Of a DNA stretch of 64,000 nt, positions 1-64,000 are shown one piece after another. The stretch comes from Squalus acanthias (Eukaryota). Position 1 is the first letter of the stretch. Each line of letters starts with the position of its first letter. The stretch is taken from contig JASTWF010000288.1 of assembly GCA_030390025.1 (NCBI GenBank), positions 248,001 through 312,000 of the forward strand, written 5' to 3'. The notes under the pieces were generated by a model. It did not search any database and was not told the origin of the DNA. It was given only the letters and a program-made list of their open reading frames with translations. Made by a program: the position numbers and the translations under genes.

Positions 1-214
1 GATAGTGGACGGGGGTTGGATCCAGGAACACAGAGAATAACCCCGACACACTCCCGCTCCAGGGACCCCGACACACTCCCACTTCAATGATCCCAAAGCT
101 TTCACACTTCAATATCCTTCCTGGTGATATGATCCCTCAGCTCGATCCCATTTGGGTGAAAAAGCTTCCCTGACTTGGTTTGTCCTTCTTCCTCCCAACT
201 CTCTCATTAAAGGA

Positions 215-330
215 CAGCGACCTGAAACGTTAACTCGGCTTCTCTCTCCACAGATGATGCCTGAGTATTTCCAGCAGTTTCTCTTTTTATTTCAGATTTC
301 CAGCATCCACAGTAGTTTGCTTTCGTCTCT
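215..330 (+). mobile_element. Penelope-like element terminal fragment
   Basis: cgacctgaaacgttaactc...ctccacagatgatgcctgagtatttccagcag resembles the tails that follow the Penelope GIY-YIG regions at ~18840-18915 and ~39745-39815. Confidence 0.5.
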
Positions 331-482
331 CATTTTTAATCTGTTCTCCCGAGATTGAGACAATTTAGCTGCATCAATCGTCATAATTTCAAAATGTTCA
401 ACTGGTTCATCTCGAACGTTCCTCGATCCAGGAGACCAATATGTTCAATTTGCTCAATCATGTAGAGACAACTTCACCAGGC

Positions 483-670
483 CCTGGTCCCAGTGTGGAG
501 CCTCGCTAGAATCGCGAGCTTGTAACACACAGGGCCGACTCTCCCACACACCCTGGTGTCTCGCAGTGCCTGGTCCCAGTGTGGAGCCTCGCTAGATGGG
601 AGAGCTTGTAACACACAGGGCCGACTCTCCCACACACCCTGGTGTCTCGCAGTGCCTGGTCCCAGTGTGA
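483..670. repeat. 86-bp tandem repeat (~2.2 copies)
   Basis: cctggtcccagtgtg recurs at 483, 569 and 655. Confidence 0.85.
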
Positions 671-719
671 ATGCGGAGCCTCTAAGCTGTCCTCTCCATC
701 TTTACTAAATTCCTACTCC

Positions 720-1290
720 ACAGCTGATCCTTTATAAAGCACTGGCTAGGCCACAACTGGAGTATTGCGTCCAGTTCTGGTCACCACACTTTAGGACGGA
801 TCTGAAGGCCCTTCAGAGGGTGCAGAGGAGATTTACCAGAATGGTTCCGGGGATGGGGGATTTTAGCTACAAGGACAGGTTGGAGAAGCTGGATTGGTTT
901 TCATTAGAGCAAAGGAGGTTGAGGGGTGATTTGATAGAGGTGTACAAGATTATGACGGGTTTGGATAGGCTAGACAGGGAAAGGCTGTTCCCACAAGTTG
1001 ATGGTACAAGGACTAAGGGACACAGAATTAAGGTTTTGGGCAAGAGATACAGGGGGGATGTGAGGAAAATCTTTTTTACGCAGCGAGTGCTGATGACCTG
1101 GAACTCGCTGCCGATGGAAGTGATGGAAGCGGAGACACTCAATGTTTTCAAGGGGAGACTGGATAGGCACTTGAGGGAAATAAATTTGCAGGGCTACGGG
1201 GATAGAGCGGGGGAATGGGACTGACTGGATTGCTCTCCAGAGTGCCGGCACGGACTCGATGGGCCATTATGACTGACTATGAATCTATGA
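720..1290 (+). mobile_element. CR1-clade LINE 3' fragment
   Basis: ORF 820-1224 QRRFTRMVPGM...SLEQRRLRGDLIEVYKIM...FFTQRV...WNSLP is a typical CR1 ORF2 C-terminus, followed by a ctatga-type tail. Confidence 0.9.
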
Positions 1291-1714
1291 CTCTTGGCTG
1301 GCTCTCGCTGTGGTGTCCCTTGTGCAACCTGCTGACCCTCTGATCAGTGTCCTGAACTGCACACAGTCCTGCAAAGTGTCTAACCAAGACCTTTATACAG
1401 CTGCAAATGGAGTACAATGGTATCCAATCCGAGCAGCCCCGGCTGACGTTGGGAGAGGGGAGAGCGAAATTGCACACATTCATCCCATGATTTTCCACTT
1501 ATTAAAATGGAAAACCACACCCGCGCAAGTGCAATTTTGTGATGTGGTTCTGGAGAGCATTGGGATCTGGGAAGAGAGAGTTTTACCCCAGCATACCCTC
1601 AACTAATTTGTTCTGTCCCTCTGCCCATGGAATCCAATGGTAAATCCTCCAGTCAGAGGTTTCCCCATGCATGCTCCCAGGATGACAGAAAGTAGAGTTT
1701 TTACCCCCTTGATC

Positions 1715-2035
1715 TCACTCTCTCCCCAGAGTCAGAGGTTGTGGGTTTGAGCCTCACTCCAGAGACTTGAATACATAATTCAGGCTGACCCTCCAGTGCA
1801 GTGCTGAGGGAGTGCTGCACTGTCCAAGGTGCAGTCTTTGGGATGAGGCATTAAACCAAGGCGCCCTCTCAGGTGGACATAAAAGATCCCACGGCCACTA
1901 CAGGAAGAAGAGCAGGGGAGTTCTTCCCGGTGTCCTGCACCAACACTCCTCAACCAACATCACCAAATAATACATTAACTGGGTCACTCATCTCATTGTA
2001 GTTTGTGGGATCTTGCTGTGTCCCAAATGGCAAGA
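1715..2035 (+). mobile_element. tRNA-derived Deu-domain SINE (SacSINE1/AmnSINE-like)
   Basis: Head gagtcagaggttgtgggtttgagcc, then a Deu-like core gcagtctttgggatgag...aaagatccca...gagcaggggagttcttcccggtgtcctg. Recognised from memory of the family. Confidence 0.7.
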
Positions 2036-2859
2036 TTTCCCTCTGCTTCCTAAGAGTCACTGAAATTAAAAGTAATTTATTGTGTCGTTTGAGATATCAA
2101 CAGGAACTTGAGATGGATAAATACCAGTGTTACATATCATGTCTGCTGGCTGCCTCTCAGACTTTGCCGATAGTTGACAATGGACAATGTATAAAATCAC
2201 TTTTGCAATCTTGGCCGCTATTTTCCATTTCGGAGATTCACATAGAACACCCATGAGATTGGTCTGAAATTAAAGCAAAAGAAGATGAAACACTCAGCTC
2301 TTGGACATGTGTGCGAGTTGCACTGGGATTGCTCCTGCCTCGACCCTCCTTATGCCTCTGGGATGGCTCCCACTTGCCCCCGTCTGGAGAGTGATACACC
2401 TCATCCCTCTTGGCATAGTGTCCGAGGAATCAGGAACTCCCAGCACAGGGGAGTGTTGACTCTGACTCCATCCTCTTGGCATCACTGGCTTTGTCAGGAG
2501 AGGGCAGAGGTTCTGACATTTACCAAGCCGATCAGGAACGTCCCGAGTCAATGGGATTTGCCATGTCTGGGTCCCTGCCCTTTTCCCCGACACTCTGCCA
2601 GGGTTACAGCAGGACTCAGCTGAACTCGCCAGCAAATTCAGGACTAAGCACGGATGCAAATTCCCATCAGCACAGCTATCATCGTGGTCCATGGACGTTT
2701 TGGAAATCTCGGTCTATGCCCAGCTCCCATTCCTGACATTTTCCAACTCTCCCTGAAGAATTTAATGCAGATACATGACACTGATTGTATTGCATGTGTA
2801 ATCCACATCTCCATCTTCTACCTTCAAATCAAATCAGAGATCCCAGTCCAGAGGTCACA

Positions 2860-3305
2860 GTATCATAAAACACAGAAGGAGGCCATTCAGCCCATCGTAC
2901 CTCTGCCGGCTCTTTATAGAGCTATCAAATTAGCTCCACCACCTGCTCTGCCCCCGTAGCCCTGCAAATGTTTCCACCTTCAAGTATTTCTCCAATTCCC
3001 TTTTGAAAGTTACTATTAAATCTGTATCCACCACCCTATCCGGATCACAACACTCAATGCAAAATAAATTCTTCTCATCTCTCCTATAGAATCATAGAAT
3101 AGTACAGCACAGAAGGAGGCCATTCAGCCCATCGAGTCTGCGGTGGCTCTTCTGAAGAGCAATCCAGTTAGTCCCGCTGACCCACTTCCTCCCCACATGC
3201 CTGCAACTTTTTCTCCACCAAGTATCCATTCAATTCATCCCTGAAAGCCACCATTGAACCGGTCTCCTCCAATCCATCAGGCAGTGATTCTTTTGCCAAT
3301 CACCT
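2860..3305 (-). mobile_element. Two degraded CR1 3' ends
   Basis: acagaaggaggccattcagcccatcg occurs twice; it is the reverse complement of the CR1 tail. Confidence 0.65.
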
Positions 3306-3309
3306 GAAA

Positions 3310-4905
3310 TCCTGCTTAGGCAGTCCCTCGGAACAGAGGATGACTCGCTTCCACATTAAAAATGAGTTCTCAGGTGACTGATGAGTCTAATGCGGGACCT
3401 ACAGTCTCTGTCACAGGTGGGGCAGACGGTGGTTGAAGGGGCGGGTGGGTGGGGTGCTTGGGTTGACGTGCGCTGCTTGCACTTGGCTTCCGCTTGCTCC
3501 CGGCGAAGAGACTCGAGGTGTTCGGCGTCTTCCCGGATGCTTCTCCTCCACTTTTTGTGTGGTCTTGGGCCAGGGATTCCCAGGTGTCGGTGGGGATGTA
3601 ACACTTTTTCAAGGAGGCTTTGAGGGCGTCCTTGAAGAGTTACGTCTGCCCACCTGGGGCTTTCTTGCCGTGCCGGAGCTCCGGGTAGAGCGCTTGTTTT
3701 GGGAGTCTCGTATCGGGCATGCAGACAATGTGACCCGTCCATCGGAGCTGATCGAGCGTGGTCAAAGCTTCGATGCTGGGGATGTTGGCCTGAGCGAGAA
3801 CACAGACGTTGGTGCGCCTATCCTGCCAATGGATTTGCAGGATCTTGCGGAGGCAGCATTGGTGGTACCTCTCCCGTGCTTAGAGGTGCCTGCTGTACGT
3901 GGTCCATGTCTCTGAGGCATACAGCAGGGCGGGTATCACTGCTGCTCTGTAGACCATGAGCTAAGTACCGGGTTTGAGGTGCTGGTCTTCAAACACTCTC
4001 TTCCTAAGGCGACCGAAGGCTGCACTGGCACACTGAAGGCGGTGTTGGACTTCGTCATCGACGTCTGCCCTTGTTGACAGTAGGCTCCCGAGGTACAGAA
4101 AGTGGTCCACGTTGTCCAAGGTCTTGTCGTGGATTTTGATAATCGGGGGGCAGTACTGTGTGGTGGGGGCAGGTTGGTAGAGGACCTTTGTCTTACGGGT
4201 GTTTAGTGTAAGGCCCGTGCTCTCGTACGCTTCGGTGAAGGTGTTGACGATGGTTTGGAGTTCGACCTCTGAGTGAGCGCAGACGCAAGCATCGTCTGCA
4301 TACTGTAATTCCATGACAGAGGATGGGACGACCTTGGATCTGGACTGGAGGCGACGGAGGTTGAACAGTTTCCCATTTGTTCTGTAAATTAGCTCCACTC
4401 CAGTGGGGAGCTTACTGAGGGTGAGATGGAGCATTGCTGCAAGGAAGATTGAGAAGAGCGTTGGTGCGATGACACAGCCTTGCTTGACCCCGGTTCATAC
4501 GTGAATTGGGTCTGTGGTGGAACCGTTGGTCAGGATCACGGCTTGCATGTCGTCGTGAAGCAGGCGGAGGATGGTGACAAACTTTTGAGGGCAGCCGAAT
4601 TTGCAGAGGACACTCCATAATCCCTCACTGTTGACAGTGTGGAAGGCCTTTGTGAGATCAAAGAAGGCCATGTACAGCAGTTAGTGCTGTTCCCTGCATT
4701 TCTCTTGTAATTGACGCGCGGTGAAGATCATGTCCATTGTGCCCCTTAGTGGGCGGAATCCGCATTGCGACTCTGGGAGGAGCTCTTCGGCCACTGGGAG
4801 AAGGCAATTGAGGAGGATTCTTGCGATGACTTTCCCTGTGGCAGACAGCAGGGAAACTCCTCTGTAATTACCGCAATCGGACTTGTCACCTTTCTTGAAG
4901 ATGAC
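3310..4905 (-). mobile_element. RTE-clade LINE (RT domain to C-terminal zinc finger), degenerate
   Basis: IFKKGDKSDCGNYRGVSLLS...LPESQCGFRPLRGTMDMIF; YRTNGKLFNLRRL...ELQYADD; C-terminal CPTCDRDCRSRIRLISHLRTH. Confidence 0.88.
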
Positions 4906-5890
4906 CACCTTAAATATGTGTCCTCTGGTTACCGACCCTTCTGCCAGTCGAAACAGTTCCTCTCTAACTACTCTATCAAAACCTCTCATGATTTTGAACA
5001 TCTCTAATAAATCTCCTCTTAACCTTCTCTGCTCTAAGGAGAACAATCCCAGCTTCTCCAGTCTCTCCACATAACTGAAGTCCTTCATACCTGGCACCAT
5101 TCTAGTAAATCTCCTCTGCACCCTCTCCAAACTGTCATCTGCAAACTTTGAAATTTACCTATAGTCCAGGTCGTTAATATATATCAAAAATCAAGTGGTC
5201 CTAATACCGACCCCTGGGGAACACTACTGCACACTTCCCTCCAGTCTGAAAAACAACAGTTCACCACTTCTCTCTGCTTTCTGTCCCAAAATCTATTTCG
5301 TATCCACACAGCCACTGTCCCTTTAATCCCATGGGCTTCAATTTTGCCAACAAGTCTATTATGTGGTACTTTATCAAACATGTATACAACTTCAGCCACA
5401 CTACCCTCACATCAACCCTCTCCATTACTTCATCAAAGAACTCAATCAAATTCGTCAGACACAAATTGCCTTAACAAATCTGTGCTGGTTGTCACATACC
5501 TTTCCAAGTGACAATGGATTTATCTCGGATTAATGGCTCCAAAAGTTTCCCCACCACCGATGTTCGGGTGACTAGCCTGTTTACCCCTCTCCCCTTTTTT
5601 GAATAGTGGTGTAACATTTGCAATTGTCCAGTCATCTATCTTTCCTCTATATCTCAGAGACATTGGAAGATTGTGGCCAGACCCTCCGCAATTTTCACCC
5701 TTACTGCACTCAGTAACCTAGGATGCATCCCATCCGATGACTTTTCTACTCTGAGCGCTACTAACCTTTTCAGTACCACCACTTTATCTATTTTCATCCT
5801 ATCCAATTTCTCTACTACCTTCTCCTTTACTGTGACATTGGAAGCATCCTCTTCTTTAGTGAAGACAGATGCACAGTACTCATTTTGCCA
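4906..5890 (-). mobile_element. CR1 LINE fragments (internally deleted)
   Basis: CLTNLIEFFDEV, FDKVPHNRL, VPQGSVLGPL, ERVQRRFTRMVPGM. Confidence 0.85.
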
Positions 5891-6619
5891 TACATGCCAA
5901 ATCTCACACACCAGACGTCACATGCCAGATACACACTTTGTTAGAGACACGAAACAATTTAAAAAACAGGCAAAGACATCATTCTGCAAAGTTCCATCAC
6001 CAAGCAGCAACTGAACTCGAAGTGGCCCGTGCTTACTTGACAACAATTAGACTGTGTGAATTTAACGGCGTTCCGGTTCACCTTAGAGGAATAATTCATC
6101 CTGCATTACATATAACATTTCCAAAGGTTTCCACACTTCAGAGCATTGAGTAATGATGAGAATGTAAAGGGAATTATCTGATTTATGCTCTGGTGGGCAG
6201 CCGATGAGGAATTCTAGTGCAAACTCTGAATGATTGGCTGACCACGAATTTCAATAGATGGACGATCTGGAGTGATTTGTGCTTGAATTTGAGACACTCT
6301 TATACATGGGCACTCAACAGGGAAATCTGCCCCAGTCAGTTTCACCAATAGGTTCCTCCACAGAGCAGGAAGAGCCTCGGTACAACCGCTCCCCCAATAC
6401 CCCACCACCCGCAAGTCTGTGCACAGTGAGCTTATGCCAGCGGGACACGGGGGGAGGTAGCAAGGATCTACAACTGGTACTGAGCCCCACAGAGCAGGAA
6501 GAGCCCAGATTCCCCCCAGCCGATACACTTCCAAGTCAGGATGGTGTGACTTGGAGGGGAACTTGGAAGTGGTGCTGTTCCCATGCGCTGAATGGCCTCC
6601 TTCTGTGCCGTTATGACTA

Positions 6620-7700
6620 TGAAGTGCTGGGCTCCACCATCATTGAGGATGGGGATATTTATGGAGCCGCCTCCTCCTGTTATTTGTTTAATGGTCCACC
6701 ACCATTCACAACTGGATGTGGCGGGACTGCAGAGCTTTGATCTGATCCGTTGATTGTGGGATTGCTTAGCTCTGTCTATAGCATGCTGCTTCCGCTTTTT
6801 AGCATGCATGTAGTCCAGTGTTGCAGCTTTCCCAGGTTGGCACCTCATTCTTAGGTACGCCTGGTGCTGTTCCCGACATGCTCTTCTACACTCATTGTTG
6901 AACCAGGGTTGGTCCCCTGTCTTGATGGTAATAGTAGAGTGGAGGATATGCCGGGCCATGAGGTTACAGATGAGGAATACAATTCTGCTGCGGCTGATGG
7001 CCTACAGCGCCTCATGGATGCCCAGTTTTGAGCGGCTAGATCTGTTCTGAATCTACCCCATTTATCACGGTGGTGATGCCACACAACACGATGGAGGGTG
7101 TTCAGTGTGAAGACGGGACCTCGTCTTCACAATGACTGTGCGGTGGTCACTGCTACCAATGCTGTCATGGACAGATGCATCTGCGACAGGTAGATTGGTG
7201 AGGACGAGGTCAAGTAGGTTTTTCCCTCGTGTTGGTTCTTTCACCACCTGTCGCATCCCAGACTGGCAGCTATGACCTTCAATACTCGGCCAGCTCAGTC
7301 AGTAGTGGTGCTACCGAGCCACTCTTGGTGATGGACAATGAAGTCCCCCACCCAGGAGTATATTCTATGCCCTTGCTACTCTCAGTGCTTCTTCCAAGTG
7401 GTGTTCAACATGGAGGAGTACTGATTCATCAGCTGAGGGAGGGCGGTAGATGGTAATCAGCAGGAGGTTTCCTTGCCCATGCTTGACCTGAAGCCATGAG
7501 ACTTAATGGGGTCCAGAATCAATGTTGAGGAATCCCAGGGCCACTCCTTCCCGACTGTATACCACTGTGCCACCACCCCTGGTGGGTCCATCCTGCTGTT
7601 GGGACAGGACATACCCAGGGATGGTGATGGAGGAGTTTGGGACGCTGGTTAAAAGGTATGATTCTGTGAGTAAGGTTATGTCAGGCTGTTGATTGACTAG
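6620..7700 (-). mobile_element. LINE (CR1/L2 group) APE-endonuclease region
   Basis: QQPDITLLTESYL...RGGGTVVYSREG; QVVKEPTRGKNLLDLVLTN...GSSDH; IKTGDQPWFNNECRRAC. Confidence 0.8.
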
Positions 7701-7707
7701 GAAGTAC

Positions 7708-7983
7708 CTCACTAAGCAATGGTAATAAATTCATCCTGAAGTTGTCCGTTCCAATTACAGAACAACCACCAAATTGGACACGACCACGATACATCTGTGC
7801 ACATTCTTCATCACGGACCCTCATATTTATCGTTACATCTGTTTCACTCCAGGTGCCGTCGATTTTCAAATTATTACCATGCCCTTGGATACTTCCATCA
7901 GGTTCAAAGAGCAGAAATACTACAAATTCATGGTCAGATTCGGGTGAGTGAATTGCCCATTGACCAAATAAAGGCGATTTGCT
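7708..7983 (-). CDS. Predicted exon B (phase 0-0, 92 codons): second copy of an uncharacterised probable beta-barrel domain
   Basis: Acceptor ttttttttccag|AGC at 7983 and donor GAG|gtactt at 7708 (alternative A|gtgagg at 7713). Open frame SKSPLFGQW...EFVVFLLFEPDGSIQGHG...YRGRVQFGGCSVIGTD, homologous to exon A. Confidence 0.72.
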
Positions 7984-7997
7984 CTGGAAAAAAAAGG

Positions 7998-8275
7998 TCC
8001 CCATTAACAATAAACAAACATGTCCCAATTAAAAATAACCAAACATGTACCCATTACCAATAACCAAACATGTCCCCATTACCAATTAACAAACATGTCC
8101 CCATTAATAAACAAACATGTCCCCATTACCAATAAAGAAACATGACCCCATTAATAAACAAACATGTCCCCATTACCAAGAAACATGTCCACATTACCAA
8201 TAAACAAACATGTCACCATTACCAATAAAAAAACATTTCACCATTTCCAATAAACAAACAGCTCATTAAAAATAA
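7998..8275. repeat. 25-bp minisatellite, short degenerate array in the intron between exons A and B
   Basis: Unit aataaacaaacatgtccccattacc. Confidence 0.95.
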
Positions 8276-8570
8276 ACACATTTTTCAGTGCAGACATTAA
8301 ACCTTTTATAGCAAGTGTGTTCAAAGTGCAGAGAGAGAAACAGCACACTGATGTGTTAAGGGTCAGTGCTCCAACATCACATCAGGCATTTCTGTGTCCC
8401 CATATAGTCGTAATTTTCATGGAAATAGGTTGGGATTGTTTGCTGCGCTTGTATATTGCAGGAATGTGAGAAACTAAAGTGTTCACAATTGTACCGACAG
8501 CTCCACACATTATATAGAAACAATTCTGAATACAGTAGAGTGCCTTGGCTGGGAAAATGAGGGAACATAC

Positions 8571-8894
8571 CTTATTCCTGGTATCAATGCATTTCATACT
8601 CCATCCATCTTTTCCAGTAACTGCCCGGCCATTATAAGAAAATGTACCAGGATACTCCGCAACAATTTCCCCAGCAACACGTTTCTTCATGCAGAGTCCC
8701 TGGTTAATCAAATTGCCTTCTACATTAAACGGACCAGACTCATCACTGCCGTACCCTTTGATAGAACCATCACAGTTAAAGAGCAGGATTGCTACAAATT
8801 CAGGGTTCTCACTTGACATTCCAACGTTGAGTACTAATGGTGAATCGATCGATTGCTCATCATACTGTCTCTTCCATATCCCGCACACCGGAAC
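8571..8894 (-). CDS. Predicted exon A (phase 0-0, 108 codons): first copy of an uncharacterised probable beta-barrel domain
   Basis: Acceptor ttttttaaatccag|GTT at 8894 and donor AAG|gtatgt at 8571. Open frame VPVCGIWKRQ...EFVAILLFNCDGSIKGYGSDESGPFNVEG...YPGTFSYNGRAVTGKDGW, splicing in frame to exon B. Confidence 0.75.
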
Positions 8895-8904
8895 CTGGAT
8901 TTAA

Positions 8905-11900
8905 AAAACAAGCATGTCCCCATTACCAATAATCAAACATCTCCCCATTACCTTAAACAAACATGTCCCCATTCCCAATAAACAAACATGTCCCCGTTAC
9001 CAATAATCAAACATCTCCCCATTACCAATAATCAAACATCTCCCCATTACCAATAAACAAACATGTCCCCATTACCAATTAACAAACATGTCCCCATTAA
9101 TAAACAAACATGTCCCCATTACCAAGAAACATGTCCACATTACCAATAAACAAACATGTCCCCATTACCAATAAACAAACAACTCCCCATTACCAATAAA
9201 CAAACATGTCCCCATTACCAATAAACAAACATCTCCCCATTACCAGTAAACAAACATGTCCCCATTACCAATAAACAAACAACTCCCCATTACCAATAAA
9301 CAAACATGTCCCCATTACCAATAAACAAACAACTCCCCATTACCAATAAACAAACCTGTCCCCATTACCAATAAACAAACAACTCCCCATTACCAATAAA
9401 CAAACATGTCCCCATTACCAATAAACAAACAACTCCCCATTACCAAGAAACAAACATCTCCCCATTACCAAGAAACAAACATGTCCCCATTACCAATAAA
9501 CAAACAACTCCCCATTACCAATAAACAAACATGTCCCCATTACCAATAAACAAACATGTCCCCATTACCAAGAAACAAACATGTCCCCATTACCAATAAA
9601 CAAACATGTCCCCATTACCAATAAACAAACATGTCCCCATTACCAGTAAACAAACATGTCCCCATTACCAGTAAACAAACATGTCCCCATTACCAAGAAA
9701 CAAACATGTCCCCATTACCAATAAACAAACATGTCCCCATTACCAATAAACAAATATCTCCCCATTACCAGTAAACAAACATGTCCCCATTACCAGTAAA
9801 CAAACATCTCCCCATTACCAGTAAACAAACATGTCCCCATTACCAATAAACAAACATGTCCCCATTACCAATAAACAAACATGTCCCCATTACCAAGAAA
9901 CAAACATGTCCCCATTACCAATAAACAAACATGTCCCCATTACCAATAAACAAACATGTCCCCATTACCAATAAACAAACATGTCCCCATTACCAATAAA
10001 CAAACATGTCCCCATTACCAATAAACAAACATCTCCCCATTACCAAGAAACATGTCCCCATTACCAGTAAACAAACATCTCCCCATTACCAGTAAACAAA
10101 CATGTCCCCATTACCAGTAAACAAACATCTCCCCATTACCAATAAACAAACATGTCCCCATTACCAATAAACAAACATGTCCCCATTACCAATAAACAAA
10201 CATGTCCCCATTACCAATAAACAAACATGTCCCCATTACCAATAAACAAACATGTCCCCATTACCAATAAACAAACATCTCCCCATTACCAATAAACAAA
10301 CATGTCCCCATTACCAATAAACAAACATGTCCCCATTACCATAACAAACATGTCCCCATTACCAATAAACAAACATGTCCCCATTACCAATAACAAACAT
10401 GTCCCCATTACCAAACAAACATGTCCCCATTACCAATAAACAAACATGTCCCCATTACCAAAACAAACATGTCCCCATTACCAATAAACAAACATGTCCC
10501 CATTACCAATAAACAAACATCTCCCCATTACCAATAACAAACATGTCCCCATTACCAATAAACAAACATGTCCCCATTACCAATAAACAAACATGTCCCC
10601 ATTACCAAAACAAACATGTCCCCATTACCAATAAACAAACATGTCCCCATTACCAAACAAACCTGTCCCCATTACCAATAAACAAACATGTCCCCATTAC
10701 CAATAAACAAACATGTCCCCATTACCAATAAACAAACATGTCCCCATTACCAACAAACATGTCCCCATTACCAACAAACATGTCCCCATTACCAATAAAC
10801 AAACATGTCCCCATTACCAATAAACAAACATGTCCCCATTACCAATAAACAAACATGTCCCCATTACCAATAAACAAACATGTCCCCATTACCAATAAAC
10901 AAACATGTCCCCATTACCAATAACAAACATGTCCCCATTACCAATAAACAAACATGTCCCCATTACCAATAAACAAACATGTCCCCATTACCAATAAACA
11001 AACATGTCCCCATTACCAATAAACAAACATGTCCCCATTACCAATAAACAAACATGTCCCCATTACCAATAAACAAACATGTCCCCATTACCAACAAACA
11101 TGTCCCCATTACCAATAAACAAACATGTCCCCATTACCAATAAACAAACATGTCCCCATTACCAACAAACATGTCCCCATTACCAACAAACATGTCCCCA
11201 TTACCAATAAACAAACATGTCCCCATTACCAATACAAACATGTCCCCATTACCAATAACAAACATGTCCCCATTACCAATAAACAAACATGTCCCATTAC
11301 CAATAAACAAACATCTCCCCATTACCAAACAAACATGTCCCCATTACCAATAACAAACATGTCCCCATTACCAGTAAACAAACATCTCCCCATTACCAAT
11401 AACAAACATGTCCCCATTACCAATAAACATGTCCCCATTACCAATAAACAAACATCTCCCCATTACCAATAAACAAACATGTCCCCATTACCAATAAACA
11501 AACATGTCCCCATTACCAATAAACAAACATGTCCCCATTACCAATAAACAAACATGTCCCCATTACCAATAAACATGTCCCCATTACCAATAAACAAACA
11601 TGTCCCCATTACCAATAAACAAACATGTCCCCATTACCAATAAACAAACATGTCCCCATTACCAATAAACATGTCCCCATTACCAATAAACAAACATGTC
11701 CCCATTACCAATAAACAAACATCTCCCCATTACCAATAAACAAACATGTCCCCATTACCAATAAACAAACATGTCCCCATTACCAATAAACATGTCCCCA
11801 TTACCAATAAACAAACATGTCCCCATTACCAATAAACAAACATGTCCCCATTACCAATAAACAAACATGTCCCCATTACCAATAAACAAACATGTCCCCA

Positions 11901-14693
11901 TTACCAATAAACAAACATGTCCCCATTACCAATAAACAAACATGTCCCCATTACCAATAAACAAACATGTCCCCATTACCAATAAACAAACATGTCCCCA
12001 TTACCAATAAACAAACATGTCCCCATTACCAATAAACAACATGTCCCCATTACCAATAAACAAACATCTCCCCATTACCAATAAACAAACATGTCCCCAT
12101 TACCAATAAACAAACATGTCCCCATTACCAATAAACAAACATGTCCCCATTACCAATAAACAAACATGTCCCCATTACCAATAAACAAACATGTCCCCAT
12201 TACCAATAAACAAACATGTCCCCATTACCAATAAACAAACATGTCCCCATTACCAATAACAAACATGTCCCCATTACCAATAAACAAACATGTCCCCATT
12301 ACCAATAAACAAACATGTCCCCATTACCAATAAACAAACATGTCCCCATTACCAATAAACATGTCCCCATTACCAATAAACAAACATGTCCCCATTACCA
12401 ATAAACAAACATGTCCCCATTACCAATAAACAAACATGTCCCCATTACCAATAAACAAACATGTCCCCATTACCAATAAACATGTCCCCATTACCAATAA
12501 ACAAACATGTCCCCATTACCAATAAACAAACATGTCCCCATTACCAATAAACAAACATGTCCCCATTACCAATAAACAAACATGTCCCCATTACCAATAA
12601 ACAAACATGTCCCCATTACCAATAAACAAACATGTCCCCATTACCAATAAACAAACATGTCCCCATTACCAATAAACAAACATGTCCCCATTACCAATAA
12701 ACAAACATGTCCCCATTACCAATAAACAAACATGTCCCCATTACCAATAAACAAACATGTCCCCATTACCAATAAACATGTCCCCATTACCAATAAACAA
12801 ACATGTCCCCATTACCAATAAACAAACATGTCCCCTTTACCAATAAACAAACATGTCCCCATTACCAATAAACAAACCTGTCCCCATTACCAATAAACAA
12901 ACATGTCCCCATTACCAATAAACAAACATGTCCCCATTACCAGTAAACAAACATCTCCCCATTACCAATAAACAAACATGTCCCCATTACCAATAAACAA
13001 ACATGTCCCCATTACCAAGAAACATGTCCCCATTACCAATAAACAAACATGTCCCCTTTACCAATAAACAAACATGTCCCCTTTACCAATAAACAAACAT
13101 GTCCCCATTACCAATAAACAAACCTGTCCCCATTACCAGTAAACAAACATGTCCCCATTACCAATAAACAAACATGTCCCCATTACCAGTAAACAAACAT
13201 GTCCCCTTTACCAATAAACAAACATCTCCCCATTACCAATAAACAAACATCTCCCCATTACCAATAAACAAACATGTCCCCATTACCAATAAACAAACAT
13301 GTCCCCATTACCAATAAACAAACATGTCCCCATTACCAATAAACAAACATGTCCCCATTACCAATAAACAAACATGTCCCCATTACCAATAAACAAACAT
13401 GTCCCCATTACCAATAAACAAACATGTCCCCATTACCAATAAACAAACATGTCCCCATTACCAATAAACAAACATGTCCCCATTACCAATAAACAAACAT
13501 GTCCCCATTACCAATAAACAAACATGTCCCCATTACCAATAAACAAACATGTCCCCATTACCAATAAACAAACATGTCCCCATTACCAATAAACAAACAT
13601 GTCCCCATTACCAATAAACAAACATGTCCCCATTACCAAGAAACATCTCCCCATTACCAAGAAACATGTCCCCATTACCAAGAAACATGTCCCCATTACC
13701 AAGAAACATGTCCCCATTACCAAGAAACATGTCCCCATTACCAATAAACATGTCCCCATTACCAATAAACAAACATGTCCCCATTACCAAGAAACATCTC
13801 CCCATTACCAGTAAACAAACATCTCCCCATTACCAATAAACAAACATCTCCCCATTACCAACAAACAAACATGTCCCCATTACCAGTAAACAAACATGTC
13901 CCCATTACCAATAAACAAACATGTCCCCATTACCAAGAAACATGTTCCCATTACCAAGAAACATGTCCCCATTACCAAGAAACATGTCCCCATTACCAAG
14001 AAACATGTCCCCATTACCAAGAAACATGTCCCCATTACCAAGAAACATGTCCCCATTACCAAGAAACATGTCCCCATTACCAAGAAACATGTCCCCATTA
14101 CCAAGAAACATGTCCCCATTACCAAGAAACAAACATGTCCCCATTACCAATAAACAAACATGTCCCCATTACCAATAAACAAACATGTCCCCATTACCAA
14201 TAAACAAACATGTCCCCATTACCAATAAACAAACATGTCCCCATTACCAATAAACAAACATGTCCCCATTACCAATAAACAAACATCTCCCCATTACCAA
14301 TAAACAAACATGTCCCCATTACCAATAAACAAACATCTCCCCATTACCAATAAACAAACATGTCCCCATTACCAATAAACAAACATCTCCCCATTACCAA
14401 TAAACAAACATCTCCCCATTACCAATAAACAAACATGTCCCCATTACCAATGAACAAACATCTCCCCATTACCAATAAACATGTCCCCATTACCAATAAA
14501 CAAACATGTCCCCATTACCAATAAACAAACATGTCCCCATTACCAATAAACAAACATCTCCCCATTACCAAGAAACATCTCCCCATTACCAATAAACAAA
14601 CATGTCCCCATTACCAATAAACAAACATGTCCCCATTACCAATAAACAAACATGTCCCCATTACCAATAAACAAACATCTCCCCATTACCAAT
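8905..14693. repeat. 25-bp minisatellite array (aataaacaaacatgtccccattacc)n with 21-bp variants
   Basis: Directly visible tandem repeat of ~5.8 kb; 21-bp aagaaacatgtccccattacc runs near 13640-14120. Confidence 0.98.
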
Positions 14694-14694
14694 A

Positions 14695-15175
14695 CGAGAT
14701 TTTCGAGGATGTTGCCTGGGTTGGGGAATTTTACCTATGAGGAAAGAGTTTATAGGCTGGGGTTGTTTTCTTTGAAACAGAGGAGGCTGAGCAGAGACTT
14801 AATTGAGGTGTCTAAAATTATGAGGGGCCGGGATAGAGTGGATAGGAAGGACCTGTTTCCCTGAGCAGAGGGGTCAATAACCAGGGGGCACAGATTTAAA
14901 GTAATTGGTCAGAGGTTGAGAGGGGATTGGAGGAGAATTTGTTTCACTCAGCGGATTTTGGGGGTCTGGAACTCACCACCTGTAAGGGTGGTAGAGGCAG
15001 AGTCCCTCATCACATTTAAAAAGTACTTGGATATGCACTTGAGGTGCCGGAACCTACAGGGCTACGGACCAAGAGCTGGAAAGTGGGATTAGGGTGGATA
15101 GCTCTTTTTTGGCTGGCAGGGAGAAGATGGTCCGAATGGTCAAATTATGTGCTGTAAATTTCTATGATTCTATGA
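14695..15175 (+). mobile_element. CR1 3' fragment
   Basis: RFSRMLPGLGNFTYEERVYRLGLFSLKQRRL, ending in a ttctatgattctatga tail. Confidence 0.85.
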
Positions 15176-15309
15176 ACAATTAGCCCCTAATTGACCTATT
15201 TACAGCGAGGAAGCTTGTCACTTTAAAGGGGAAAGCCTTTCACACATGTCTCCCATCCCTCCTCATCCTACTTGACCTGTCTGCAAACTTTCACATGGTT
15301 GATCACTCC

Positions 15310-16810
15310 ATAAGAACATATGAAATAAGAGCAGGTGTGGGTCATACAGCCCCTCGAGCCTGCTCCGCCATTCAATAAGATCATCCACTTTCTCGCCCGA
15401 TCTCCATATCCCTTGATTCCCCTGGAGTCCAAACATCTATCAATCTCCGCCTTGAATATACTCAAAGACTCAGCATTCACAGCCCTCTGGGGCAGAGAAT
15501 TCCAAAGATTCACAACCTTCTGAGTGAAGAAATTCCTCCTCATCTCAGTCCTAAATGGCCTACCCCTTATCCCGAGACTATGCCCCCCAGTTCTAGACTC
15601 TCCAGCCAGGGGAATTAACCTCTCAGCATCTACCCTGTCAATCCCCTTCAGAATCTTGTATGTTTCAATGAGATCACCTCTCATTCTTCTAAACTCCAGA
15701 GAGTATAGGCCCATTCTACACAATCTCTCATCATAGGACAGCCCTCTCATCCCAGGAATCAATCATGGAGCCTGTGAACCTTTGTTGCACTGTCTCCAAG
15801 GCAAGTATATCCTTCCTTACTTAAGGAGACCAGAACTGTGCACAGTACTCCAGGTGTGGTCTCACCAAGGCCCTGTACAGTTGTAGCAAGACTTCCTTAC
15901 TCTTATACTCCAACCCCCTTGCAATAAAGGCCAACGTGCCATTTGCCTTCCTTATTGCTTGCTGTACCTGCATACTAACTTTGTGTTTCTGGCACGAGGA
16001 CACCCAAATCTCTCTGAACACCAACATTTGAAAATTTCTCACCATTTAAAAATTATTCTGTTTTCCTATTCTTCCTTCCAAAGCGAATAACCTCACATTT
16101 CCCTACATTATACTCCATCTGCCACCTTACTGCCCACTCACTTGGTCTATCTATATCCCTTTGCAGACTCTGTGTTCTCCTCACAGCTTACTGTCCCACC
16201 TAGCTTTGTATCATCAGCAAACTTGGATACATTACATTCGGTCCTTTCATCTAGGGCATTAATATAGATTGTAAATAGCCGAGGCCCCAACACTGATCCT
16301 TGCGGCACCACACTAGTTACAGCCTGCCAACATGAAAAAGATCCGTTTATCCCTACTCTCTGTTTTCTGTCCGTTAATCAATCCTCTCTCCATGCTATAT
16401 TACCCTCAACCCCATGAGCCCTAATCTTGTGTAATAACCTTTTATGTGGCACCTTATCGAATGCCTTTTGGAAATCCAAATATACTACATCCACTGGTTC
16501 CCCTTTATCTACCCTGCCAGTTACATCCTCAAAAAGCTCGAATAAATTTGTCAAACACTATTTCCCTTTCATAAAATCATGTTGACTCTGCCTAATCATG
16601 TTATGATTTTCTAAGTGACTTGATACCACTTCCTTAACAATGGATTCCAGCATTTTTCCGACGACTGATGTCAGGCTAACTGGCCTGTAGTTCCGTTTTT
16701 TTCTCTCCCTCCTTTCTTGAATAGCGGTGTTACATTTGCGACCTTCCAATCTGCTGGGGCCATTCCAGAATCTGGGGAATTATGGAAGATCAAAACCAAT
16801 GCATCCACTA
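15310..16810 (-). mobile_element. CR1 LINE (RT to 3' end)
   Basis: NYRPVSLTSVVGKMLESIV; [18 protein letters not shown]; RRMRGDLIETYKIL. Confidence 0.9.
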
Positions 16811-16811
16811 T

Positions 16812-17190
16812 CCATCCTTCTCCAACACCTCTCCACCATCGAACAGCTGGGTGGGACTGCACTCACCTGGTTCCATTCTTATCTATCTAATCGTAGCCCG
16901 AGAATCACCGGCAATGGCTTCTCATCCCACTCCCCATCATTACCTCTGGTGTCCCCCAAGGACCTCTCCTTGGCCCCCTCCTACTTCTCATCTTCATGCT
17001 GCTCCTTGGCGACATCATCTGAAAACACAGCGTCAGTTTCCACATGCACGCTGATGACACCCAGCGCTACATCACCACCACCTCCCTCGACCCCTCCACA
17101 GTCTCTACATTGTCAGACTGCTTGTCAGACATCCAATCCTGGTTGAGCAGACATTTCCTCCCTCTAAATATTAGGAAGACTGAAGTCATT
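16812..17190 (+). mobile_element. L2-clade LINE RT fragment, 5' half (continues at 20121)
   Basis: LGGTALTWFHSYLSNRS...GVPQG...FHMHADDTQ across frames, interrupted at gaagtcatt. Confidence 0.8.
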
Positions 17191-18057
17191 GGGGGGAATT
17201 TTAACCTAAAAAAGTGAGTGCGTTTGGGAGCGGGCGGGCGATTAAAAGGGCAGAAACTGACAGTGGGTTGGGAAGCCAGCTCGAACCCGCCGAGTTCTGC
17301 TTTTAACTGCAGCACTTTCTGCTGCGTGCGAGATGCCCCCATGGGAGAGGCGTGTTGGAAATTAAATTATGTAAAGAGGCAATTAGGAACGGTTTTAACT
17401 GCAGATTTGAGCTTTAACTGAATGCACAGGTTTCCCGGGCTTCCTGGAACTCGCCAGTGAAAGCAAGGCGAGATGACAGCGCGAATTGAGGGGGGCTGAA
17501 CAACTGACAGGTAAACAATCCAATAAGTACTCAGACCTCACACCTGCTTCCTTGTCTAAGGGAAAAGCACCGTACTGCCTCACCATCTGTCCGGTTGTTT
17601 CGTTCCATTCCAGGGCTGTAGATCGCCCTCATCTGTCACGGTTTGTATGTCTATTTCAATCGCATGTAGTAATATCGCATTTTGCTTTAAACTGTAGCTC
17701 TTTAATTAAAAGGCCTTGGAACTCCCAAGACTCGTTGGGTAATGTGTGTGTGACCTGTGATCCTAATCTTACATGATCACCCCTTCCCCTCAGATTTCCG
17801 TTAGCTGGTGAACCCGGCCCACCAGGGCCTGTGGGACCTCTGGGTTTTCCCGGAGCATGTTGTGAGTTTTATTAATGTTCAGTGTTGTGTTTCAGTCGGG
17901 GTGTCCGGGGGTAGAATGTCCATGAAGCAAGTCCCGATCACCTTGCCGTGACTTGGGACATTTACCCCGTTTCACCGGGTGTTTCCCAGGAGACCGGTCC
18001 GGCGGAGTTAGTGAGTTACAGAATCACTCACTCACACACACACACACACACACACAC

Positions 18058-18920
18058 CTTCGCAACACCCTGGTCCACTCCTCTATCACCCCAATGCCCC
18101 CTCCCCTTCCCACAACACCTTCCAGTGCAACTCCTCCTCCCTTCCCACCTTCCAGGGCCCAAATACTCCTTCCTACATTACAACAGTGACTACACTTCAA
18201 AAGTACTTCATTGGCTGTAAAACGCTTTGGGACGTCTGGTGGTTGTGAAAGGTGCTATATAAATGCAAGGTGAAACTGTGATTTACTTGTACTTCTTTCA
18301 ATTTAGTGTACTGTATTCGCTGCTCACGATGCGGCCTCCTCTACATTGTGGAGACCAAATACAGATTGGGTGACTGCTTTGCAAAACACCTTCGTTCAGT
18401 CTGTCAGCTTGACCACGAGCTTCCGGTCGCCTGTCACTTTAATTGTCCAGACCACTCCCACTCTGTCCTCGGCCTGCAACACTGTTCCAACGAAGCTCAA
18501 CGTAAGCTCGAGGAACAGCACCTCATCTTTCGATTAGGCACTTTACACCCTTCTGGGCTCAACATCGAGTTCAGCAATTTCAGACCATAACCTCAGCCCC
18601 TATTGTTTCACATGACAGCTGGTGATGATTCTGCCATTCCCATTTACATCTCTTCTAAACTCATCTTTTGTTTCTTAACTTGTCCCATTACCATCTCCTT
18701 TTGCTTTGTACAACATACCTTCTTGTCATGTAATCACTCCTGTCTTCCACCCTAGCACATACCTTCCCTTTTTGTTCTTTTGTCCCCTCCCTCTGCACTT
18801 GCTTAAAATCCATGACATCTCCAACTTTTTCCAGTTCTGATGAAACATTAACTCGGTTTCATTCTCCACAGATGCTGCCTGACCTGCTGAGTGTTTCCAG
18901 CATTTTCTGTTTTTACTTTG
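18058..18920 (+). mobile_element. Penelope-like element GIY-YIG/3' fragment
   Basis: VYCIRCSRCGLLYIVETKYRLGDCFAKHLRSV...RKLEEQHLIFRLGTLHPSGLN. Confidence 0.85.
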
Positions 18921-18939
18921 TGGCTGATCACCTAGTCGG

Positions 18940-19760
18940 TTAAGGCAGGGAACCTTCGGGTGTGTCGGACATTGCAATCTACCAGCAGTAATAGCGACGC
19001 AAAATGGTCGGCTTGAAAGAGGTCGAGAGTGCCAGGGATAAAGAGTTTGGAAAACTGTGTGTAATTAATTTAATCTTGTTTCTGATGATCGAGAAGCTGA
19101 TCGAGAGGGTCCAGAGCCAGGTCTCTCGGAGAAAGGTGAAATTAGAGAAGGGGAAGCGTTTGTTAGCCTGTGTGGCCCAGCTCTGTGCACAGCACAGTGA
19201 AGTAAGAGAAGGAAAATTTATGGAAGCACAGCAAATCAGAGAAGGGGAATATTCGGAAGTGGAAAAACAGTGAGTATCAGAATGGGAACAATTGGGGAGT
19301 AGCGCTATTGATCTTACGTGCATTGTTACCCAGCTGCAGGCGAGTATTGCGGCAGCAGCTGCCCCCCAAGCACTGAGGACAAGGCAAATGCAAGTAGAGA
19401 ATGAGGAACCAGAGAAACTATAGATCAACTGGAGGACGCCCGTGGGGCACTACGGGATGTGACGCGTGCGCCCGGCGGACCACTCTAACTGCAAATTAAA
19501 AATCTATGAATGGCAGGGCCGCGAGGCTCCCGTGAGACTGCCCAGGCTTGTGGTGGAGAGGAAATAAATTGGGATGATATAGAATGCGTAGCCACATGCT
19601 AGAATAACACCAGTTGTGACGACTGGGGACAACGGGACCCAAAACCCATTTGCGTAACAGGGACCCGAACAACTACTGCCCCGGCAGCACAGCCGGATGG
19701 GCATACGATTGTTACGGTTACTCAACCAATCTATACGGTGCTGCAGGACGTGGACCTGAG
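18940..19760 (+). mobile_element. Possible degraded LTR-retrotransposon gag-like segment
   Basis: Interrupted, charged coiled-coil-like reading frame from 19004 (KVKLEKGKRLLACVAQL...QIREGEYSEVEKQ). No diagnostic motif was seen. Confidence 0.3.
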
Positions 19761-20120
19761 AATGGTCACCCGGGCAGCCCTGGATGATGGGATGTGAGCT
19801 GTAGGGAGGCATCATTTAAGCGAGGTGCAGCCTTGCTACATTGGGACTCCATTAATGCAGATGCTTCCTCTGTTCCCCCACCTGGACAATCCCTCGGCTT
19901 TCATCTTCGCAGGGTCCCTTGAAATAGTTCAGCTGAAAGAGACTCTTGCGTGTCGTCATCACGCTCGCTCGCGCTAATTGGTTGGGCAACCCATAGGTCA
20001 GAAGCTCATACACTGGCTGTATTAAAAAGCCATTGACAAACGCGCTGCTGTAACTTCTGGGTTCCCCACTTACTGCAGGGCTCCCCCACTGCAGCGCGTC
20101 GGGCAGTTAAACTCCAGCCC

Positions 20121-20600
20121 ATTGTCTTCAGTCCCCACCACTAACTCAATTCCCTATCCACCGACTCCATCCCTCTCCCTGGCAAATCTCTGAGGCTGAA
20201 CCAGCTTGTTCGTAACCTCAGTGTCATATTGGAACCTGAAATGAGCTTCCAACCACATATTCGCTCCATCACTAAGACCACCTATTTCCACATCCATAAC
20301 ATCGCCCGTCTCCGCCCTTGCCTCAGCTCATCAGCTGTTGAAACCCTCATCCGTGCCCTGGGTATATCTAGACCTGACTGTTCCAATTCTCCTGGGCGCC
20401 TCTCATCTTCCACCCTCCATAAACTTGAGCTCATCCAAAACTGCCCGTATCCTAACTCGCACCAAGCCCTGTACACCCATCACCCCTGTGCTCACTGACC
20501 TACATTGCCTCCCAGTCCGGCTACACCTCGATTTTACACTTATTATCCTTGTGTTCAAATCCCTTCCTGGCCTTGCCTCTCCCTATCACTGTAAATAGTC
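20121..20600 (+). mobile_element. L2 LINE 3' half
   Basis: PEMSFQPHIRSITKTTYFHIHNIARLRPCLSSSAVETLI...ITPVLTDLHCLPV. Confidence 0.85.
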
Positions 20601-20970
20601 CTGTAGCGCCGTTAATGTAGAAAAACGTGCCAAGGTGCTTCACAGGTGTGTTATCGAACAAAATCTGGCACCGAGCCATATAAGGAGAAATTAGGGCAGG
20701 TGACCAAAAGCTTGGTCAAAGAGATAGGTTTTCAGGAGCATCTTAAAGCTAGAGAGGTGGAGAGGTTTAGGGAGGGAATTCCAGAGCTTAAGGCCTTGGC
20801 AACAGAAGGCACGGCCGCCAAAGCTTGAGCGATTTTAATCAGGGATCCTCAAGAGGGCAGAATTAGAGGAGCGCAGATATCTCGAGGGGTTGTGGGGCCG
20901 GAGGAGATTACAGAGATAGGGAGGGCCGAGGCCATGGAGGGATTTGAACACAAGGATAATAATATTAAAA
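20600..20970 (-). mobile_element. L2 3' end (antisense)
   Basis: The reverse complement reads ctctggaattccctccctaaacctctc...aaaacctatctctttgaccaagcttttg. Confidence 0.65.
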
Positions 20971-21021
20971 GATTCATCAATGAGGCACAATAGCTTTGGT
21001 TTTCTGCCCAATGAAGCTTAC

Positions 21022-21341
21022 CTCTTTTCTTGGCAGTTCCTCTGCACCAACTCGTGGCTCACAAGAAAAAGACAGGCATGATAAATCAAATGGGTATCCT
21101 TCAAGAAACACCAGAGGAGATTCAGAATCCTCAACACAGCATTCACCCAGCAGGCTGCTACTCTCCAGTCGTCCGCTGGACAATATTGAACAGAGCCTGA
21201 TGGAAATCTGTTCTGGTTTCAGAATTTGACTGCAGAGTAAAGGATTCTCGAAGACAGATGGTCCTGCTGGTCGATAATTAGTTCTGTGAGTGAAGTAAGA
21301 TACAAGACTGATCAGGAACATATTAAAAGAAACAATTCCAC
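21022..21341 (-). CDS. Predicted exon C (phase-1 acceptor or internal ATG at 21321; phase-0 donor) of the minus-strand exon chain
   Basis: Unique non-repeat sequence. Long pyrimidine tract with ctgac, then caag|GT at 21341; open frame ...MFLISLVSYFTHRTNYRPAGPSVFENPLL...EELPRKE; strong donor GAG|gtaagc at 21022, in phase with exon A. Confidence 0.5.
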
Positions 21342-21489
21342 CTTGCAGCGGGGTGAGGGCGAGTCAGGGGTGAAGAGGGAGCAGGAAAGCAGGGTGTGTC
21401 TCTATTATCAGTAAGTGTCTATCAACATTACAACAATTGAAAGGATCTTCAACGCAGAAACGATTAAAGAATTTATATAAACACACACA

Positions 21490-21551
21490 CCAAACACTCC
21501 CAGGGCAGGTACAGCACGTGTTAGATACAGAGTAAAGCTCCCTCTACACTG
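21490..21551 (+). repeat. Single 65-bp satellite monomer
   Basis: caaacactcccagggcaggtacagcacgtgttagatacagagtaaagctccctctacactg. Confidence 0.9.
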
Positions 21552-21625
21552 CCATCTAGTGCTGCTCTCTGCTGAACTACCGTGTATTTGATTGTGATTG
21601 GATAGGAGCTGCCGTGGCCAATCCC
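21548..21625. promoter_or_regulatory. Putative proximal promoter of the class I gene: inverted CCAAT, CCAAT and a CTCF-like motif
   Basis: ATTGG at 21597-21601 and CCAAT at 21618-21622, ~70-95 bp upstream of ATG 21691. GCACTAGATGGCAG on the - strand at ~21549-21562. Confidence 0.5.
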
Positions 21626-21690
21626 CTTCTGTTCAACTGACTGCTGATATCTGAGAGAGAGGAGACGAAGGTGTGTCCATCAATGCTCGA

Positions 21691-21766
21691 ATGGCTTCTC
21701 TGCTGACGGCGGGCACAGCGTGTTTCTTTTTTATCTTCCTGTGCTGTTTTCATGATGCATATTCTG
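21691..21766 (+). CDS. MHC class I-like heavy chain, exon 1 (signal peptide)
   Basis: MASLLTAGTACFFFIFLCCFHDAYS-G has a hydrophobic core and an A-x-S cleavage site. Phase-1 donor G|gtaaga matches the alpha1 acceptor. Confidence 0.8.
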
Positions 21767-21994
21767 GTAAGACAGACATTTATCTAACTTTCTCATTTCC
21801 AATATTGAGAACTCAGAGTGCTTCTATCGGAACAGCTTTTGGGGAGTCACTTACCTGCAAGTTTTCTTTGATTTGAGAGAGTTTCTGCTTCTCTCTCCCT
21901 CCCCCTTTCTCTGTGTTCACTGATGGGACTCGGAGCTCTGCCAGTCCTCTATCCTTCGATGTACTTCACAAACTACACTGGGCTACGAATAGCC

Positions 21995-22205
21995 TTGAGA
22001 GGTCGCACAACACCAGGTTATCGTCCAACAATTTTATTTTAAATCACAAGCTTTCGGAGTTACAACTCCTTCGTCACCTGACGAAGGAGTTGTAACTCCG
22101 AAAGCTTGTGATTTAAAATAAAATTGTTGGACTATAACCTGGTGTTGTGCGACCTCTCAATTTTGTCCACCCCAGTCCAACACCGGCATCTCCGCATCAT
22201 GACCA
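21995..22205. mobile_element. Penelope-derived hairpin mini-insertion with a 12-bp TSD and a hammerhead-like core
   Basis: Near-perfect palindrome 21995-22160. TSD ctacgaatagcc at 21983-21994 and 22206-22217. CTGACGA-stem(GGAG/CTCC)-GAAA at 22078-22103. Confidence 0.7.
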
Positions 22206-22777
22206 CTACGAATAGCCAACAGGCAATGGGGCGATCCTTTCAAACCAATGAATGCTGTGCACGTGAAACAAAACAGGACACGTCACAGAGGGAGGGAGGG
22301 GCTGTGGATCGCTTTAGCAGGAACAGGGTTCACCAGCGTTGCTGCCAACAATTCAAAAGTGAAAATGTTCCAAAGAGTGAAAGCTGCTGGAAATTGCAGC
22401 AAGAAGCCAAGTTGAAGGGATGAAATGGCCGTGCGGCTGGGCCTCCATGACTTCAGGTTAAGAAGAGAAAGTTAGCATTTGTGTGTCATTGCTTGTAAAC
22501 TGCATCGGGACATCTTGAAGATGTTATAAAAGAGAGTTCTTATCAGATCTCTCAGGCTAGTCCACAAAGACGGCAGTTGATCACATCCCAGAAACATTCC
22601 ACAGAAAGAACATGGGGTTAAATTAGATGATGCGATGAAGCCGCGATACAGGCAGCAGGTTAATCTGCTGCTCCCGGCTGTTTTAGACGATCGCTGCGTG
22701 CAACCAGCGCTATCTGTGCTGTTCAATGGCTACACACATCAGCAATGGGTCCGATATCACCAGTGCAGAGTGCTACT

Positions 22778-23480
22778 AAGAACATAAGAACATAAGAAAT
22801 AGGAGCAGGAGTAGGCCAATCGGCCCCTCGAGCCTGCGCCGCCATTCAATAAGATCATGGCTGATCTGATCATAACCTCAAATCTAAAGAACACAAGAAG
22901 TAGGAGCAGGACCCAGCCACTCAGCCCCTGGGCCCGCTCCGGCACCCACAGGGCCTCGACCGATCCGAACTCAGCCTCATGTCCAATTTCTTGCCCGCTC
23001 CCCGTAACCCCTAATTCCCTTTACTTCTAGGAAACTGTCTATTTCTGTTTTAAATTTATTTTATGATGTAGCTTCCACAGCTTCCTGGGGCAGCAAATTC
23101 CACAGACCGACTACCCTCTGAGTGAAGAAGTTTCTCCTCATCTCAGTTTTGAAAGAGCAGCCCCTTATTCTAAGATTATGCCCCCTAGTTCTAGTTTCAC
23201 CCATCCTTGGGAACATCCTGACCGCATCCACCCGATCAAGCCCCTTCACAATCTTATATGTTTCAATAAGATCGCCTCTCATTCTTCTGAACTCCAATGA
23301 GTAGAGTCCCAATCTACTCAACCTCTCCTCGTATGTCCACCCCCTCATCCCCGGGATTAACCGAGTGAACCTTCTTTGTACTGCCTCGAGAGCAAGTATG
23401 TCTTTTCTTAAGTATGGACACCAAAACTGTATGCAGTACTCCAGATGCGGTCTCACCAATACCTTATATAACTGCAGCAC
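22778..23480 (-). mobile_element. CR1 3' fragment, well preserved
   Basis: [44 protein letters not shown], with a (taagaaca)n tail. Confidence 0.92.
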
Positions 23481-23656
23481 TTAAAGGCATCTTGCACCTG
23501 GTAAGGGGGAGGTGCATTGTAGCTGCAAGAAGTGGTGGGACTCCTTTCTCAACTGAGCCTGTGCTGCCAAAGGTTGAAGAAAGGCTGGCCATTGGAGAGA
23601 GCATGCACCAAAGCTTTCAAACAATGCACGGGAGGTCTTAGTGGAAGAAGTGCAAT

Positions 23657-25505
23657 GTAAAGCTCCCTCTACACTGTCCCATCAAACACTCCCAGGGCAG
23701 GAACAGCACGAGTTAGATACAGAGTAAAGCTCCCTCTACACTGTCCCATCAAACACTCCCAGGGCAGGTACAGCACGGGGTTAGATACAGAGTAAAGCTC
23801 CCTCTACACTGTCCCATCAAACACTCCCAGGGCAGGTACAGCACGGGGTTAGATACAGAGCAAAGCTCCCTCTACAGTGTCCCATCACACAATCCCAGCG
23901 CAGGTACAGCACGGGTTAGATACAGAGTAAAGCTCCCTCTACACTGTCCCATCAAACACTCCCAGGGCAGGAACAGCACGAGTTAGATACAGAGTAAAGC
24001 TCCCTCTACACTGTCCCATCAAACACTCCCAGGGCAGGTACAGCACGGGGTTAGATACAGAGCAAAGCTCCCTCTACAGTGTCCCATCACACAATCCCAG
24101 CGCAGGTACAGCACGGGTTAGATACAGAATAAAGCTCCCTCTACACTGTCCCATCATACACTCCCAGGGCAGGTACAGCACGTGCTAGATACAGAGTAAA
24201 GCTACCCCTATGCAGGACCATCAAAAAACTCCCAGGGCAGGTTCAGCACAGGTTAGATACAGAATAAAGCGACCTCTACACTGTCCCATCAAAAAAAGTA
24301 AAAATTTTCCCAGTAAAAAAGTAAAAATTTTAAAGCTTTTCGTTTTACATACAGACGGCAGCTTTTGACACGTTAGAACCCCTGCGACGACACCTCATTG
24401 TCTCAGTTGTATCTTGCTATGTCTTTGATGTGGTACCTTCCTGGCTGACTTAATTAACTTTATCACACCTCGGCAGATAGTCAGGATGATTTAATTTAGT
24501 GGTCTGCAATTGTAAGGTACACATGCTTTGTTTTCTATCTATATATGCTTTGGCGATTCTGTATCTAATTTACTTCACCTGAGGAAGGAGCAATCGATAG
24601 CTCCGAAAGCTTGTGATTTCAAATAAAACTGTTGGACTATAACCTGGTGTTGTGCGACCTCTCAATTTTGTCCATCAAACACTCCCAGGGCAGATAGAGC
24701 ATGGGTTAGATACAGAGTAAATTTTACTTTACACTGTCCCCTTCAAACGTTTCTAGCACAGGTACAGAACAGTTTAGATGCAGAGTAAATCTCCCTCTAC
24801 ACTGTCCCATGAAACACTCCCAGGGCAGGTACAGCACGTGTTAGATACAGAGTAAAGCTCCCTCTACACTGTCCCAACAAACACTCCCAGGGCAGGTACA
24901 GCACGGATTTGATACAGAATAAAGCTCCCTCTACACTGTCCCATCAAACACTCCCAGGGCAGGTAGAGCACAGGTTAGATACAGAGTAAAGCTCCCTCTA
25001 CACTGTCCCATCAAACATTCCCAGGGCAGGTACAGCATGGGTTAAATACAGAGTAAAGCTCCCTCTGCACTGTCCCAACAAACACTCCCAGGGCAGGTAG
25101 AGCACAGGTTAGATACAGAGTAAAGCTCCCTCTACACTGTCCCAACAAACACTCCCAGGGCAGGTACAGCACGGATTTGATACAGAGTAAAGCTCCCTCT
25201 ACACTGTCCCATCAAACACTCCCAGGGCAGGTAGAGCACAGGTTAGATACAGAGTAAAGCTCCCTCTACACTGTCCCAACAAACACTCCCAGGGCAGGTA
25301 CAGCACGGATTTGATAGAGTAAAGCTTTCTTTACACTGTCCACATTAAACACCCCCAGGGCTGATAAAGCACAGGTTAGATACAGAGTAACTCTCCCTCT
25401 ACACTGTACCATCAAACATTCCCAGGGCAGGTACAGCATGGGTTAAATACAGAGTAAAGCTCCCTCTACACTGTCCCATCAAACACTCCCAGGGCAGGTA
25501 CAGAG
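23657..25505. repeat. 65-bp satellite array in MHC intron 1
   Basis: (gtaaagctccctctacactgtcccatcaaacactcccagggcaggtacagcacgggttagatacaga)n, interrupted at ~24292-24672. Confidence 0.96.
24292..24673 (+). mobile_element. Penelope-like terminal repeat fragment inserted in the 65-bp satellite
   Basis: Ends in cctgaggaaggagc...gctccgaaagcttgtgatttcaaataaaactgttggactataacctggtgttgtgcgacctctc, the same terminus as the 21995 element. Confidence 0.65.
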
Positions 25506-25679
25506 CATGCACCAATTTTTTCAGAGAATACACTGGAGGTCTTGGTGGAAGAGGTCGACTGTAACAGCAGGGGGTGGGGAGGGTTTAGGCCTATTGGGGC
25601 ATGCAGGAAGCCCTCCAGGCACATGCTTTAGAGGCAGTGAGAAGAAGTTGCGGTGAAGCTCAGTACCAGGAGTGTTTCC

Positions 25680-27140
25680 CCAAGTATCTGTACCTGTCCA
25701 ACTCCCTATTTAACATATTGATGGAATCAGGTTCCACCACCGTTTCAGGTTGAGTGTTTCAGATCCCGACAACTCTCCGAGTGAAAAACCATCTCCTCAT
25801 CTCGCCTCTAGATCTTTTGCCCATGATTATAAATCTATGACCTCTCGTTATTGACCCACTCGCTAGAGGGAACAGTTTTTCTCTATCTGCTCTATCAAAA
25901 GCCCTCATCATCTTGAGAACCTCTATTAGGTCGCCTCTTCCGAGGAGAACAGTCCAACAGTCAATGGAACTGAATATCAGGCGCTGCGTAAAACGGGTGG
26001 CCAATCCCATAGCGCTAGTTTTGCGCTACGACCTGAGATGAATTTCTAGGCCTATTACTATCCTCATCATGATCTGCTACTTTGACAAGTTTCGTATCAT
26101 CTGCAAACTGTATAACATTGCTCCCTACACCTGAGTCTAGCTCGTTTATAAAATTGAAGAGTAAAGGACCCAAAACTGACCCTGGGGGAACACCACTGCA
26201 AACCACCTCCGTGTCTGAAAAATATCCATCTACCATTACCCTGTGCTTCCGGTCACTGAGCCAAGTCCGTATCTATCCCGCCGCTTTCCCCTCAATTCCT
26301 TGGGCTTCCAACTTCTTAATAAGCCTCCTGTGTGGCACTTTGTCGAATGGCTTCTGAAAGTTCATCTGTACAACATCAACTGCATTACCTTGATCTGTCA
26401 CTACCTTCTCTGTTACCTCATCAACGAATTCAACCAAGCTTGATTGGCCCCCCATCCACCACCTTAAACATTCACTCCCTCCACCATCGGCGTACCGTGG
26501 CTGCAGTGTGTACCATCTACAAGATGCACTGCAGCAACTCGCCAAGGCTTCTTCAGCAGCACCTCCCAAACCCGCGACCTCTTCCACCTAGAAGGACAAG
26601 GGCAGCAGGCGCACGGGACCACCACCACCTCCAAGTTCCCCTCCGAGTCATACACCATCCTGACTTAGAAGTATCTCGCCGATCCTTCATCGTCGCTGGG
26701 TCCAAATCCTAGAACTCCCTCCCGAACAGCACTGTGGGAGTACCTTCACCACACGGACTGCAGCGGTTCAATAAGGCGGCTCACCACCACCTTCTCAAGG
26801 GCAACTAGGGTTGGGCAATAAATGCTGGCTTTTCCAGCGACGCCCACATCCCATAAACGAAGAAAAAATGTTAGTCAGACACAATTTACCTTTATCAAAT
26901 CCATGCTGACTCTCCTTGATTAACCCATGCCTTTCCAAATGAAAGTTTATTTTGTCCCTGATATTGGTTCCCAATATCTTCCCCACCATCGATGTTAGGC
27001 TGACTGACCTGTAGTTTCCTGGTTTATCCCTTTGCCCTTTCTTGAATAGTGTTATAACATTAGCAACCCTCCAGTCCTCCGGCCCCACTCCTGTATGCAA
27101 TGAGGATTGAGAGATTGTGACCAATGCATCTGCAATTGAA
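25680..27140 (-). mobile_element. Fragmented CR1 with a nested opposite-strand LINE 3' end (~26437-26865, +)
   Basis: Minus strand: GVPPGSVLGPLLF...FADDTKL, FDKVPHRRL, NYRSVSLTSMVGK. Plus strand: STTLNIHSLHHRRTVAAVCTIYKMHC. Confidence 0.8.
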
Positions 27141-27373
27141 ATCGCACATTATCACATCTCAGAAACATCCCACAGAAAGACCTTGTATTAATGTCACACT
27201 TTATCACATTTCTCAGTGAGTGTGGGAGCCGACACTTCTGGGTAGGGACACCAGATTGATGTCCAACACTCTGTTTCCCATATACTGCATGATCGAGCGC
27301 TCCTCGGGAGAAGGGGAGGGAACTGCTATGGGGGATGACAGATCAGTCTAACACCTTATTTTCATCCTTCCAG

Positions 27374-27634
27374 GTGGTCACTCCCTAAGTGTCCTACATA
27401 CAGAAATGGCGCAGTGCGCTGATTTCCCTGAGTTTCATGCGGTGGTGATGTTGGACGATACTGTGATCATGAACTATAACAGTGATACCAGCACTGTCCA
27501 TATTAAGCATGAATGGATCGCAAAACACTTAACTCCTGATCAGAAGGAGATTGACGATCTGTCCGCACGAGAGGCCCACAATATAATGAAAACAGGACTG
27601 AACAATACCATGAGACTGACCAAGAACACAGTCG
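27374..27634 (+). CDS. MHC class I-like heavy chain, exon 2 (alpha1 domain)
   Basis: cttccag|GT...G|gtgagt, 261 nt. GGHSLSVLHT...FPEFHAVVMLDDTVIMNYNSD...HEWI fits the alpha1 pattern HSLxxxxT/PEFxxVxxxDD/YxSD/W. Confidence 0.92.
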
Positions 27635-27859
27635 GTGAGTATTGATCAAGCGTATAAACTCAGTTTCCCAATTCCCCCGTGTGTGGTACTGAGCCCCACA
27701 CAGAGCAGGAAGAGCCCAGGTTTCATCCGGGTCTGTGCACAGTGAGCTGATCTATGACTGGATGGCAGTGTGTGTCCGGCACTGAGCTTCATTGTCGCTG
27801 TGCTGGGGAGGGCCAGAGTGAGCGAGGGTCCCTGTTCTAATCCCAATTATAGAAGAGCT

Positions 27860-28230
27860 TAGTTTGGAGGATCCCAGGGATGAGAGTCTTCAGTTCCGAT
27901 AGACCAGAGGAACTGGGGTTGTTATAAAAGAAACGGGAGAAGGTTTAGAGGAGATCTTCTGGAGGTTTCAATACTGGCAAGGGTTTCAATAAACTATTCC
28001 CACTGGTCAGAGAGTTGCTCACTAAAAGGCATCAATTTAAGGTCAACACCAGAAGAATGAGGGCGAGGTTAGGAGGAATATCTTCAAACAGAGGCTTGTT
28101 AGACAGGGAGTGACTGACCAGAAACGGTGAGGAAAACCCATTCAAGAACAGCTTCGACAGAGCAGTGAAACATTTAAATTGGAATGACAAAAGTGCCAGA
28201 GAGGAAGACTGAGGGGAGAGCTCGTTCTGA
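27860..28230 (+). mobile_element. Highly degraded CR1 3' fragment
   Basis: aggatcccagggatgagagtcttcagt...gggagaaggtttagaggagatc...ctattcccactggtcagag follows the CR1 3' layout. Confidence 0.6.
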
Positions 28231-28276
28231 CAGAGAGCACAGCGGTCGATGGGGAATGGGACTGAGGGAGAGCTCG

Positions 28277-28307
<31 letters not shown>

Positions 28308-28348
28308 CACAGGGAGCGACGGGGGAATGGGACTGAGGGAGAGCTCGA

Positions 28349-28381
<33 letters not shown>

Positions 28382-28424
28382 GATCACAGGGAGCGATGGG
28401 GGCATGGGACTGAGGGAGAGCTCG

Positions 28425-28460
<36 letters not shown>

Positions 28461-28567
28461 ACAGGGAGCGATGGGGGCATGGGACTGAGGGAGAGCTCGA
28501 TCAGAGAGAGAGAGAGAGAGAGAGCGCACAGGGGGCGATGGGGGAATGGGACTGAGGGGGGAGCTCG

Positions 28568-28609
<42 letters not shown>

Positions 28610-28648
28610 ACAGGGGGCGATGGGGGCATGGGACTGAGGGAGAGCTCG

Positions 28649-28686
<38 letters not shown>

Positions 28687-28795
28687 ACAGGGAGCGATGG
28701 GGGCATGGGACTGAGGGAGAGCTCGATCAGAGAGAGAGAGAGAGAGAGAGAGCACAGGGAGCGACGGGGGAATGGGACTGAGGGAGAGCTCGATC

Positions 28796-28827
<32 letters not shown>

Positions 28828-28868
28828 TCACAGGGAGCGATGGGGGCATGGGACTGAGGGAGAGCTCG

Positions 28869-28910
<42 letters not shown>

Positions 28911-29592
28911 ACAGGGGGCGATGGGGGAATGGGACTGAGGGGGAGCTCGATCAGAGAGAGAGAGAGAGGGAGCACAGGGGGCGATGGGGGAATGGGACTG
29001 AGGGAGAGCTCGATCAGAGAGAGAGAGAGAGAGAGAGGGAGAGCTCGATCAGAGAGAGAGAGAGCACAGGGGGCGATGGGGGAATGGGACTGAGGGAGAG
29101 CTCGATCAGAGAGAGAGCGAGCACAGGGGCGATGGGGGAATGGGACTGAGGGAGAGCTCGATCAGAGAGAGAGAGAGAGCACAGGGAGCGATGGGGGAAT
29201 GGGACTGAGGGAGAGCTCGATCAGAGAGAGAGAGAGCACAGGGGGCGATGGGGGAATGGGACTGAGGGAGAGCTCGATCAGAGAGAGAGAGAGAGCACAG
29301 GGAGCGATGGGGGAATGGGACTGAGGGAGAGCTCGATCAGAGAGAGAGAGAGCACAGGGGGCGATGGGGGAATGGGACTGAGGGAGAGCGCGATCAGAGA
29401 GAGAGAGAGAGAGAGCACAGGGGGCGATGGGGGAATGGGACTGAGGGAGAGCTCGATCAGAGAGAGAGAGAGAGAGAGAGAGTACAGGGGGCGATGGGGA
29501 ATGGGACTGAGGGAGAGCTCGATCAGAGAGAGAGAGAGCACGGGGGGCGATGGGGAATGGGACTGAGGAGAGAGCTCGATCAGAGAGAGCAC
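28230..29592. repeat. Compound minisatellite: ~45-bp unit plus variable (GA)n
   Basis: (gcacagggggcgatgggggaatgggactgagggagagctcgatca(ga)n)n. Confidence 0.95.
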
Positions 29593-29599
29593 CGGGTCT

Positions 29600-32500
29600 G
29601 AGCACTATTTCCCAGCTCCCTGTGCAGTGTCTCTGCACTGGTTCCTACCCCGGTGCACTGTATCTGCACTGGTTCCCGACCCCTGAGCACTTTTGCAGCA
29701 GTTTTTCCCAGCCCCTTTCACTCGGTCTCTTCACTGTTCCCCTATACATGTGCACGGTCTCTGTACTGGTTCCCAGCCTCCTGCGCACTGTCTCTGAACT
29801 AGTTCACTTCCCCAATGCACTGTCTCTGAACTGGTACCTTAACCCTGCGCACGCTCTCTGCACTGGTTCCCAGCCCCCTGTGCACACTGTCTCTGCACTG
29901 GTTCCCAGCCCCCTGTGCACACTGTCTCTGCACTGGTTCACAGCCCCCTGTGCACACTGTCTCTGCAGTGTTTCACAGCCCCCTGTGCACACTGTCTCTG
30001 CACTGGTTCACATCCCCCTGTGCACACTGTCTCTGCACTGGTTCACAGCCCCCTGTGCTCTGTCTCTGCACTAGTTCACAGCCCCCTGTACACACTGTCT
30101 CTGCACTGGTTCACAGCCCCCTGTGCACACTGTCTCTGAACTGGTTCCCAGCCCCCTGTGCACACTGTCTCTGCACTGGTTCCCAGCCCCCTGTGCACAC
30201 TGTCTCTGCACTGTTTCACAGCCCCCTGTGCAGACTGTCTCTGCACTGGTTCCCGGCGCACTGTGCACACTGTCTCTGCACTGGTTCCCGGCCCCCTGTG
30301 CACACTGTCTCTGCACTGGTTCCCGGCCCCCTGTGCACTGTCTCTGCACTGTTCGCCAGCCCCCTGTGCTCTGTCTCTGCACTGGTTCACAGCCCGCTGT
30401 GCACACTGTCTCTGCACTGGTTCCCGGCCCCCTGTGCACACTGTCTCTGCACTGGTTCCCGGCCCCCTGTGCACTGACTCTGCACTGGTTCACAGCCCCC
30501 TGTGCACACTGTCTCTGCACTGGTTCACAGCCTCCTGTGCACACCGTCTCTGCACTGTTTCACAGACCCCTGTGCACACTGTCTCTGCACTGGTTCCCAG
30601 CCCACTGTGCACACTGTCTCTGCACTGGTTCCCGGCCCCCTATGCACACTGTCTCTGCACTGGTTCACAGCCCCCTGTGCACACTGTCTCTGCACTGTTT
30701 CACAGGCCCCTGTGCACACTGTCTCTGCACTGGTTCCCAGCCCCCTGTGCTCTGTCTCTGCACTGGTTCCCAGCCCCCTGTGCACACCGTCTCTGCACTG
30801 GTTCACAGCCCCCTGTGCTCTGTCTCTGCACTGGTTCCCAGCCCCCTGTGCACACTGTCTCTGCACTGTTCGCCAGCCCCCTGTGCTCTGTCTCTGCACT
30901 GGTTCACAGCCCCCTGTGCACACTGTCTCTGCACTGGTTCACAGCCTCCTGTGCACACTGTCTCTGCACTGTTTCACAGACCCCTGTGCACACTGTCTCT
31001 GCACTGGTTCCCAGCCCACTGTGCACACTGTCTCTGCACTGGTTCCCGGCCCCCTATGCACACTGTCTCTGCACTGGTTCACGGCCCCCTGTGCACACTG
31101 TCTCTGCACTGGTTCACAGCCCCCTGTGCACACTGTCTCTGCAGTGTTTCACAGCCCCCTGTGCACACTGTCTCTGCACTGTTTCACAGGCCCCTGTGCA
31201 CACTGTCTCTGCACTGGTTCCCAGCCCCCTGTGCTCTGTCTCTGCACTGGTTCACAGCCCCTTGTGCACACTGTCTCTGCACTGGTTCACAGCCTCCTGT
31301 GCACACTGTCTCTGCACTGTTTCACAGACTCCTGTGCACACTGTCTCTGCACTGGTTCCCAGCCCACTGTGCACACTGTCTCTGCACTGGTTCCCGGCCC
31401 CCTATGCACACTGTCTCTGCACTGGTTCACAGCCCCCTGTGCACACTGTCTCTGCACTGGTTATCAGGCGCCTGTGCTCTGTCTCTGCACTGTTTCCAGC
31501 CCCCTGTGCACACTGTCTCTGCACTGGTTCCCAGCCCCCTGTGCACACTGTGTCTGCACTAGTTCACAGCCCCCTGTGCACACTGTCTCTGCAGTGTTTC
31601 ACAGCCCCCTGTGCACACTGTCTCTGCACTGGTTCCCGGCCCCCTGTGCACACTGTCTCTGCAGTGTTTCACAGCCCCCTGTGCACACTGTCTCTGCACT
31701 GGTTCCCAGCCCCCTGTGCACACTGTCTCTGCACTGGTTCCCAGCCCCCTGTGCACACTGTCTTGGCACTGGTTCCCAGCCCCCTGTGCACACTGTCTCT
31801 GCACTGGTTCACAGCCCCCTGTGCACACTGTCTTTGCACTGGTTCCCAGCCCCCTGTGCACACTGTCTCTGCACTGGTTCACAGCCCCCTGTGCACACTG
31901 TCTCTGCACTGTTTCCAGACCCCCCTGTGCACACTGTCTCTGCACTGGTTCCCAGTCCCCTGTGCACACTGTCTCTGCACTGTTTCCCAGCCCCCTGTGC
32001 ACACTGTCTCTGCACTGGTTCCCGGCCCCCTGTGCACACTGTCTCTGCAGTGTTTCACAGCCCTCTGTGCACACTGTCTCTGCACTGTTTCCAGACCCCC
32101 CTGTGCACACTGTCTCTACACTGGTTCCCAGTCCCCTGTGCACACTGTCTCTGCACTGTTTCCCGGCCCCCTGTGCACACTGTCTCTGCACTGGTTCCCA
32201 GCCCCCTGTGCTCTGTCTCTGCACTGGTTCCCAGCCCCCTGTGCACACTGTCTCTGCACTGGTTCCCGGCCCCCTGTGCACTGACTCTGCACTGGTTCAC
32301 AGCCCCCTGTGCACACCGTCTCTGCACTGGTTCACAGCCCCCTGTGCTCTGTCTCTGCACTGGTTCCCAGCCCCCTGTGCACACTGTCTCTGCACTGTTC
32401 GCCAGCCCCCTGTGCTCTGTCTCTGCACTGGTTCACAGCCCCCTGTGCACACTGTCTCTGCACTGGTTCACAGCCTCCTGTGCACACTGTCTCTGCACTG

Positions 32501-34208
32501 TTTCACAGACCCCTGTGCACACTGTCTCTGCACTGTTTCACAGGCCCCTGTGCACACTGTCTCTGCACTGGTTCCCAGCCCCCTGTGCTCTGTCTCTGCA
32601 CTGGTTCCCAGCCCCCTGTGCACACCGTCTCTGCACTGGTTCACAGCCCCCTGTGCTCTGTCTCTGCACTGGTTCCCAGCCCCCTGAGCACACTGTCTCT
32701 GCACTGGTTCCCAGCCCCCTGTGCACACTGTCTCTGCACTGGTTCCCAGCCCCCTGTGCACACTGTCTCTGCACTGGTTCCCAGCCCCCTGTGCACACTG
32801 TCTCTGCACTGTTCGCCAGCCCCCTGTGCTCTGTCTCTGCACTGGTTCACAGCCCCTTGTGCACACTGTCTCTGCACTGGTTCACAGACTCCTGTGCACA
32901 CTGTCTCTGCACTGGTTCCCAGCCCACTGTGCACACTGTCTCTGCACTGGTTCCCGGCCCCCTATGCACACTGTCTCTGCACTGGTTCACAGCCCCCTGT
33001 GCACACTGTCTCTGCACTGGTTATCAGGCGCCTGTGCTCTGTCTCTGCACTGTTTCCAGCCCCCTGTGCACACTGTCTCTGCACTGGTTCCCAGCCCCCT
33101 GTGCACACTGTGTCTGCACTAGTTCACAGCCCCCTGTGCACACTGTCTCTGCACTGGTTCCCAGCCCCCAGTGCACACTGTCTCTGCACTGGTTCACAGC
33201 CCCCTGTGCACACTGTCTCTGCACTGGTTCACAGCCCCCTGTGCACACTGTCTCTGCACTGGTTCCCAGCCCCCAGTGCACACTGTCTCTGCACTGGTTC
33301 ACAGCCCCCTGTGCACACTGTCTCTGCAGTGTTTCACAGCCCCCTGTGCACACTGTCTCTGCACTGGTTCCCGGCCCCCTGTGCACACTGTCTCTGCACT
33401 GTTTCACAGCCCCCTGTGCACACTGTCTCTGCACTGGTTCCCAGCCCCCTGTGCACACTGTCTCTGCACTGGTTCCCAGCCCCCTGTGCACACTGTCTTT
33501 GCACTGGTTCCCAGCCCCCTGTGCACACTGTCTCTGCACTGGTTCACAGCCCCCTGTGCACACTGTCTTTGCACTGGTTCCCAGCCCCCTGTGCACACTG
33601 TCTCTGCACTGTTTCCAGACCCCCCTGTGCACACTGTCTCTGCACTGTTTCCCAGTCCCCTGTGCACACTGTCTCTGCACTGTTTCCCAGCCCTCTGTGC
33701 ACACTGTCTCTGCACTGGTTCCCGGCCCCCTGTGCACACTGTCTCTGCAGTGTTTCACAGCCCTCTGTGCACACTGTCTCTGCACTGTTTCCAGACCCCC
33801 CTGTGCACACTGTCTCTGCACTGGTTCCCAGTCCCCTGTGCACACTGTCTCTGCACTGTTTCCCGGCCCCCTGTGCACACTGTCTCTGCACTGGTTCCCA
33901 GCCCCCTGTGCACACTGTCTCAGCATTGGTTGACAGCCCCCTGTGCACACTGTCTCAGCATTGGTTCACAGCCCCCTGTGCACACTGTCTCTGCACTGGT
34001 TCACAGCCCCCTGTGCACACTGTCTCTGCATTGGTTCCCGGCCCCCTGTGCACACTGTCTCTGCACTGGTTCACAGCCCCCTGTGCACATTGTCTCAGCA
34101 CTGGTTCCCAGCCCCCTGTGCACACTGTTTCTGCACTGGTTCCCAGCCCCCTGTGCACACTGTCTCTGCACTGGTTCCCAGCCCCCTGTGCACACTGTCT
34201 CTGCACTG
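29600..34208. repeat. 35-bp satellite array in MHC intron 2
   Basis: (gcacactgtctctgcactggttcccagccccctgt)n with 33-bp variants and a degenerate left edge. Confidence 0.97.
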
Positions 34209-34415
34209 GAGAACACCAAGGACCCCAGGCGACAGTAGGCCTCAGGCCTCCAGCTTAATTTCCTTTGGTGGGGCACCCAAGGATCCTTCATGCCCACTAT
34301 CGTATTCTCAGGCCCAATAGTCTGAATCTGGCCTAACCGATAATCTCTACAGGTGCAACATTAATTCTTCATTGCGAGTTTGGTGATTCTTTTCCGAATG
34401 TTCATTCTCTTTCAG

Positions 34416-34690
34416 GCCCCCACCTATTTCAGTGGATGAAGAAGGTCGAGGTAAATGATGATGGCCTTGTGAATTGGGACGTACTCTTCCGGTTCGATGG
34501 CAAGGATTTCATTCGACTGGACCAGCACACCATGAACTGGGTCGTGGTGAGCCCTGAAGCAAAGAGCTTCGAGAGACAGTTTACCAAAGAGCCAGACTGG
34601 CGAAACACCTGGAGGGAAACTCTAAACACACCGTGGTCGTTGGATTGAACGATCTGCTTCAGAAAGGCAAACAGTTTGTGGAAAGAAAGA
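34416..34690 (+). CDS. MHC class I-like heavy chain, exon 3 (alpha2 domain), frameshifted near 34625-34632
   Basis: ctctttcag|GC CCC CAC...AAG A|gtacgt. PHLFQWM..VEV.DDG...FDGKDFIRLDQHTMNWV; after restoring 1 nt it reads TVVVGLNDLLQKGKQFVERK. Length is 275 nt, one short of 276. Confidence 0.88.
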
Positions 34691-34699
34691 GTACGTTTG

Positions 34700-35305
34700 G
34701 TTATAGGAACAAGAGGAGGCCATTCAGCCCATCGAGCTAGCTCCACCATTCAATTATATCACGGCTGATCTGTATCTTAACTCTATCTACCCAACTTGGT
34801 TCCGTAACCCTCGGTACCCTTGACTAACTAAAATCTATCAATTTCAGTTTTGACATTTTCAATTGACCCCCCCAGCCTCAACAGCTTTTTGGGAGAGTTC
34901 CAGATTTCCACTACCCTTTGTGTGAAGAAGTGCTTCCTGACATCACACCTGAACGGCCTGGCTCTAATTTTAAGGTTCTGTCCCCTTGCTGTGGACTCCC
35001 CCCACCAGAGGAAATAGTTTCTCTCTATCTACCCTATCAACTCCTTCAATCATCTTACACACCTCAATTAAATCACCCTTTAATCTTCTATATTCAAGGG
35101 AATAGAAGCCTTGTCTCTGCAACCTGCTCTCATAATTGAGCCCTTTCAGTGTCATTCTGGTGAATGTGCTGCACCCACTCCAAGGCCAATATATCCTTCC
35201 TGAGATGCGGGGCCCAGAACTGAATGCAGTTCTCCAGGTGGGGTCTAACCAGAGCTCTGTTCACCTCCAACATCTCTTCCACCCTCCAGCCCTCTTGAGA
35301 TAATT
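34700..35305 (-). mobile_element. CR1 3' fragment
   Basis: YSLEYRRLKGDLIEVCKMIEGVDRVDREKLFP. Confidence 0.85.
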
Positions 35306-35319
35306 CTGTTCGATCGGAT

Positions 35320-37462
35320 CATTTGTGGATACGGATTTGGCTAAGGGACAGAAAGCAGAGAGTAGTGGTGAACGTATGTTTATCAGACTGGGGGGAATTA
35401 TACAGTGGTGAGCCCCAGAAGTCGGTATTGTGACCACTTCTCTTTTTGATATTTAATAATGACTTGGATTTTGATATACAGGGCATCATTTCAAAGATTA
35501 CTACTTTTCCGAGTTTCATGTCAATTGCAAAGAGTGAGGAGGTTAGTAACAAACCTCAGGAGCACTGAGACAGAGTGATCAAATAGGCAGACACATGGCA
35601 GATGATGCTTACTGCTTACTGCTGAGGAGGATGCCGAGAAACTCCAGGATGATTTGGACAGATTAGGTGATTGGGCAGAAGCATGGCAGATGCAATATAA
35701 TGTGGATAAATGCGAGGTTATCCACTTTGGTGTCAAAAACAGGAAGGCAGATTATTATCTGAATGGCAATAGATTGGGAGAAGGGGAAGTGCAACGAGAC
35801 CTGGGTGTACTTGTGCACCAGTCGCTGAAGGTAAGCATGCAGGTGCAGCAGGCGGTTAAGAAGGTAAATGGTATGTTGGCCTTCGTAGCGAGAGGGTTTG
35901 AGTACAGGAACAAGGATGTCTTGCTGCAGTTGTACAGGGGCTTGGTGAGACCACACCTTGAGGATTGTGTGCAGTTTTGGTCATCTTATCTGAGGAAGGA
36001 GGTTCTTGCCATGGAAGGAGTTCAGCGAAGATTCACCAGGCTGATACCTGGGATGGCAGGAATGACGTATGAGGAGAGATTGGGTCGATTGGGCTTATAC
36101 TCGCTGGAGTTTAGAAGAATGAGAGGGGATCTCATTGAAACTTATAAAATTCTGACAGGACTGGACAGACTAGATGCAGGAAGGATGTTCCCGATGGTCG
36201 GGGAGTCCAGAACCAGGGGTCACAGTCTAAGGATAAGGGGTAAGCCATTTAGGACAGAAATGAGGAGGAATTTCTTCACCCAGAGGGTGGTGAACCTGTG
36301 GAATTCTCTACCACAGAAGGCAGTAGAGGCCAATTCATTTAATATATTCAAGAAGGAGAAGGATATATTTCTTAAGGCTAAAGGGATCAAGGGTTTTGGG
36401 AAGAAAGCAGGGAAAGGGTTCTGAATTTGGATGATCAGCCATGATCGCATTAAATGGCGGAGCAGGCTAGAGGGGCCGAATGGCCTACTCCTGCTCCTAT
36501 CTTCTATGTTTCTATGACAAGTATGAAGTGATGCATTTTGGAAGGAAGAAGGGGGAGAGGTAATTTAAACTAAATGGTGTAATTTTAAAAGAGGTGCATG
36601 TATACGTACTTAAGTCTTTGAAGGGAACAGCACAAGTTGAGAAGGCTGATTAAAAAAAAAGCATACGGGATGCTTGGCTTTATTGATTGAGGCATTGGGC
36701 TCGATTTTGTCATGGGGCGGGCTGGGGTCGTGTCATCCGCTTTTCGTGTTAGCCACCTGACTGCAATTGGATGTGGGAGATTGATGCGATTTTCTCCTAA
36801 TTGGGCAATTGAGTTCCAGCATGTGGGAACCCATGAACCAATTAGTGTTTTCAGTCTGAAAGTCACCTCTGATGATGTCATCAATGCTGCTGCATTGAAG
36901 GTCTTCAAAGACTGGCAGCCTTTTGGCCTTTGCTGTGAGAGGGAGTTGGAGGTAGAATGAGCAGCAGCAGACATCCGTCCGACCGTCAGTCACTTCTCCT
37001 TCTCCTTCTTGCTGATAGTCAGCAATCCAAGGTTTCACCGTCGTGTTTCAGAGGAGGCGTGCATCACGTCGGAAAAGTCATAAAATCAGAAAGGCCTCTC
37101 AAAATAGGATTATAGAGGCAATTAAGTGGTTCTTAAGGGCCTATCCCGCCTCTTGGAGACGGGATCAGAAACCACGCATTTGGGAAAATTGCTCGGAGGC
37201 AGGGTCGGGCACGCTCGCCATTTTTTGCAATTTTAACACGCCTCCTCGGGCCTGGCAAAATCGAGCCCATAGAGTACAAAAGCAAGGAAATAATGCTAAA
37301 TCTTCCTAAATCACTGGTTACTCCTCACCTGGAGTGTTGTGTTCAATTCTGGGTGCCACATTTTAGGAAGGATGTCAAGGCCTTGCAGGGATGAGCGACT
37401 TCAGTCATGTTGAGAGACGATAGAAGCTGGGGTTGTGCTCTTTAGAGTAGGGAAGGTTAAGA
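35320..37462 (+). mobile_element. Older CR1 containing a nested younger CR1 (~35615-36515) and a MITE; resumes at ~39820-40415
   Basis: 256-aa ORF 35654-36424 (WAEAWQMQYNVDKCEVIHFG...LVRPHLE...RRMRGDLIETYKIL). The flanking older copy rejoins across it. Confidence 0.88.
36697..37268. mobile_element. Harbinger-like MITE (572 bp)
   Basis: Perfect 13-bp TIRs GGGCTCGATTTTG / CAAAATCGAGCCC with 3-bp flanks ATT/ATA. It interrupts the CR1 sequence gaggc-ata-gagtacaaaagc. Confidence 0.8.
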
Positions 37463-39820
37463 GCCTCAGCTTCATTCCCGTACGCCCTCCACTTCAGTGA
37501 ATTTCGAGCTCGGCATGATGCTGAGCTCTTCTTCCATCACCTTCGTCTCCCTGTCCACTTATTTGATCAGGAGTCTTCCCCCCGCACAGCGGACCCATCT
37601 TCAGAATTCTCGTTCTACCTGGACCCCACCCTCTGGCCTCTTACCCTCTCTGGATCTTTTCATTGCTAACTGCCGACGTGACATCAGCCGTCTCAATTTC
37701 TCTGCTCCCCTCACTCACTCCAACCTACCTCCCTCTGAACTTGCAGCACTCCGTTCTCTCAGATTCAACCCCGACATTGTCATTAAACCTGCTGACACGG
37801 GTGGCGCTGTTGTTGTTTGGTGAACCGACCTCTACCGTGCGGAGGCTGAACGCCAACTCTCCGACACCGCCTCCTACCTTCCCCTGGACCATGACCCCAC
37901 TAACGAACATCAAGCCACTGTTTCCAAAACTGTCACTGACCTCATCTCCTCTGGAGATCTTCCCCCCACGGCCGCCAACCTCATAGTCCCCCAACCCCGC
38001 ACAGCCCGCTTCTCCCTCCTTCCCAAGATCCACAAACAGGACTGCCCTGGTAGACCCATCGTTTCAGCCTGTTCTTGCCTCACGGAACTGATTTCTTCCT
38101 ATCTCGACTCTTTTTTCTCCCCTTGTCCAGTCCCGTCCCACTTACATCCGTGACTCTTCCGACACCCTCCGCCACTTTAACAGTTTCCAGTTTCCTCACC
38201 CTTACCGTCTCCTTTTCATAATGATTGTCCAATCCCTCTACACCTCCATTCCCCACCAGGATGGCCTGAGGGCGCTCCGCTTCTTCATTGAACAGAGGCC
38301 CAACCAGTCCCCATCCAACGCCATCCTCCTCCGCCTGGCTGAACTTGTTCTCACATTGAACAACTTCTCCTTAGACTCCACTCACTTCATCCAAATTAAA
38401 GGTGTTGCTATGGGAACCCGCACGCGTCCTAGCTATGCCTGCCTTTTCGTGGGATATGTGGAACATTCTTTATTCCAGTCCTACTCAGGTCCCCTCCCTC
38501 ACCTCTTTTTCCGGTACATTGACGACTGTATCAGTGTCGTTTCCTTCTCTCGCCCTGAATTAGAAAATTTCATCCACTTTGCTTCCAATTTCCACCCTTC
38601 CCTCACCTTCAAATGGTCCATCTCCGACTCTTCCCTTCCCTTCCTCGACTTCTCCGTCTCCATCTCTGGGGATAGGTTATTGACTAACATTCACTACAAG
38701 CCCACTGACTCCCACAGCTACCTGGACTACACTTCCTCCCACCCCGCCTCCTGTAAGGACTCTATTCCAATCTCCCCGTTTCTTCATCTCTGTCACGTCT
38801 GTTATGACGATGCCACCTTCCATACCAGTGCTTCCGATATGTTTTCCTTTTTTCTCACCCGAGGATTCTCCTCTACTGTGGTTGACACAGCCCTTGACCA
38901 TCTCTGTTCCAGTTCCCGCACTTCTGCCCTCACCCCTGCCCCTCCCTCCCGGAACCACGATAGAGTTCCCCTTGTCCTCACCTTTCACCCCACCAGCCTC
39001 CACATTTAGCAGATCATCCTCGACCATTTCCGCCACCTCCAGCGTGATCCCACCACCAAACGCATCTTCCCCTCACCTCCCCTTTTCAGCATTCCGTAGG
39101 GACCGCTCGCTCCGCGACACCCTAGTCCACTCCTCTACCACCCCCAGCACCCGTTCCCCTTCACCCGGCACCTTCCCGTGCAAGCACAGGAGATGCAACA
39201 CCTGCCCTTTTACCTCCCCCCTTCCCACTGTCCAGGGCCCCAAACACCCCTTTGAGGTGAAACAGCGATTTACTTGTAGTTCTTGCAGTTTAGTATACTG
39301 TATTCGCTGCTCACGATGTGGTCTCCTCTGCATTGGGGAGACCAAACGCAGATTGGGTGACTGCTTTGCGGAACACCTCCGTTCAGTCCGTAAGGGTGAC
39401 CCCGAGCTTCCAGTCGCTTGTCATTTTAATTCACTGCTCCATGCGCACTCAGACCTCACTGTCCTCGCCCTCTTGCATTGTTCCAACGAAGCTCAGCGTA
39501 AGCTCCAGGAACAGCACCTCATCTTCCGATGATGCACCTTCTGCTTCTTATTCTTCTTACAGCCCCCCGGACTCAACATTCAGTTCAACAATTGATCATA
39601 TCCATTGTTTAGTGCAGCAGCCGTTGGTAACTATTCTGCCATTGCCATTTACACCTCCTCCAGACCCACCTTTTGTTTCTTTACGTCTCCCATTACCATC
39701 TCCTATTGCCTTGCACCATCATCCCTTTCGTCATTTAAGCACTCCTGGCCTGCTGAGTATTACCAGCATTTTCTGTTTTTATTTCAGATTTTCAGCATCT
39801 GCAGTATTTTGCTTTTGTAT
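37463..39820 (+). mobile_element. Penelope-like retroelement (RT plus GIY-YIG endonuclease), degenerate
   Basis: SLYTSIPHQDG...LVLTLNNFS...GVAMGTR..PSYACLFVG...FRYIDD...LPFLD...YKPTDSHSYLDYTSSHP; VYCIRCSRCGLLCIGETKRRLGDCFAEHL. Confidence 0.93.
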
Positions 39821-39867
39821 TAAGGTGAAGAGGAGATTTGACAGAGGCGTTCAATATCATGAACAGT

Positions 39868-40065
39868 CTTGAGAAGTCGCACAACACCAGGTTATAGTCC
39901 AACAGCTTTATTTGAAATCACAAGCTTTTGGAGCGCTGCTCCTTCGTCAGGTGAAGTCTCAGTAGCTCCGAAAGCTTGTGATTTCAAATAAAGCTGTTGG
40001 ACTATAACCTGGTGTTGTGCGACTTCTCACTTTTGTCCACCCCAGTCCAACACCGGCATCTCCAC
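39868..40065. mobile_element. Second Penelope-derived hairpin mini-insertion with TSD
   Basis: Inverted arms gagaagtcgcacaacaccaggttatagtccaac / gttggactataacctggtgttgtgcgacttctc. atcatgaacagt is duplicated at 39856-67 and 40066-77. Confidence 0.7.
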
Positions 40066-40464
40066 ATCATGAACAGTTTTGACAGAGTAAATAAACAGAA
40101 ATTCTTTCCAGTGGCTGAAGGGTCGGTAACCAGAGGACACAGATTTAAGGTGATTGGCAAAAGAACCAGAGGTGACATGAGGAAACATTTTTTTATGCAG
40201 CGAGTTATTGTGATCGGGAATGCGCTGCCTGAAAGGGCGGTGGAAGCAGATAACCTTCAAATGGGAATTGGATAAATACTGGAAGGGGAGAAATTTGCAG
40301 GGCTATGGGGAAAAAGCAGGGAAGGGGGGAGTGGGGCTAATTGGAGAGCTCGGCCAAAGAGCCGGCACAGGCACGATGGGCCGAATGGCCTCCTCTGTGA
40401 TGTATCATTCTATGATTTATTTTGGTGATCACAAACTTCACTCTCACCTTGTGATACAATTATT

Positions 40465-43400
40465 AATGCTCTCTCTCTCTCCTTCTCCCTGTCCCCATAT
40501 CTATTTGTATCTCTTGCTGTCTCTCCCTCTTTCTGTCTCTCTCTCACACCTCCTATACCTCTGTCTCTTGTTCTCTGTCTTGTATCGCTGTTTTCCTCTT
40601 TGACTGTTTCTCTCTAAATGTGCCTTTGTCTGTCGCCTTTATGTTCCTCTCACCTCCCTCCATCCCTTACCATCTCTCCAACTCTCCTTCGCTGTTTCTC
40701 TCTCACCTTCTGTCTCTGGTTTTCCCTCACTTTGTTACTATCTCCCCTTATATCCAACATGTCTTTCTCTCTCTCACCTTCCTGCCCCTCTTTCTCTAAC
40801 TTTGCCCCCTTTGTCTTATTTCCATCACTCCCTGTATCTATCTCTTTTTCTTTCACCCTATCTCTTGTGCTCTCCAACTCTTATTTGTTCCCTTCGCTTT
40901 CTCTCTCCATCTCTGTTTTTCTCTCCCCCTTTTACTCTCTTTCCTTCACCTTCATATTTCTCTCTCGGTTGCTGTTCCACTCTGTTCCGCTCCTCGTCTC
41001 TCCTTCTGGTTATTTCACTTGCTCTCTGTTCCTTTCCCCGTCTCACTGTTCTTTTCACTCTTACCCTCTCGTTCACTGCTCCTTGCTGTCTGTCCCTCTC
41101 TGTTCCTCTCTTTCTCTTCCCCTCTGACTGACTCTCTATTTCCCTTTCTCTCTGCTCCTCTGTTCTCCTCTCACACTGTTACACACTTTATTCTGTTCCT
41201 CTTCCCCTGTTTTTCTCTCTTTTTCTCTAATTCTGTTACTATTACTGTCTCTCACTTTCTCTATCTGTTGCTCATGGTTTCTGCCCCTCTCTCCCTGTCT
41301 GTCACACTTACTGACCCTCTACCTCTTGGTCCCACGATTTCTGTTTTTTTCAAAACTCTATCCCCATTCCTGTGCCTGTCCCTGTCACTCTCTGTCCCTA
41401 TTCTTGTCCCTGTCACTCTCTGTCCCTGTTCTTGTCCCTGTCACTCTCTGTCCCTGTTCTTGTCCCTGTCACTCTCTGCCCCTGTTCTTGTCCCTGTCAC
41501 TCTCTGCCCCTGTTCTTGTCCCTGTCACTCTCTGTCCCTGTTCGTGTCCCTGTCACTCTCTGCCCATGTTCCTTTCCCTCTCTCTCTCTCTACCTGTCCC
41601 TCTCTGTGTTATTGTCATGACCCTCTCTCACTGTCTACCTGTCCCTCTCTCTGACTCACTCTCTGTTCCTGTCATGTCTCTCTCACTCTCCCACTCTCTA
41701 CCTGTCGCACTCTCTGTCCCTGTCCCTCTCTCTCTGTACCTGTCACTCTCTCTCTCTCTCTCTCACTCTTTGTCCCTGTTTCTCTCTCTGTGACCGTCAC
41801 TCTCTCTGTATCTGTCACTCTCCCCGTACCTGTTACACTCTCTGTACTGGTCACTGTCTCTGTCTCACTCGCTGTTCCTGTTCCTGTCCCTCTCTCTCAC
41901 GCTAATTCTCTCTCTCTCTCTCTCTACCTGTCTAACTCTCTGTCTCAATCTCTACCTCACATTCTGTCTCACTCTGTCTCACTCTCTATCTCACTCTCTG
42001 TCTCTCTCTCTCTCTGCACCTGTCCCTCTCTGTGTCACGCTCTGTCCCTGTCAACCCCCCTCTCTGCACCGGTCACTCTCTCTGTCCCTGTCCCTCTCTC
42101 TCTTTCTGCACTTGTCACTCTCACTCTCTCTCTCACTCTCTGTCCCTGTTCTTGTCCCTGTCTCTGTCCCTGTCACTCTCTGTCTCTGTTCCTGTCCCTG
42201 TCACTCTCTGTTCCTGTTCTTGATGTCACTCTCTGTTCCTGTTCTTGTCCCTGTCACTCTCTGTTCCTGTTCCTGTTCTTGTCCCTGTCACTCTCTGTCC
42301 CTGTTCTTGTCCCTGTCACTCTCTGTCTCTGTTCTTGTCCCTGTCACTCTCTGTCCCTGTACTTGTCCCTGTCACTCTCTGTCTCTATACTTGTCCCTGT
42401 CACTCTCTGTCTCTGTTCCTGTCACTCTCTGTTCCTGTTCTTGTCCCTGTCACTCTCTGTCTCTGTTCCTGTCACTCTCTGTTCCTGTTCTTGTCCTGGT
42501 CACTCTCTGTTCCTGTTCCTGTCCCCGTCACTCTCTGTCCCTGTACTTGTCCCTGTCACTCTCTGTCCCTGTACTTGTCCCTGTCACTCTCTGTCCCTGT
42601 TCTTGTCCCTGTCACTCTCTGTCCCTGTTCCTGTCCCTGGCTCTCTCTGTCTTTGTTCCTGTCCCTGTTACTCTCTGTTCTTGTCCCTGTCACTCTCTGT
42701 CCCTGTTCCTGTCCCTGTCACTCTGTTCCTGTTCCTGTCCCTGTCCCTGTCACTCTGTCTCTGTTCCTGTCCCTGTCACTCTCTGTTCCTATTCTTGTCC
42801 CGGTCACTCTCTGTTCCTGTTCTTGTCACTCTCTGTTCCTGTTCTTGTCACTCTCTGTTCCTGTTCTTGTCACTCTCTGTTCCTGTTCTTGTCCCTGTCA
42901 CTCTCTGTCCCTGTCCTGTCCCTGTCACTCTCCGTTACTGTTCCTGTGCTTGTCCCTGTCACTTTCTGTCTTTGTACTTGTTCCCGTCACTCTCTGTTCC
43001 TGTTACTCTCTGTTCCTGTTCTTGTCACTCTCTGTCTCTGTCCCTGTTCCTGTCCCTGTCACTCTGTTCCTGTTCCTGTTCTTGTCCCTTCACTCTCTGT
43101 CTTTGTACTTGTTCCTGTCACTCTCTGTTCCTGTTCTTGTCCCTGTCACTCTCTGTTCCTGTTCTTGTCCCTGTCACTCTCTGTCCCTGTTCCTGTCCCT
43201 GTCAGTCTCTGTCTCTGTTCCTGTCCCTGTCACTCTCTGTTCCTGTCCCTGTCACTCTCTGTTCCTGTTCTTGTCCCTGTCACTCTCTGTTCCTGTTCTT
43301 GTCCCTGTCACTCTCTGTCCTGTTCTTGTCCCTGTCACTCTCTGTCCCTGTTCTTGTCCCTGTCACTCTCTGTCCCGGTTCCTGTCCCTGTCACTCTCTG

Positions 43401-44840
43401 TTCCTGTTCTTGTCCCCGTCACTCTCTGTTCCTGTTCTTGTCCCCGTCACTCTCTGTTCCTGTTCTTGTCCCCGTCACTCTCTGTTCCTGTTCTTGTCCC
43501 CGTCACTCTCTGTCCCTGTTCCTGTCCCCGTCACTCTCTGTCCCTGTTCCTGTCCCTGTCACTCTCTGTCCCTGTCGCTGTTCCTGTCCCTGTCACTCTC
43601 TGTTCCTGTTCTTGTCCCTTTCACTCTCTGTCCCTGTTCCTGTCCCTTTCACTCTCTGTCCCTGTTCCTGTCCCTGTCACTCTCTGTTCCTGTTCCTGTC
43701 CCTGTCACTCTCTGTTCCTGTTCCTGTCCCTGTCACTCTCTGTTCCTGTTCTTGTCCCTGTCACTCTCTGTTCCTGTTCTTGTTCCTGTCACTCTGTCCC
43801 TGTTCCTGTCCCTGTCACTCTCTCTTCCTGTTCTTGTCCCTGTCACTCTCTCTTCCTGGTCCTGTCCCTGTCACTCTCTGTTCCTGTTCTTGTCCCTGTC
43901 ACTCTTTGTTCCTGTTCTTGTCCCTGTCACTCTTTGTTCCTGTTCTTGTCCCTGTCACTCTCTGTCCCTGTTCCTGTCCCTGTCACTCTCTGTTCCTGTT
44001 CTTGTCCCTGTCACTCTCTGTCCCTGTTCATGTCCCTGTCACTCTCTGTCCCTGTTCCTGTCCCTGTCACTCTCTGTCCCTGTTCCTGTCCCTGTCACTC
44101 TCTGTCCCTGTTCCTGTCCCTGTCACTCTCTGTCCCTGTTCCTGTCACTCTCTGTTCCTGTTCCTGTTCCTGTCACTCTCTGTTCCTGTTCCTGTCACTC
44201 TCTGTTCCTGTTCCTGTTCTTGTCCCTGTCACTCTCTGTCTCTGTTCCTGTTCTTGTCCCTGTCACTCTCTGTTCCTGTTCTTGTCCCTGTCACTCTCTG
44301 TTCCTGTTCTTGTCCCTGTCACTCTCTGTTCCTGTTCTTGTCCCTGTCACTCTGTCCCTGTCACTCTCTGTCTCTGTTCCTGTCACTCTCTGTTCCTGTT
44401 CTTGTCCCTGTCACTCTCTGTCTCTGTTCCTGTTCTTATCCCTGTCACTCTCTGTCCCTGTACTTGTCCCTGTCACTCTCTGTCCCTGTACTTGTCCCTG
44501 TCACTCTCTGTCCCTGTACTTGTCCCTGTCACTCTCTGTCCCTGTACTTGTCCCTGTCACTCTCTGTCTCTGTTCCTGTTCCTGTCCCTGTCACTCTCTG
44601 TCTCTGTTCCTGTCACTCTCTGTTCCGGTTCCTGTTCCTGTCACTCTCTGTTCCTGTCACTCTCTGTTCCTGTTCTTGTCCCTGTCACTCTCTGCCCATG
44701 TTCCTTTCCCTCTCTCTCACTGTCTACCTGTCCCTCTCTCTGAATCACTCTCTGTTCCGGTCATGTCTCTCTCACTCTCCCACTCTCTACCTGTCGCACT
44801 CTCTGTCCCTGTCCCTGTCCCTCTCTCTCTGTACCTGTCA

Positions 44841-44878
<38 letters not shown>

Positions 44879-47800
44879 TTGTCCCTGTTTCTCTCTCTGT
44901 GCCTGTCACTCTCTCTGTATCTGTCACTCTCCCCGTACCTGTTACACTCTCTGTACTGGTCACTCTCTCTGTCTCACTTGCTGTTCCTGTTCCTGTCCCT
45001 CTCTCTCACGCTAATTCTCTCTCTCTGTCTCTCTCTCTCTACCTGTCTAACTCTCTGTCTCAATCTCTATCTCACTCTTCTGTCTCTCTCTCTCGGTACC
45101 TTTCACTCTCTCGGTACCTGTCACTCTCTGTCTCTCTCTGCACCTGTCCCTCTCTCTGTGTCACGCTCTGTCCCTGTCAACCCCCCTCTCTGCACCTGTC
45201 ACTCTCTCTGTCTTGCTCTCTCTTCCTATCCCTCTCTCTCTCTCTCTCACTCTCACTCCCTGTCCCTCACTCTCTATCCCTGTCGCTCTCTGTTCCTGTC
45301 CCTCTCTCTCTCTCTCTGTACCTATCCCTCTCTCTCTCTCTCTGTACCTGTCACTCTCTCTGTCTCACTCTCTGTCCCTGTCCCTCACTCTCTGTTCCTG
45401 TCCCTCTCTCTCTCTCTGTACCCGTCACTCTCACTGTCTCACTCCCTGTTCCTGACCCTCACTCTCTGTCCCGGTCACTCTCACTGTCTCACTCTCTGTT
45501 CCTGACCCTCTCTCTCTGTACCTGTCACTCTCACTGTCTCACTCTCTGTACCTGTCACTCTCTCTGTCTCACTCTCTGTCCCTGTCCTTCTCTCTCTGCA
45601 CCTGTCACTCCCTGTCTCGTTCTCTGTTCCTGTCCTTCTATCTCTCTCTCTCTCTCTACCTGGCACTCTCTCTGTCTCACTCTCTGTCCCTGTCCCTCAC
45701 TCTCTGTTCCTGTCCCTCACTCACTCTCTGTACCTGTCACTCTCACTGTCTCACTCTCTGTTCCTGTCCCTCTCTCTCTCTCTGTACCCGTCACTCTCAC
45801 TGTCTCACTCCCTGTTCCTGACCCTCACTCTCTGTCCCTGTCACTCTCACTGTCTCACTCTCTGTTCCTGTCCCTCTCTCTCTCTCTCTCTACCTGGCAC
45901 TCTCTCTGTCTCACTCTCTGTCCCTGTCCCTCTCTCTCTACCTGTCACTCTCACTCTCTGTCCCTGTCCCTCTCTCTCTACCTGTCACTCTCACTCTCTG
46001 TACCTGTCCTTCTCTCTCTCTGCACCTGTCACTCTCTCTGTCTCACTCTGTCCCTGTCCCCCTCTCTCTCTCTTCCTGTCACTCATTCTGTACCTGTCCC
46101 TCTCTCGCTCTGTACTTGTTACTCTCTCTGTCTCACTCTCTCTGTACCTGTCACTCTCTGTCTTGCTCTCTGTTCCTGTCCCTCTCTATCTCTCTGTACC
46201 TGTCACTGCCTCTCTCTCTGCACCTGTCACTCTCGCTCTCATTTCTATCCCTGTCCCTCACTCTCTGTACCTTTCACTCTCCATCCCACTCTCCTTTAAT
46301 GTCACTCTCTGTCTTGCTATCTGTCCGTCACTCTCTCTCTCTTCCTGTCACACTCTCTGTCTCACTCTCTGTCCCTCTCTCTCTCTCTCTGTACCTGTCA
46401 CTCTCTCTGTCTCACTCTCTGTCCCTCGCTCTCTCTGTACCTGTCACTCTCTGTCTCACTCTCTGTCCCTGTCTCTCTCTCTCTGTACCTGTCACTCTCT
46501 CTGTCTCACTCTCTGTACCTGTCACTCTCTCTGTCTCACTCTCTGTCCCTGTCCTTCTCTCTCTGCACCTGTCACTCCCTGTCTCGTTCTCTGTTCCTGT
46601 CCTTCTATCTCTACCGGTGATTCTCTCTGTCTCACTCTCTCTCTCTGTCCCTCACTCTCTGTTCCTGTCACTCTCTGTCTCGCTCTCTGTTCCTGTCCCT
46701 CTCTATCTCTCTGTACCTGTCACTCCCTCTCTCTCTGCACCTGTCACTCTCTCTCTCTCTCTCGTTCTCTGCCCCATCCCTCACTCTCTGCACCTATCAC
46801 TCTCCGTCCCACTCTCTGTCCCTTTCACTCTCTGTCTCGCTCTCTGTTCCTGTCACTCTACACCTGTCCCTCCCTCTGTCTCACTCTTTGTCCCTGTCAC
46901 TCTCTGTCTCACTCAATGTCCCTGTCCCTCTCTACACCTGTCACTCTCTCTCTCTCTCTCTCACTCTCTGTCCCTGACCCCGTCCCCCTCTCTTTCTTTC
47001 TCTCTCTACCTGTAATTCTCTTTCTCTCACTCTGTCCCTGTCTCTCTCTTCCTGTCACTCTTTCTGTACCTGTCCCTCTCTCTCTCTGTCCCTGTCACTC
47101 TCTCTGTCTCACTCTCTGTCCCTCTCTCTCTCTGTACCTGTCACACTCTGTCCCTCTCTCTCTCTCTCTCTGTCCCTGTCACTCTGTCCCTGTCACACTC
47201 TGTCTCACTCTCTGTCCCTCTCTCTCTCTCTCTCTGTACCTGTCACACTCTCTGTCCCACTCTCTGTCCCTCTCTCTCTCTCTTCCTGTCACTCTGTCTC
47301 ACTCTCTCTCTCTGTCCCTGTCACACTCTCTGTCTCTCTCTCTCTACCTGTCACTCTCTCTGTCTCACTCTCTGTCCCTGTCCATCTCTCTCTCTCTCTG
47401 TCCCTGTCTATCTCTCTGTACTTGTCACACTCTTCCTTTCTCTCTGTACCTATTACTCCCTCTCTCTCTGCACCTGTCACTCTCTCTCTCTCGTTCTCTG
47501 CCCCTATCCCTCACTCTCTGTCCCTGTTTCTCTCTCTTCCTGTCACTCTTTCTGTACCTGTCCCTCTCTCTCTCTCTCTGTATCTGTCACTCTCTCTGTC
47601 TCACTCTTTGTTCCTGTCCCCCTCTCTCTTTCTCTGTGCCTGTCTCTCTCCCTCTCTCTCTGTACTTGTCGCTCTCTCTGTGCCTGTCATTCTCTCTCTC
47701 TCTCTACCTGTCACTCTCTCTGTCTCACTCTCTGTCCCTCTCTGTACCTGTCACTCTCTCTGTCTCACTCTCTGTCCCTGTCCTTCTCTCTCTGCACCTG

Positions 47801-49240
47801 TCACTCTCTGTCTCGTTCTCTGTTCCTGTCCTTCTATCTCTACCGGTGATTCTCTCTGTCTCACTCTCTCTCTCTGTCCCTCACTCTCTGTTCCTGTCAC
47901 TCTCTGTCTCGCTCTCTGTTCCTGTCCCTCTCTATCTCTCTGTACCTGTCACTCCCTCTCTCTCTGCACCTGTCACTCTCTCTCTCTCTCTCTCGTTCTC
48001 TGCCCCGTCCCTCACTCTCTGCACCTATCACTCTCCGTCCCACTCTCTGTCCCTTTCACTCTCTGTCTCGCTCTCTGTTCCTGTCACTCTACACCTGTCC
48101 CTCCCTCTGTCTCACTCTTTGTCCCTGTCCCTCTCTCTGCACCTGTCACTCTCTCTCTCACTCTCTGTCCCTGACCCCGTCCCCCTCTCTCTTTCTTTCT
48201 CTCTCTACCTGTAATTCTCTTTCTCTCACTCTGTCCCTGTCTCTCTCTTCCTGTCACTCTTTCTGTACCTGTCCCTCTCTCTCTCTGTCCCTGTCACTCT
48301 CTCTGTCTCACTCTCTGTCCCTCTCTCTCTCTGTACCTGTCACACTCTCTGTCCCTCTCTCTCTCTCTCTCTCTCTGTCCCTGTCACTCTGTCCCTGTCA
48401 CACTCTGTCCCACTCTCTGTCCCTCTCTCTCTCTCTCTCTCTGTACCTGTCACACTCTCTGTCTCACACTGTCTCTCTCTCTCTCTCTCTCTTCCTGTCA
48501 CTCTGTCTCACTCTCTGTCCCTCTCTCTCTCTCTCTCTGTCCCTGTCACACTCTCTGTCTCTCTCTCTCTACCTGTCACTCTCTCTGTCTCACTCTCTGT
48601 CCCTGTCCATCTCTCTCTCTCTCTGTCCCTGTCTATCTCTCTGTACTTGTCACACTCTTCCTTTCTCTCTGTACCTATTACTCCCTCTCTCTCTGCACCT
48701 GTCACTCTCTCTCTCTCGTTCTCTGCCCCTATCCCTCACTCTCTGTCCCTGTCTCTCTCTCTTCCTGTCACTCTTTCTGTACCTGTCCCTCTCTCTCTCT
48801 GTATCTGTCACTCTCTCTGTCTCACTCTTTGTTCCTGTCCCCCTCTCTCTTTCTCTGTGCCTGTCTCTCTCCCTCTCTCTCTGTACTTGTCGCTCTCTCT
48901 GTGCCTGTCATTCTCTCTCTCTCTCCCTGTCACTCTCTCTGTCTCACTCTCTGTCCCTGTCCTTCTCTCTCTGTGTACCTGTCACTTTCTTTCTCTCTCT
49001 CTCTACCTGTCACTCTCTCTGTCTCACTCTCTGTCCCTGTCCTCCTCTCTGTGTACCTGTCACTCTCTCTGTCTCACTCTCTGTACCTGGCAATCTCTCT
49101 GTCTCACTCTCTGTCCCTGTCTCTCTCTGTACCTGTCACTCTCTGTCTCCCTCTATTTTCCTGTCCCTGCCCCTTTCTCTCTCTCTCCTTCTCCCTCTCC
49201 CACTCTTTCCGTTCCTCCCACTCTCTATTCCTCCCTCTAT
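40465..49240. repeat. Pyrimidine-rich low-complexity/minisatellite tract (tgtccctgtcactctc, (ct)n) filling the 3' part of MHC intron 3
   Basis: Directly visible, ~8.8 kb, with internal block duplications. Confidence 0.97.
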
Positions 49241-49244
49241 AAAG

Positions 49245-49514
49245 GTCGCCCTGTAGTGTACGTCTTTAAGCGTCCCTTGGATAGCTCAGTTGCCGTCTCC
49301 TGCCTTGTGACTGGTTTCTACCCTCGGTTTATTGAGGTGGTTTGGCAGAGAAATGAAGATTTTGTCTCGGATGTGGAATCGCCTGGCCTATTGCCGAACC
49401 ATGACGGAACCTATCAGACAAAGAAAACTCTAATACTCGCAGCTGAGGATGAAGCTGAGTATTTGTGTCATGTCACCCACAGCAGCCTGTCAGAGACACA
49501 GACTGAGCCTTGGG
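49245..49514 (+). CDS. MHC class I-like heavy chain, exon 4 (alpha3, Ig C1-set)
   Basis: ctctataaag|GT...G|gtaagt, 270 nt. RPVVYVF...VSCLVTGFYPRFIEVVWQRN...LLPNHDGTYQ...YLCHVTHSSL...W. Confidence 0.96.
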
Positions 49515-49939
49515 GTAAGTCAGTGTGACAGCCCATCAGAATGGAGGCGGATTGAAACAATGAATAAAGGGAAATGTAGCTTCCTCTGATGTCCCAGAAA
49601 GCTGGACTGCAGGATTCGAGACACTCAGTGCAACAGGATCCCATGGTTCACCCACCTCCCCATGGCCTGCATCCACGAACCTCTCCACAGCCTGTGCTGA
49701 GTTAGCTGATCCAATGTGGGATCGGGCGGTCGAGGGGCTACAATTGGTCCTGAGCCCCAGAAAGCAGCAAGGGTCCAGGTTTCACACCTGCTGGTGGTGA
49801 GGGTGAGATGAGTTACAAATGGCCTCCCTGTCCTTTGATGGGGACTGTGTGGCCGGGGCGGGGGGGGGGGGCGGGAGGAATCAGTCAGCGTTCGTGATCC
49901 TGATCATTAACTGGGAGGTGCACAGGTGGAGTATGTGTC

Positions 49940-50200
49940 ATGGTCACAGGGCTGGGAGGTGCTCTGGAAGTCGGCTTGGTGAGTTGCTGCACTGTATCCT
50001 GATAGTGACAGTACACACTGCAGCCACAGTACGCTGGTGGTGGAGGGAGTGAATATTTAAGGTGGTGGATGGGGTGCTGATCAAGCGGGCTGCTTTGTCC
50101 TGGATGGTGTCGAGCTTCTTGAGTGTTGTTGGAGCTGCACTCATCCAGGCAAGTGGAGAGTATTCCATCACACTCCTTACTTGTGGCTTGATCATTAACC
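49940..50200 (-). mobile_element. LINE 3' fragment (same family as ~26437-26865), with a ~135-bp local duplication at ~50212-50346
   Basis: QVRSVMEYSPLAWMSAAPTTLKKLDTIQDKAARLISTPSTTLNIHSLHHQRTVA. Confidence 0.8.
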
Positions 50201-50563
50201 AAGAGCTCTTGCTGGGAGGTGCACAGGTGGAGTATGTGTCGAGGTCACAGGGCTAGGAGGTGCTCTGGAAGTCGGCTTGGTGAGTTGCTGCACTGTATCC
50301 TGATAGTGACAGTACACACTGCAGCCACGGTGCTCCGGTGGTGGAGTAAGTGGGTCCTGAGTCCAGTGTCACAAGCTTAACACCTTCATCCCTCCTCCCC
50401 GCTGACCAATATTCTACCCACTTGTTGACCCAGTCACATCACTGATAAAACAACAGACGGCGATGTGTACAACGCTGGCAGAGCATGGTCCTATTGCCAT
50501 CAGAAACAGTAAATGTCAGGTTTGGAGCTGGACAGTCACACATGAAATGTTTTATATTTCAAG

Positions 50564-50671
50564 TGCCTGAAAGGAGTCCCAGAGATCGAGGAGTGGCGAT
50601 CGCAGGAGGAATACTAGGGATTGTCATAGTAATATGTGTCACTGTCGGAATCTGGACCAGGAAGAAGACAG
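50564..50671 (+). CDS. MHC class I-like heavy chain, exon 5 (connecting peptide, transmembrane segment and basic stop-transfer)
   Basis: tatatttcaag|TG...G|gtgagg, 108 nt. VPERSPRDRGVAIAGGILGIVIVICVTVGIWTRKKT. Confidence 0.88.
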
Positions 50672-50871
50672 GTGAGGAAGAAATGTCCGCAGCAAGGAGA
50701 TTGCAATCACGCACTGTGATTGTTGCTTGTTTCTTGGGGTTTTAAGATAACATTTGACATGTTGCACACAAAAACTAAAGGGCTCATTCTCAGGGTCAGG
50801 AGCTCAGGCAGAGGAGCACAGCTCGTAGGGACAGCTGATTGGGAAATGGAAAACCCACACCTCCAGGTTAC

Positions 50872-50924
50872 TGGGACAGTGTAGAGGGAGCTTTACTCTG
50901 TATCTAACCCGTGCTGTACCTCCC
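50872..50924 (-). repeat. Start of a 65-bp satellite in reverse orientation, running into the gap
   Basis: gggacagtgtagagggagctttactctgtatctaacccgtgctgtacct. Confidence 0.9.
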
Positions 50925-51424
50925 NNNNNNNNNNNNNNNNNNNNNNNNNNNNNNNNNNNNNNNNNNNNNNNNNNNNNNNNNNNNNNNNNNNNNNNNNNNN
51001 NNNNNNNNNNNNNNNNNNNNNNNNNNNNNNNNNNNNNNNNNNNNNNNNNNNNNNNNNNNNNNNNNNNNNNNNNNNNNNNNNNNNNNNNNNNNNNNNNNNN
51101 NNNNNNNNNNNNNNNNNNNNNNNNNNNNNNNNNNNNNNNNNNNNNNNNNNNNNNNNNNNNNNNNNNNNNNNNNNNNNNNNNNNNNNNNNNNNNNNNNNNN
51201 NNNNNNNNNNNNNNNNNNNNNNNNNNNNNNNNNNNNNNNNNNNNNNNNNNNNNNNNNNNNNNNNNNNNNNNNNNNNNNNNNNNNNNNNNNNNNNNNNNNN
51301 NNNNNNNNNNNNNNNNNNNNNNNNNNNNNNNNNNNNNNNNNNNNNNNNNNNNNNNNNNNNNNNNNNNNNNNNNNNNNNNNNNNNNNNNNNNNNNNNNNNN
51401 NNNNNNNNNNNNNNNNNNNNNNNN
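50925..51424. other. Assembly gap (500 N)
   Basis: Run of exactly 500 N, which suggests a nominal scaffold gap size. Confidence 0.99.
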
Positions 51425-54400
51425 GGGAGATGTTTGTTTATTGGTAATGGGGACATGTTTGTTTATTGGTAATGGGAGATGTTTGTTTATTGGTAATGGG
51501 GACATGTTTGTTTATTGGTAATGGGGGACATGTTTGTTTATTGGTAATGGAGAGATGTTTGTTTATTGGTAATGGGGAGATGTTTGTTTATTGGTAATGG
51601 AGACATGTTTGTTTATTGGTAATGGGGAGATGTTTGTTTATTGGTAATGGAGACTTTTGTTTATTGGTAATGGGGAGATGTTTGTTTATTGGTAATGGGA
51701 GATGTTTGTTTATTGGTAATGGGGAGATGTTTGTTTATTGGTAATGGGACATGTTTGTTTATTGGTAATGGGGAGATGTTTGTTTATTGGTAATGGGGAC
51801 ATGTTTGTTTATTGGTAATGGGGGACATGTTTGTTTATTGGTAATGGGGAGATGTTTGTTTATTGGTAATGGAGACCATGTTTGTTATGGAATGGGGTGA
51901 TGTTTGTTTATTGTATTGGGCAGATGTTTGTTTATTGGTAATGGAGACATGTTTGTTTATAGGTAATGGGGACGTGTTTTGTTTATTGGTAATGGGCGAT
52001 GTTTGTTTATTGGTAATGGGAAGATGTTTGTTTATTTGGTAATGGGACAGTGTTTGTTTATTGGTAATGGGAGATGTTTGTTTATGGTAATGGGCAGATG
52101 TTTGTTTATTGGTAATGGGGAGATGATTTGTTTATTGGTAATGGAGGATGTGTTATGAATGGATGTTTGTTTATGGTAATGGAGACAGTTTGATTGTTGG
52201 TAATGGAGGAGATGTTTGTTTATTGGTAATGGGGCAGATATTTTGTATATGGTAATGGAGACATGTTTGTTTATTGGTAATGGACAGCATGTTTGTTTAT
52301 TGGTAATGGCGCAGATGTTTGTTTTATTGGTAATGGGGACATGTTTGTTTATTGGTAATGGGAGATGTTTGTTTATTGGTAATGGGGACATGTTTGTTTA
52401 TTGGTAATGGGACATGTTTGTTTATTGGTAATGGGGAGATGTTTGTTTATTGGTAATGGGGAGATGTTTGTTTATTGGTAATGGGGACATGTTTGTTTAT
52501 TGGTAATGGGGACATGTTTGTTTATTGGTAATGGGGAGATGTTTGTTTATTGGTAATGGGGAGATGTTTGTTTATTGGTAATGGGCAGATGTTTGTTTAT
52601 TGGTAATGGGGACATGTTTGTTTATTGGTAATGGGGAGATGTTTGTTTATTGGTAATGGAGAGATGTTTGTTTATTGGTAATGGAGAGATGTTTGTTTAT
52701 TGGTAATGGGGACATGTTTGTTTATTGGTAATGGGGAGATGTTTGTTTATTGGTAATGGAGAGATGTTTGTTTATTGGTAATGGGGAGATGTTTGTTTAT
52801 TGGTAATGGGGAGATGTTTGTTTATTGGTAATGGAGAGATGTTTGTTTATTGGTAATGGGGACATGTTTGTTTATTGGTAATGGGAGATGTTTGTTTATT
52901 GGTAATGGAGAGATGTTTGTTTATTGGTAATGGGGACATGTTTGTTTATTGGTAATGGGGAGATGTTTGTTTATTGGTAATGGGAGATGTTTGTTTATTG
53001 GTAATGGGGACATGTTTGTTTATTGGTAATGGGGAGATGTTTGTTTATTGGTAATGGGGAGATGTTTGTTTATTGGTAATGGGGAGATGTTTGTTTATTG
53101 GTAATGGGGAGATGTTTGTTTATTGGTAATGGGGAGATGTTTGTTTATTGGTAATGGGGAGATGTTTGTTTATTGGTAATGGGGAGATGTTTGTTTATTG
53201 GTAATGGGGACATGTTTGTTTATTGGTAATGGGGAGATGTTTGTTTATTGGTAATGGGGAGATGTTTGTTTATTGGTAATGGGGAGATGTTTGTTTATTG
53301 GTAATGGGAGACATGTTTGTTTATTGGTAATGGGGACATGTTTGTTTATTGGTAATGGGGAGATAGTTTGTTTATTGGTAATGGAGAGATGTATGTTTAT
53401 TGGTAATGCAGACATGTTTGTTTATTGGTAATGGGGACATGTTTGTTTATTAGTAATGGAGACATGTTTGTTTATTGGTAATGGAGAGATGTTTGTTTAT
53501 TGGTAATGGAGAGATGTTTGTTTATTGGTAATGGGGAGATATTTGTTTATTGGTAATGGAGACATGTTTGTTTATTGGTAATGGGGACATGTTTGTTTAT
53601 TGGTAATGGTGAGATGTTTGTTTATTGGTAATGGGGAGATGTTTGTTTATTGGTAATGGAGAGATATTTGTTTATTGGTAATGGAGAGATGTTTGTTTAT
53701 TGGTAATGGAGAGATGTTTGTTTATTGGTAATGGAGAGATGTTTGTTTATTGGTAATGGGGAGATGTTCGTTTATTGGTAATGGGGAGATGTTTGTTTAT
53801 TGGTAATGGGGACATGTTTGTTTATTGGTAATGGAGAGATGTTTGTTTATTGGTAATGGGGAGATGTTTGTTTATTGGTAATGGGGAGATGTTTGTTTAT
53901 TGGTAATGGAGACATGTTTGTTTATTGGTAATGGGGACATGTTTGTTTATTGGTAATGGGGAGATATTTGTTTATTGGTAATGGAGAGATGTTTGTTTAT
54001 TGGTAATGGGGAGATAGTTTGTTTATTGGTAATGGGGACATGTTTGTTTATTGGTAATGGGAGAATGTTTGTTTATTGGTAATGGAGACATGTTTGTTTA
54101 TTGGTAATGGGGAGATGTTTGTTTATTGGTAATGGGGACATGTTTGTTTATTGGTAATGGAGACATGTTTGTTTATTGGTAATGGGGAGATGTTTGTTTA
54201 TTGGTAATGGAGGAGATGTTTGTTTATTGGTAATGGGAGATGTTTGTTTATTGGTAATGGGAGAGATTTGTTTATTGGTAATGGGAGATGTTTGTTTATT
54301 GGTAATGGGAGATGTTTGTTTATTGGTAATGGGGACATGTTTGTTTATTGGTAATGGGAGATGTTTGTTTATTGGTAATGGGGAGATGTTTGTTTATTGG

Positions 54401-57400
54401 TAATGGGAGATGTTTGTTTATTGGTAATGGGAGATGTTTGTTTATTGGTAATGGGGAGATGTTTGTTTATTGGTAATGGGGAGATGTTTGTTTATTGGTA
54501 ATGGAGAGATGTTTGTTTATTGGTAATGGGAGATGTTTGTTTATTGGTAATGGGGACATGTTTGTTTATTGGTAATGGAGAGATGTTTGTTTATTGGTAA
54601 TGGAGAGATGTTTGTTTATTGGTAATGGGGACATGTTTGTTTATTGGTAATGGAGAGATGTTTGTTTATTGGTAATGGGGAGATGTTTGTTTATTGGTAA
54701 TGGGGAGATGTTTGTTTATTGGTAATGGGGAGATGTTTGTTTATTGGTAATGGGAGATGTTTGTTTATTGGTAATGGGGACATGTTTGTTTATTGGTAAT
54801 GGGGACATGTTTGTTTATTGGTAATGGGGAGATGTTTGTTTATTGGTAATGGGGACATGTTTGTTTATTGGTAATGGGGAGATGTTTGTTTATTGGTAAT
54901 GGGTAGATGTTTGTTTATTGGTAATGGGGAGATGTTTGTTTATTGGTAATGGGGACATGTTTGTTTATTGGTAATGGGGAGATGTTTGTTTATTGGTAAT
55001 GGAGAGATGTTTGTTTATTGGTAATGGGGACATGTTTGTTTATTGGTAATGGAGAGATGTTTGTTTATTGGTAATGGGAGAGATGTTTGTTTATTGGTAA
55101 TGGGGACATGTTTGTTTATTGGTAATGGGAGAGATGTTTGTTTATTGGTAATGGGGAGATGTTTGTTTATTGGTAATGGGGAGATGTTTGTTTATTGGTA
55201 ATGGGAGATGTTTGTTTATTGGTAATGGGAGATGTTTGTTTATTGGTAATGGGGAGATGTTTGTTTATTGGTAATGGGGAGATGTTTGTTTATTGGTAAT
55301 GGGGACATGTTTGTTTATTGGTAATGGGAGAGATGTTTGTTTATTGGTAATGGGGAGATGTTTGTTTATTGGTAATGGGAGATGTTTGTTTATTGGTAAT
55401 GGGAGACATGTTTGTTTATTGGTAATGGGGACATGTTTGTTTATTGGTAATGGGGAGATATTTGTTTATTGGTAATGGAGAGATGTATGTTTATTGGTAA
55501 TGCAGACATGTTTGTTTATTGGTAATGGGGACATGTTTGTTTATTGGTAATGGAGACATGTTTGTTTATTGGTAATGGAGAGATGTTTGTTTATTGGTAA
55601 TGGAGAGATGTTTGTTTATTGGTAATGGGGAGATGTTTGTTTATTGGTAATGGAGACATGTTTGTTTATTGGTAATGGGGACATGTTTGTTTATTGGTAA
55701 TGGGAGATGTTTGTTTATTGGTAATGGGGAGATGTTTGTTTATTGGTAATGGAGAGATGTTTGTTTATTGGTAATGGAGAGATGTTTGTTTATTGGTAAT
55801 GGGGAGATGTTTGTTTATTGGTAATGGAGAGATGTTTGTTTATTGGTAATGGGGAGATGTTTGTTTATTGGTAATGGGGAGATGTTTGTTTATTGGTAAT
55901 GGGGACATGTTTGTTTATTGGTAATGGAGAGATGTTTGTTTATTGGTAATGGGGAGATGTTTGTTTATTGGTAATGGGGAGATATTTGTTTATTGGTAAT
56001 GGAGACATGTTTGTTTATTGGTAATGGGGACATGTTTGTTTATTGGTAATGGGGAGATATTTGTTTATTGGTAATGGAGAGATGTATGTTTATTGGTAAT
56101 GGGGAGATGTTTGTTTATTGGTAATGGGGACATGTTTGTTTATTGGTAATGGGGAGATGTTTGTTTATTGGTAATGGAGACATGTTTGTTTATTGGTAAT
56201 GGGGAGATATTTGTTTATTGGTAATGGGGACATGTTTGTTTATTGGTAATGGAGAGATGTTTGTTTATTGGTAATGGGGAGATGTTTGTTTATTGGTAAT
56301 GGAGAGATGTTTGTTTATTGGTAATGGGGAGATATTTGTTTATTGGTAATGGGGAGATGTTTGTTTATTGGTAATGGGGAGATGTTTGTTTATTGGTAAT
56401 GGGGAGATGTTTGTTTATTGGTAATGGGAGATGTTTGTTTATTGGTAATGGGGAGATGTTTGTTTATTGGTAATGGAGAGATGTTTGTTTATTGGTAATG
56501 GAGAGATGTTTGTTTATTGGTAATGGAGAGATGTTTGTTTATTGGTAATGGGGAGATGTTTGTTTATTGGTAATGGGGAGATGTTTGTTTATTGGTAATG
56601 GAGAGATGTTTGTTTATTGGTAATGGGGAGATGTTTGTTTATTGTAATGGGGACATGTTTGTTTATTGGTAATGGGGAGATGTTTGTTTATTGGTAATGG
56701 AGAGATGTTTGTTTATTGGTAATGGGGACATGTTTGTTTATTGGTAATGGGGAGATGTTTGTTTATTGGTAATGGGGAGATGTTTGTTTATTGGTAATGG
56801 GGAGATGTTTGTTTATTGGTAATGGAGAGATGTTTGTTTATTGGTAATGGGGAGATGTTTGTTTATTGGTAATGGGGACATGTTTGTTTATTGGTAATGG
56901 GGACATGTTTGTTTATTGGTAATGGGGAGATGTTTGTTTATTGGTAATGGGGACATGTTTGTTTATTGGTAATGGGGACATGTTTGTTTATTGGTAATGG
57001 AGAGATGTTTGTTTATTGGTAATGGGGAGATGTTTGTTTATTGGTAATGGGGACATGTTTGTTTATTGGTAATGGAGACATGTTTGTTTATTGGTAATGG
57101 GGAGATGTTTGTTTATTGGTAATGGAGAGATATTTGTTTATTGGTAATGGAGAGATGTTTGTTTATTGGTAATGGAGACATGTTTGTTTATTGGTAATGG
57201 GGAGATGTTTGTTTATTGGTAATGGGGACATGTTTGTTTATTGGTAATGGGGAGATGTTTGTTTATTGGTAATGGAGACATGTTTGTTTATTGGTAATGG
57301 GGAGATGTTTGTTTATTGGTAATGGGGACATGTTTGTTTATTGGTAATGGAGACATGTTTGTTTATTGGTAATGGGGAGATGTTTGTTTATTGGTAATGG

Positions 57401-60400
57401 GGACATGTTTGTTTATTGGTAATGGAGAGATGTTTGTTTATTGGTAATGGGGAGATGTTTGTTTATTGTTAATGGAGAGATGTTTGTTTATTGGTAATGG
57501 GGAGATGTTTGTTTATTGGTAATGGGGACATGTTTGTTTATTGGTAATGGAGACATGTTTGTTTATTGGTAATGGGGAGATGTTTGTTTATTGGTAATGG
57601 AGAGATATTTGTTTATTGGTAATGGAGAGATGTTTGTTTATTGGTAATGGAGACATGTTTGTTTATTGGTAATGGAGAGATGTTTGTTTATTGGTAATGG
57701 AGACATGTTTGTTTATTGGTAATGGAGACATGTTTGTTTATTGGTAATGGGGAGATGTTTGTTTATTGGTAATGGAGAGATATTTGTTTATTGGTAATGG
57801 AGAGATGTTTGTTTATTGGTAATGGAGACATGTTTGTTTATTGGTAATGGGGAGATATTTGTTTATTGGTAATGGGGAGATATTTGTTTATTGGTAATGG
57901 GGAGATGTTTGTTTATTGGTAATGGGGAGATGTTTGTTTATTGGTAATGGGGAGATGTTTGTTTATTGGTAATGGGCAGATGTTTGTTTATTGGTAATGG
58001 GGAGATATTTGTTTATTGGTAATGGAGAGATGTTTGTTTATTGGTAATGGGGAGATATTTGTTTATTGGTAATGGGGAGATGTTTGTTTATTGGTAATGG
58101 GGAGATGTTTGTTTATTGGTAATGGGCAGATGTTTGTTTATTGGTAATGGGGAGATGTTTGTTTATTGGTAATGGGGAGATGTTTGTTTATTGGTAATGG
58201 GGAGTTGTTTGTTTATTGGTAATGGGGAGATGTTTGTTTATTGGTAATGGAGAGATGTTTGTTTATTGGTAATGGGGAGATGTTTGTTTATTGGTAATGG
58301 AGAGATGTTTGTTTATTGGTAATGGAGAGATGTTTGTTTATTGGTAATGGGGACATGTTTGTTTATTGGTAATGGAGACATGTTTGTTTATTGGTAATGG
58401 GGAGATGTTTGTTTATTGGTAATGGGGACATGTTTGTTTATTGGTAATGGGGACATGTTTGTTTATTGGTAATGGGGAGATGTTTGTTTATTGGTAATGG
58501 GGAGATGTTTGTTTATTGGTAATGGAGACATGTTTGTTTATTGGTAATGGGGAGATGTTTGTTTATTGGTAATGGAGACATGTTTGTTTATTGGTAATGG
58601 GGAGATGTTTGTTTATTGGTAATGGTGACATGTTTGTTTATTGGTAATGGGGACATGTTTGTTTATTGGTAATGGAGACATGTTTGTTTATTGGTAATGG
58701 GGACATGTTTGTTTATTGGTAATGGAGACATGTTTGTTTGTTGGTAATGGAGACATGTTTGTTTATTGGTAATGGGGACATGTTTGTTTATTGGTAATGG
58801 AGAGATGTTTGTTTATTGGTAATGGAGACATGTTTGTTTGTTGGTAATGGAGACATGTTTGTTTATTGGTAATGGGGACATGTTTGTTTATTGGTAATGG
58901 AGAGATGTTTGTTTATTGGTAATGGGGAGATGTTTGTTTATTGGTAATGGAGAGATGTTTGTTTATTGGTAATGGAGACATGTTTGTTTATTGGTAATGG
59001 AGACATGTTTGTTTATTGGTAATGGGGACATGTTTGTTTATTGGTAATGGGGAGATGTTTGTTTATTGGTAATGGTGACATGTTCGTTTATTGGTAATGG
59101 AGACATGTTTGTTTATTGGTAATGGAGACATGTTTGTTTATTGGTAATGGGGAGATGTTTGTTTATTGGTAATGGAGACATGTTTGTTTATTGGTAATGG
59201 AGACATGTTTGTTTATTGGTAATGGGGAGATGTTTGTTTATTGGTAATGGAGACATGTTTGTTTATTGGTAATGGAGACATGTTTGTTTATTGGTAATGG
59301 AGACATGTTTGTTTATTGGTAATGGGGAGATGTTTGTTTATTGGTAATGGTGACATGTTTGTTTATTGGTAATGGGGACATGTTTGTTTATTGGTATTGG
59401 GGAGATGTTTGTTTATTGGTAATGGTGACATGTTTGTTTATTGGTAATGGAGACATGTTTGTTTATTGGTAATGGAGACATGTTTGTTTATTGGTATTGG
59501 GGAGATGTTTGTTTATTGGTAATGGTGACATGTTTGTTTATTGGTAATGGGGACATGTTTGTTTATTGGTATTGGGGAGATGTTTGTTTATTGGTAATGG
59601 GGACATGTTTGTTTATTGGTAATGGGGACATGTTTGTTTATTGGTAATGGAGACATGTTTGTTTTTTGGTAATGGAGACATGTTTGTTTATTGGTAATGG
59701 AGAGATGTTTGTTTATTGGTAATGGGGACATGTTTGTTTATTGGTAATGGAGACATGTTTGTTTATTGGTAATGGAGACATGTTTGTTTATTGGTAATGG
59801 AGACATGTTTGTTTATTGGTAATGGGGAGATGTTTGTTTATTGGTAATGGAGACATGTTTGTTTATTGGTAATGGGGAGATGTTTGTTTATTGGTAATGG
59901 TGACATGTTTGTTTATTGGTAATGGGGACATGTTTGTTTATTGGTAATGGAGACATGTTTGTTTATTGGTAATGGGGACATGTTTGTTTATTGGTAATGG
60001 AGACATGTTTGTTTATTGGTAATGGAGACATGTTTGTTTATTGGTAATGGGGACATGTTTGTTTATTGGTAATGGAGAGATGTTTGTTTATTGGTAATGG
60101 GGAGATGTTTGTTTATTGGTAATGGGGAGATGTTTGTTTATTGGTAATGGGGAGATATTTGTTTATTGGTAACGGAGAGATGTTTGTTTATTGGTAATGG
60201 AGAGATGTTTGTTTATTGGTAATGGGGAGATGTTTGTTTATTGGTAATGGGGAGATATTTGTTTATTGGTAATGGAGAGATGTTTGTTTATTGGTAATGG
60301 AGAGATATTTGTTTATTGGTAATGGAGAGATGTTTGTTTATTGGTAATGGGGAGATATTTGTTTATTGGTAATGGAGAGATGTTTGTTTATTGGTAATGG

Positions 60401-63400
60401 AGAGATGTTTGTTTATTGGTAATGGGGAGATGTTTGTTTATTGGTAATGGGGAGATGTTTGTTTATTGGTAATGGAGACATGTTTGTTTATTGGTAATGG
60501 GGAGATGTTTGTTTATTGGTAATGGTGACATGTTTGTTTATTGGTAATGGGGACATGTTTGTTTATTGGTAATGGAGACATGTTTGTTTATTGGTAATGG
60601 GGACATGTTTGTTTATTGGTAATGGAGACATGTTTGTTTATTGGTAATGGAGACATGTTTGTTTATTGGTAATGGAGACATGTTTGTTTATTGGTAATGG
60701 GGACATGTTTGTTTATTGGTAATGGAGAGATGTTTGTTTATTGGTAATGGGGAGATGTTTGTTTATTGGTAATGGTGACATGTTTGTTTATTGGTAATGG
60801 AGACATGTTTGTTTCTTGGTAATGGGGAGATGTTTGTTTATTGGTAATGGTGACATGTTTGTTTATTGGTAATGGAGACATGTTTTTTTATTGGTAATGG
60901 GGAGATGTTTGTTTATTGGTAATGGAGACATGTTTGTTTATTGGTAATGGGGAGATGTTTGTTTATTGGTAATGGAGACATGTTTGTTTATTGGTAATGG
61001 AGACATGTTTGTTTATTGGTAATGGAGACATGTTTGTTTATTGGTAATGGGGAGATGTTTGTTTATTGGTAATGGTGACATGTTTGTTTATTGGTAATGG
61101 GGACATGTTTGTTTATTGGTAATGGAGACATGTTTGTTTATTGGTAATGGGAGACATGTTTGTTTATTGGTAATGGGGAGATGTTTGTTTATTGGTAATG
61201 GTGACATGTTTGTTTATTGGTAATGGGGACATGTTTGTTTATTGGTAATGGAGACATGTTTGTTTATTGGTAATGGAGACATGTTTGTTAATTGGTAATG
61301 GGGACATGTTTGTTTATTGGTAATGGAGACATGTTTGTTTATTGGTAATGGAGACATGTTTGTTTATTGGTAATGGGGACATGTTTGTTTATTGGTAATG
61401 GAGAGATGTTTGTTTATTGGTAATGGGGAGATGTTTGTTTATTGGTAATGGGGAGATATTTGTTTATTGGTAATGGAGAGATGTTTGTTTATTGGTAATG
61501 GAGAGATATTTGTTTATTGGTAATGGAGAGATGTTTGTTTATTGGTAATGGGGAGATATTTGTTTATTGGTAATGGAGAGATGTTTGTTTATTGGTAATG
61601 GAGAGATGTTTGTTTATTGGTAATGGGGAGATGTTTGTTTATTGGTAATGGGGACATGTTTGTTTATTGGTAATGGGGAGATGTTTGTTTATTGGTAATG
61701 GAGACATGTTAGTTTATTGGTAATGGGGACATGTTTGTTTATTGGTAATGGAGACATGTTTGTTTATTGGTAATGGGGACATGTTTGTTTATTGGTAATG
61801 GAGACATGTTTGTTTATTGGTAATGGAGACATGTTTGTTTATTGGTAATGGGGACATGTTTGTTTATTGGTAATGGAGAGATGTTTGTTTATTGGTAATG
61901 GGGAGATATTTGTTTATTGGTAATGGGGAGATGTTTGTTTATTGGTAATGGGGAGATATTTGTTTATTGGTAACGGAGAGATGTTTGTTTATTGGTAATG
62001 GAGAGATGTTTGTTTATTGGTAATGGGGAGATGTTTGTTTATTGGTAATGGGGAGATATTTGTTTATTGGTAATGGAGAGATGTTTGTTTATTGGTAATG
62101 GAGAGATATTTGTTTATTGGTAATGGAGAGATGTTTGTTTATTGGTAATGGGGAGATATTTGTTTATTGGTAATGGAGAGATGTTTGTTTATTGGTAATG
62201 GAGAGATGTTTGTTTATTGGTAAATGGGAGATGTTTGTTTATTGGTAATGGGGAGATGTTTGTTTATTGCTAATGGAGACATGTTTGTTTATTGGTAATG
62301 GGGAGATGTTTGTTTATTGGTAATGGTGACATGTTTGTTTATTGGTAATGGGGACATGTTTGTTTATTGGTAATGGAGACATGTTTGTTTATTGGTAATG
62401 GGGACATGTTTGTTTATTGGTAATGGAGACATGTTTGTTTATTGGTAATGGAGACATGTTTGTTTATTGGTAATGGAGACATGTTTGTTTATTGGTAATG
62501 GGGACATGTTTGTTTATTGGTAATGGAGAGATGTTTGTTTATTGGTAATGGGGAGATGTTTGTTTATTGGTAATGGTGACATGTTTGTTTATTGGTAATG
62601 GAGACATGTTTGTTTCTTGGTAATGGGGAGATGTTTGTTTATTGGTAATGGAGACATGTTTGTTTATTGGTAATGGAGACATGTTTGTTTATTGGTAATG
62701 GGGAGATGTTTGTTTATTGGTAATGGAGACATGTTTGTTTATTGGTAATGGGGAGATGTTTGTTTATTGGTAATGGAGACATGTTTGTTTATTGGTAATG
62801 GAGACATGTTTGTTTATTGGTAATGGAGACATGTTTGTTTATTGGTAATGGGGAGATGTTTGTTTATTGGTAATGGTGACATGTTTGTTTATTGGTAATG
62901 GGGACATGTTTGTTTATTGGTAATGGAGACATGTTTGTTTATTGGTAATGGAGACATGTTTGTTTATTGGTAATGGGGAGATGTCTGTTTATTGGTAATG
63001 GTGACATGTTTGTTTATTGGTAATGGGGACATGTTTGTTTATTGGTAATGGAGACATGTTTGTTTATTGGTAATGGAGACATGTTTGTTAATTGGTAATG
63101 GGGACATGTTTGTTTATTGGTAATGGAGACATGTTTGTTTATTGGTAATGGAGACATGTTTGTTTATTGGTAATGGGGACATGTTTGTTTATTGGTAATG
63201 GAGAGATGTTTGTTTATTGGTAATGGGGAGATGTTTGTTTATTGGTAATGGGGAGATGTTTGTTTATTGGTAATGGGGAGATATTTGTTTATTGGTAACG
63301 GAGAGATGTTTGTTTATTGGTAATGGAGAGATGTTTGTTTATTGGTAATGGGGAGATGTTTGTTTATTGGTAATGGGGAGATATTTGTTTATTGGTAATG

Positions 63401-64000
63401 GAGAGATGTTTGTTTATTGGTAATGGAGAGATATTTGTTTATTGGTAATGGAGAGATGTTTGTTTATTGGTAATGGGGAGATATTTGTTTATTGGTAATG
63501 GAGAGATGTTTGTTTATTGGTAATGGAGAGATGTTTGTTTATTGGTAATGGGGAGATGTTTGTTTATTGGTAATGGGGACATGTTTGTTTATTGGTAATG
63601 GGGAGATGTTTGTTTATTGGTAATGGAGACATGTTAGTTTATTGGTAATGGGGACATGTTTGTTTATTGGTAATGGGGAGATATTTGTTTATTGGTAATG
63701 GAGAGATGTTTGTTTATTGGTAATGGGGACATGTTTGTTTATTGGTAATGGGGAGATATTTGTTCATTGGTAATGGAGAGATGTTTGTTTATTGGTAATG
63801 GGGAGATATTTGTTTATTGGTAATGGGGAGATGTTTGTTTATTGGTAATGGGGAGATGTTTGTTTATTGGTAATGGGGAGATGTTTGTTTATTGGTAATG
63901 GGGAGATGTTTGTTTATTGGTAATGGAGAGATATTTGTTTATTGGTAATGGAAGAGATGTTTGTTTATTGTTAATGGAGAGATGTTTGTTTATTGGTAAT
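51425..64000. repeat. 25-bp minisatellite array (ggggagatgtttgtttattggtaat)n, reverse complement of the 8905-14693 array
   Basis: Directly visible, >12.5 kb, with gagat/gacat and gggga/ggaga variants and a noisy stretch at ~51870-52330. Confidence 0.98.

What the first reader, a model, noticed from the sequence alone, without database searches (positions are those of the whole stretch)
7708..8894. Two satellite-embedded exons encode tandem copies of an unannotated probable beta-barrel domain
Seen: two unique islands between satellite arrays have clean minus-strand AG/GT boundaries, are both phase 0-0, are open and splice in frame. They align with each other along their length: PVCGIW/PLFGQW, EFVAILLFNCDGSIKGYG/EFVVFLLFEPDGSIQGHG, FNVEG/LKIDG, RVAGEIVAE-YPG/RVRDEECAQMYRG, GRAVTGKD/GCSVIGTD. 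Preserved frames despite this divergence point to an old exon duplication kept under selection. Inference: the N-terminal GxW and alternating beta-strand/Gly-turn pattern suggest a calycin-type (avidin/lipocalin-like) barrel. From memory, G-x-G-x-D-x-x-G-x-F-x-[IV]-x-G resembles uncharacterised barrel proteins of microbes and invertebrates. I recognise no vertebrate family for it.
Basis: partly seen in the sequence, partly recalled or inferred. Interest (0 to 1): 0.85.

Follow-up and report, generated by a model that had tools for sequence, protein, structure and literature searches.

The report
Expressed shark-type gene with two beta-barrels
The two islands are real, spliced exons of an unannotated gene, and each encodes one small eight-stranded beta-barrel of an undescribed protein family otherwise found in protists, a cnidarian and a mollusc.

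Summary
Exon A (8894-8571, minus strand, 108 codons) and exon B (7983-7708, 92 codons) are open, have AG/GT borders and are phase 0-0. They are 31% identical, E 2e-10.

Transcript contigs from three studies end exactly at these borders. One contig joins 8571 to 7983. It runs on into an exon starting at 2263. Other contigs link exon A to an exon ending at 21022. The four exons give an open model of 365 codons. I never joined them in any tool.

Neither exon matches a Pfam family. An exhaustive HMMER search of 1.84 billion proteins found 16 hits at E <= 1e-3 and no close orthologue. The hits I examined are tandem arrays of a ~95-residue unit with no Pfam model of its own. Named sources are Hydra, the snail Gigantopelta and the protist Rhodelphis. 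Some members are fused to TIR or aquaporin domains.

AlphaFold gives an 8-stranded up-and-down barrel. Its best structural matches are designed barrels and avidins, Z 8-10. A tree pairs A with B (99/92), next to mollusc units.

Function, selection and orthologues remain untested.

The parts
21022..21321 (-). Upstream exon spliced onto exon A, and putative first coding exon. It holds 100 open codons from the only in-frame ATG after a stop (21321), with donor GAG|GTAAGC at 21022/21021. The true 5' end and start codon are not determined.
   Evidence: The 27-letter loose end of contigs in X1, X3 and X9 at 8896 maps uniquely, with 0 mismatches, to 21024-21050 on the minus strand. Frame and ATG scan are, the donor. 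No Pfam match.
8906..14694 (.). 25-bp satellite array (238 copies) inside the 12,127-nt intron 1. It ends 11 nt before the acceptor of exon A.
   Evidence: TRF, sequence, intron length.
8571..8894 (-). Exon A, 108 codons, phase 0-0. It encodes one complete 8-stranded barrel unit with a 22-residue low-confidence loop between strands 1 and 2.
   Evidence: for sequence and borders. Contigs end at 8571 and 8896. Family HMM score 34.0 bits, E 1.3e-12. AlphaFold pLDDT 84.4.
7997..8260 (.). Short array (11 copies) of the same 25-bp satellite in the 587-nt intron 2. It abuts the acceptor of exon B.
7708..7983 (-). Exon B, 92 codons, phase 0-0. It is a second, more diverged barrel unit that lacks 4 residues of the G.G.D..G.F hairpin.
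   Evidence: The junction 8571->7983 is in X3 contig record 11. Family HMM score is only 10.0 bits, and only with filters off. It pairs with exon A in the tree.
2066..2263 (-). Last coding exon: 65 codons plus stop TAA (2068-2066), acceptor TTAATTTCAG|ACC, and an AATAAA at 2081-2076.
   Evidence: The 28-letter loose end of contigs at 7708 (X1, X3, X9) and at 8571 (X3) maps uniquely to 2236-2263 on the minus strand. No Pfam match.
21691..21766 (+). Neighbour, not part of the gene: the leader-like exon of an MHC class I-like gene on the opposite strand. Its ATG lies 370 nt from the putative ATG of the barrel gene, in a head-to-head arrangement.
   Evidence: Sequence. The alpha1-like (27406-27645) and alpha2-like (34436-34648) ORFs are on the + strand, with MHC_I E 0.0019 and 2.8e-6, both below the Pfam cut-off.

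Best explanation
SHOWN. Exons A and B are two internal coding exons of a transcribed, spliced, four-exon gene on the minus strand (about 21321 to 2066). The gene is absent from the protein collections I searched. Each exon encodes one autonomous copy of a ~95-residue domain that folds as an 8-stranded up-and-down antiparallel beta-barrel with avidin-like topology. The domain belongs to an uncharacterised sequence family with no Pfam or NCBIfam model. In that family units occur in tandem (1 to 6 detected per stored protein). Members come from marine protists and metagenomes, Hydra and a mollusc, and some are fused to TIR domains or to the C-terminus of aquaporins. The two window units are each other's closest relatives, so they arose by a one-exon tandem duplication. 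That duplication came after the split from the mollusc units with which they group.

INFERRED. Because both exons are phase 0-0, either can be skipped or copied without breaking the frame. A second expressed variant joins an exon-A-like sequence straight to the last exon. The protein is most likely a soluble, probably cytosolic, two-barrel binding module that holds a small ligand or a peptide in or at the mouth of each barrel. The long variable loop of barrel A may be a specificity element. I put the binding-module function at about 0.3. The confidence below is for the identity of the feature, not for this function.
For: Splicing. X3 contig record 11 (420 nt, depth 60, 0 differences) covers 8686-8571, then 7983-7708, then 28 nt that match 2263-2236. 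The skipped 587 nt end CT..AC on the + strand, which is GT..AG on the minus strand. Contigs of X1, X3 and X9 (three studies) stop exactly at 7708, 8571 and 8896 with the same loose ends. Exon depth is 60-160 (X1, X3) and 13-33 (X9), against 0-8.5 in the unique part of the intron.

Open model. 100 + 108 + 92 + 65 codons, with the stop in the last exon. All donors and acceptors are canonical.

Family. The A+B profile gave 16 proteins at E <= 1e-3 among 1.84 billion, best 8.6e-10. An HMM built from 178 units of other proteins scores exon A at 34.0 bits, E 1.3e-12. P0001 retrieved 56 relatives, of which 8 carry TIR_2 and 3 carry MIP. Named members are Hydra XP_047145451.1, Gigantopelta XP_041357081.1 and a Rhodelphis EukProt entry.

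Fold. The two-unit relative P0020 gave pLDDT 90.4 with 8 strands per unit. Exon A gave pLDDT 84.4, pTM 0.73 and 8 strands. VIA-align gave 6d0t Z 10.1 (rmsd 2.2 over 85 residues), agroavidin Z 9.1 and streptavidin Z 8.4-8.6.

Duplication. A+B have support 99/92, inside a 7-row group (96/89) with three Gigantopelta-cluster units and two P0020 units.
Against: The run type of X1, X3 and X9 is only a guess ('RNA?'). I infer RNA from the junctions and the low intron depth.

The 5' end and the start codon are not established. Exon 1 and the last exon match nothing.

Exon B scores only 10 bits against the family HMM and lacks part of the hairpin motif. Both units have lost the family's KQY.GAH positions and the W.IPG hairpin.

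The 5 differences displayed for the second variant are all non-synonymous. This fits relaxed constraint as well as diversification.

No orthologue was found, so constraint is untested.

Structural Z scores of 8-10 to designed barrels and avidins show a common fold, not homology or function. The tool's own note says a best Z of 7-8 is typical for models without a clear match. Foldseek gave no match at E <= 1e-3 for the single-domain model.

Residues 2-10 of the exon-1 peptide are hydrophobic (KD9 2.11), so a secretory route is not excluded.

The tree uses 15 chosen proteins, and both window rows sit on long branches.
Confidence: 0.78

Rival explanations
1. The gene is transcribed but decaying. 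The exons descend from a barrel gene and are still spliced, but the protein is no longer functional or is not made.
For: Exon B is weak against the family HMM (10 bits). Family-conserved KQY.GAH and W.IPG positions are lost in both units. All 5 displayed differences to the second variant are non-synonymous. No close protein appeared in the exhaustive search. The N- and C-terminal exons match nothing.
Against: 365 codons are open across four exons, with the stop in the last exon. The one indel seen between variants is 3 nt. The exon A model is confident in every strand. Transcript depth is 60-160 in two runs.
Confidence: 0.13
2. The barrel exons are the cytoplasmic tail of the neighbouring MHC class I-like heavy chain.
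For: The same 25-bp satellite recurs in inverted orientation at 51425-64000, downstream of the class I-like exons. A second expressed exon-A-like variant exists, so a mirrored copy beyond the window's end is possible.
Against: For the copy in this window, the class I-like leader, alpha1 and alpha2 ORFs are on the + strand. Exons A and B are on the minus strand and are spliced to minus-strand exons at 21022 and 2263. The two genes diverge head to head. No contig links a barrel exon to class I sequence.
Confidence: 0.03
3. The exons are a transposon-borne or horizontally acquired ORF, or assembly contamination, rather than a host gene.
For: The surroundings are full of LINE fragments and satellites. 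Most relatives come from protist or metagenome data.
Against: No transposon family matched either exon. The domain is split one unit per exon by spliceosomal introns holding the host's own satellite and repeats. The nearest units in the tree belong to the cluster of a mollusc protein, which fits vertical descent within animals. Two scans of 185,579 bacterial and archaeal species genomes with two subfamily alignments found nothing.
Confidence: 0.03
4. It is a secreted avidin-like or lectin-like defence protein that binds biotin or glycans outside the cell.
For: Avidins are the best natural structural matches, Z 7.8-9.1. OAA-family lectins top the Foldseek list for the two-unit relative, E 1.1e-5. 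They are also the nearest named Atlas clusters, 0.83-0.85. Residues 2-10 of the exon-1 peptide are hydrophobic.
Against: There is no Avidin or OAA Pfam hit even at E <= 10. Identity to the avidins is 7-12%. The OAA matches have TM 0.22 and rmsd 18 A. Family fusions to TIR and to the aquaporin C-terminus point to the cytosol. No 19-residue window reaches the usual transmembrane hydropathy level; the maximum is 1.43.
Confidence: 0.05

Closest known systems
Uncharacterised tandem-barrel proteins: Hydra vulgaris XP_047145451.1 (P0007), Gigantopelta aegis XP_041357081.1 (P0009), a Rhodelphis limneticus EukProt TIR fusion (P0078), and many unnamed marine metatranscriptome and metagenome proteins
   Same: They share the ~95-residue unit and its conserved positions: W in strand 1, G.G.D..G.F.I.G, Y.G and G. 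The unit has 8 strands and occurs in tandem in one chain. In the tree the window units group with the Gigantopelta-cluster units.
   Different: The window units are the most divergent rows, at 17-32% identity. They lack the KQY.GAH and W.IPG...G motifs. Exon A carries a 22-residue loop insertion and exon B a 4-residue deletion. It is the only vertebrate-type locus seen, and it has one unit per phase 0-0 exon.
Avidin/streptavidin family (Pfam PF01382)
   Same: An 8-stranded up-and-down antiparallel barrel of about 110-125 residues. Matches: agroavidin 8amh Z 9.1 (rmsd 2.7, 84 aligned), streptavidin 6gmi Z 8.6, zebavidin Z 8.0, chicken BBP Z 7.8.
   Different: Identity is 7-12% and there is no Pfam Avidin hit at E <= 10. 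Here two barrels sit in one chain, whereas avidins are, from recall, oligomers of single-barrel chains. Biotin-binding residues were not tested. A signal peptide was not established.
De novo designed 8-stranded beta-barrels (PDB 6d0t, 6czj, 8ah9)
   Same: These are the best structural matches: Z 10.1, 9.7 and 9.5, rmsd 2.2-2.7 A over 85-86 residues. This shows that the domain is a near-ideal minimal barrel.
   Different: They are artificial proteins with no evolutionary relation, so the match speaks to geometry only.
Lipocalin/calycin superfamily
   Same: An 8-stranded barrel with a Trp in the first strand (GIW in A, GQW in B). The calycin GxW signature is from recall. One relative gives a weak Lipocalin_4 hit (P0002, E 0.039, below cut-off).
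   Different: No lipocalin family passes its threshold on the exons or on the 18 relatives scanned. In the family consensus the Gly precedes nothing conserved; the pattern is W.G.Y. No lipocalin is among the top 50 VIA rows. A Bacteroides 'lipocalin family protein' appears only at Foldseek E 0.29.
OAA-family lectins (BOA 4gk9, MBHA 4fbr, SfL 7umj; Pfam PF17882)
   Same: Tandem repeats that build beta-barrel-like domains. They give Foldseek E 1.1e-5 to 3.4e-5 with the two-unit model and are the nearest named Atlas cluster.
   Different: TM is 0.22-0.24 and rmsd 18 A. For the single exon-A model E is only 0.25. The OAA repeat is ~66 residues (start of the abstract of PMC8166773, seen in the listing), against ~95 here. 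There is no Pfam SBD hit.

Membership tests
Uncharacterised tandem ~95-residue barrel family (no Pfam name; defined here from 178 units) | Significant match of a single unit to a family HMM built without the window's sequences | tested here: met
   Exon A scores 34.0 bits, E 1.3e-12 for a search space of one. Exon B scores 10.0 bits, E 4e-5, and only with the filters off, so it is a member mainly through its similarity to exon A. The seed units were first picked with a profile of A+B, so the test is not fully independent.
Uncharacterised tandem ~95-residue barrel family (no Pfam name; defined here from 178 units) | Hairpin motif G.G.D..G.F.[IV].G | tested here: met
   Exon A has GYGSDESGPFNVEG. 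Exon B keeps G.G and the final G but lacks four residues including D..G.
Uncharacterised tandem ~95-residue barrel family (no Pfam name; defined here from 178 units) | KQY.GAH.V.Y.G and G.W.IPG...G.F motifs of strands 5-8 | tested here: not met
   Only the K, the Y.G and the last G/aromatic positions are kept. The GAH positions are replaced and the W.IPG hairpin is deleted in both exons. The window units are therefore a divergent branch of the family.
Uncharacterised tandem ~95-residue barrel family (no Pfam name; defined here from 178 units) | Eight-stranded barrel per unit, with units in tandem in one chain | tested here: met
   P0020 has 8 + 8 strands at pLDDT 90.4. Exon A has 8 strands at pLDDT 84.4. 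Exon B directly follows exon A in the transcript.
Avidin family (PF01382) | Sequence match to the family model | tested here: not met
   No hit at E <= 10 for either exon. Identity to avidin structures is 7-12%.
Avidin family (PF01382) | 8-stranded up-and-down barrel | tested here: met
   Z 7.8-9.1 and rmsd 2.7-2.9 A over 81-84 residues.
Avidin family (PF01382) | Biotin-binding pocket residues and biotin binding | not testable with these tools
   Model coordinates are not readable here and there is no binding assay.
Lipocalin/calycin | Match to a lipocalin-type Pfam model | tested here: not met
   None for the exons. The only hit is a sub-threshold Lipocalin_4 match in one relative (E 0.039).
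OAA-family lectin (PF17882) | Sequence match and ~66-residue repeat forming a 10-stranded barrel | tested here: not met
   No Pfam hit. The unit here is ~95 residues with 8 strands. Foldseek TM is 0.22.
MHC class I heavy chain (as a cytoplasmic extension) | Same strand and same transcript as the class I-like exons | tested here: not met
   The class I-like exons are on the + strand. The barrel exons are on the minus strand and are spliced to minus-strand exons.

The most novel reading that the evidence does not exclude
The barrel unit would be an undescribed, ancient eukaryotic intracellular sensor or binding module. It is coupled to TIR domains and to aquaporin tails in protists and other uncultured organisms. 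In vertebrates it would survive only as this cartilaginous-fish gene. That gene shares a ~370-bp bidirectional promoter with a non-classical MHC class I-like gene and would work with it, for example by handling the ligand that the class I-like groove presents. Its fast-changing strand 1-2 loop would act as the specificity determinant.
Probability: 0.07. Interest if true: 0.8.

Novelty: new variant of a known kind. Interest (0 to 1): 0.5.

Why it matters
This adds a transcribed, spliced gene to a satellite-choked, MHC class I-linked region where no protein had been predicted. It also brings to light a whole domain family, hundreds of units in the sequences fetched here, that has no Pfam or NCBIfam model and no study that I could find.

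The family's fusions to TIR domains and to aquaporins suggest a regulatory or sensing role. That role could be tested once the fold and a ligand are known.

A vertebrate member with one barrel per symmetric exon is a clean example of domain duplication by exon duplication. The head-to-head pairing with a class I-like gene gives a concrete co-regulation hypothesis.

If the gene turns out to be lineage-restricted and decaying, it is only an annotation fix.

Tried and rejected
Searches that found nothing:
- Pfam on both exons: nothing, best E 0.13.
- Pfam on exon 1 and on the last exon: nothing.
- NCBIfam on the exons and four relatives: nothing.
- PDB sequence search with exon A (best E 0.31) and with the 34-row profile (best E 0.47): nothing.
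- Word-indexed homologue search with exon A: no candidate.
- The same search with the unit alignment A3: 15 short unnamed family members and no vertebrate name.
- Foldseek on the single-domain model: no match at E <= 1e-3.

The OAA-lectin lead from Foldseek and the Atlas was rejected on TM 0.22, rmsd 18 A and a different repeat length.

The two genome-contig scans used only two subfamily alignments and exact-word patterns. Their blanks do not exclude bacterial members. The Atlas lists unnamed bacterial clusters at 0.91-0.92, which I did not verify.

Earlier-findings look-ups by sequence and by words found no second copy in this genome.

Three paper searches gave nothing on this family or on this locus. 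I saw only the listings and the starts of abstracts and read no paper. None of the searches could target the family by name, because it has none, so I do not claim that it is absent from print. Supplementary files were not consulted.

dN/dS could not be computed. Only 5 of at least 14 differences between the two expressed variants were displayed.

Exon B and the joined two-barrel protein were not folded.

Six proteins (P0003, P0006, P0010, P0011, P0012, P0016) were dropped from the unit work. I read the sequence of P0003 only; its repeats looked like a different kind. I did not look at the other five.

The tree used units of 15 proteins chosen by me from the 79 stored at that point. The 110-row tree was only the quick version. 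It also paired A with B (SH-aLRT 84).
Full report
1. THE OBSERVATION

On the minus strand, 8894..8571 reads as 108 sense codons and 7983..7708 as 92. The borders are canonical:
- Exon A: acceptor AAATCCAG|GTT, donor AAG|GTATGT.
- Exon B: acceptor TTTTTTCCAG|AGC, donor GAG|GTACTT.

Both lengths are multiples of three, so both exons are phase 0-0.

Tandem Repeats Finder places a 25-bp satellite at 7997-8260 (11 copies) and at 8906-14694 (238 copies). Exon A therefore sits between two arrays. Exon B has the satellite only at its acceptor. Beyond its donor lies an interspersed repeat with read depths in the thousands and a LINE-type endonuclease remnant (below the Pfam cut-off).

The two peptides align over 89 positions with 31% identity, E 2e-10. 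In a six-frame search of the whole window each finds only the other (E 5e-7 and 9e-8). The next hits have E >= 0.67.

2. THE EXONS ARE EXPRESSED AND SPLICED

The look-up of sequencing runs listed nine runs from three studies that hold 0.41-0.61 of the sampled words of 7708-8894. Their kind is only guessed ('RNA?'). I laid X1, X3, X9 and one raw single-cell RNA run, X10, on 7300-8960.

- X3 contig record 11 (420 nt, depth 60, no differences) covers 8686-8571, jumps to 7983-7708, and ends in 28 letters that lie on nothing in the stretch. The skipped 587 nt end CT..AC on the + strand, which is GT..AG for a minus-strand transcript.
- X1 record 3 covers exon B exactly. It runs on for 12 letters that equal the end of exon A, and for the same 28 letters at the other side.
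- Contigs of X1, X3 and X9 also stop at 8896 with one common 27-letter loose end.
- Depth over the exons is 60-160 in X1 and X3 and 13-33 in X9. It is 0-8.5 over the unique part of the intron (8308-8531).
- A DNA library would cover that intron like the exons. I therefore take these runs for RNA and the joints for splicing. A retrocopy in DNA is not formally excluded, because the table of joined forms in other runs was not given.
- X10 has only 0-4 reads per bin on the exons and none on the unique part of the intron.

3. THE GENE MODEL

The two loose ends map uniquely and exactly to 21024-21050 and to 2236-2263, both on the minus strand.

The upstream exon ends at 21022 (GAG|GTAAGC). It is open for 100 codons back to the only in-frame ATG after a stop, at 21321.

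The downstream exon starts at 2263 (TTAATTTCAG|ACC). It is open for 65 codons to TAA at 2068-2066, and an AATAAA lies at 2081-2076.

The introns are 12,127, 587 and 5,444 nt. Adding the parts gives 365 codons, with the stop in the last exon. All searches and folds were made exon by exon.

The transcription start and the true initiator are not established. Neither flanking exon matches a Pfam family. No 19-residue window reaches transmembrane-like hydropathy (maximum 1.43). Residues 2-10 of the exon-1 peptide are hydrophobic, so a signal-like start cannot be excluded.

A second expressed variant exists. Contigs in X1, X3 and X9 differ from the window at 6-7 positions per ~116-240 nt of exon A. 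They also carry a 3-nt insertion behind 8629. One of them (X3 record 13) joins the exon-A-like sequence directly to the last exon. This is either a paralogue or allele lacking exon B, or exon-B skipping. Because of the 0-0 phases, the frame is kept either way.

The five differences that the tool displayed are all non-synonymous: D12H, L20S, L22R, S28R and Y48H. Four lie in the strand 1-2 loop. At least nine more differences were not displayed, so no dN/dS can be given.

4. WHAT THE DOMAIN IS

Neither exon matches Pfam at E <= 10, apart from a chance-level 0.13 hit. Neither matches NCBIfam or PDB sequences.

An exhaustive HMMER search with a profile of A+B against 1.84 billion representatives gave 16 proteins at E <= 1e-3, none at E <= 1e-10, and a best of 8.6e-10. 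A protein containing these exons would have scored far higher. The gene and any close orthologue are therefore absent from that collection.

The hits I examined are tandem arrays of a ~95-residue unit. Its consensus is close to W.G.Y.Q.G...M......G.(I/V).G.G.D.VG.F.I.G......F.KQY.GAH.V.Y.G....I.G.W.IPG...G.F.L.

With P0001 as query, 56 relatives were found among 2,852 candidates. Eight carry TIR_2 and three carry the MIP (aquaporin) domain ahead of two C-terminal units.

Of the 20 cluster representatives looked up, three carry organism names: Hydra vulgaris, Gigantopelta aegis and Rhodelphis limneticus. Three more are marine metatranscriptome entries carrying only run accessions; the others are unnamed metagenome or Logan assemblies.

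None of the 18 relatives scanned has a Pfam family over the unit itself.

An HMM built from 178 units of these proteins, without the window's sequences, scores exon A at 34.0 bits (E 1.3e-12 for a search space of one). It scores exon B at 10.0 bits, and only with the filters off.

In the 34-row unit alignment the window units keep:
- the strand-1 Trp;
- the G.G.D..G.F.I.G hairpin (exon B lacks four of its residues);
- the Y.G position and the later Gly.

They have lost the KQY.GAH positions and the W.IPG hairpin. Exon A has a 16-residue insertion after strand 1, which makes up most of its 22-residue strand 1-2 loop.

5. THE FOLD

The two-unit relative P0020, folded with 45 aligned sequences, gives pLDDT 90.4 and eight strands per unit. 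Its pTM is 0.54, as expected for two loosely coupled domains.

Exon A, folded with the 34-row alignment, gives pLDDT 84.4, pTM 0.73 and eight strands. Confidence is low only in residues 11-30.

VIA-align against 48,161 chains ranks the matches as follows:
- designed 8-stranded barrels first: 6d0t Z 10.1, rmsd 2.2 A over 85 residues; 6czj Z 9.7;
- then agroavidin (Z 9.1), streptavidins (Z 8.4-8.6), a bacterial domain of unknown function 8t0b (Z 8.4), zebavidin (Z 8.0) and chicken biotin-binding protein (Z 7.8);
- lower down, Cap15 and a chain (7nsc_D) of the human CTLH E3 ligase substrate-receptor module (Z 7.4-7.5).

Foldseek finds nothing at E <= 1e-3 for this model. For the two-unit model it lists OAA-type lectins at E ~1e-5, but with TM 0.22 and rmsd 18 A. 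I regard those as meander-sheet similarity only.

Membership in the avidin, lipocalin or OAA sequence families is not met.

6. THE DUPLICATION

In a careful IQ-TREE of 43 units (93 columns) from 15 chosen proteins plus the two exons, A and B form a pair with support 99/92. The pair sits inside a group (96/89) with the three units of the Gigantopelta-cluster protein and the two units of P0020. A quick tree of 110 units gave the same pairing at SH-aLRT 84.

The two exons therefore arose by duplication of a single-unit exon after the split from the mollusc units. The animal affinity argues for vertical descent rather than recent transfer.

Both window rows are long branches, so attraction cannot be ruled out.

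Each exon carries the 25-bp satellite at its acceptor. I did not test this.

7. NEIGHBOURHOOD

The class I-like ORFs are on the + strand: alpha1-like at 27406-27645 and alpha2-like at 34436-34648, with MHC_I E 0.0019 and 2.8e-6, both under the Pfam cut-off.

A leader-like exon, ATG 21691 to a GT donor after 21766, lies 370 nt from the putative ATG of the barrel gene, on the opposite strand.

The two genes are therefore head to head, as note s1-890057 proposed. This copy of the barrel exons cannot be a cytoplasmic tail of the class I-like chain (note s1-889959).

The same satellite in inverted orientation fills 51425-64000, after an N gap at 50925-51424. A mirrored second copy beyond the window cannot be judged.

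8. HOW IT MOST LIKELY WORKS

Shown:
- a spliced transcript;
- two homologous, barrel-encoding, symmetric exons;
- membership of a wider tandem-barrel family.

Inferred:
- Each barrel is an independent binding unit.
- The family's fusions to TIR and to the aquaporin C-terminus point to a cytosolic sensing or regulatory role. TIR and the aquaporin C-terminus are cytosolic from established knowledge, which I did not test here.
- The window protein has lost several family-conserved polar positions, so its ligand, if any, probably differs.
- The loop of barrel A, where four of the five displayed variant residues fall, may set specificity.

I give about 0.8 to the identity of the feature and about 0.3 to the binding-module function.

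The rivals (decaying gene, class I tail, mobile or foreign ORF, secreted avidin- or lectin-like protein) are set out in their own sections.

9. NOVELTY AND VERDICT

The fold is a known kind. The sequence family has no curated model in the libraries I searched and no description that I could find. This locus is the only vertebrate-type member seen here.

That makes it a new variant of a known kind, of moderate interest. It is a solid annotation and domain-family lead, not yet a new mechanism.

Three paper searches (listings and starts of abstracts only) bore no result on the family. I cannot claim that it is unpublished.

Noticed in passing
window 21691-21766 (+), 27406-27645 (+), 34436-34648 (+): An MHC class I-like gene on the + strand (leader-like exon, alpha1-like and alpha2-like ORFs) diverges head to head from the barrel gene. 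The two putative ATGs are 370 nt apart. Its introns are filled with a 35-bp satellite (29753-34209) and AG-rich arrays (28232-29589).
   Followed up: partly
window 51425-64000 and 8906-14694; N run 50925-51424: The same 25-bp satellite occurs twice in opposite orientation: 238 copies and, after an assembly gap, 504 copies running to the window's end. A mirrored duplicate of the locus may lie beyond the window.
   Followed up: no
window 8571-8896 (transcript contigs of X1, X3, X9): A second expressed exon-A-like variant is about 94-97% identical and has an in-frame 3-nt insertion behind 8629. It appears in runs labelled as two organisms. One contig joins it directly to the last exon without exon B. 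All 5 displayed differences change the amino acid.
   Followed up: partly
proteins P0064, P0066, P0072, P0073, P0075-P0078; P0047, P0049, P0054: Family members are fused to TIR_2 domains (three or two barrel units interleaved with one or more TIR domains) or to the C-terminus of a MIP/aquaporin channel. This points to a sensor or regulator role for the barrel unit in protists and other uncultured organisms.
   Followed up: partly
window 7300-7700 (-): A LINE fragment with an endonuclease remnant starts within about 10 nt of the donor of exon B. It is covered at depths of hundreds to thousands in all four runs, so it is a highly expressed or highly repeated element.
   Followed up: no
window 23657-25503 and 21540-21600: A 67-bp tandem array (about 28 copies in all) lies at 23657-25503. 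A single related copy sits in the spacer between the two divergent genes.
   Followed up: no
window 41369-49186: About 8 kb of CT-rich degenerate tandem repeats (periods 28, 30 and 50) with strong strand asymmetry lies downstream of the class I-like exons.
   Followed up: no

What the first reader, a model, noticed from the sequence alone, without database searches (positions are those of the whole stretch)
34416..34690. alpha2 domain has lost both cysteines of the near-invariant C101-C164 disulfide (both to Val)
Seen: QWMKKVEV sits where class I has QxMYGCE/D, and (frame-corrected) LNTTVVVGLNDLL sits where class I has LExxCIEWLxKYL. The exon has no Cys at all. Established: this disulfide is conserved in almost all class I molecules. 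Inference: paired replacement by the same hydrophobic residue looks like a lineage-level structural change rather than random pseudogene decay. It implies an altered or flexible groove and may mark an undescribed or poorly described shark class I sublineage. One unpaired Cys occurs in alpha1 (MAQCAD).
Basis: partly seen in the sequence, partly recalled or inferred. Interest (0 to 1): 0.75.

Follow-up and report, generated by a model that had tools for sequence, protein, structure and literature searches.

The report
Broken dogfish UCA class I copy
This is a frameshifted, likely dead copy of a known dogfish-shark immune gene (non-classical MHC class I, UCA); the missing disulfide is real, but the intact published UCA protein and related shark proteins lack it too, so it marks no new lineage.

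Summary
In this alpha2 exon, valine sits at both the C101 and C164 positions (34445-34447, 34633-34635). 66 of 71 aligned class I proteins keep both cysteines.

It is not an undescribed lineage. The gene is 90-92% identical per domain to Squalus acanthias AAN78091. A published supplement labels that protein UCA, and it already shows Val/Val in the authors' own alignment.

Horn shark, catshark, bamboo shark and nurse shark proteins, probably UEA, also lack both cysteines. They share V101 but carry L, G or S at 164. Val/Val is therefore only UCA's version of a wider loss, possibly a single old one.

This copy has a 1-bp deletion near 34620-34626 and a stop at 34646-34648. The deletion is in DNA contigs of two samples, so it is not an assembly error. 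Spliced contigs from three runs carry only the intact AAN78091-type exon.

Verdict: a pseudogenised second UCA copy (or null allele) of a described lineage. Intact UCA likely packs V101 against V164 in an ordinary class I fold and likely carries a hydrophobic non-peptide ligand; both steps are untested. Low interest.

The parts
21691..21766 (+). leader exon (ATG, signal peptide)
   Evidence: matches the AAN78091 leader apart from a 3-residue insertion; donor GTAAGA
27374..27634 (+). alpha1 exon, open
   Evidence: 80 of 87 identical to AAN78091; Pfam MHC_I E 1.7e-4, below curated cutoff
27415..27417 (+). unpaired Cys in the alpha1 beta1-beta2 loop (about HLA position 15)
   Evidence: same Cys in AAN78091; position; not the commonest residue elsewhere
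34416..34690 (+). alpha2 exon, 275 nt (intact type 276), frameshifted
   Evidence: 82 of 91 identical to AAN78091 with X at the break; Pfam MHC_I E 1.8e-8; splice sites
34445..34447 (+). Val at the C101 position (GTC)
34620..34626 (+). 1-bp deletion relative to the intact type
   Evidence: spliced contigs X8, X9, X12 have one extra base at 34623/34624; DNA contigs of X1 and X5 have no gap against the window
34633..34635 (+). Val at the C164 position (GTG), downstream of the frameshift
34646..34648 (+). premature TGA; spliced as it stands the product ends after 189 aa
49245..49514 (+). alpha3 (C1-set) exon, both Ig Cys kept, 2-codon in-frame deletion versus AAN78091
   Evidence: 84 of 91 identical; Pfam C1-set E 1.6e-15; 46 of 47 inner residues match S. 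acanthias fragment AAB30802
50564..50671 (+). connecting peptide / transmembrane exon; cytoplasmic exons not found (assembly gap 50925-51424 follows)
   Evidence: 74% over 39 aa to AAN78091; hydrophobic scan and N run

Best explanation
This gene is a frameshifted, likely non-functional second copy of the dogfish UCA non-classical MHC class I gene, and its Val/Val pair is shared with the intact UCA protein. Shown: lineage identity, Val/Val in the intact protein, a 1-bp deletion in DNA of two samples, a stop after 189 aa before alpha3 and the membrane anchor, and spliced contigs of only the intact type. Inferred for this copy: the transcript would be degraded by nonsense-mediated decay or give a truncated chain, so it makes no surface molecule. 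Inferred for intact UCA: it keeps the class I fold and would pair with beta2-microglobulin. V101 and V164 would pack against each other where the disulfide normally ties the alpha2 helix to the sheet. With the peptide-end anchors replaced and a hydrophobic groove, it likely carries a lipid-like or other hydrophobic non-peptide ligand rather than classical peptides. The loss of the bond likely happened once, in an ancestor shared with the UEA-like genes of galeomorph sharks, after which residue 164 drifted.
For: Best hit AAN78091, 88% on the alpha2 piece, the only hit among 3 candidates. Per-domain identity 80/87, 82/91, 84/91 and a WINDOW+AAN78091 clade at 100/100. The supplement row 'Sacanthias_UCA_AF515705' matches P0001 by eye in all three domains and has V/V. 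Deletion in DNA: an X1 contig spans 34260-34711 with 0 gaps, and both 60-base X5 contigs across 34595-34654 have 0 gaps. 3 of 3 RNA-guess runs laid (X8, X9, X12) give spliced contigs whose loose ends match alpha1 and alpha3, with 13 other letters plus one inserted base and no change at either Val codon. Two copies: the S. acanthias fragment AAB30802 differs from the window at 1 of 47 inner residues but from AAN78091 at 4. Organism B has window-type DNA (X7) and intact-type RNA (X12). Anchors replaced: Y7V, Y59Q, Y84L, T143L, K146Q, W147F, Y159N, W167G, Y171L. Groove hydropathy ranks 4th of 71 (0.98 vs 0.02 +/- 0.54; position set recalled). Model pLDDT 87.4, class I fold at Z about 28, rmsd 2.0-2.9 A. 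UCA and UEA-like rows join at 94/83 in the groove tree.
Against: The intact-type exon was not seen in the DNA runs laid, so paralogue versus allele is not settled. No genome was held to count copies. A single origin of the loss is weak: support falls to 69/51 with the two trait columns removed and 28 rows, the alpha3 tree does not join UCA with the UEA-like rows, and the UCA stem is long (1.95). The UEA-like rows are not hydrophobic on my position set (ranks 27, 28, 44, 52 of 71), so disulfide loss does not by itself imply a hydrophobic groove. The model was built from an alignment of mostly Cys-bearing proteins. No ligand or beta2-microglobulin test was run.
Confidence: 0.7

Rival explanations
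1. The window gene is a divergent null allele of the single UCA locus, not a second locus; some dogfish would then carry no working UCA.
For: In run X1 (about 97% read) only a window-type contig covers the exon at 82% likeness. X5 shows two window-type variants, both frameshifted.
Against: Divergence is spread over all exons, including alpha3 (92%) and the TM exon (74%). Both types occur in both organisms A and B. The runs were ranked by likeness to the window, and the tool warns that holes in contigs prove nothing.
Confidence: 0.2
2. The frameshift is an assembly error and the window gene is an intact UCA copy.
For: The break lies in short A-runs. The other exons are open with canonical splice sites. 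The window has C at 34570 where X1, X5 and the RNA contigs have A, so a single-base assembly error in this exon is possible.
Against: Contigs from two samples in two studies match the window with no gap across the break. No window-type spliced contig appeared in 3 of 3 RNA-guess runs laid.
Confidence: 0.03
3. One reading: Val/Val marks an undescribed shark class I sublineage.
For: The pair is very rare among class I proteins. I found no held paper that describes the loss in words.
Against: The sequence nests with a named lineage reference that has the same pair. The key lineage papers were not held and may well state it.
Confidence: 0.03
4. On function only: intact UCA has a closed or empty groove and acts as a ligand-free surface molecule (MIC- or FcRn-like, recalled) rather than carrying a lipid, possibly dimerising through the free alpha1 Cys.
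For: All anchors are replaced and bulky residues W97, W152, W156 and F116 face the groove on the recalled position set. The free Cys is kept in both copies. PMC4364491 (passages) raises dimer formation for extra alpha1 Cys in teleost lineages.
Against: The small residues G167 and G77 and the hydrophobic lining would suit a cavity. The model matches peptide- and metabolite-binding class I equally well. Groove volume was not measured.
Confidence: 0.3

Closest known systems
Squalus acanthias UCA (AAN78091.1 / Q8HWI9; 'Sacanthias_UCA_AF515705' in PMC10751288 Supplemental File 10; original name Sqac-UAA*NC1, Wang et al. 2003, recalled)
   Same: 90-92% identity in alpha1, alpha2 and alpha3; same V101/V164, same free alpha1 Cys, same loss of peptide anchors
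   Different: 1-bp deletion and premature stop in alpha2; 2-codon deletion in alpha3; 3 extra leader residues; TM exon only 74% identical
S. acanthias 'putative MHC' fragment AAB30802.1 (63 aa)
   Same: 46 of 47 inner alpha3 residues match the window, so this copy type was probably already sampled
   Different: alpha3 fragment only; says nothing about alpha2 or the frameshift
Shark UEA-like class Ib proteins (XP_067865876 Heterodontus, XP_038672211 Scyliorhinus canicula, XP_043540249 Chiloscyllium plagiosum; 'Gcirratum_UCA_NODE_26056' in the supplement). The UEA label is my inference from likeness and recall of Almeida et al. 2021, of which I saw only the citation.
   Same: both alpha2 Cys missing; V at 101, mostly in a QW-x-x-x-V-E-V/I motif
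   Different: only 29-35% identical to UCA; residue 164 is L, G or S; K146 and W147 kept; no Cys at the alpha1 loop position; less hydrophobic groove
Shark UFA/UGA CD1-like class Ib (PMC12562908, passages)
   Same: non-classical shark class I; reported there to bind lipids, the kind of ligand inferred for UCA
   Different: all 5 UFA/UGA rows in the supplement keep both alpha2 Cys; different lineages

Membership tests
MHC class I heavy chain | leader-alpha1-alpha2-alpha3(C1-set)-TM exon layout | tested here: met
MHC class I heavy chain | class I fold (intact relative) | tested here: met
   predicted model pLDDT 87.4; Z 27-29, rmsd 2.0-2.9 A over about 267 residues
MHC class I heavy chain | pairs with beta2-microglobulin | not tested
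   Q96 kept; no complex modelled and no shark beta2m sequence in session
Classical class Ia (shark UAA) | conserved peptide-end anchor residues | tested here: not met
   Y7, Y59, Y84, T143, K146, W147, Y159, W167, Y171 all replaced
Classical class Ia (shark UAA) | C101-C164 disulfide | tested here: not met
Shark UCA lineage | clusters with the S. acanthias UCA reference in per-domain trees | tested here: met
   groove tree 100/100; alpha3 tree 100; label from the supplement
Shark UCA lineage | restricted to dogfish sharks (recalled from Almeida et al. 2021) | tested here: inconclusive
   the only hits above 50% identity were S. acanthias records; no squaliform genomes could be searched
Shark UCA lineage | lies in the MHC class Ib region | not testable with these tools
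   no genome held; no other class I gene or MHC marker gene found in the window
Shark UEA lineage | nests among UEA sequences | tested here: not met
   sister to, not inside, the UEA-like pair in the groove tree; separate in alpha3; only 2 UEA-like rows in the trees and the label is inferred
Shark UFA/UGA, UDA, UBA | both alpha2 Cys kept, and sequence likeness to the lineage references | tested here: not met
   all their rows in the supplement keep both Cys and differ widely from the window by eye
W-category MHC | two ectodomains per chain (recalled) | tested here: not met
   three ectodomain exons
Pseudogene / null copy | genuine frame-breaking lesion in the genome | tested here: met
Pseudogene / null copy | no functional transcript | tested here: inconclusive
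   3 RNA-guess runs show only the intact type, but contigs show presence, not absence

The most novel reading that the evidence does not exclude
UCA and UEA form one old clade of disulfide-free class I molecules that lost the C101-C164 bond once, before squaliform and galeomorph sharks split. UCA became a hydrophobic-ligand carrier that folds outside the usual disulfide-dependent chaperone route. Dogfish populations segregate a UCA-null haplotype. That would give a natural test of how a class I groove stays folded without its staple.
Probability: 0.25. Interest if true: 0.45.

Novelty: new member of a known kind. Interest (0 to 1): 0.2.

Why it matters
In HLA-A2, mutating C101-C164 abolishes binding to the chaperone TAPBPR, probably by destabilising alpha2 (PMC6926029, passages). 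Natural class I molecules that do without the bond are therefore useful for folding and ligand studies. The right subject is the intact UCA protein, which is already in GenBank, or the UEA-like genes, not this broken copy. The small additions here are three: UCA has at least two sequence types, one type carries a real frameshift in two sampled animals, and V101 links UCA to the galeomorph disulfide-free genes.

Tried and rejected
No whole genome was held, so paralogues and synteny could not be checked. tblastn of the intact protein found no second class I gene in the window.

The two J Immunol lineage papers (PMC7002201, PMC8454915) were not held. Whether the disulfide loss is stated there, in their supplements or in Wang et al. 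2003 is unknown to me. Searches found no paper; searches listed none that I found to describe the loss (I opened six papers, by passage, section or supplement). PMC6523485, PMC6769792 and PMC11835228 (passages) gave nothing on it.

A groove-only homolog search returned only AAN78091. Pairwise BLAST scoring of the Cys columns was noisy: 158 of 193 alignments C/C and 8 neither, of which only P0034 and P0004 looked correctly aligned. I relied on the MAFFT alignment instead (71 of 173+ proteins, chosen as single-gene-length). Trees used 57, 34 and 28 rows.

No RNA holder was listed on record; X8, X9 and X12 are guessed RNA, though their contigs are spliced. The intact-type exon was not seen in DNA runs X1, X5, X6 and X7, which is a hole and not evidence. 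X6 and X7 do not cover the break. 7 of 23 listed runs were laid.

The fold search does not separate peptide-, metabolite- and lipid-binding class I. No complex with beta2-microglobulin was run. Earlier-findings look-ups by place and by sequence were empty.

Rejected: random decay as the cause of Val/Val, assembly error, W-category, new lineage.

Full report
Observation. The stretch 34416-34690 is the alpha2 exon of a class I gene on the + strand, with canonical splice sites. The rest of the gene is a leader at 21691-21766, alpha1 at 27374-27634, alpha3 at 49245-49514 and a TM exon at 50564-50671, followed by an assembly gap. Val codons sit at 34445 and 34633. Alignment of the intact relative to HLA-C places them on C101 and C164. 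In a 71-protein alignment 66 rows have both Cys.

Identity. The alpha2 piece found one protein, Squalus acanthias non-classical class I AAN78091/Q8HWI9, at 88%. Domain identities are 80/87, 82/91 and 84/91, and the two form a clade at 100/100. Supplemental File 10 of PMC10751288 (parts 97 and 98 read) lists this protein as 'Sacanthias_UCA_AF515705'. In the authors' alpha2 alignment it has Val in both Cys columns. By eye, 23 of the 26 rows keep both Cys. The three that lack both are this UCA, a nurse shark row labelled UCA (V/L) and a ray row labelled UHA. So Val/Val has been in the public record since that sequence was deposited (2003 paper, recalled). I could not read the lineage papers, so I cannot say whether it was remarked on in words.

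State of this copy. The exon is one base short. Spliced as it stands, the product stops at TGA 34646-34648 after 189 residues, before alpha3 and the anchor. A 529-base contig of run X1 crosses the break with no gap. Both short contigs of X5, another sample and study, do the same. The lesion is therefore genomic. Contigs from X8, X9 (organism A) and X12 (organism B) cover exactly the exon and run on into alpha1 and alpha3 sequence, so they are spliced. They have 13 other letters and one extra base that restores the frame, and these differences give the AAN78091 residues. Neither Val codon differs. Of 12 substitutions classed one at a time, 4 are silent and 8 change the residue.

Second locus or allele. 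An older S. acanthias alpha3 fragment (AAB30802) matches the window at 46 of 47 inner residues but AAN78091 at 43. Organism B has window-type DNA (X7) and intact-type RNA. Two UCA types therefore exist in both organisms. I read the window type as a dead paralogue. A null allele is not excluded, because the intact type was not seen in the DNA runs laid. The species is likely S. acanthias or a close Squalus (inference from these matches).

How far the loss extends. The other four rows lacking both Cys in the alignment are galeomorph shark proteins: Heterodontus (V/L), two Scyliorhinus isoforms of one gene (V/G) and Chiloscyllium (V/S). Their alpha3 resembles the nurse shark row of the supplement, and I take them to be UEA. 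That label is inference; earlier notes in this scan said the same. All have V101. The Val codons here are two (GTC) and three (GTG) base changes from a Cys codon, which fits an old loss. The groove tree joins UCA with these proteins at 94/83, but only 69/51 with the trait columns removed and fewer rows, and alpha3 does not join them. A single origin is plausible but not shown.

How the intact molecule likely works. AlphaFold2 gives a confident class I fold (pLDDT 87.4, 88-98 per ten-residue block across alpha2). It matches chicken, duck, shark and MR1 structures at Z 27-29 and rmsd 2.0-2.9 A, without ranking them. The model leans on Cys-bearing homologues and says nothing about flexibility. 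All nine peptide-end positions examined are replaced. Mean hydropathy of 37 groove positions (set recalled) ranks 4th of 71, about 1.8 SD above the other rows. I infer that V101 and V164 pack in place of the bond and that the groove carries a hydrophobic non-peptide ligand. A closed, ligand-free groove is the main rival. The UEA-like rows are not hydrophobic on this measure, so the two traits are separable. The free alpha1 Cys lies in a loop near HLA position 15 and could link dimers; this is untested. In HLA-A2, loss of the bond abolishes TAPBPR binding (PMC6926029, passages), so UCA would need another route to stability.

Comparison and verdict. The gene is a member of UCA by tree and identity. 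It is not classical, not W-type and not UBA, UDA, UFA or UGA, and it is at most sister to UEA. PMC10751288 (section 9 and passages) calls the functions of these lineages unknown, and PMC12562908 (passages) reports lipid binding for UFA and UGA. The finding is a real but already visible trait of a named lineage, seen here in a broken copy. Novelty: new member of a known kind. Interest 0.2.

Noticed in passing
window 7997-14694 and 51425-64000: The gene lies between two arrays of the same 25-bp satellite in opposite orientation (about 238 and 504 copies).
   Followed up: partly
window 29753-34209 and 41369-49186: Large tandem arrays fill the introns: a 35-bp unit (128 copies) before alpha2 and CT-rich 28-50-bp units before alpha3. 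Such arrays could favour copy-number change of the gene.
   Followed up: no
window 34700-34860: A very high-copy interspersed repeat begins about 10 bases after the alpha2 donor site (summed contig depth above one million in X1).
   Followed up: no
window 34570: The window has C where X1, X5 and all three spliced contigs have A: a rare allele or a single-base assembly error.
   Followed up: partly
window 49241-49244 and 50560-50563: The alpha3 and TM exons use AAG acceptors rather than the commoner CAG/TAG.
   Followed up: no
window 35606-36424, 37461-39532, 23061-23480: Decayed retrotransposon-like reading frames (LINE-like by recall); the two tested gave no Pfam match at E 0.01.
   Followed up: partly
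PMC10751288 Supplemental File 10, row Pamandae_UHA: A ray class I-like row labelled UHA also has no Cys in alpha2, apparently unrelated in sequence, so perhaps a separate loss.
   Followed up: no
protein P0027 (Acipenser sinensis record): Some bony-fish class I hits appear to keep C101 but lack C164; alignments and gene models not checked.
   Followed up: no
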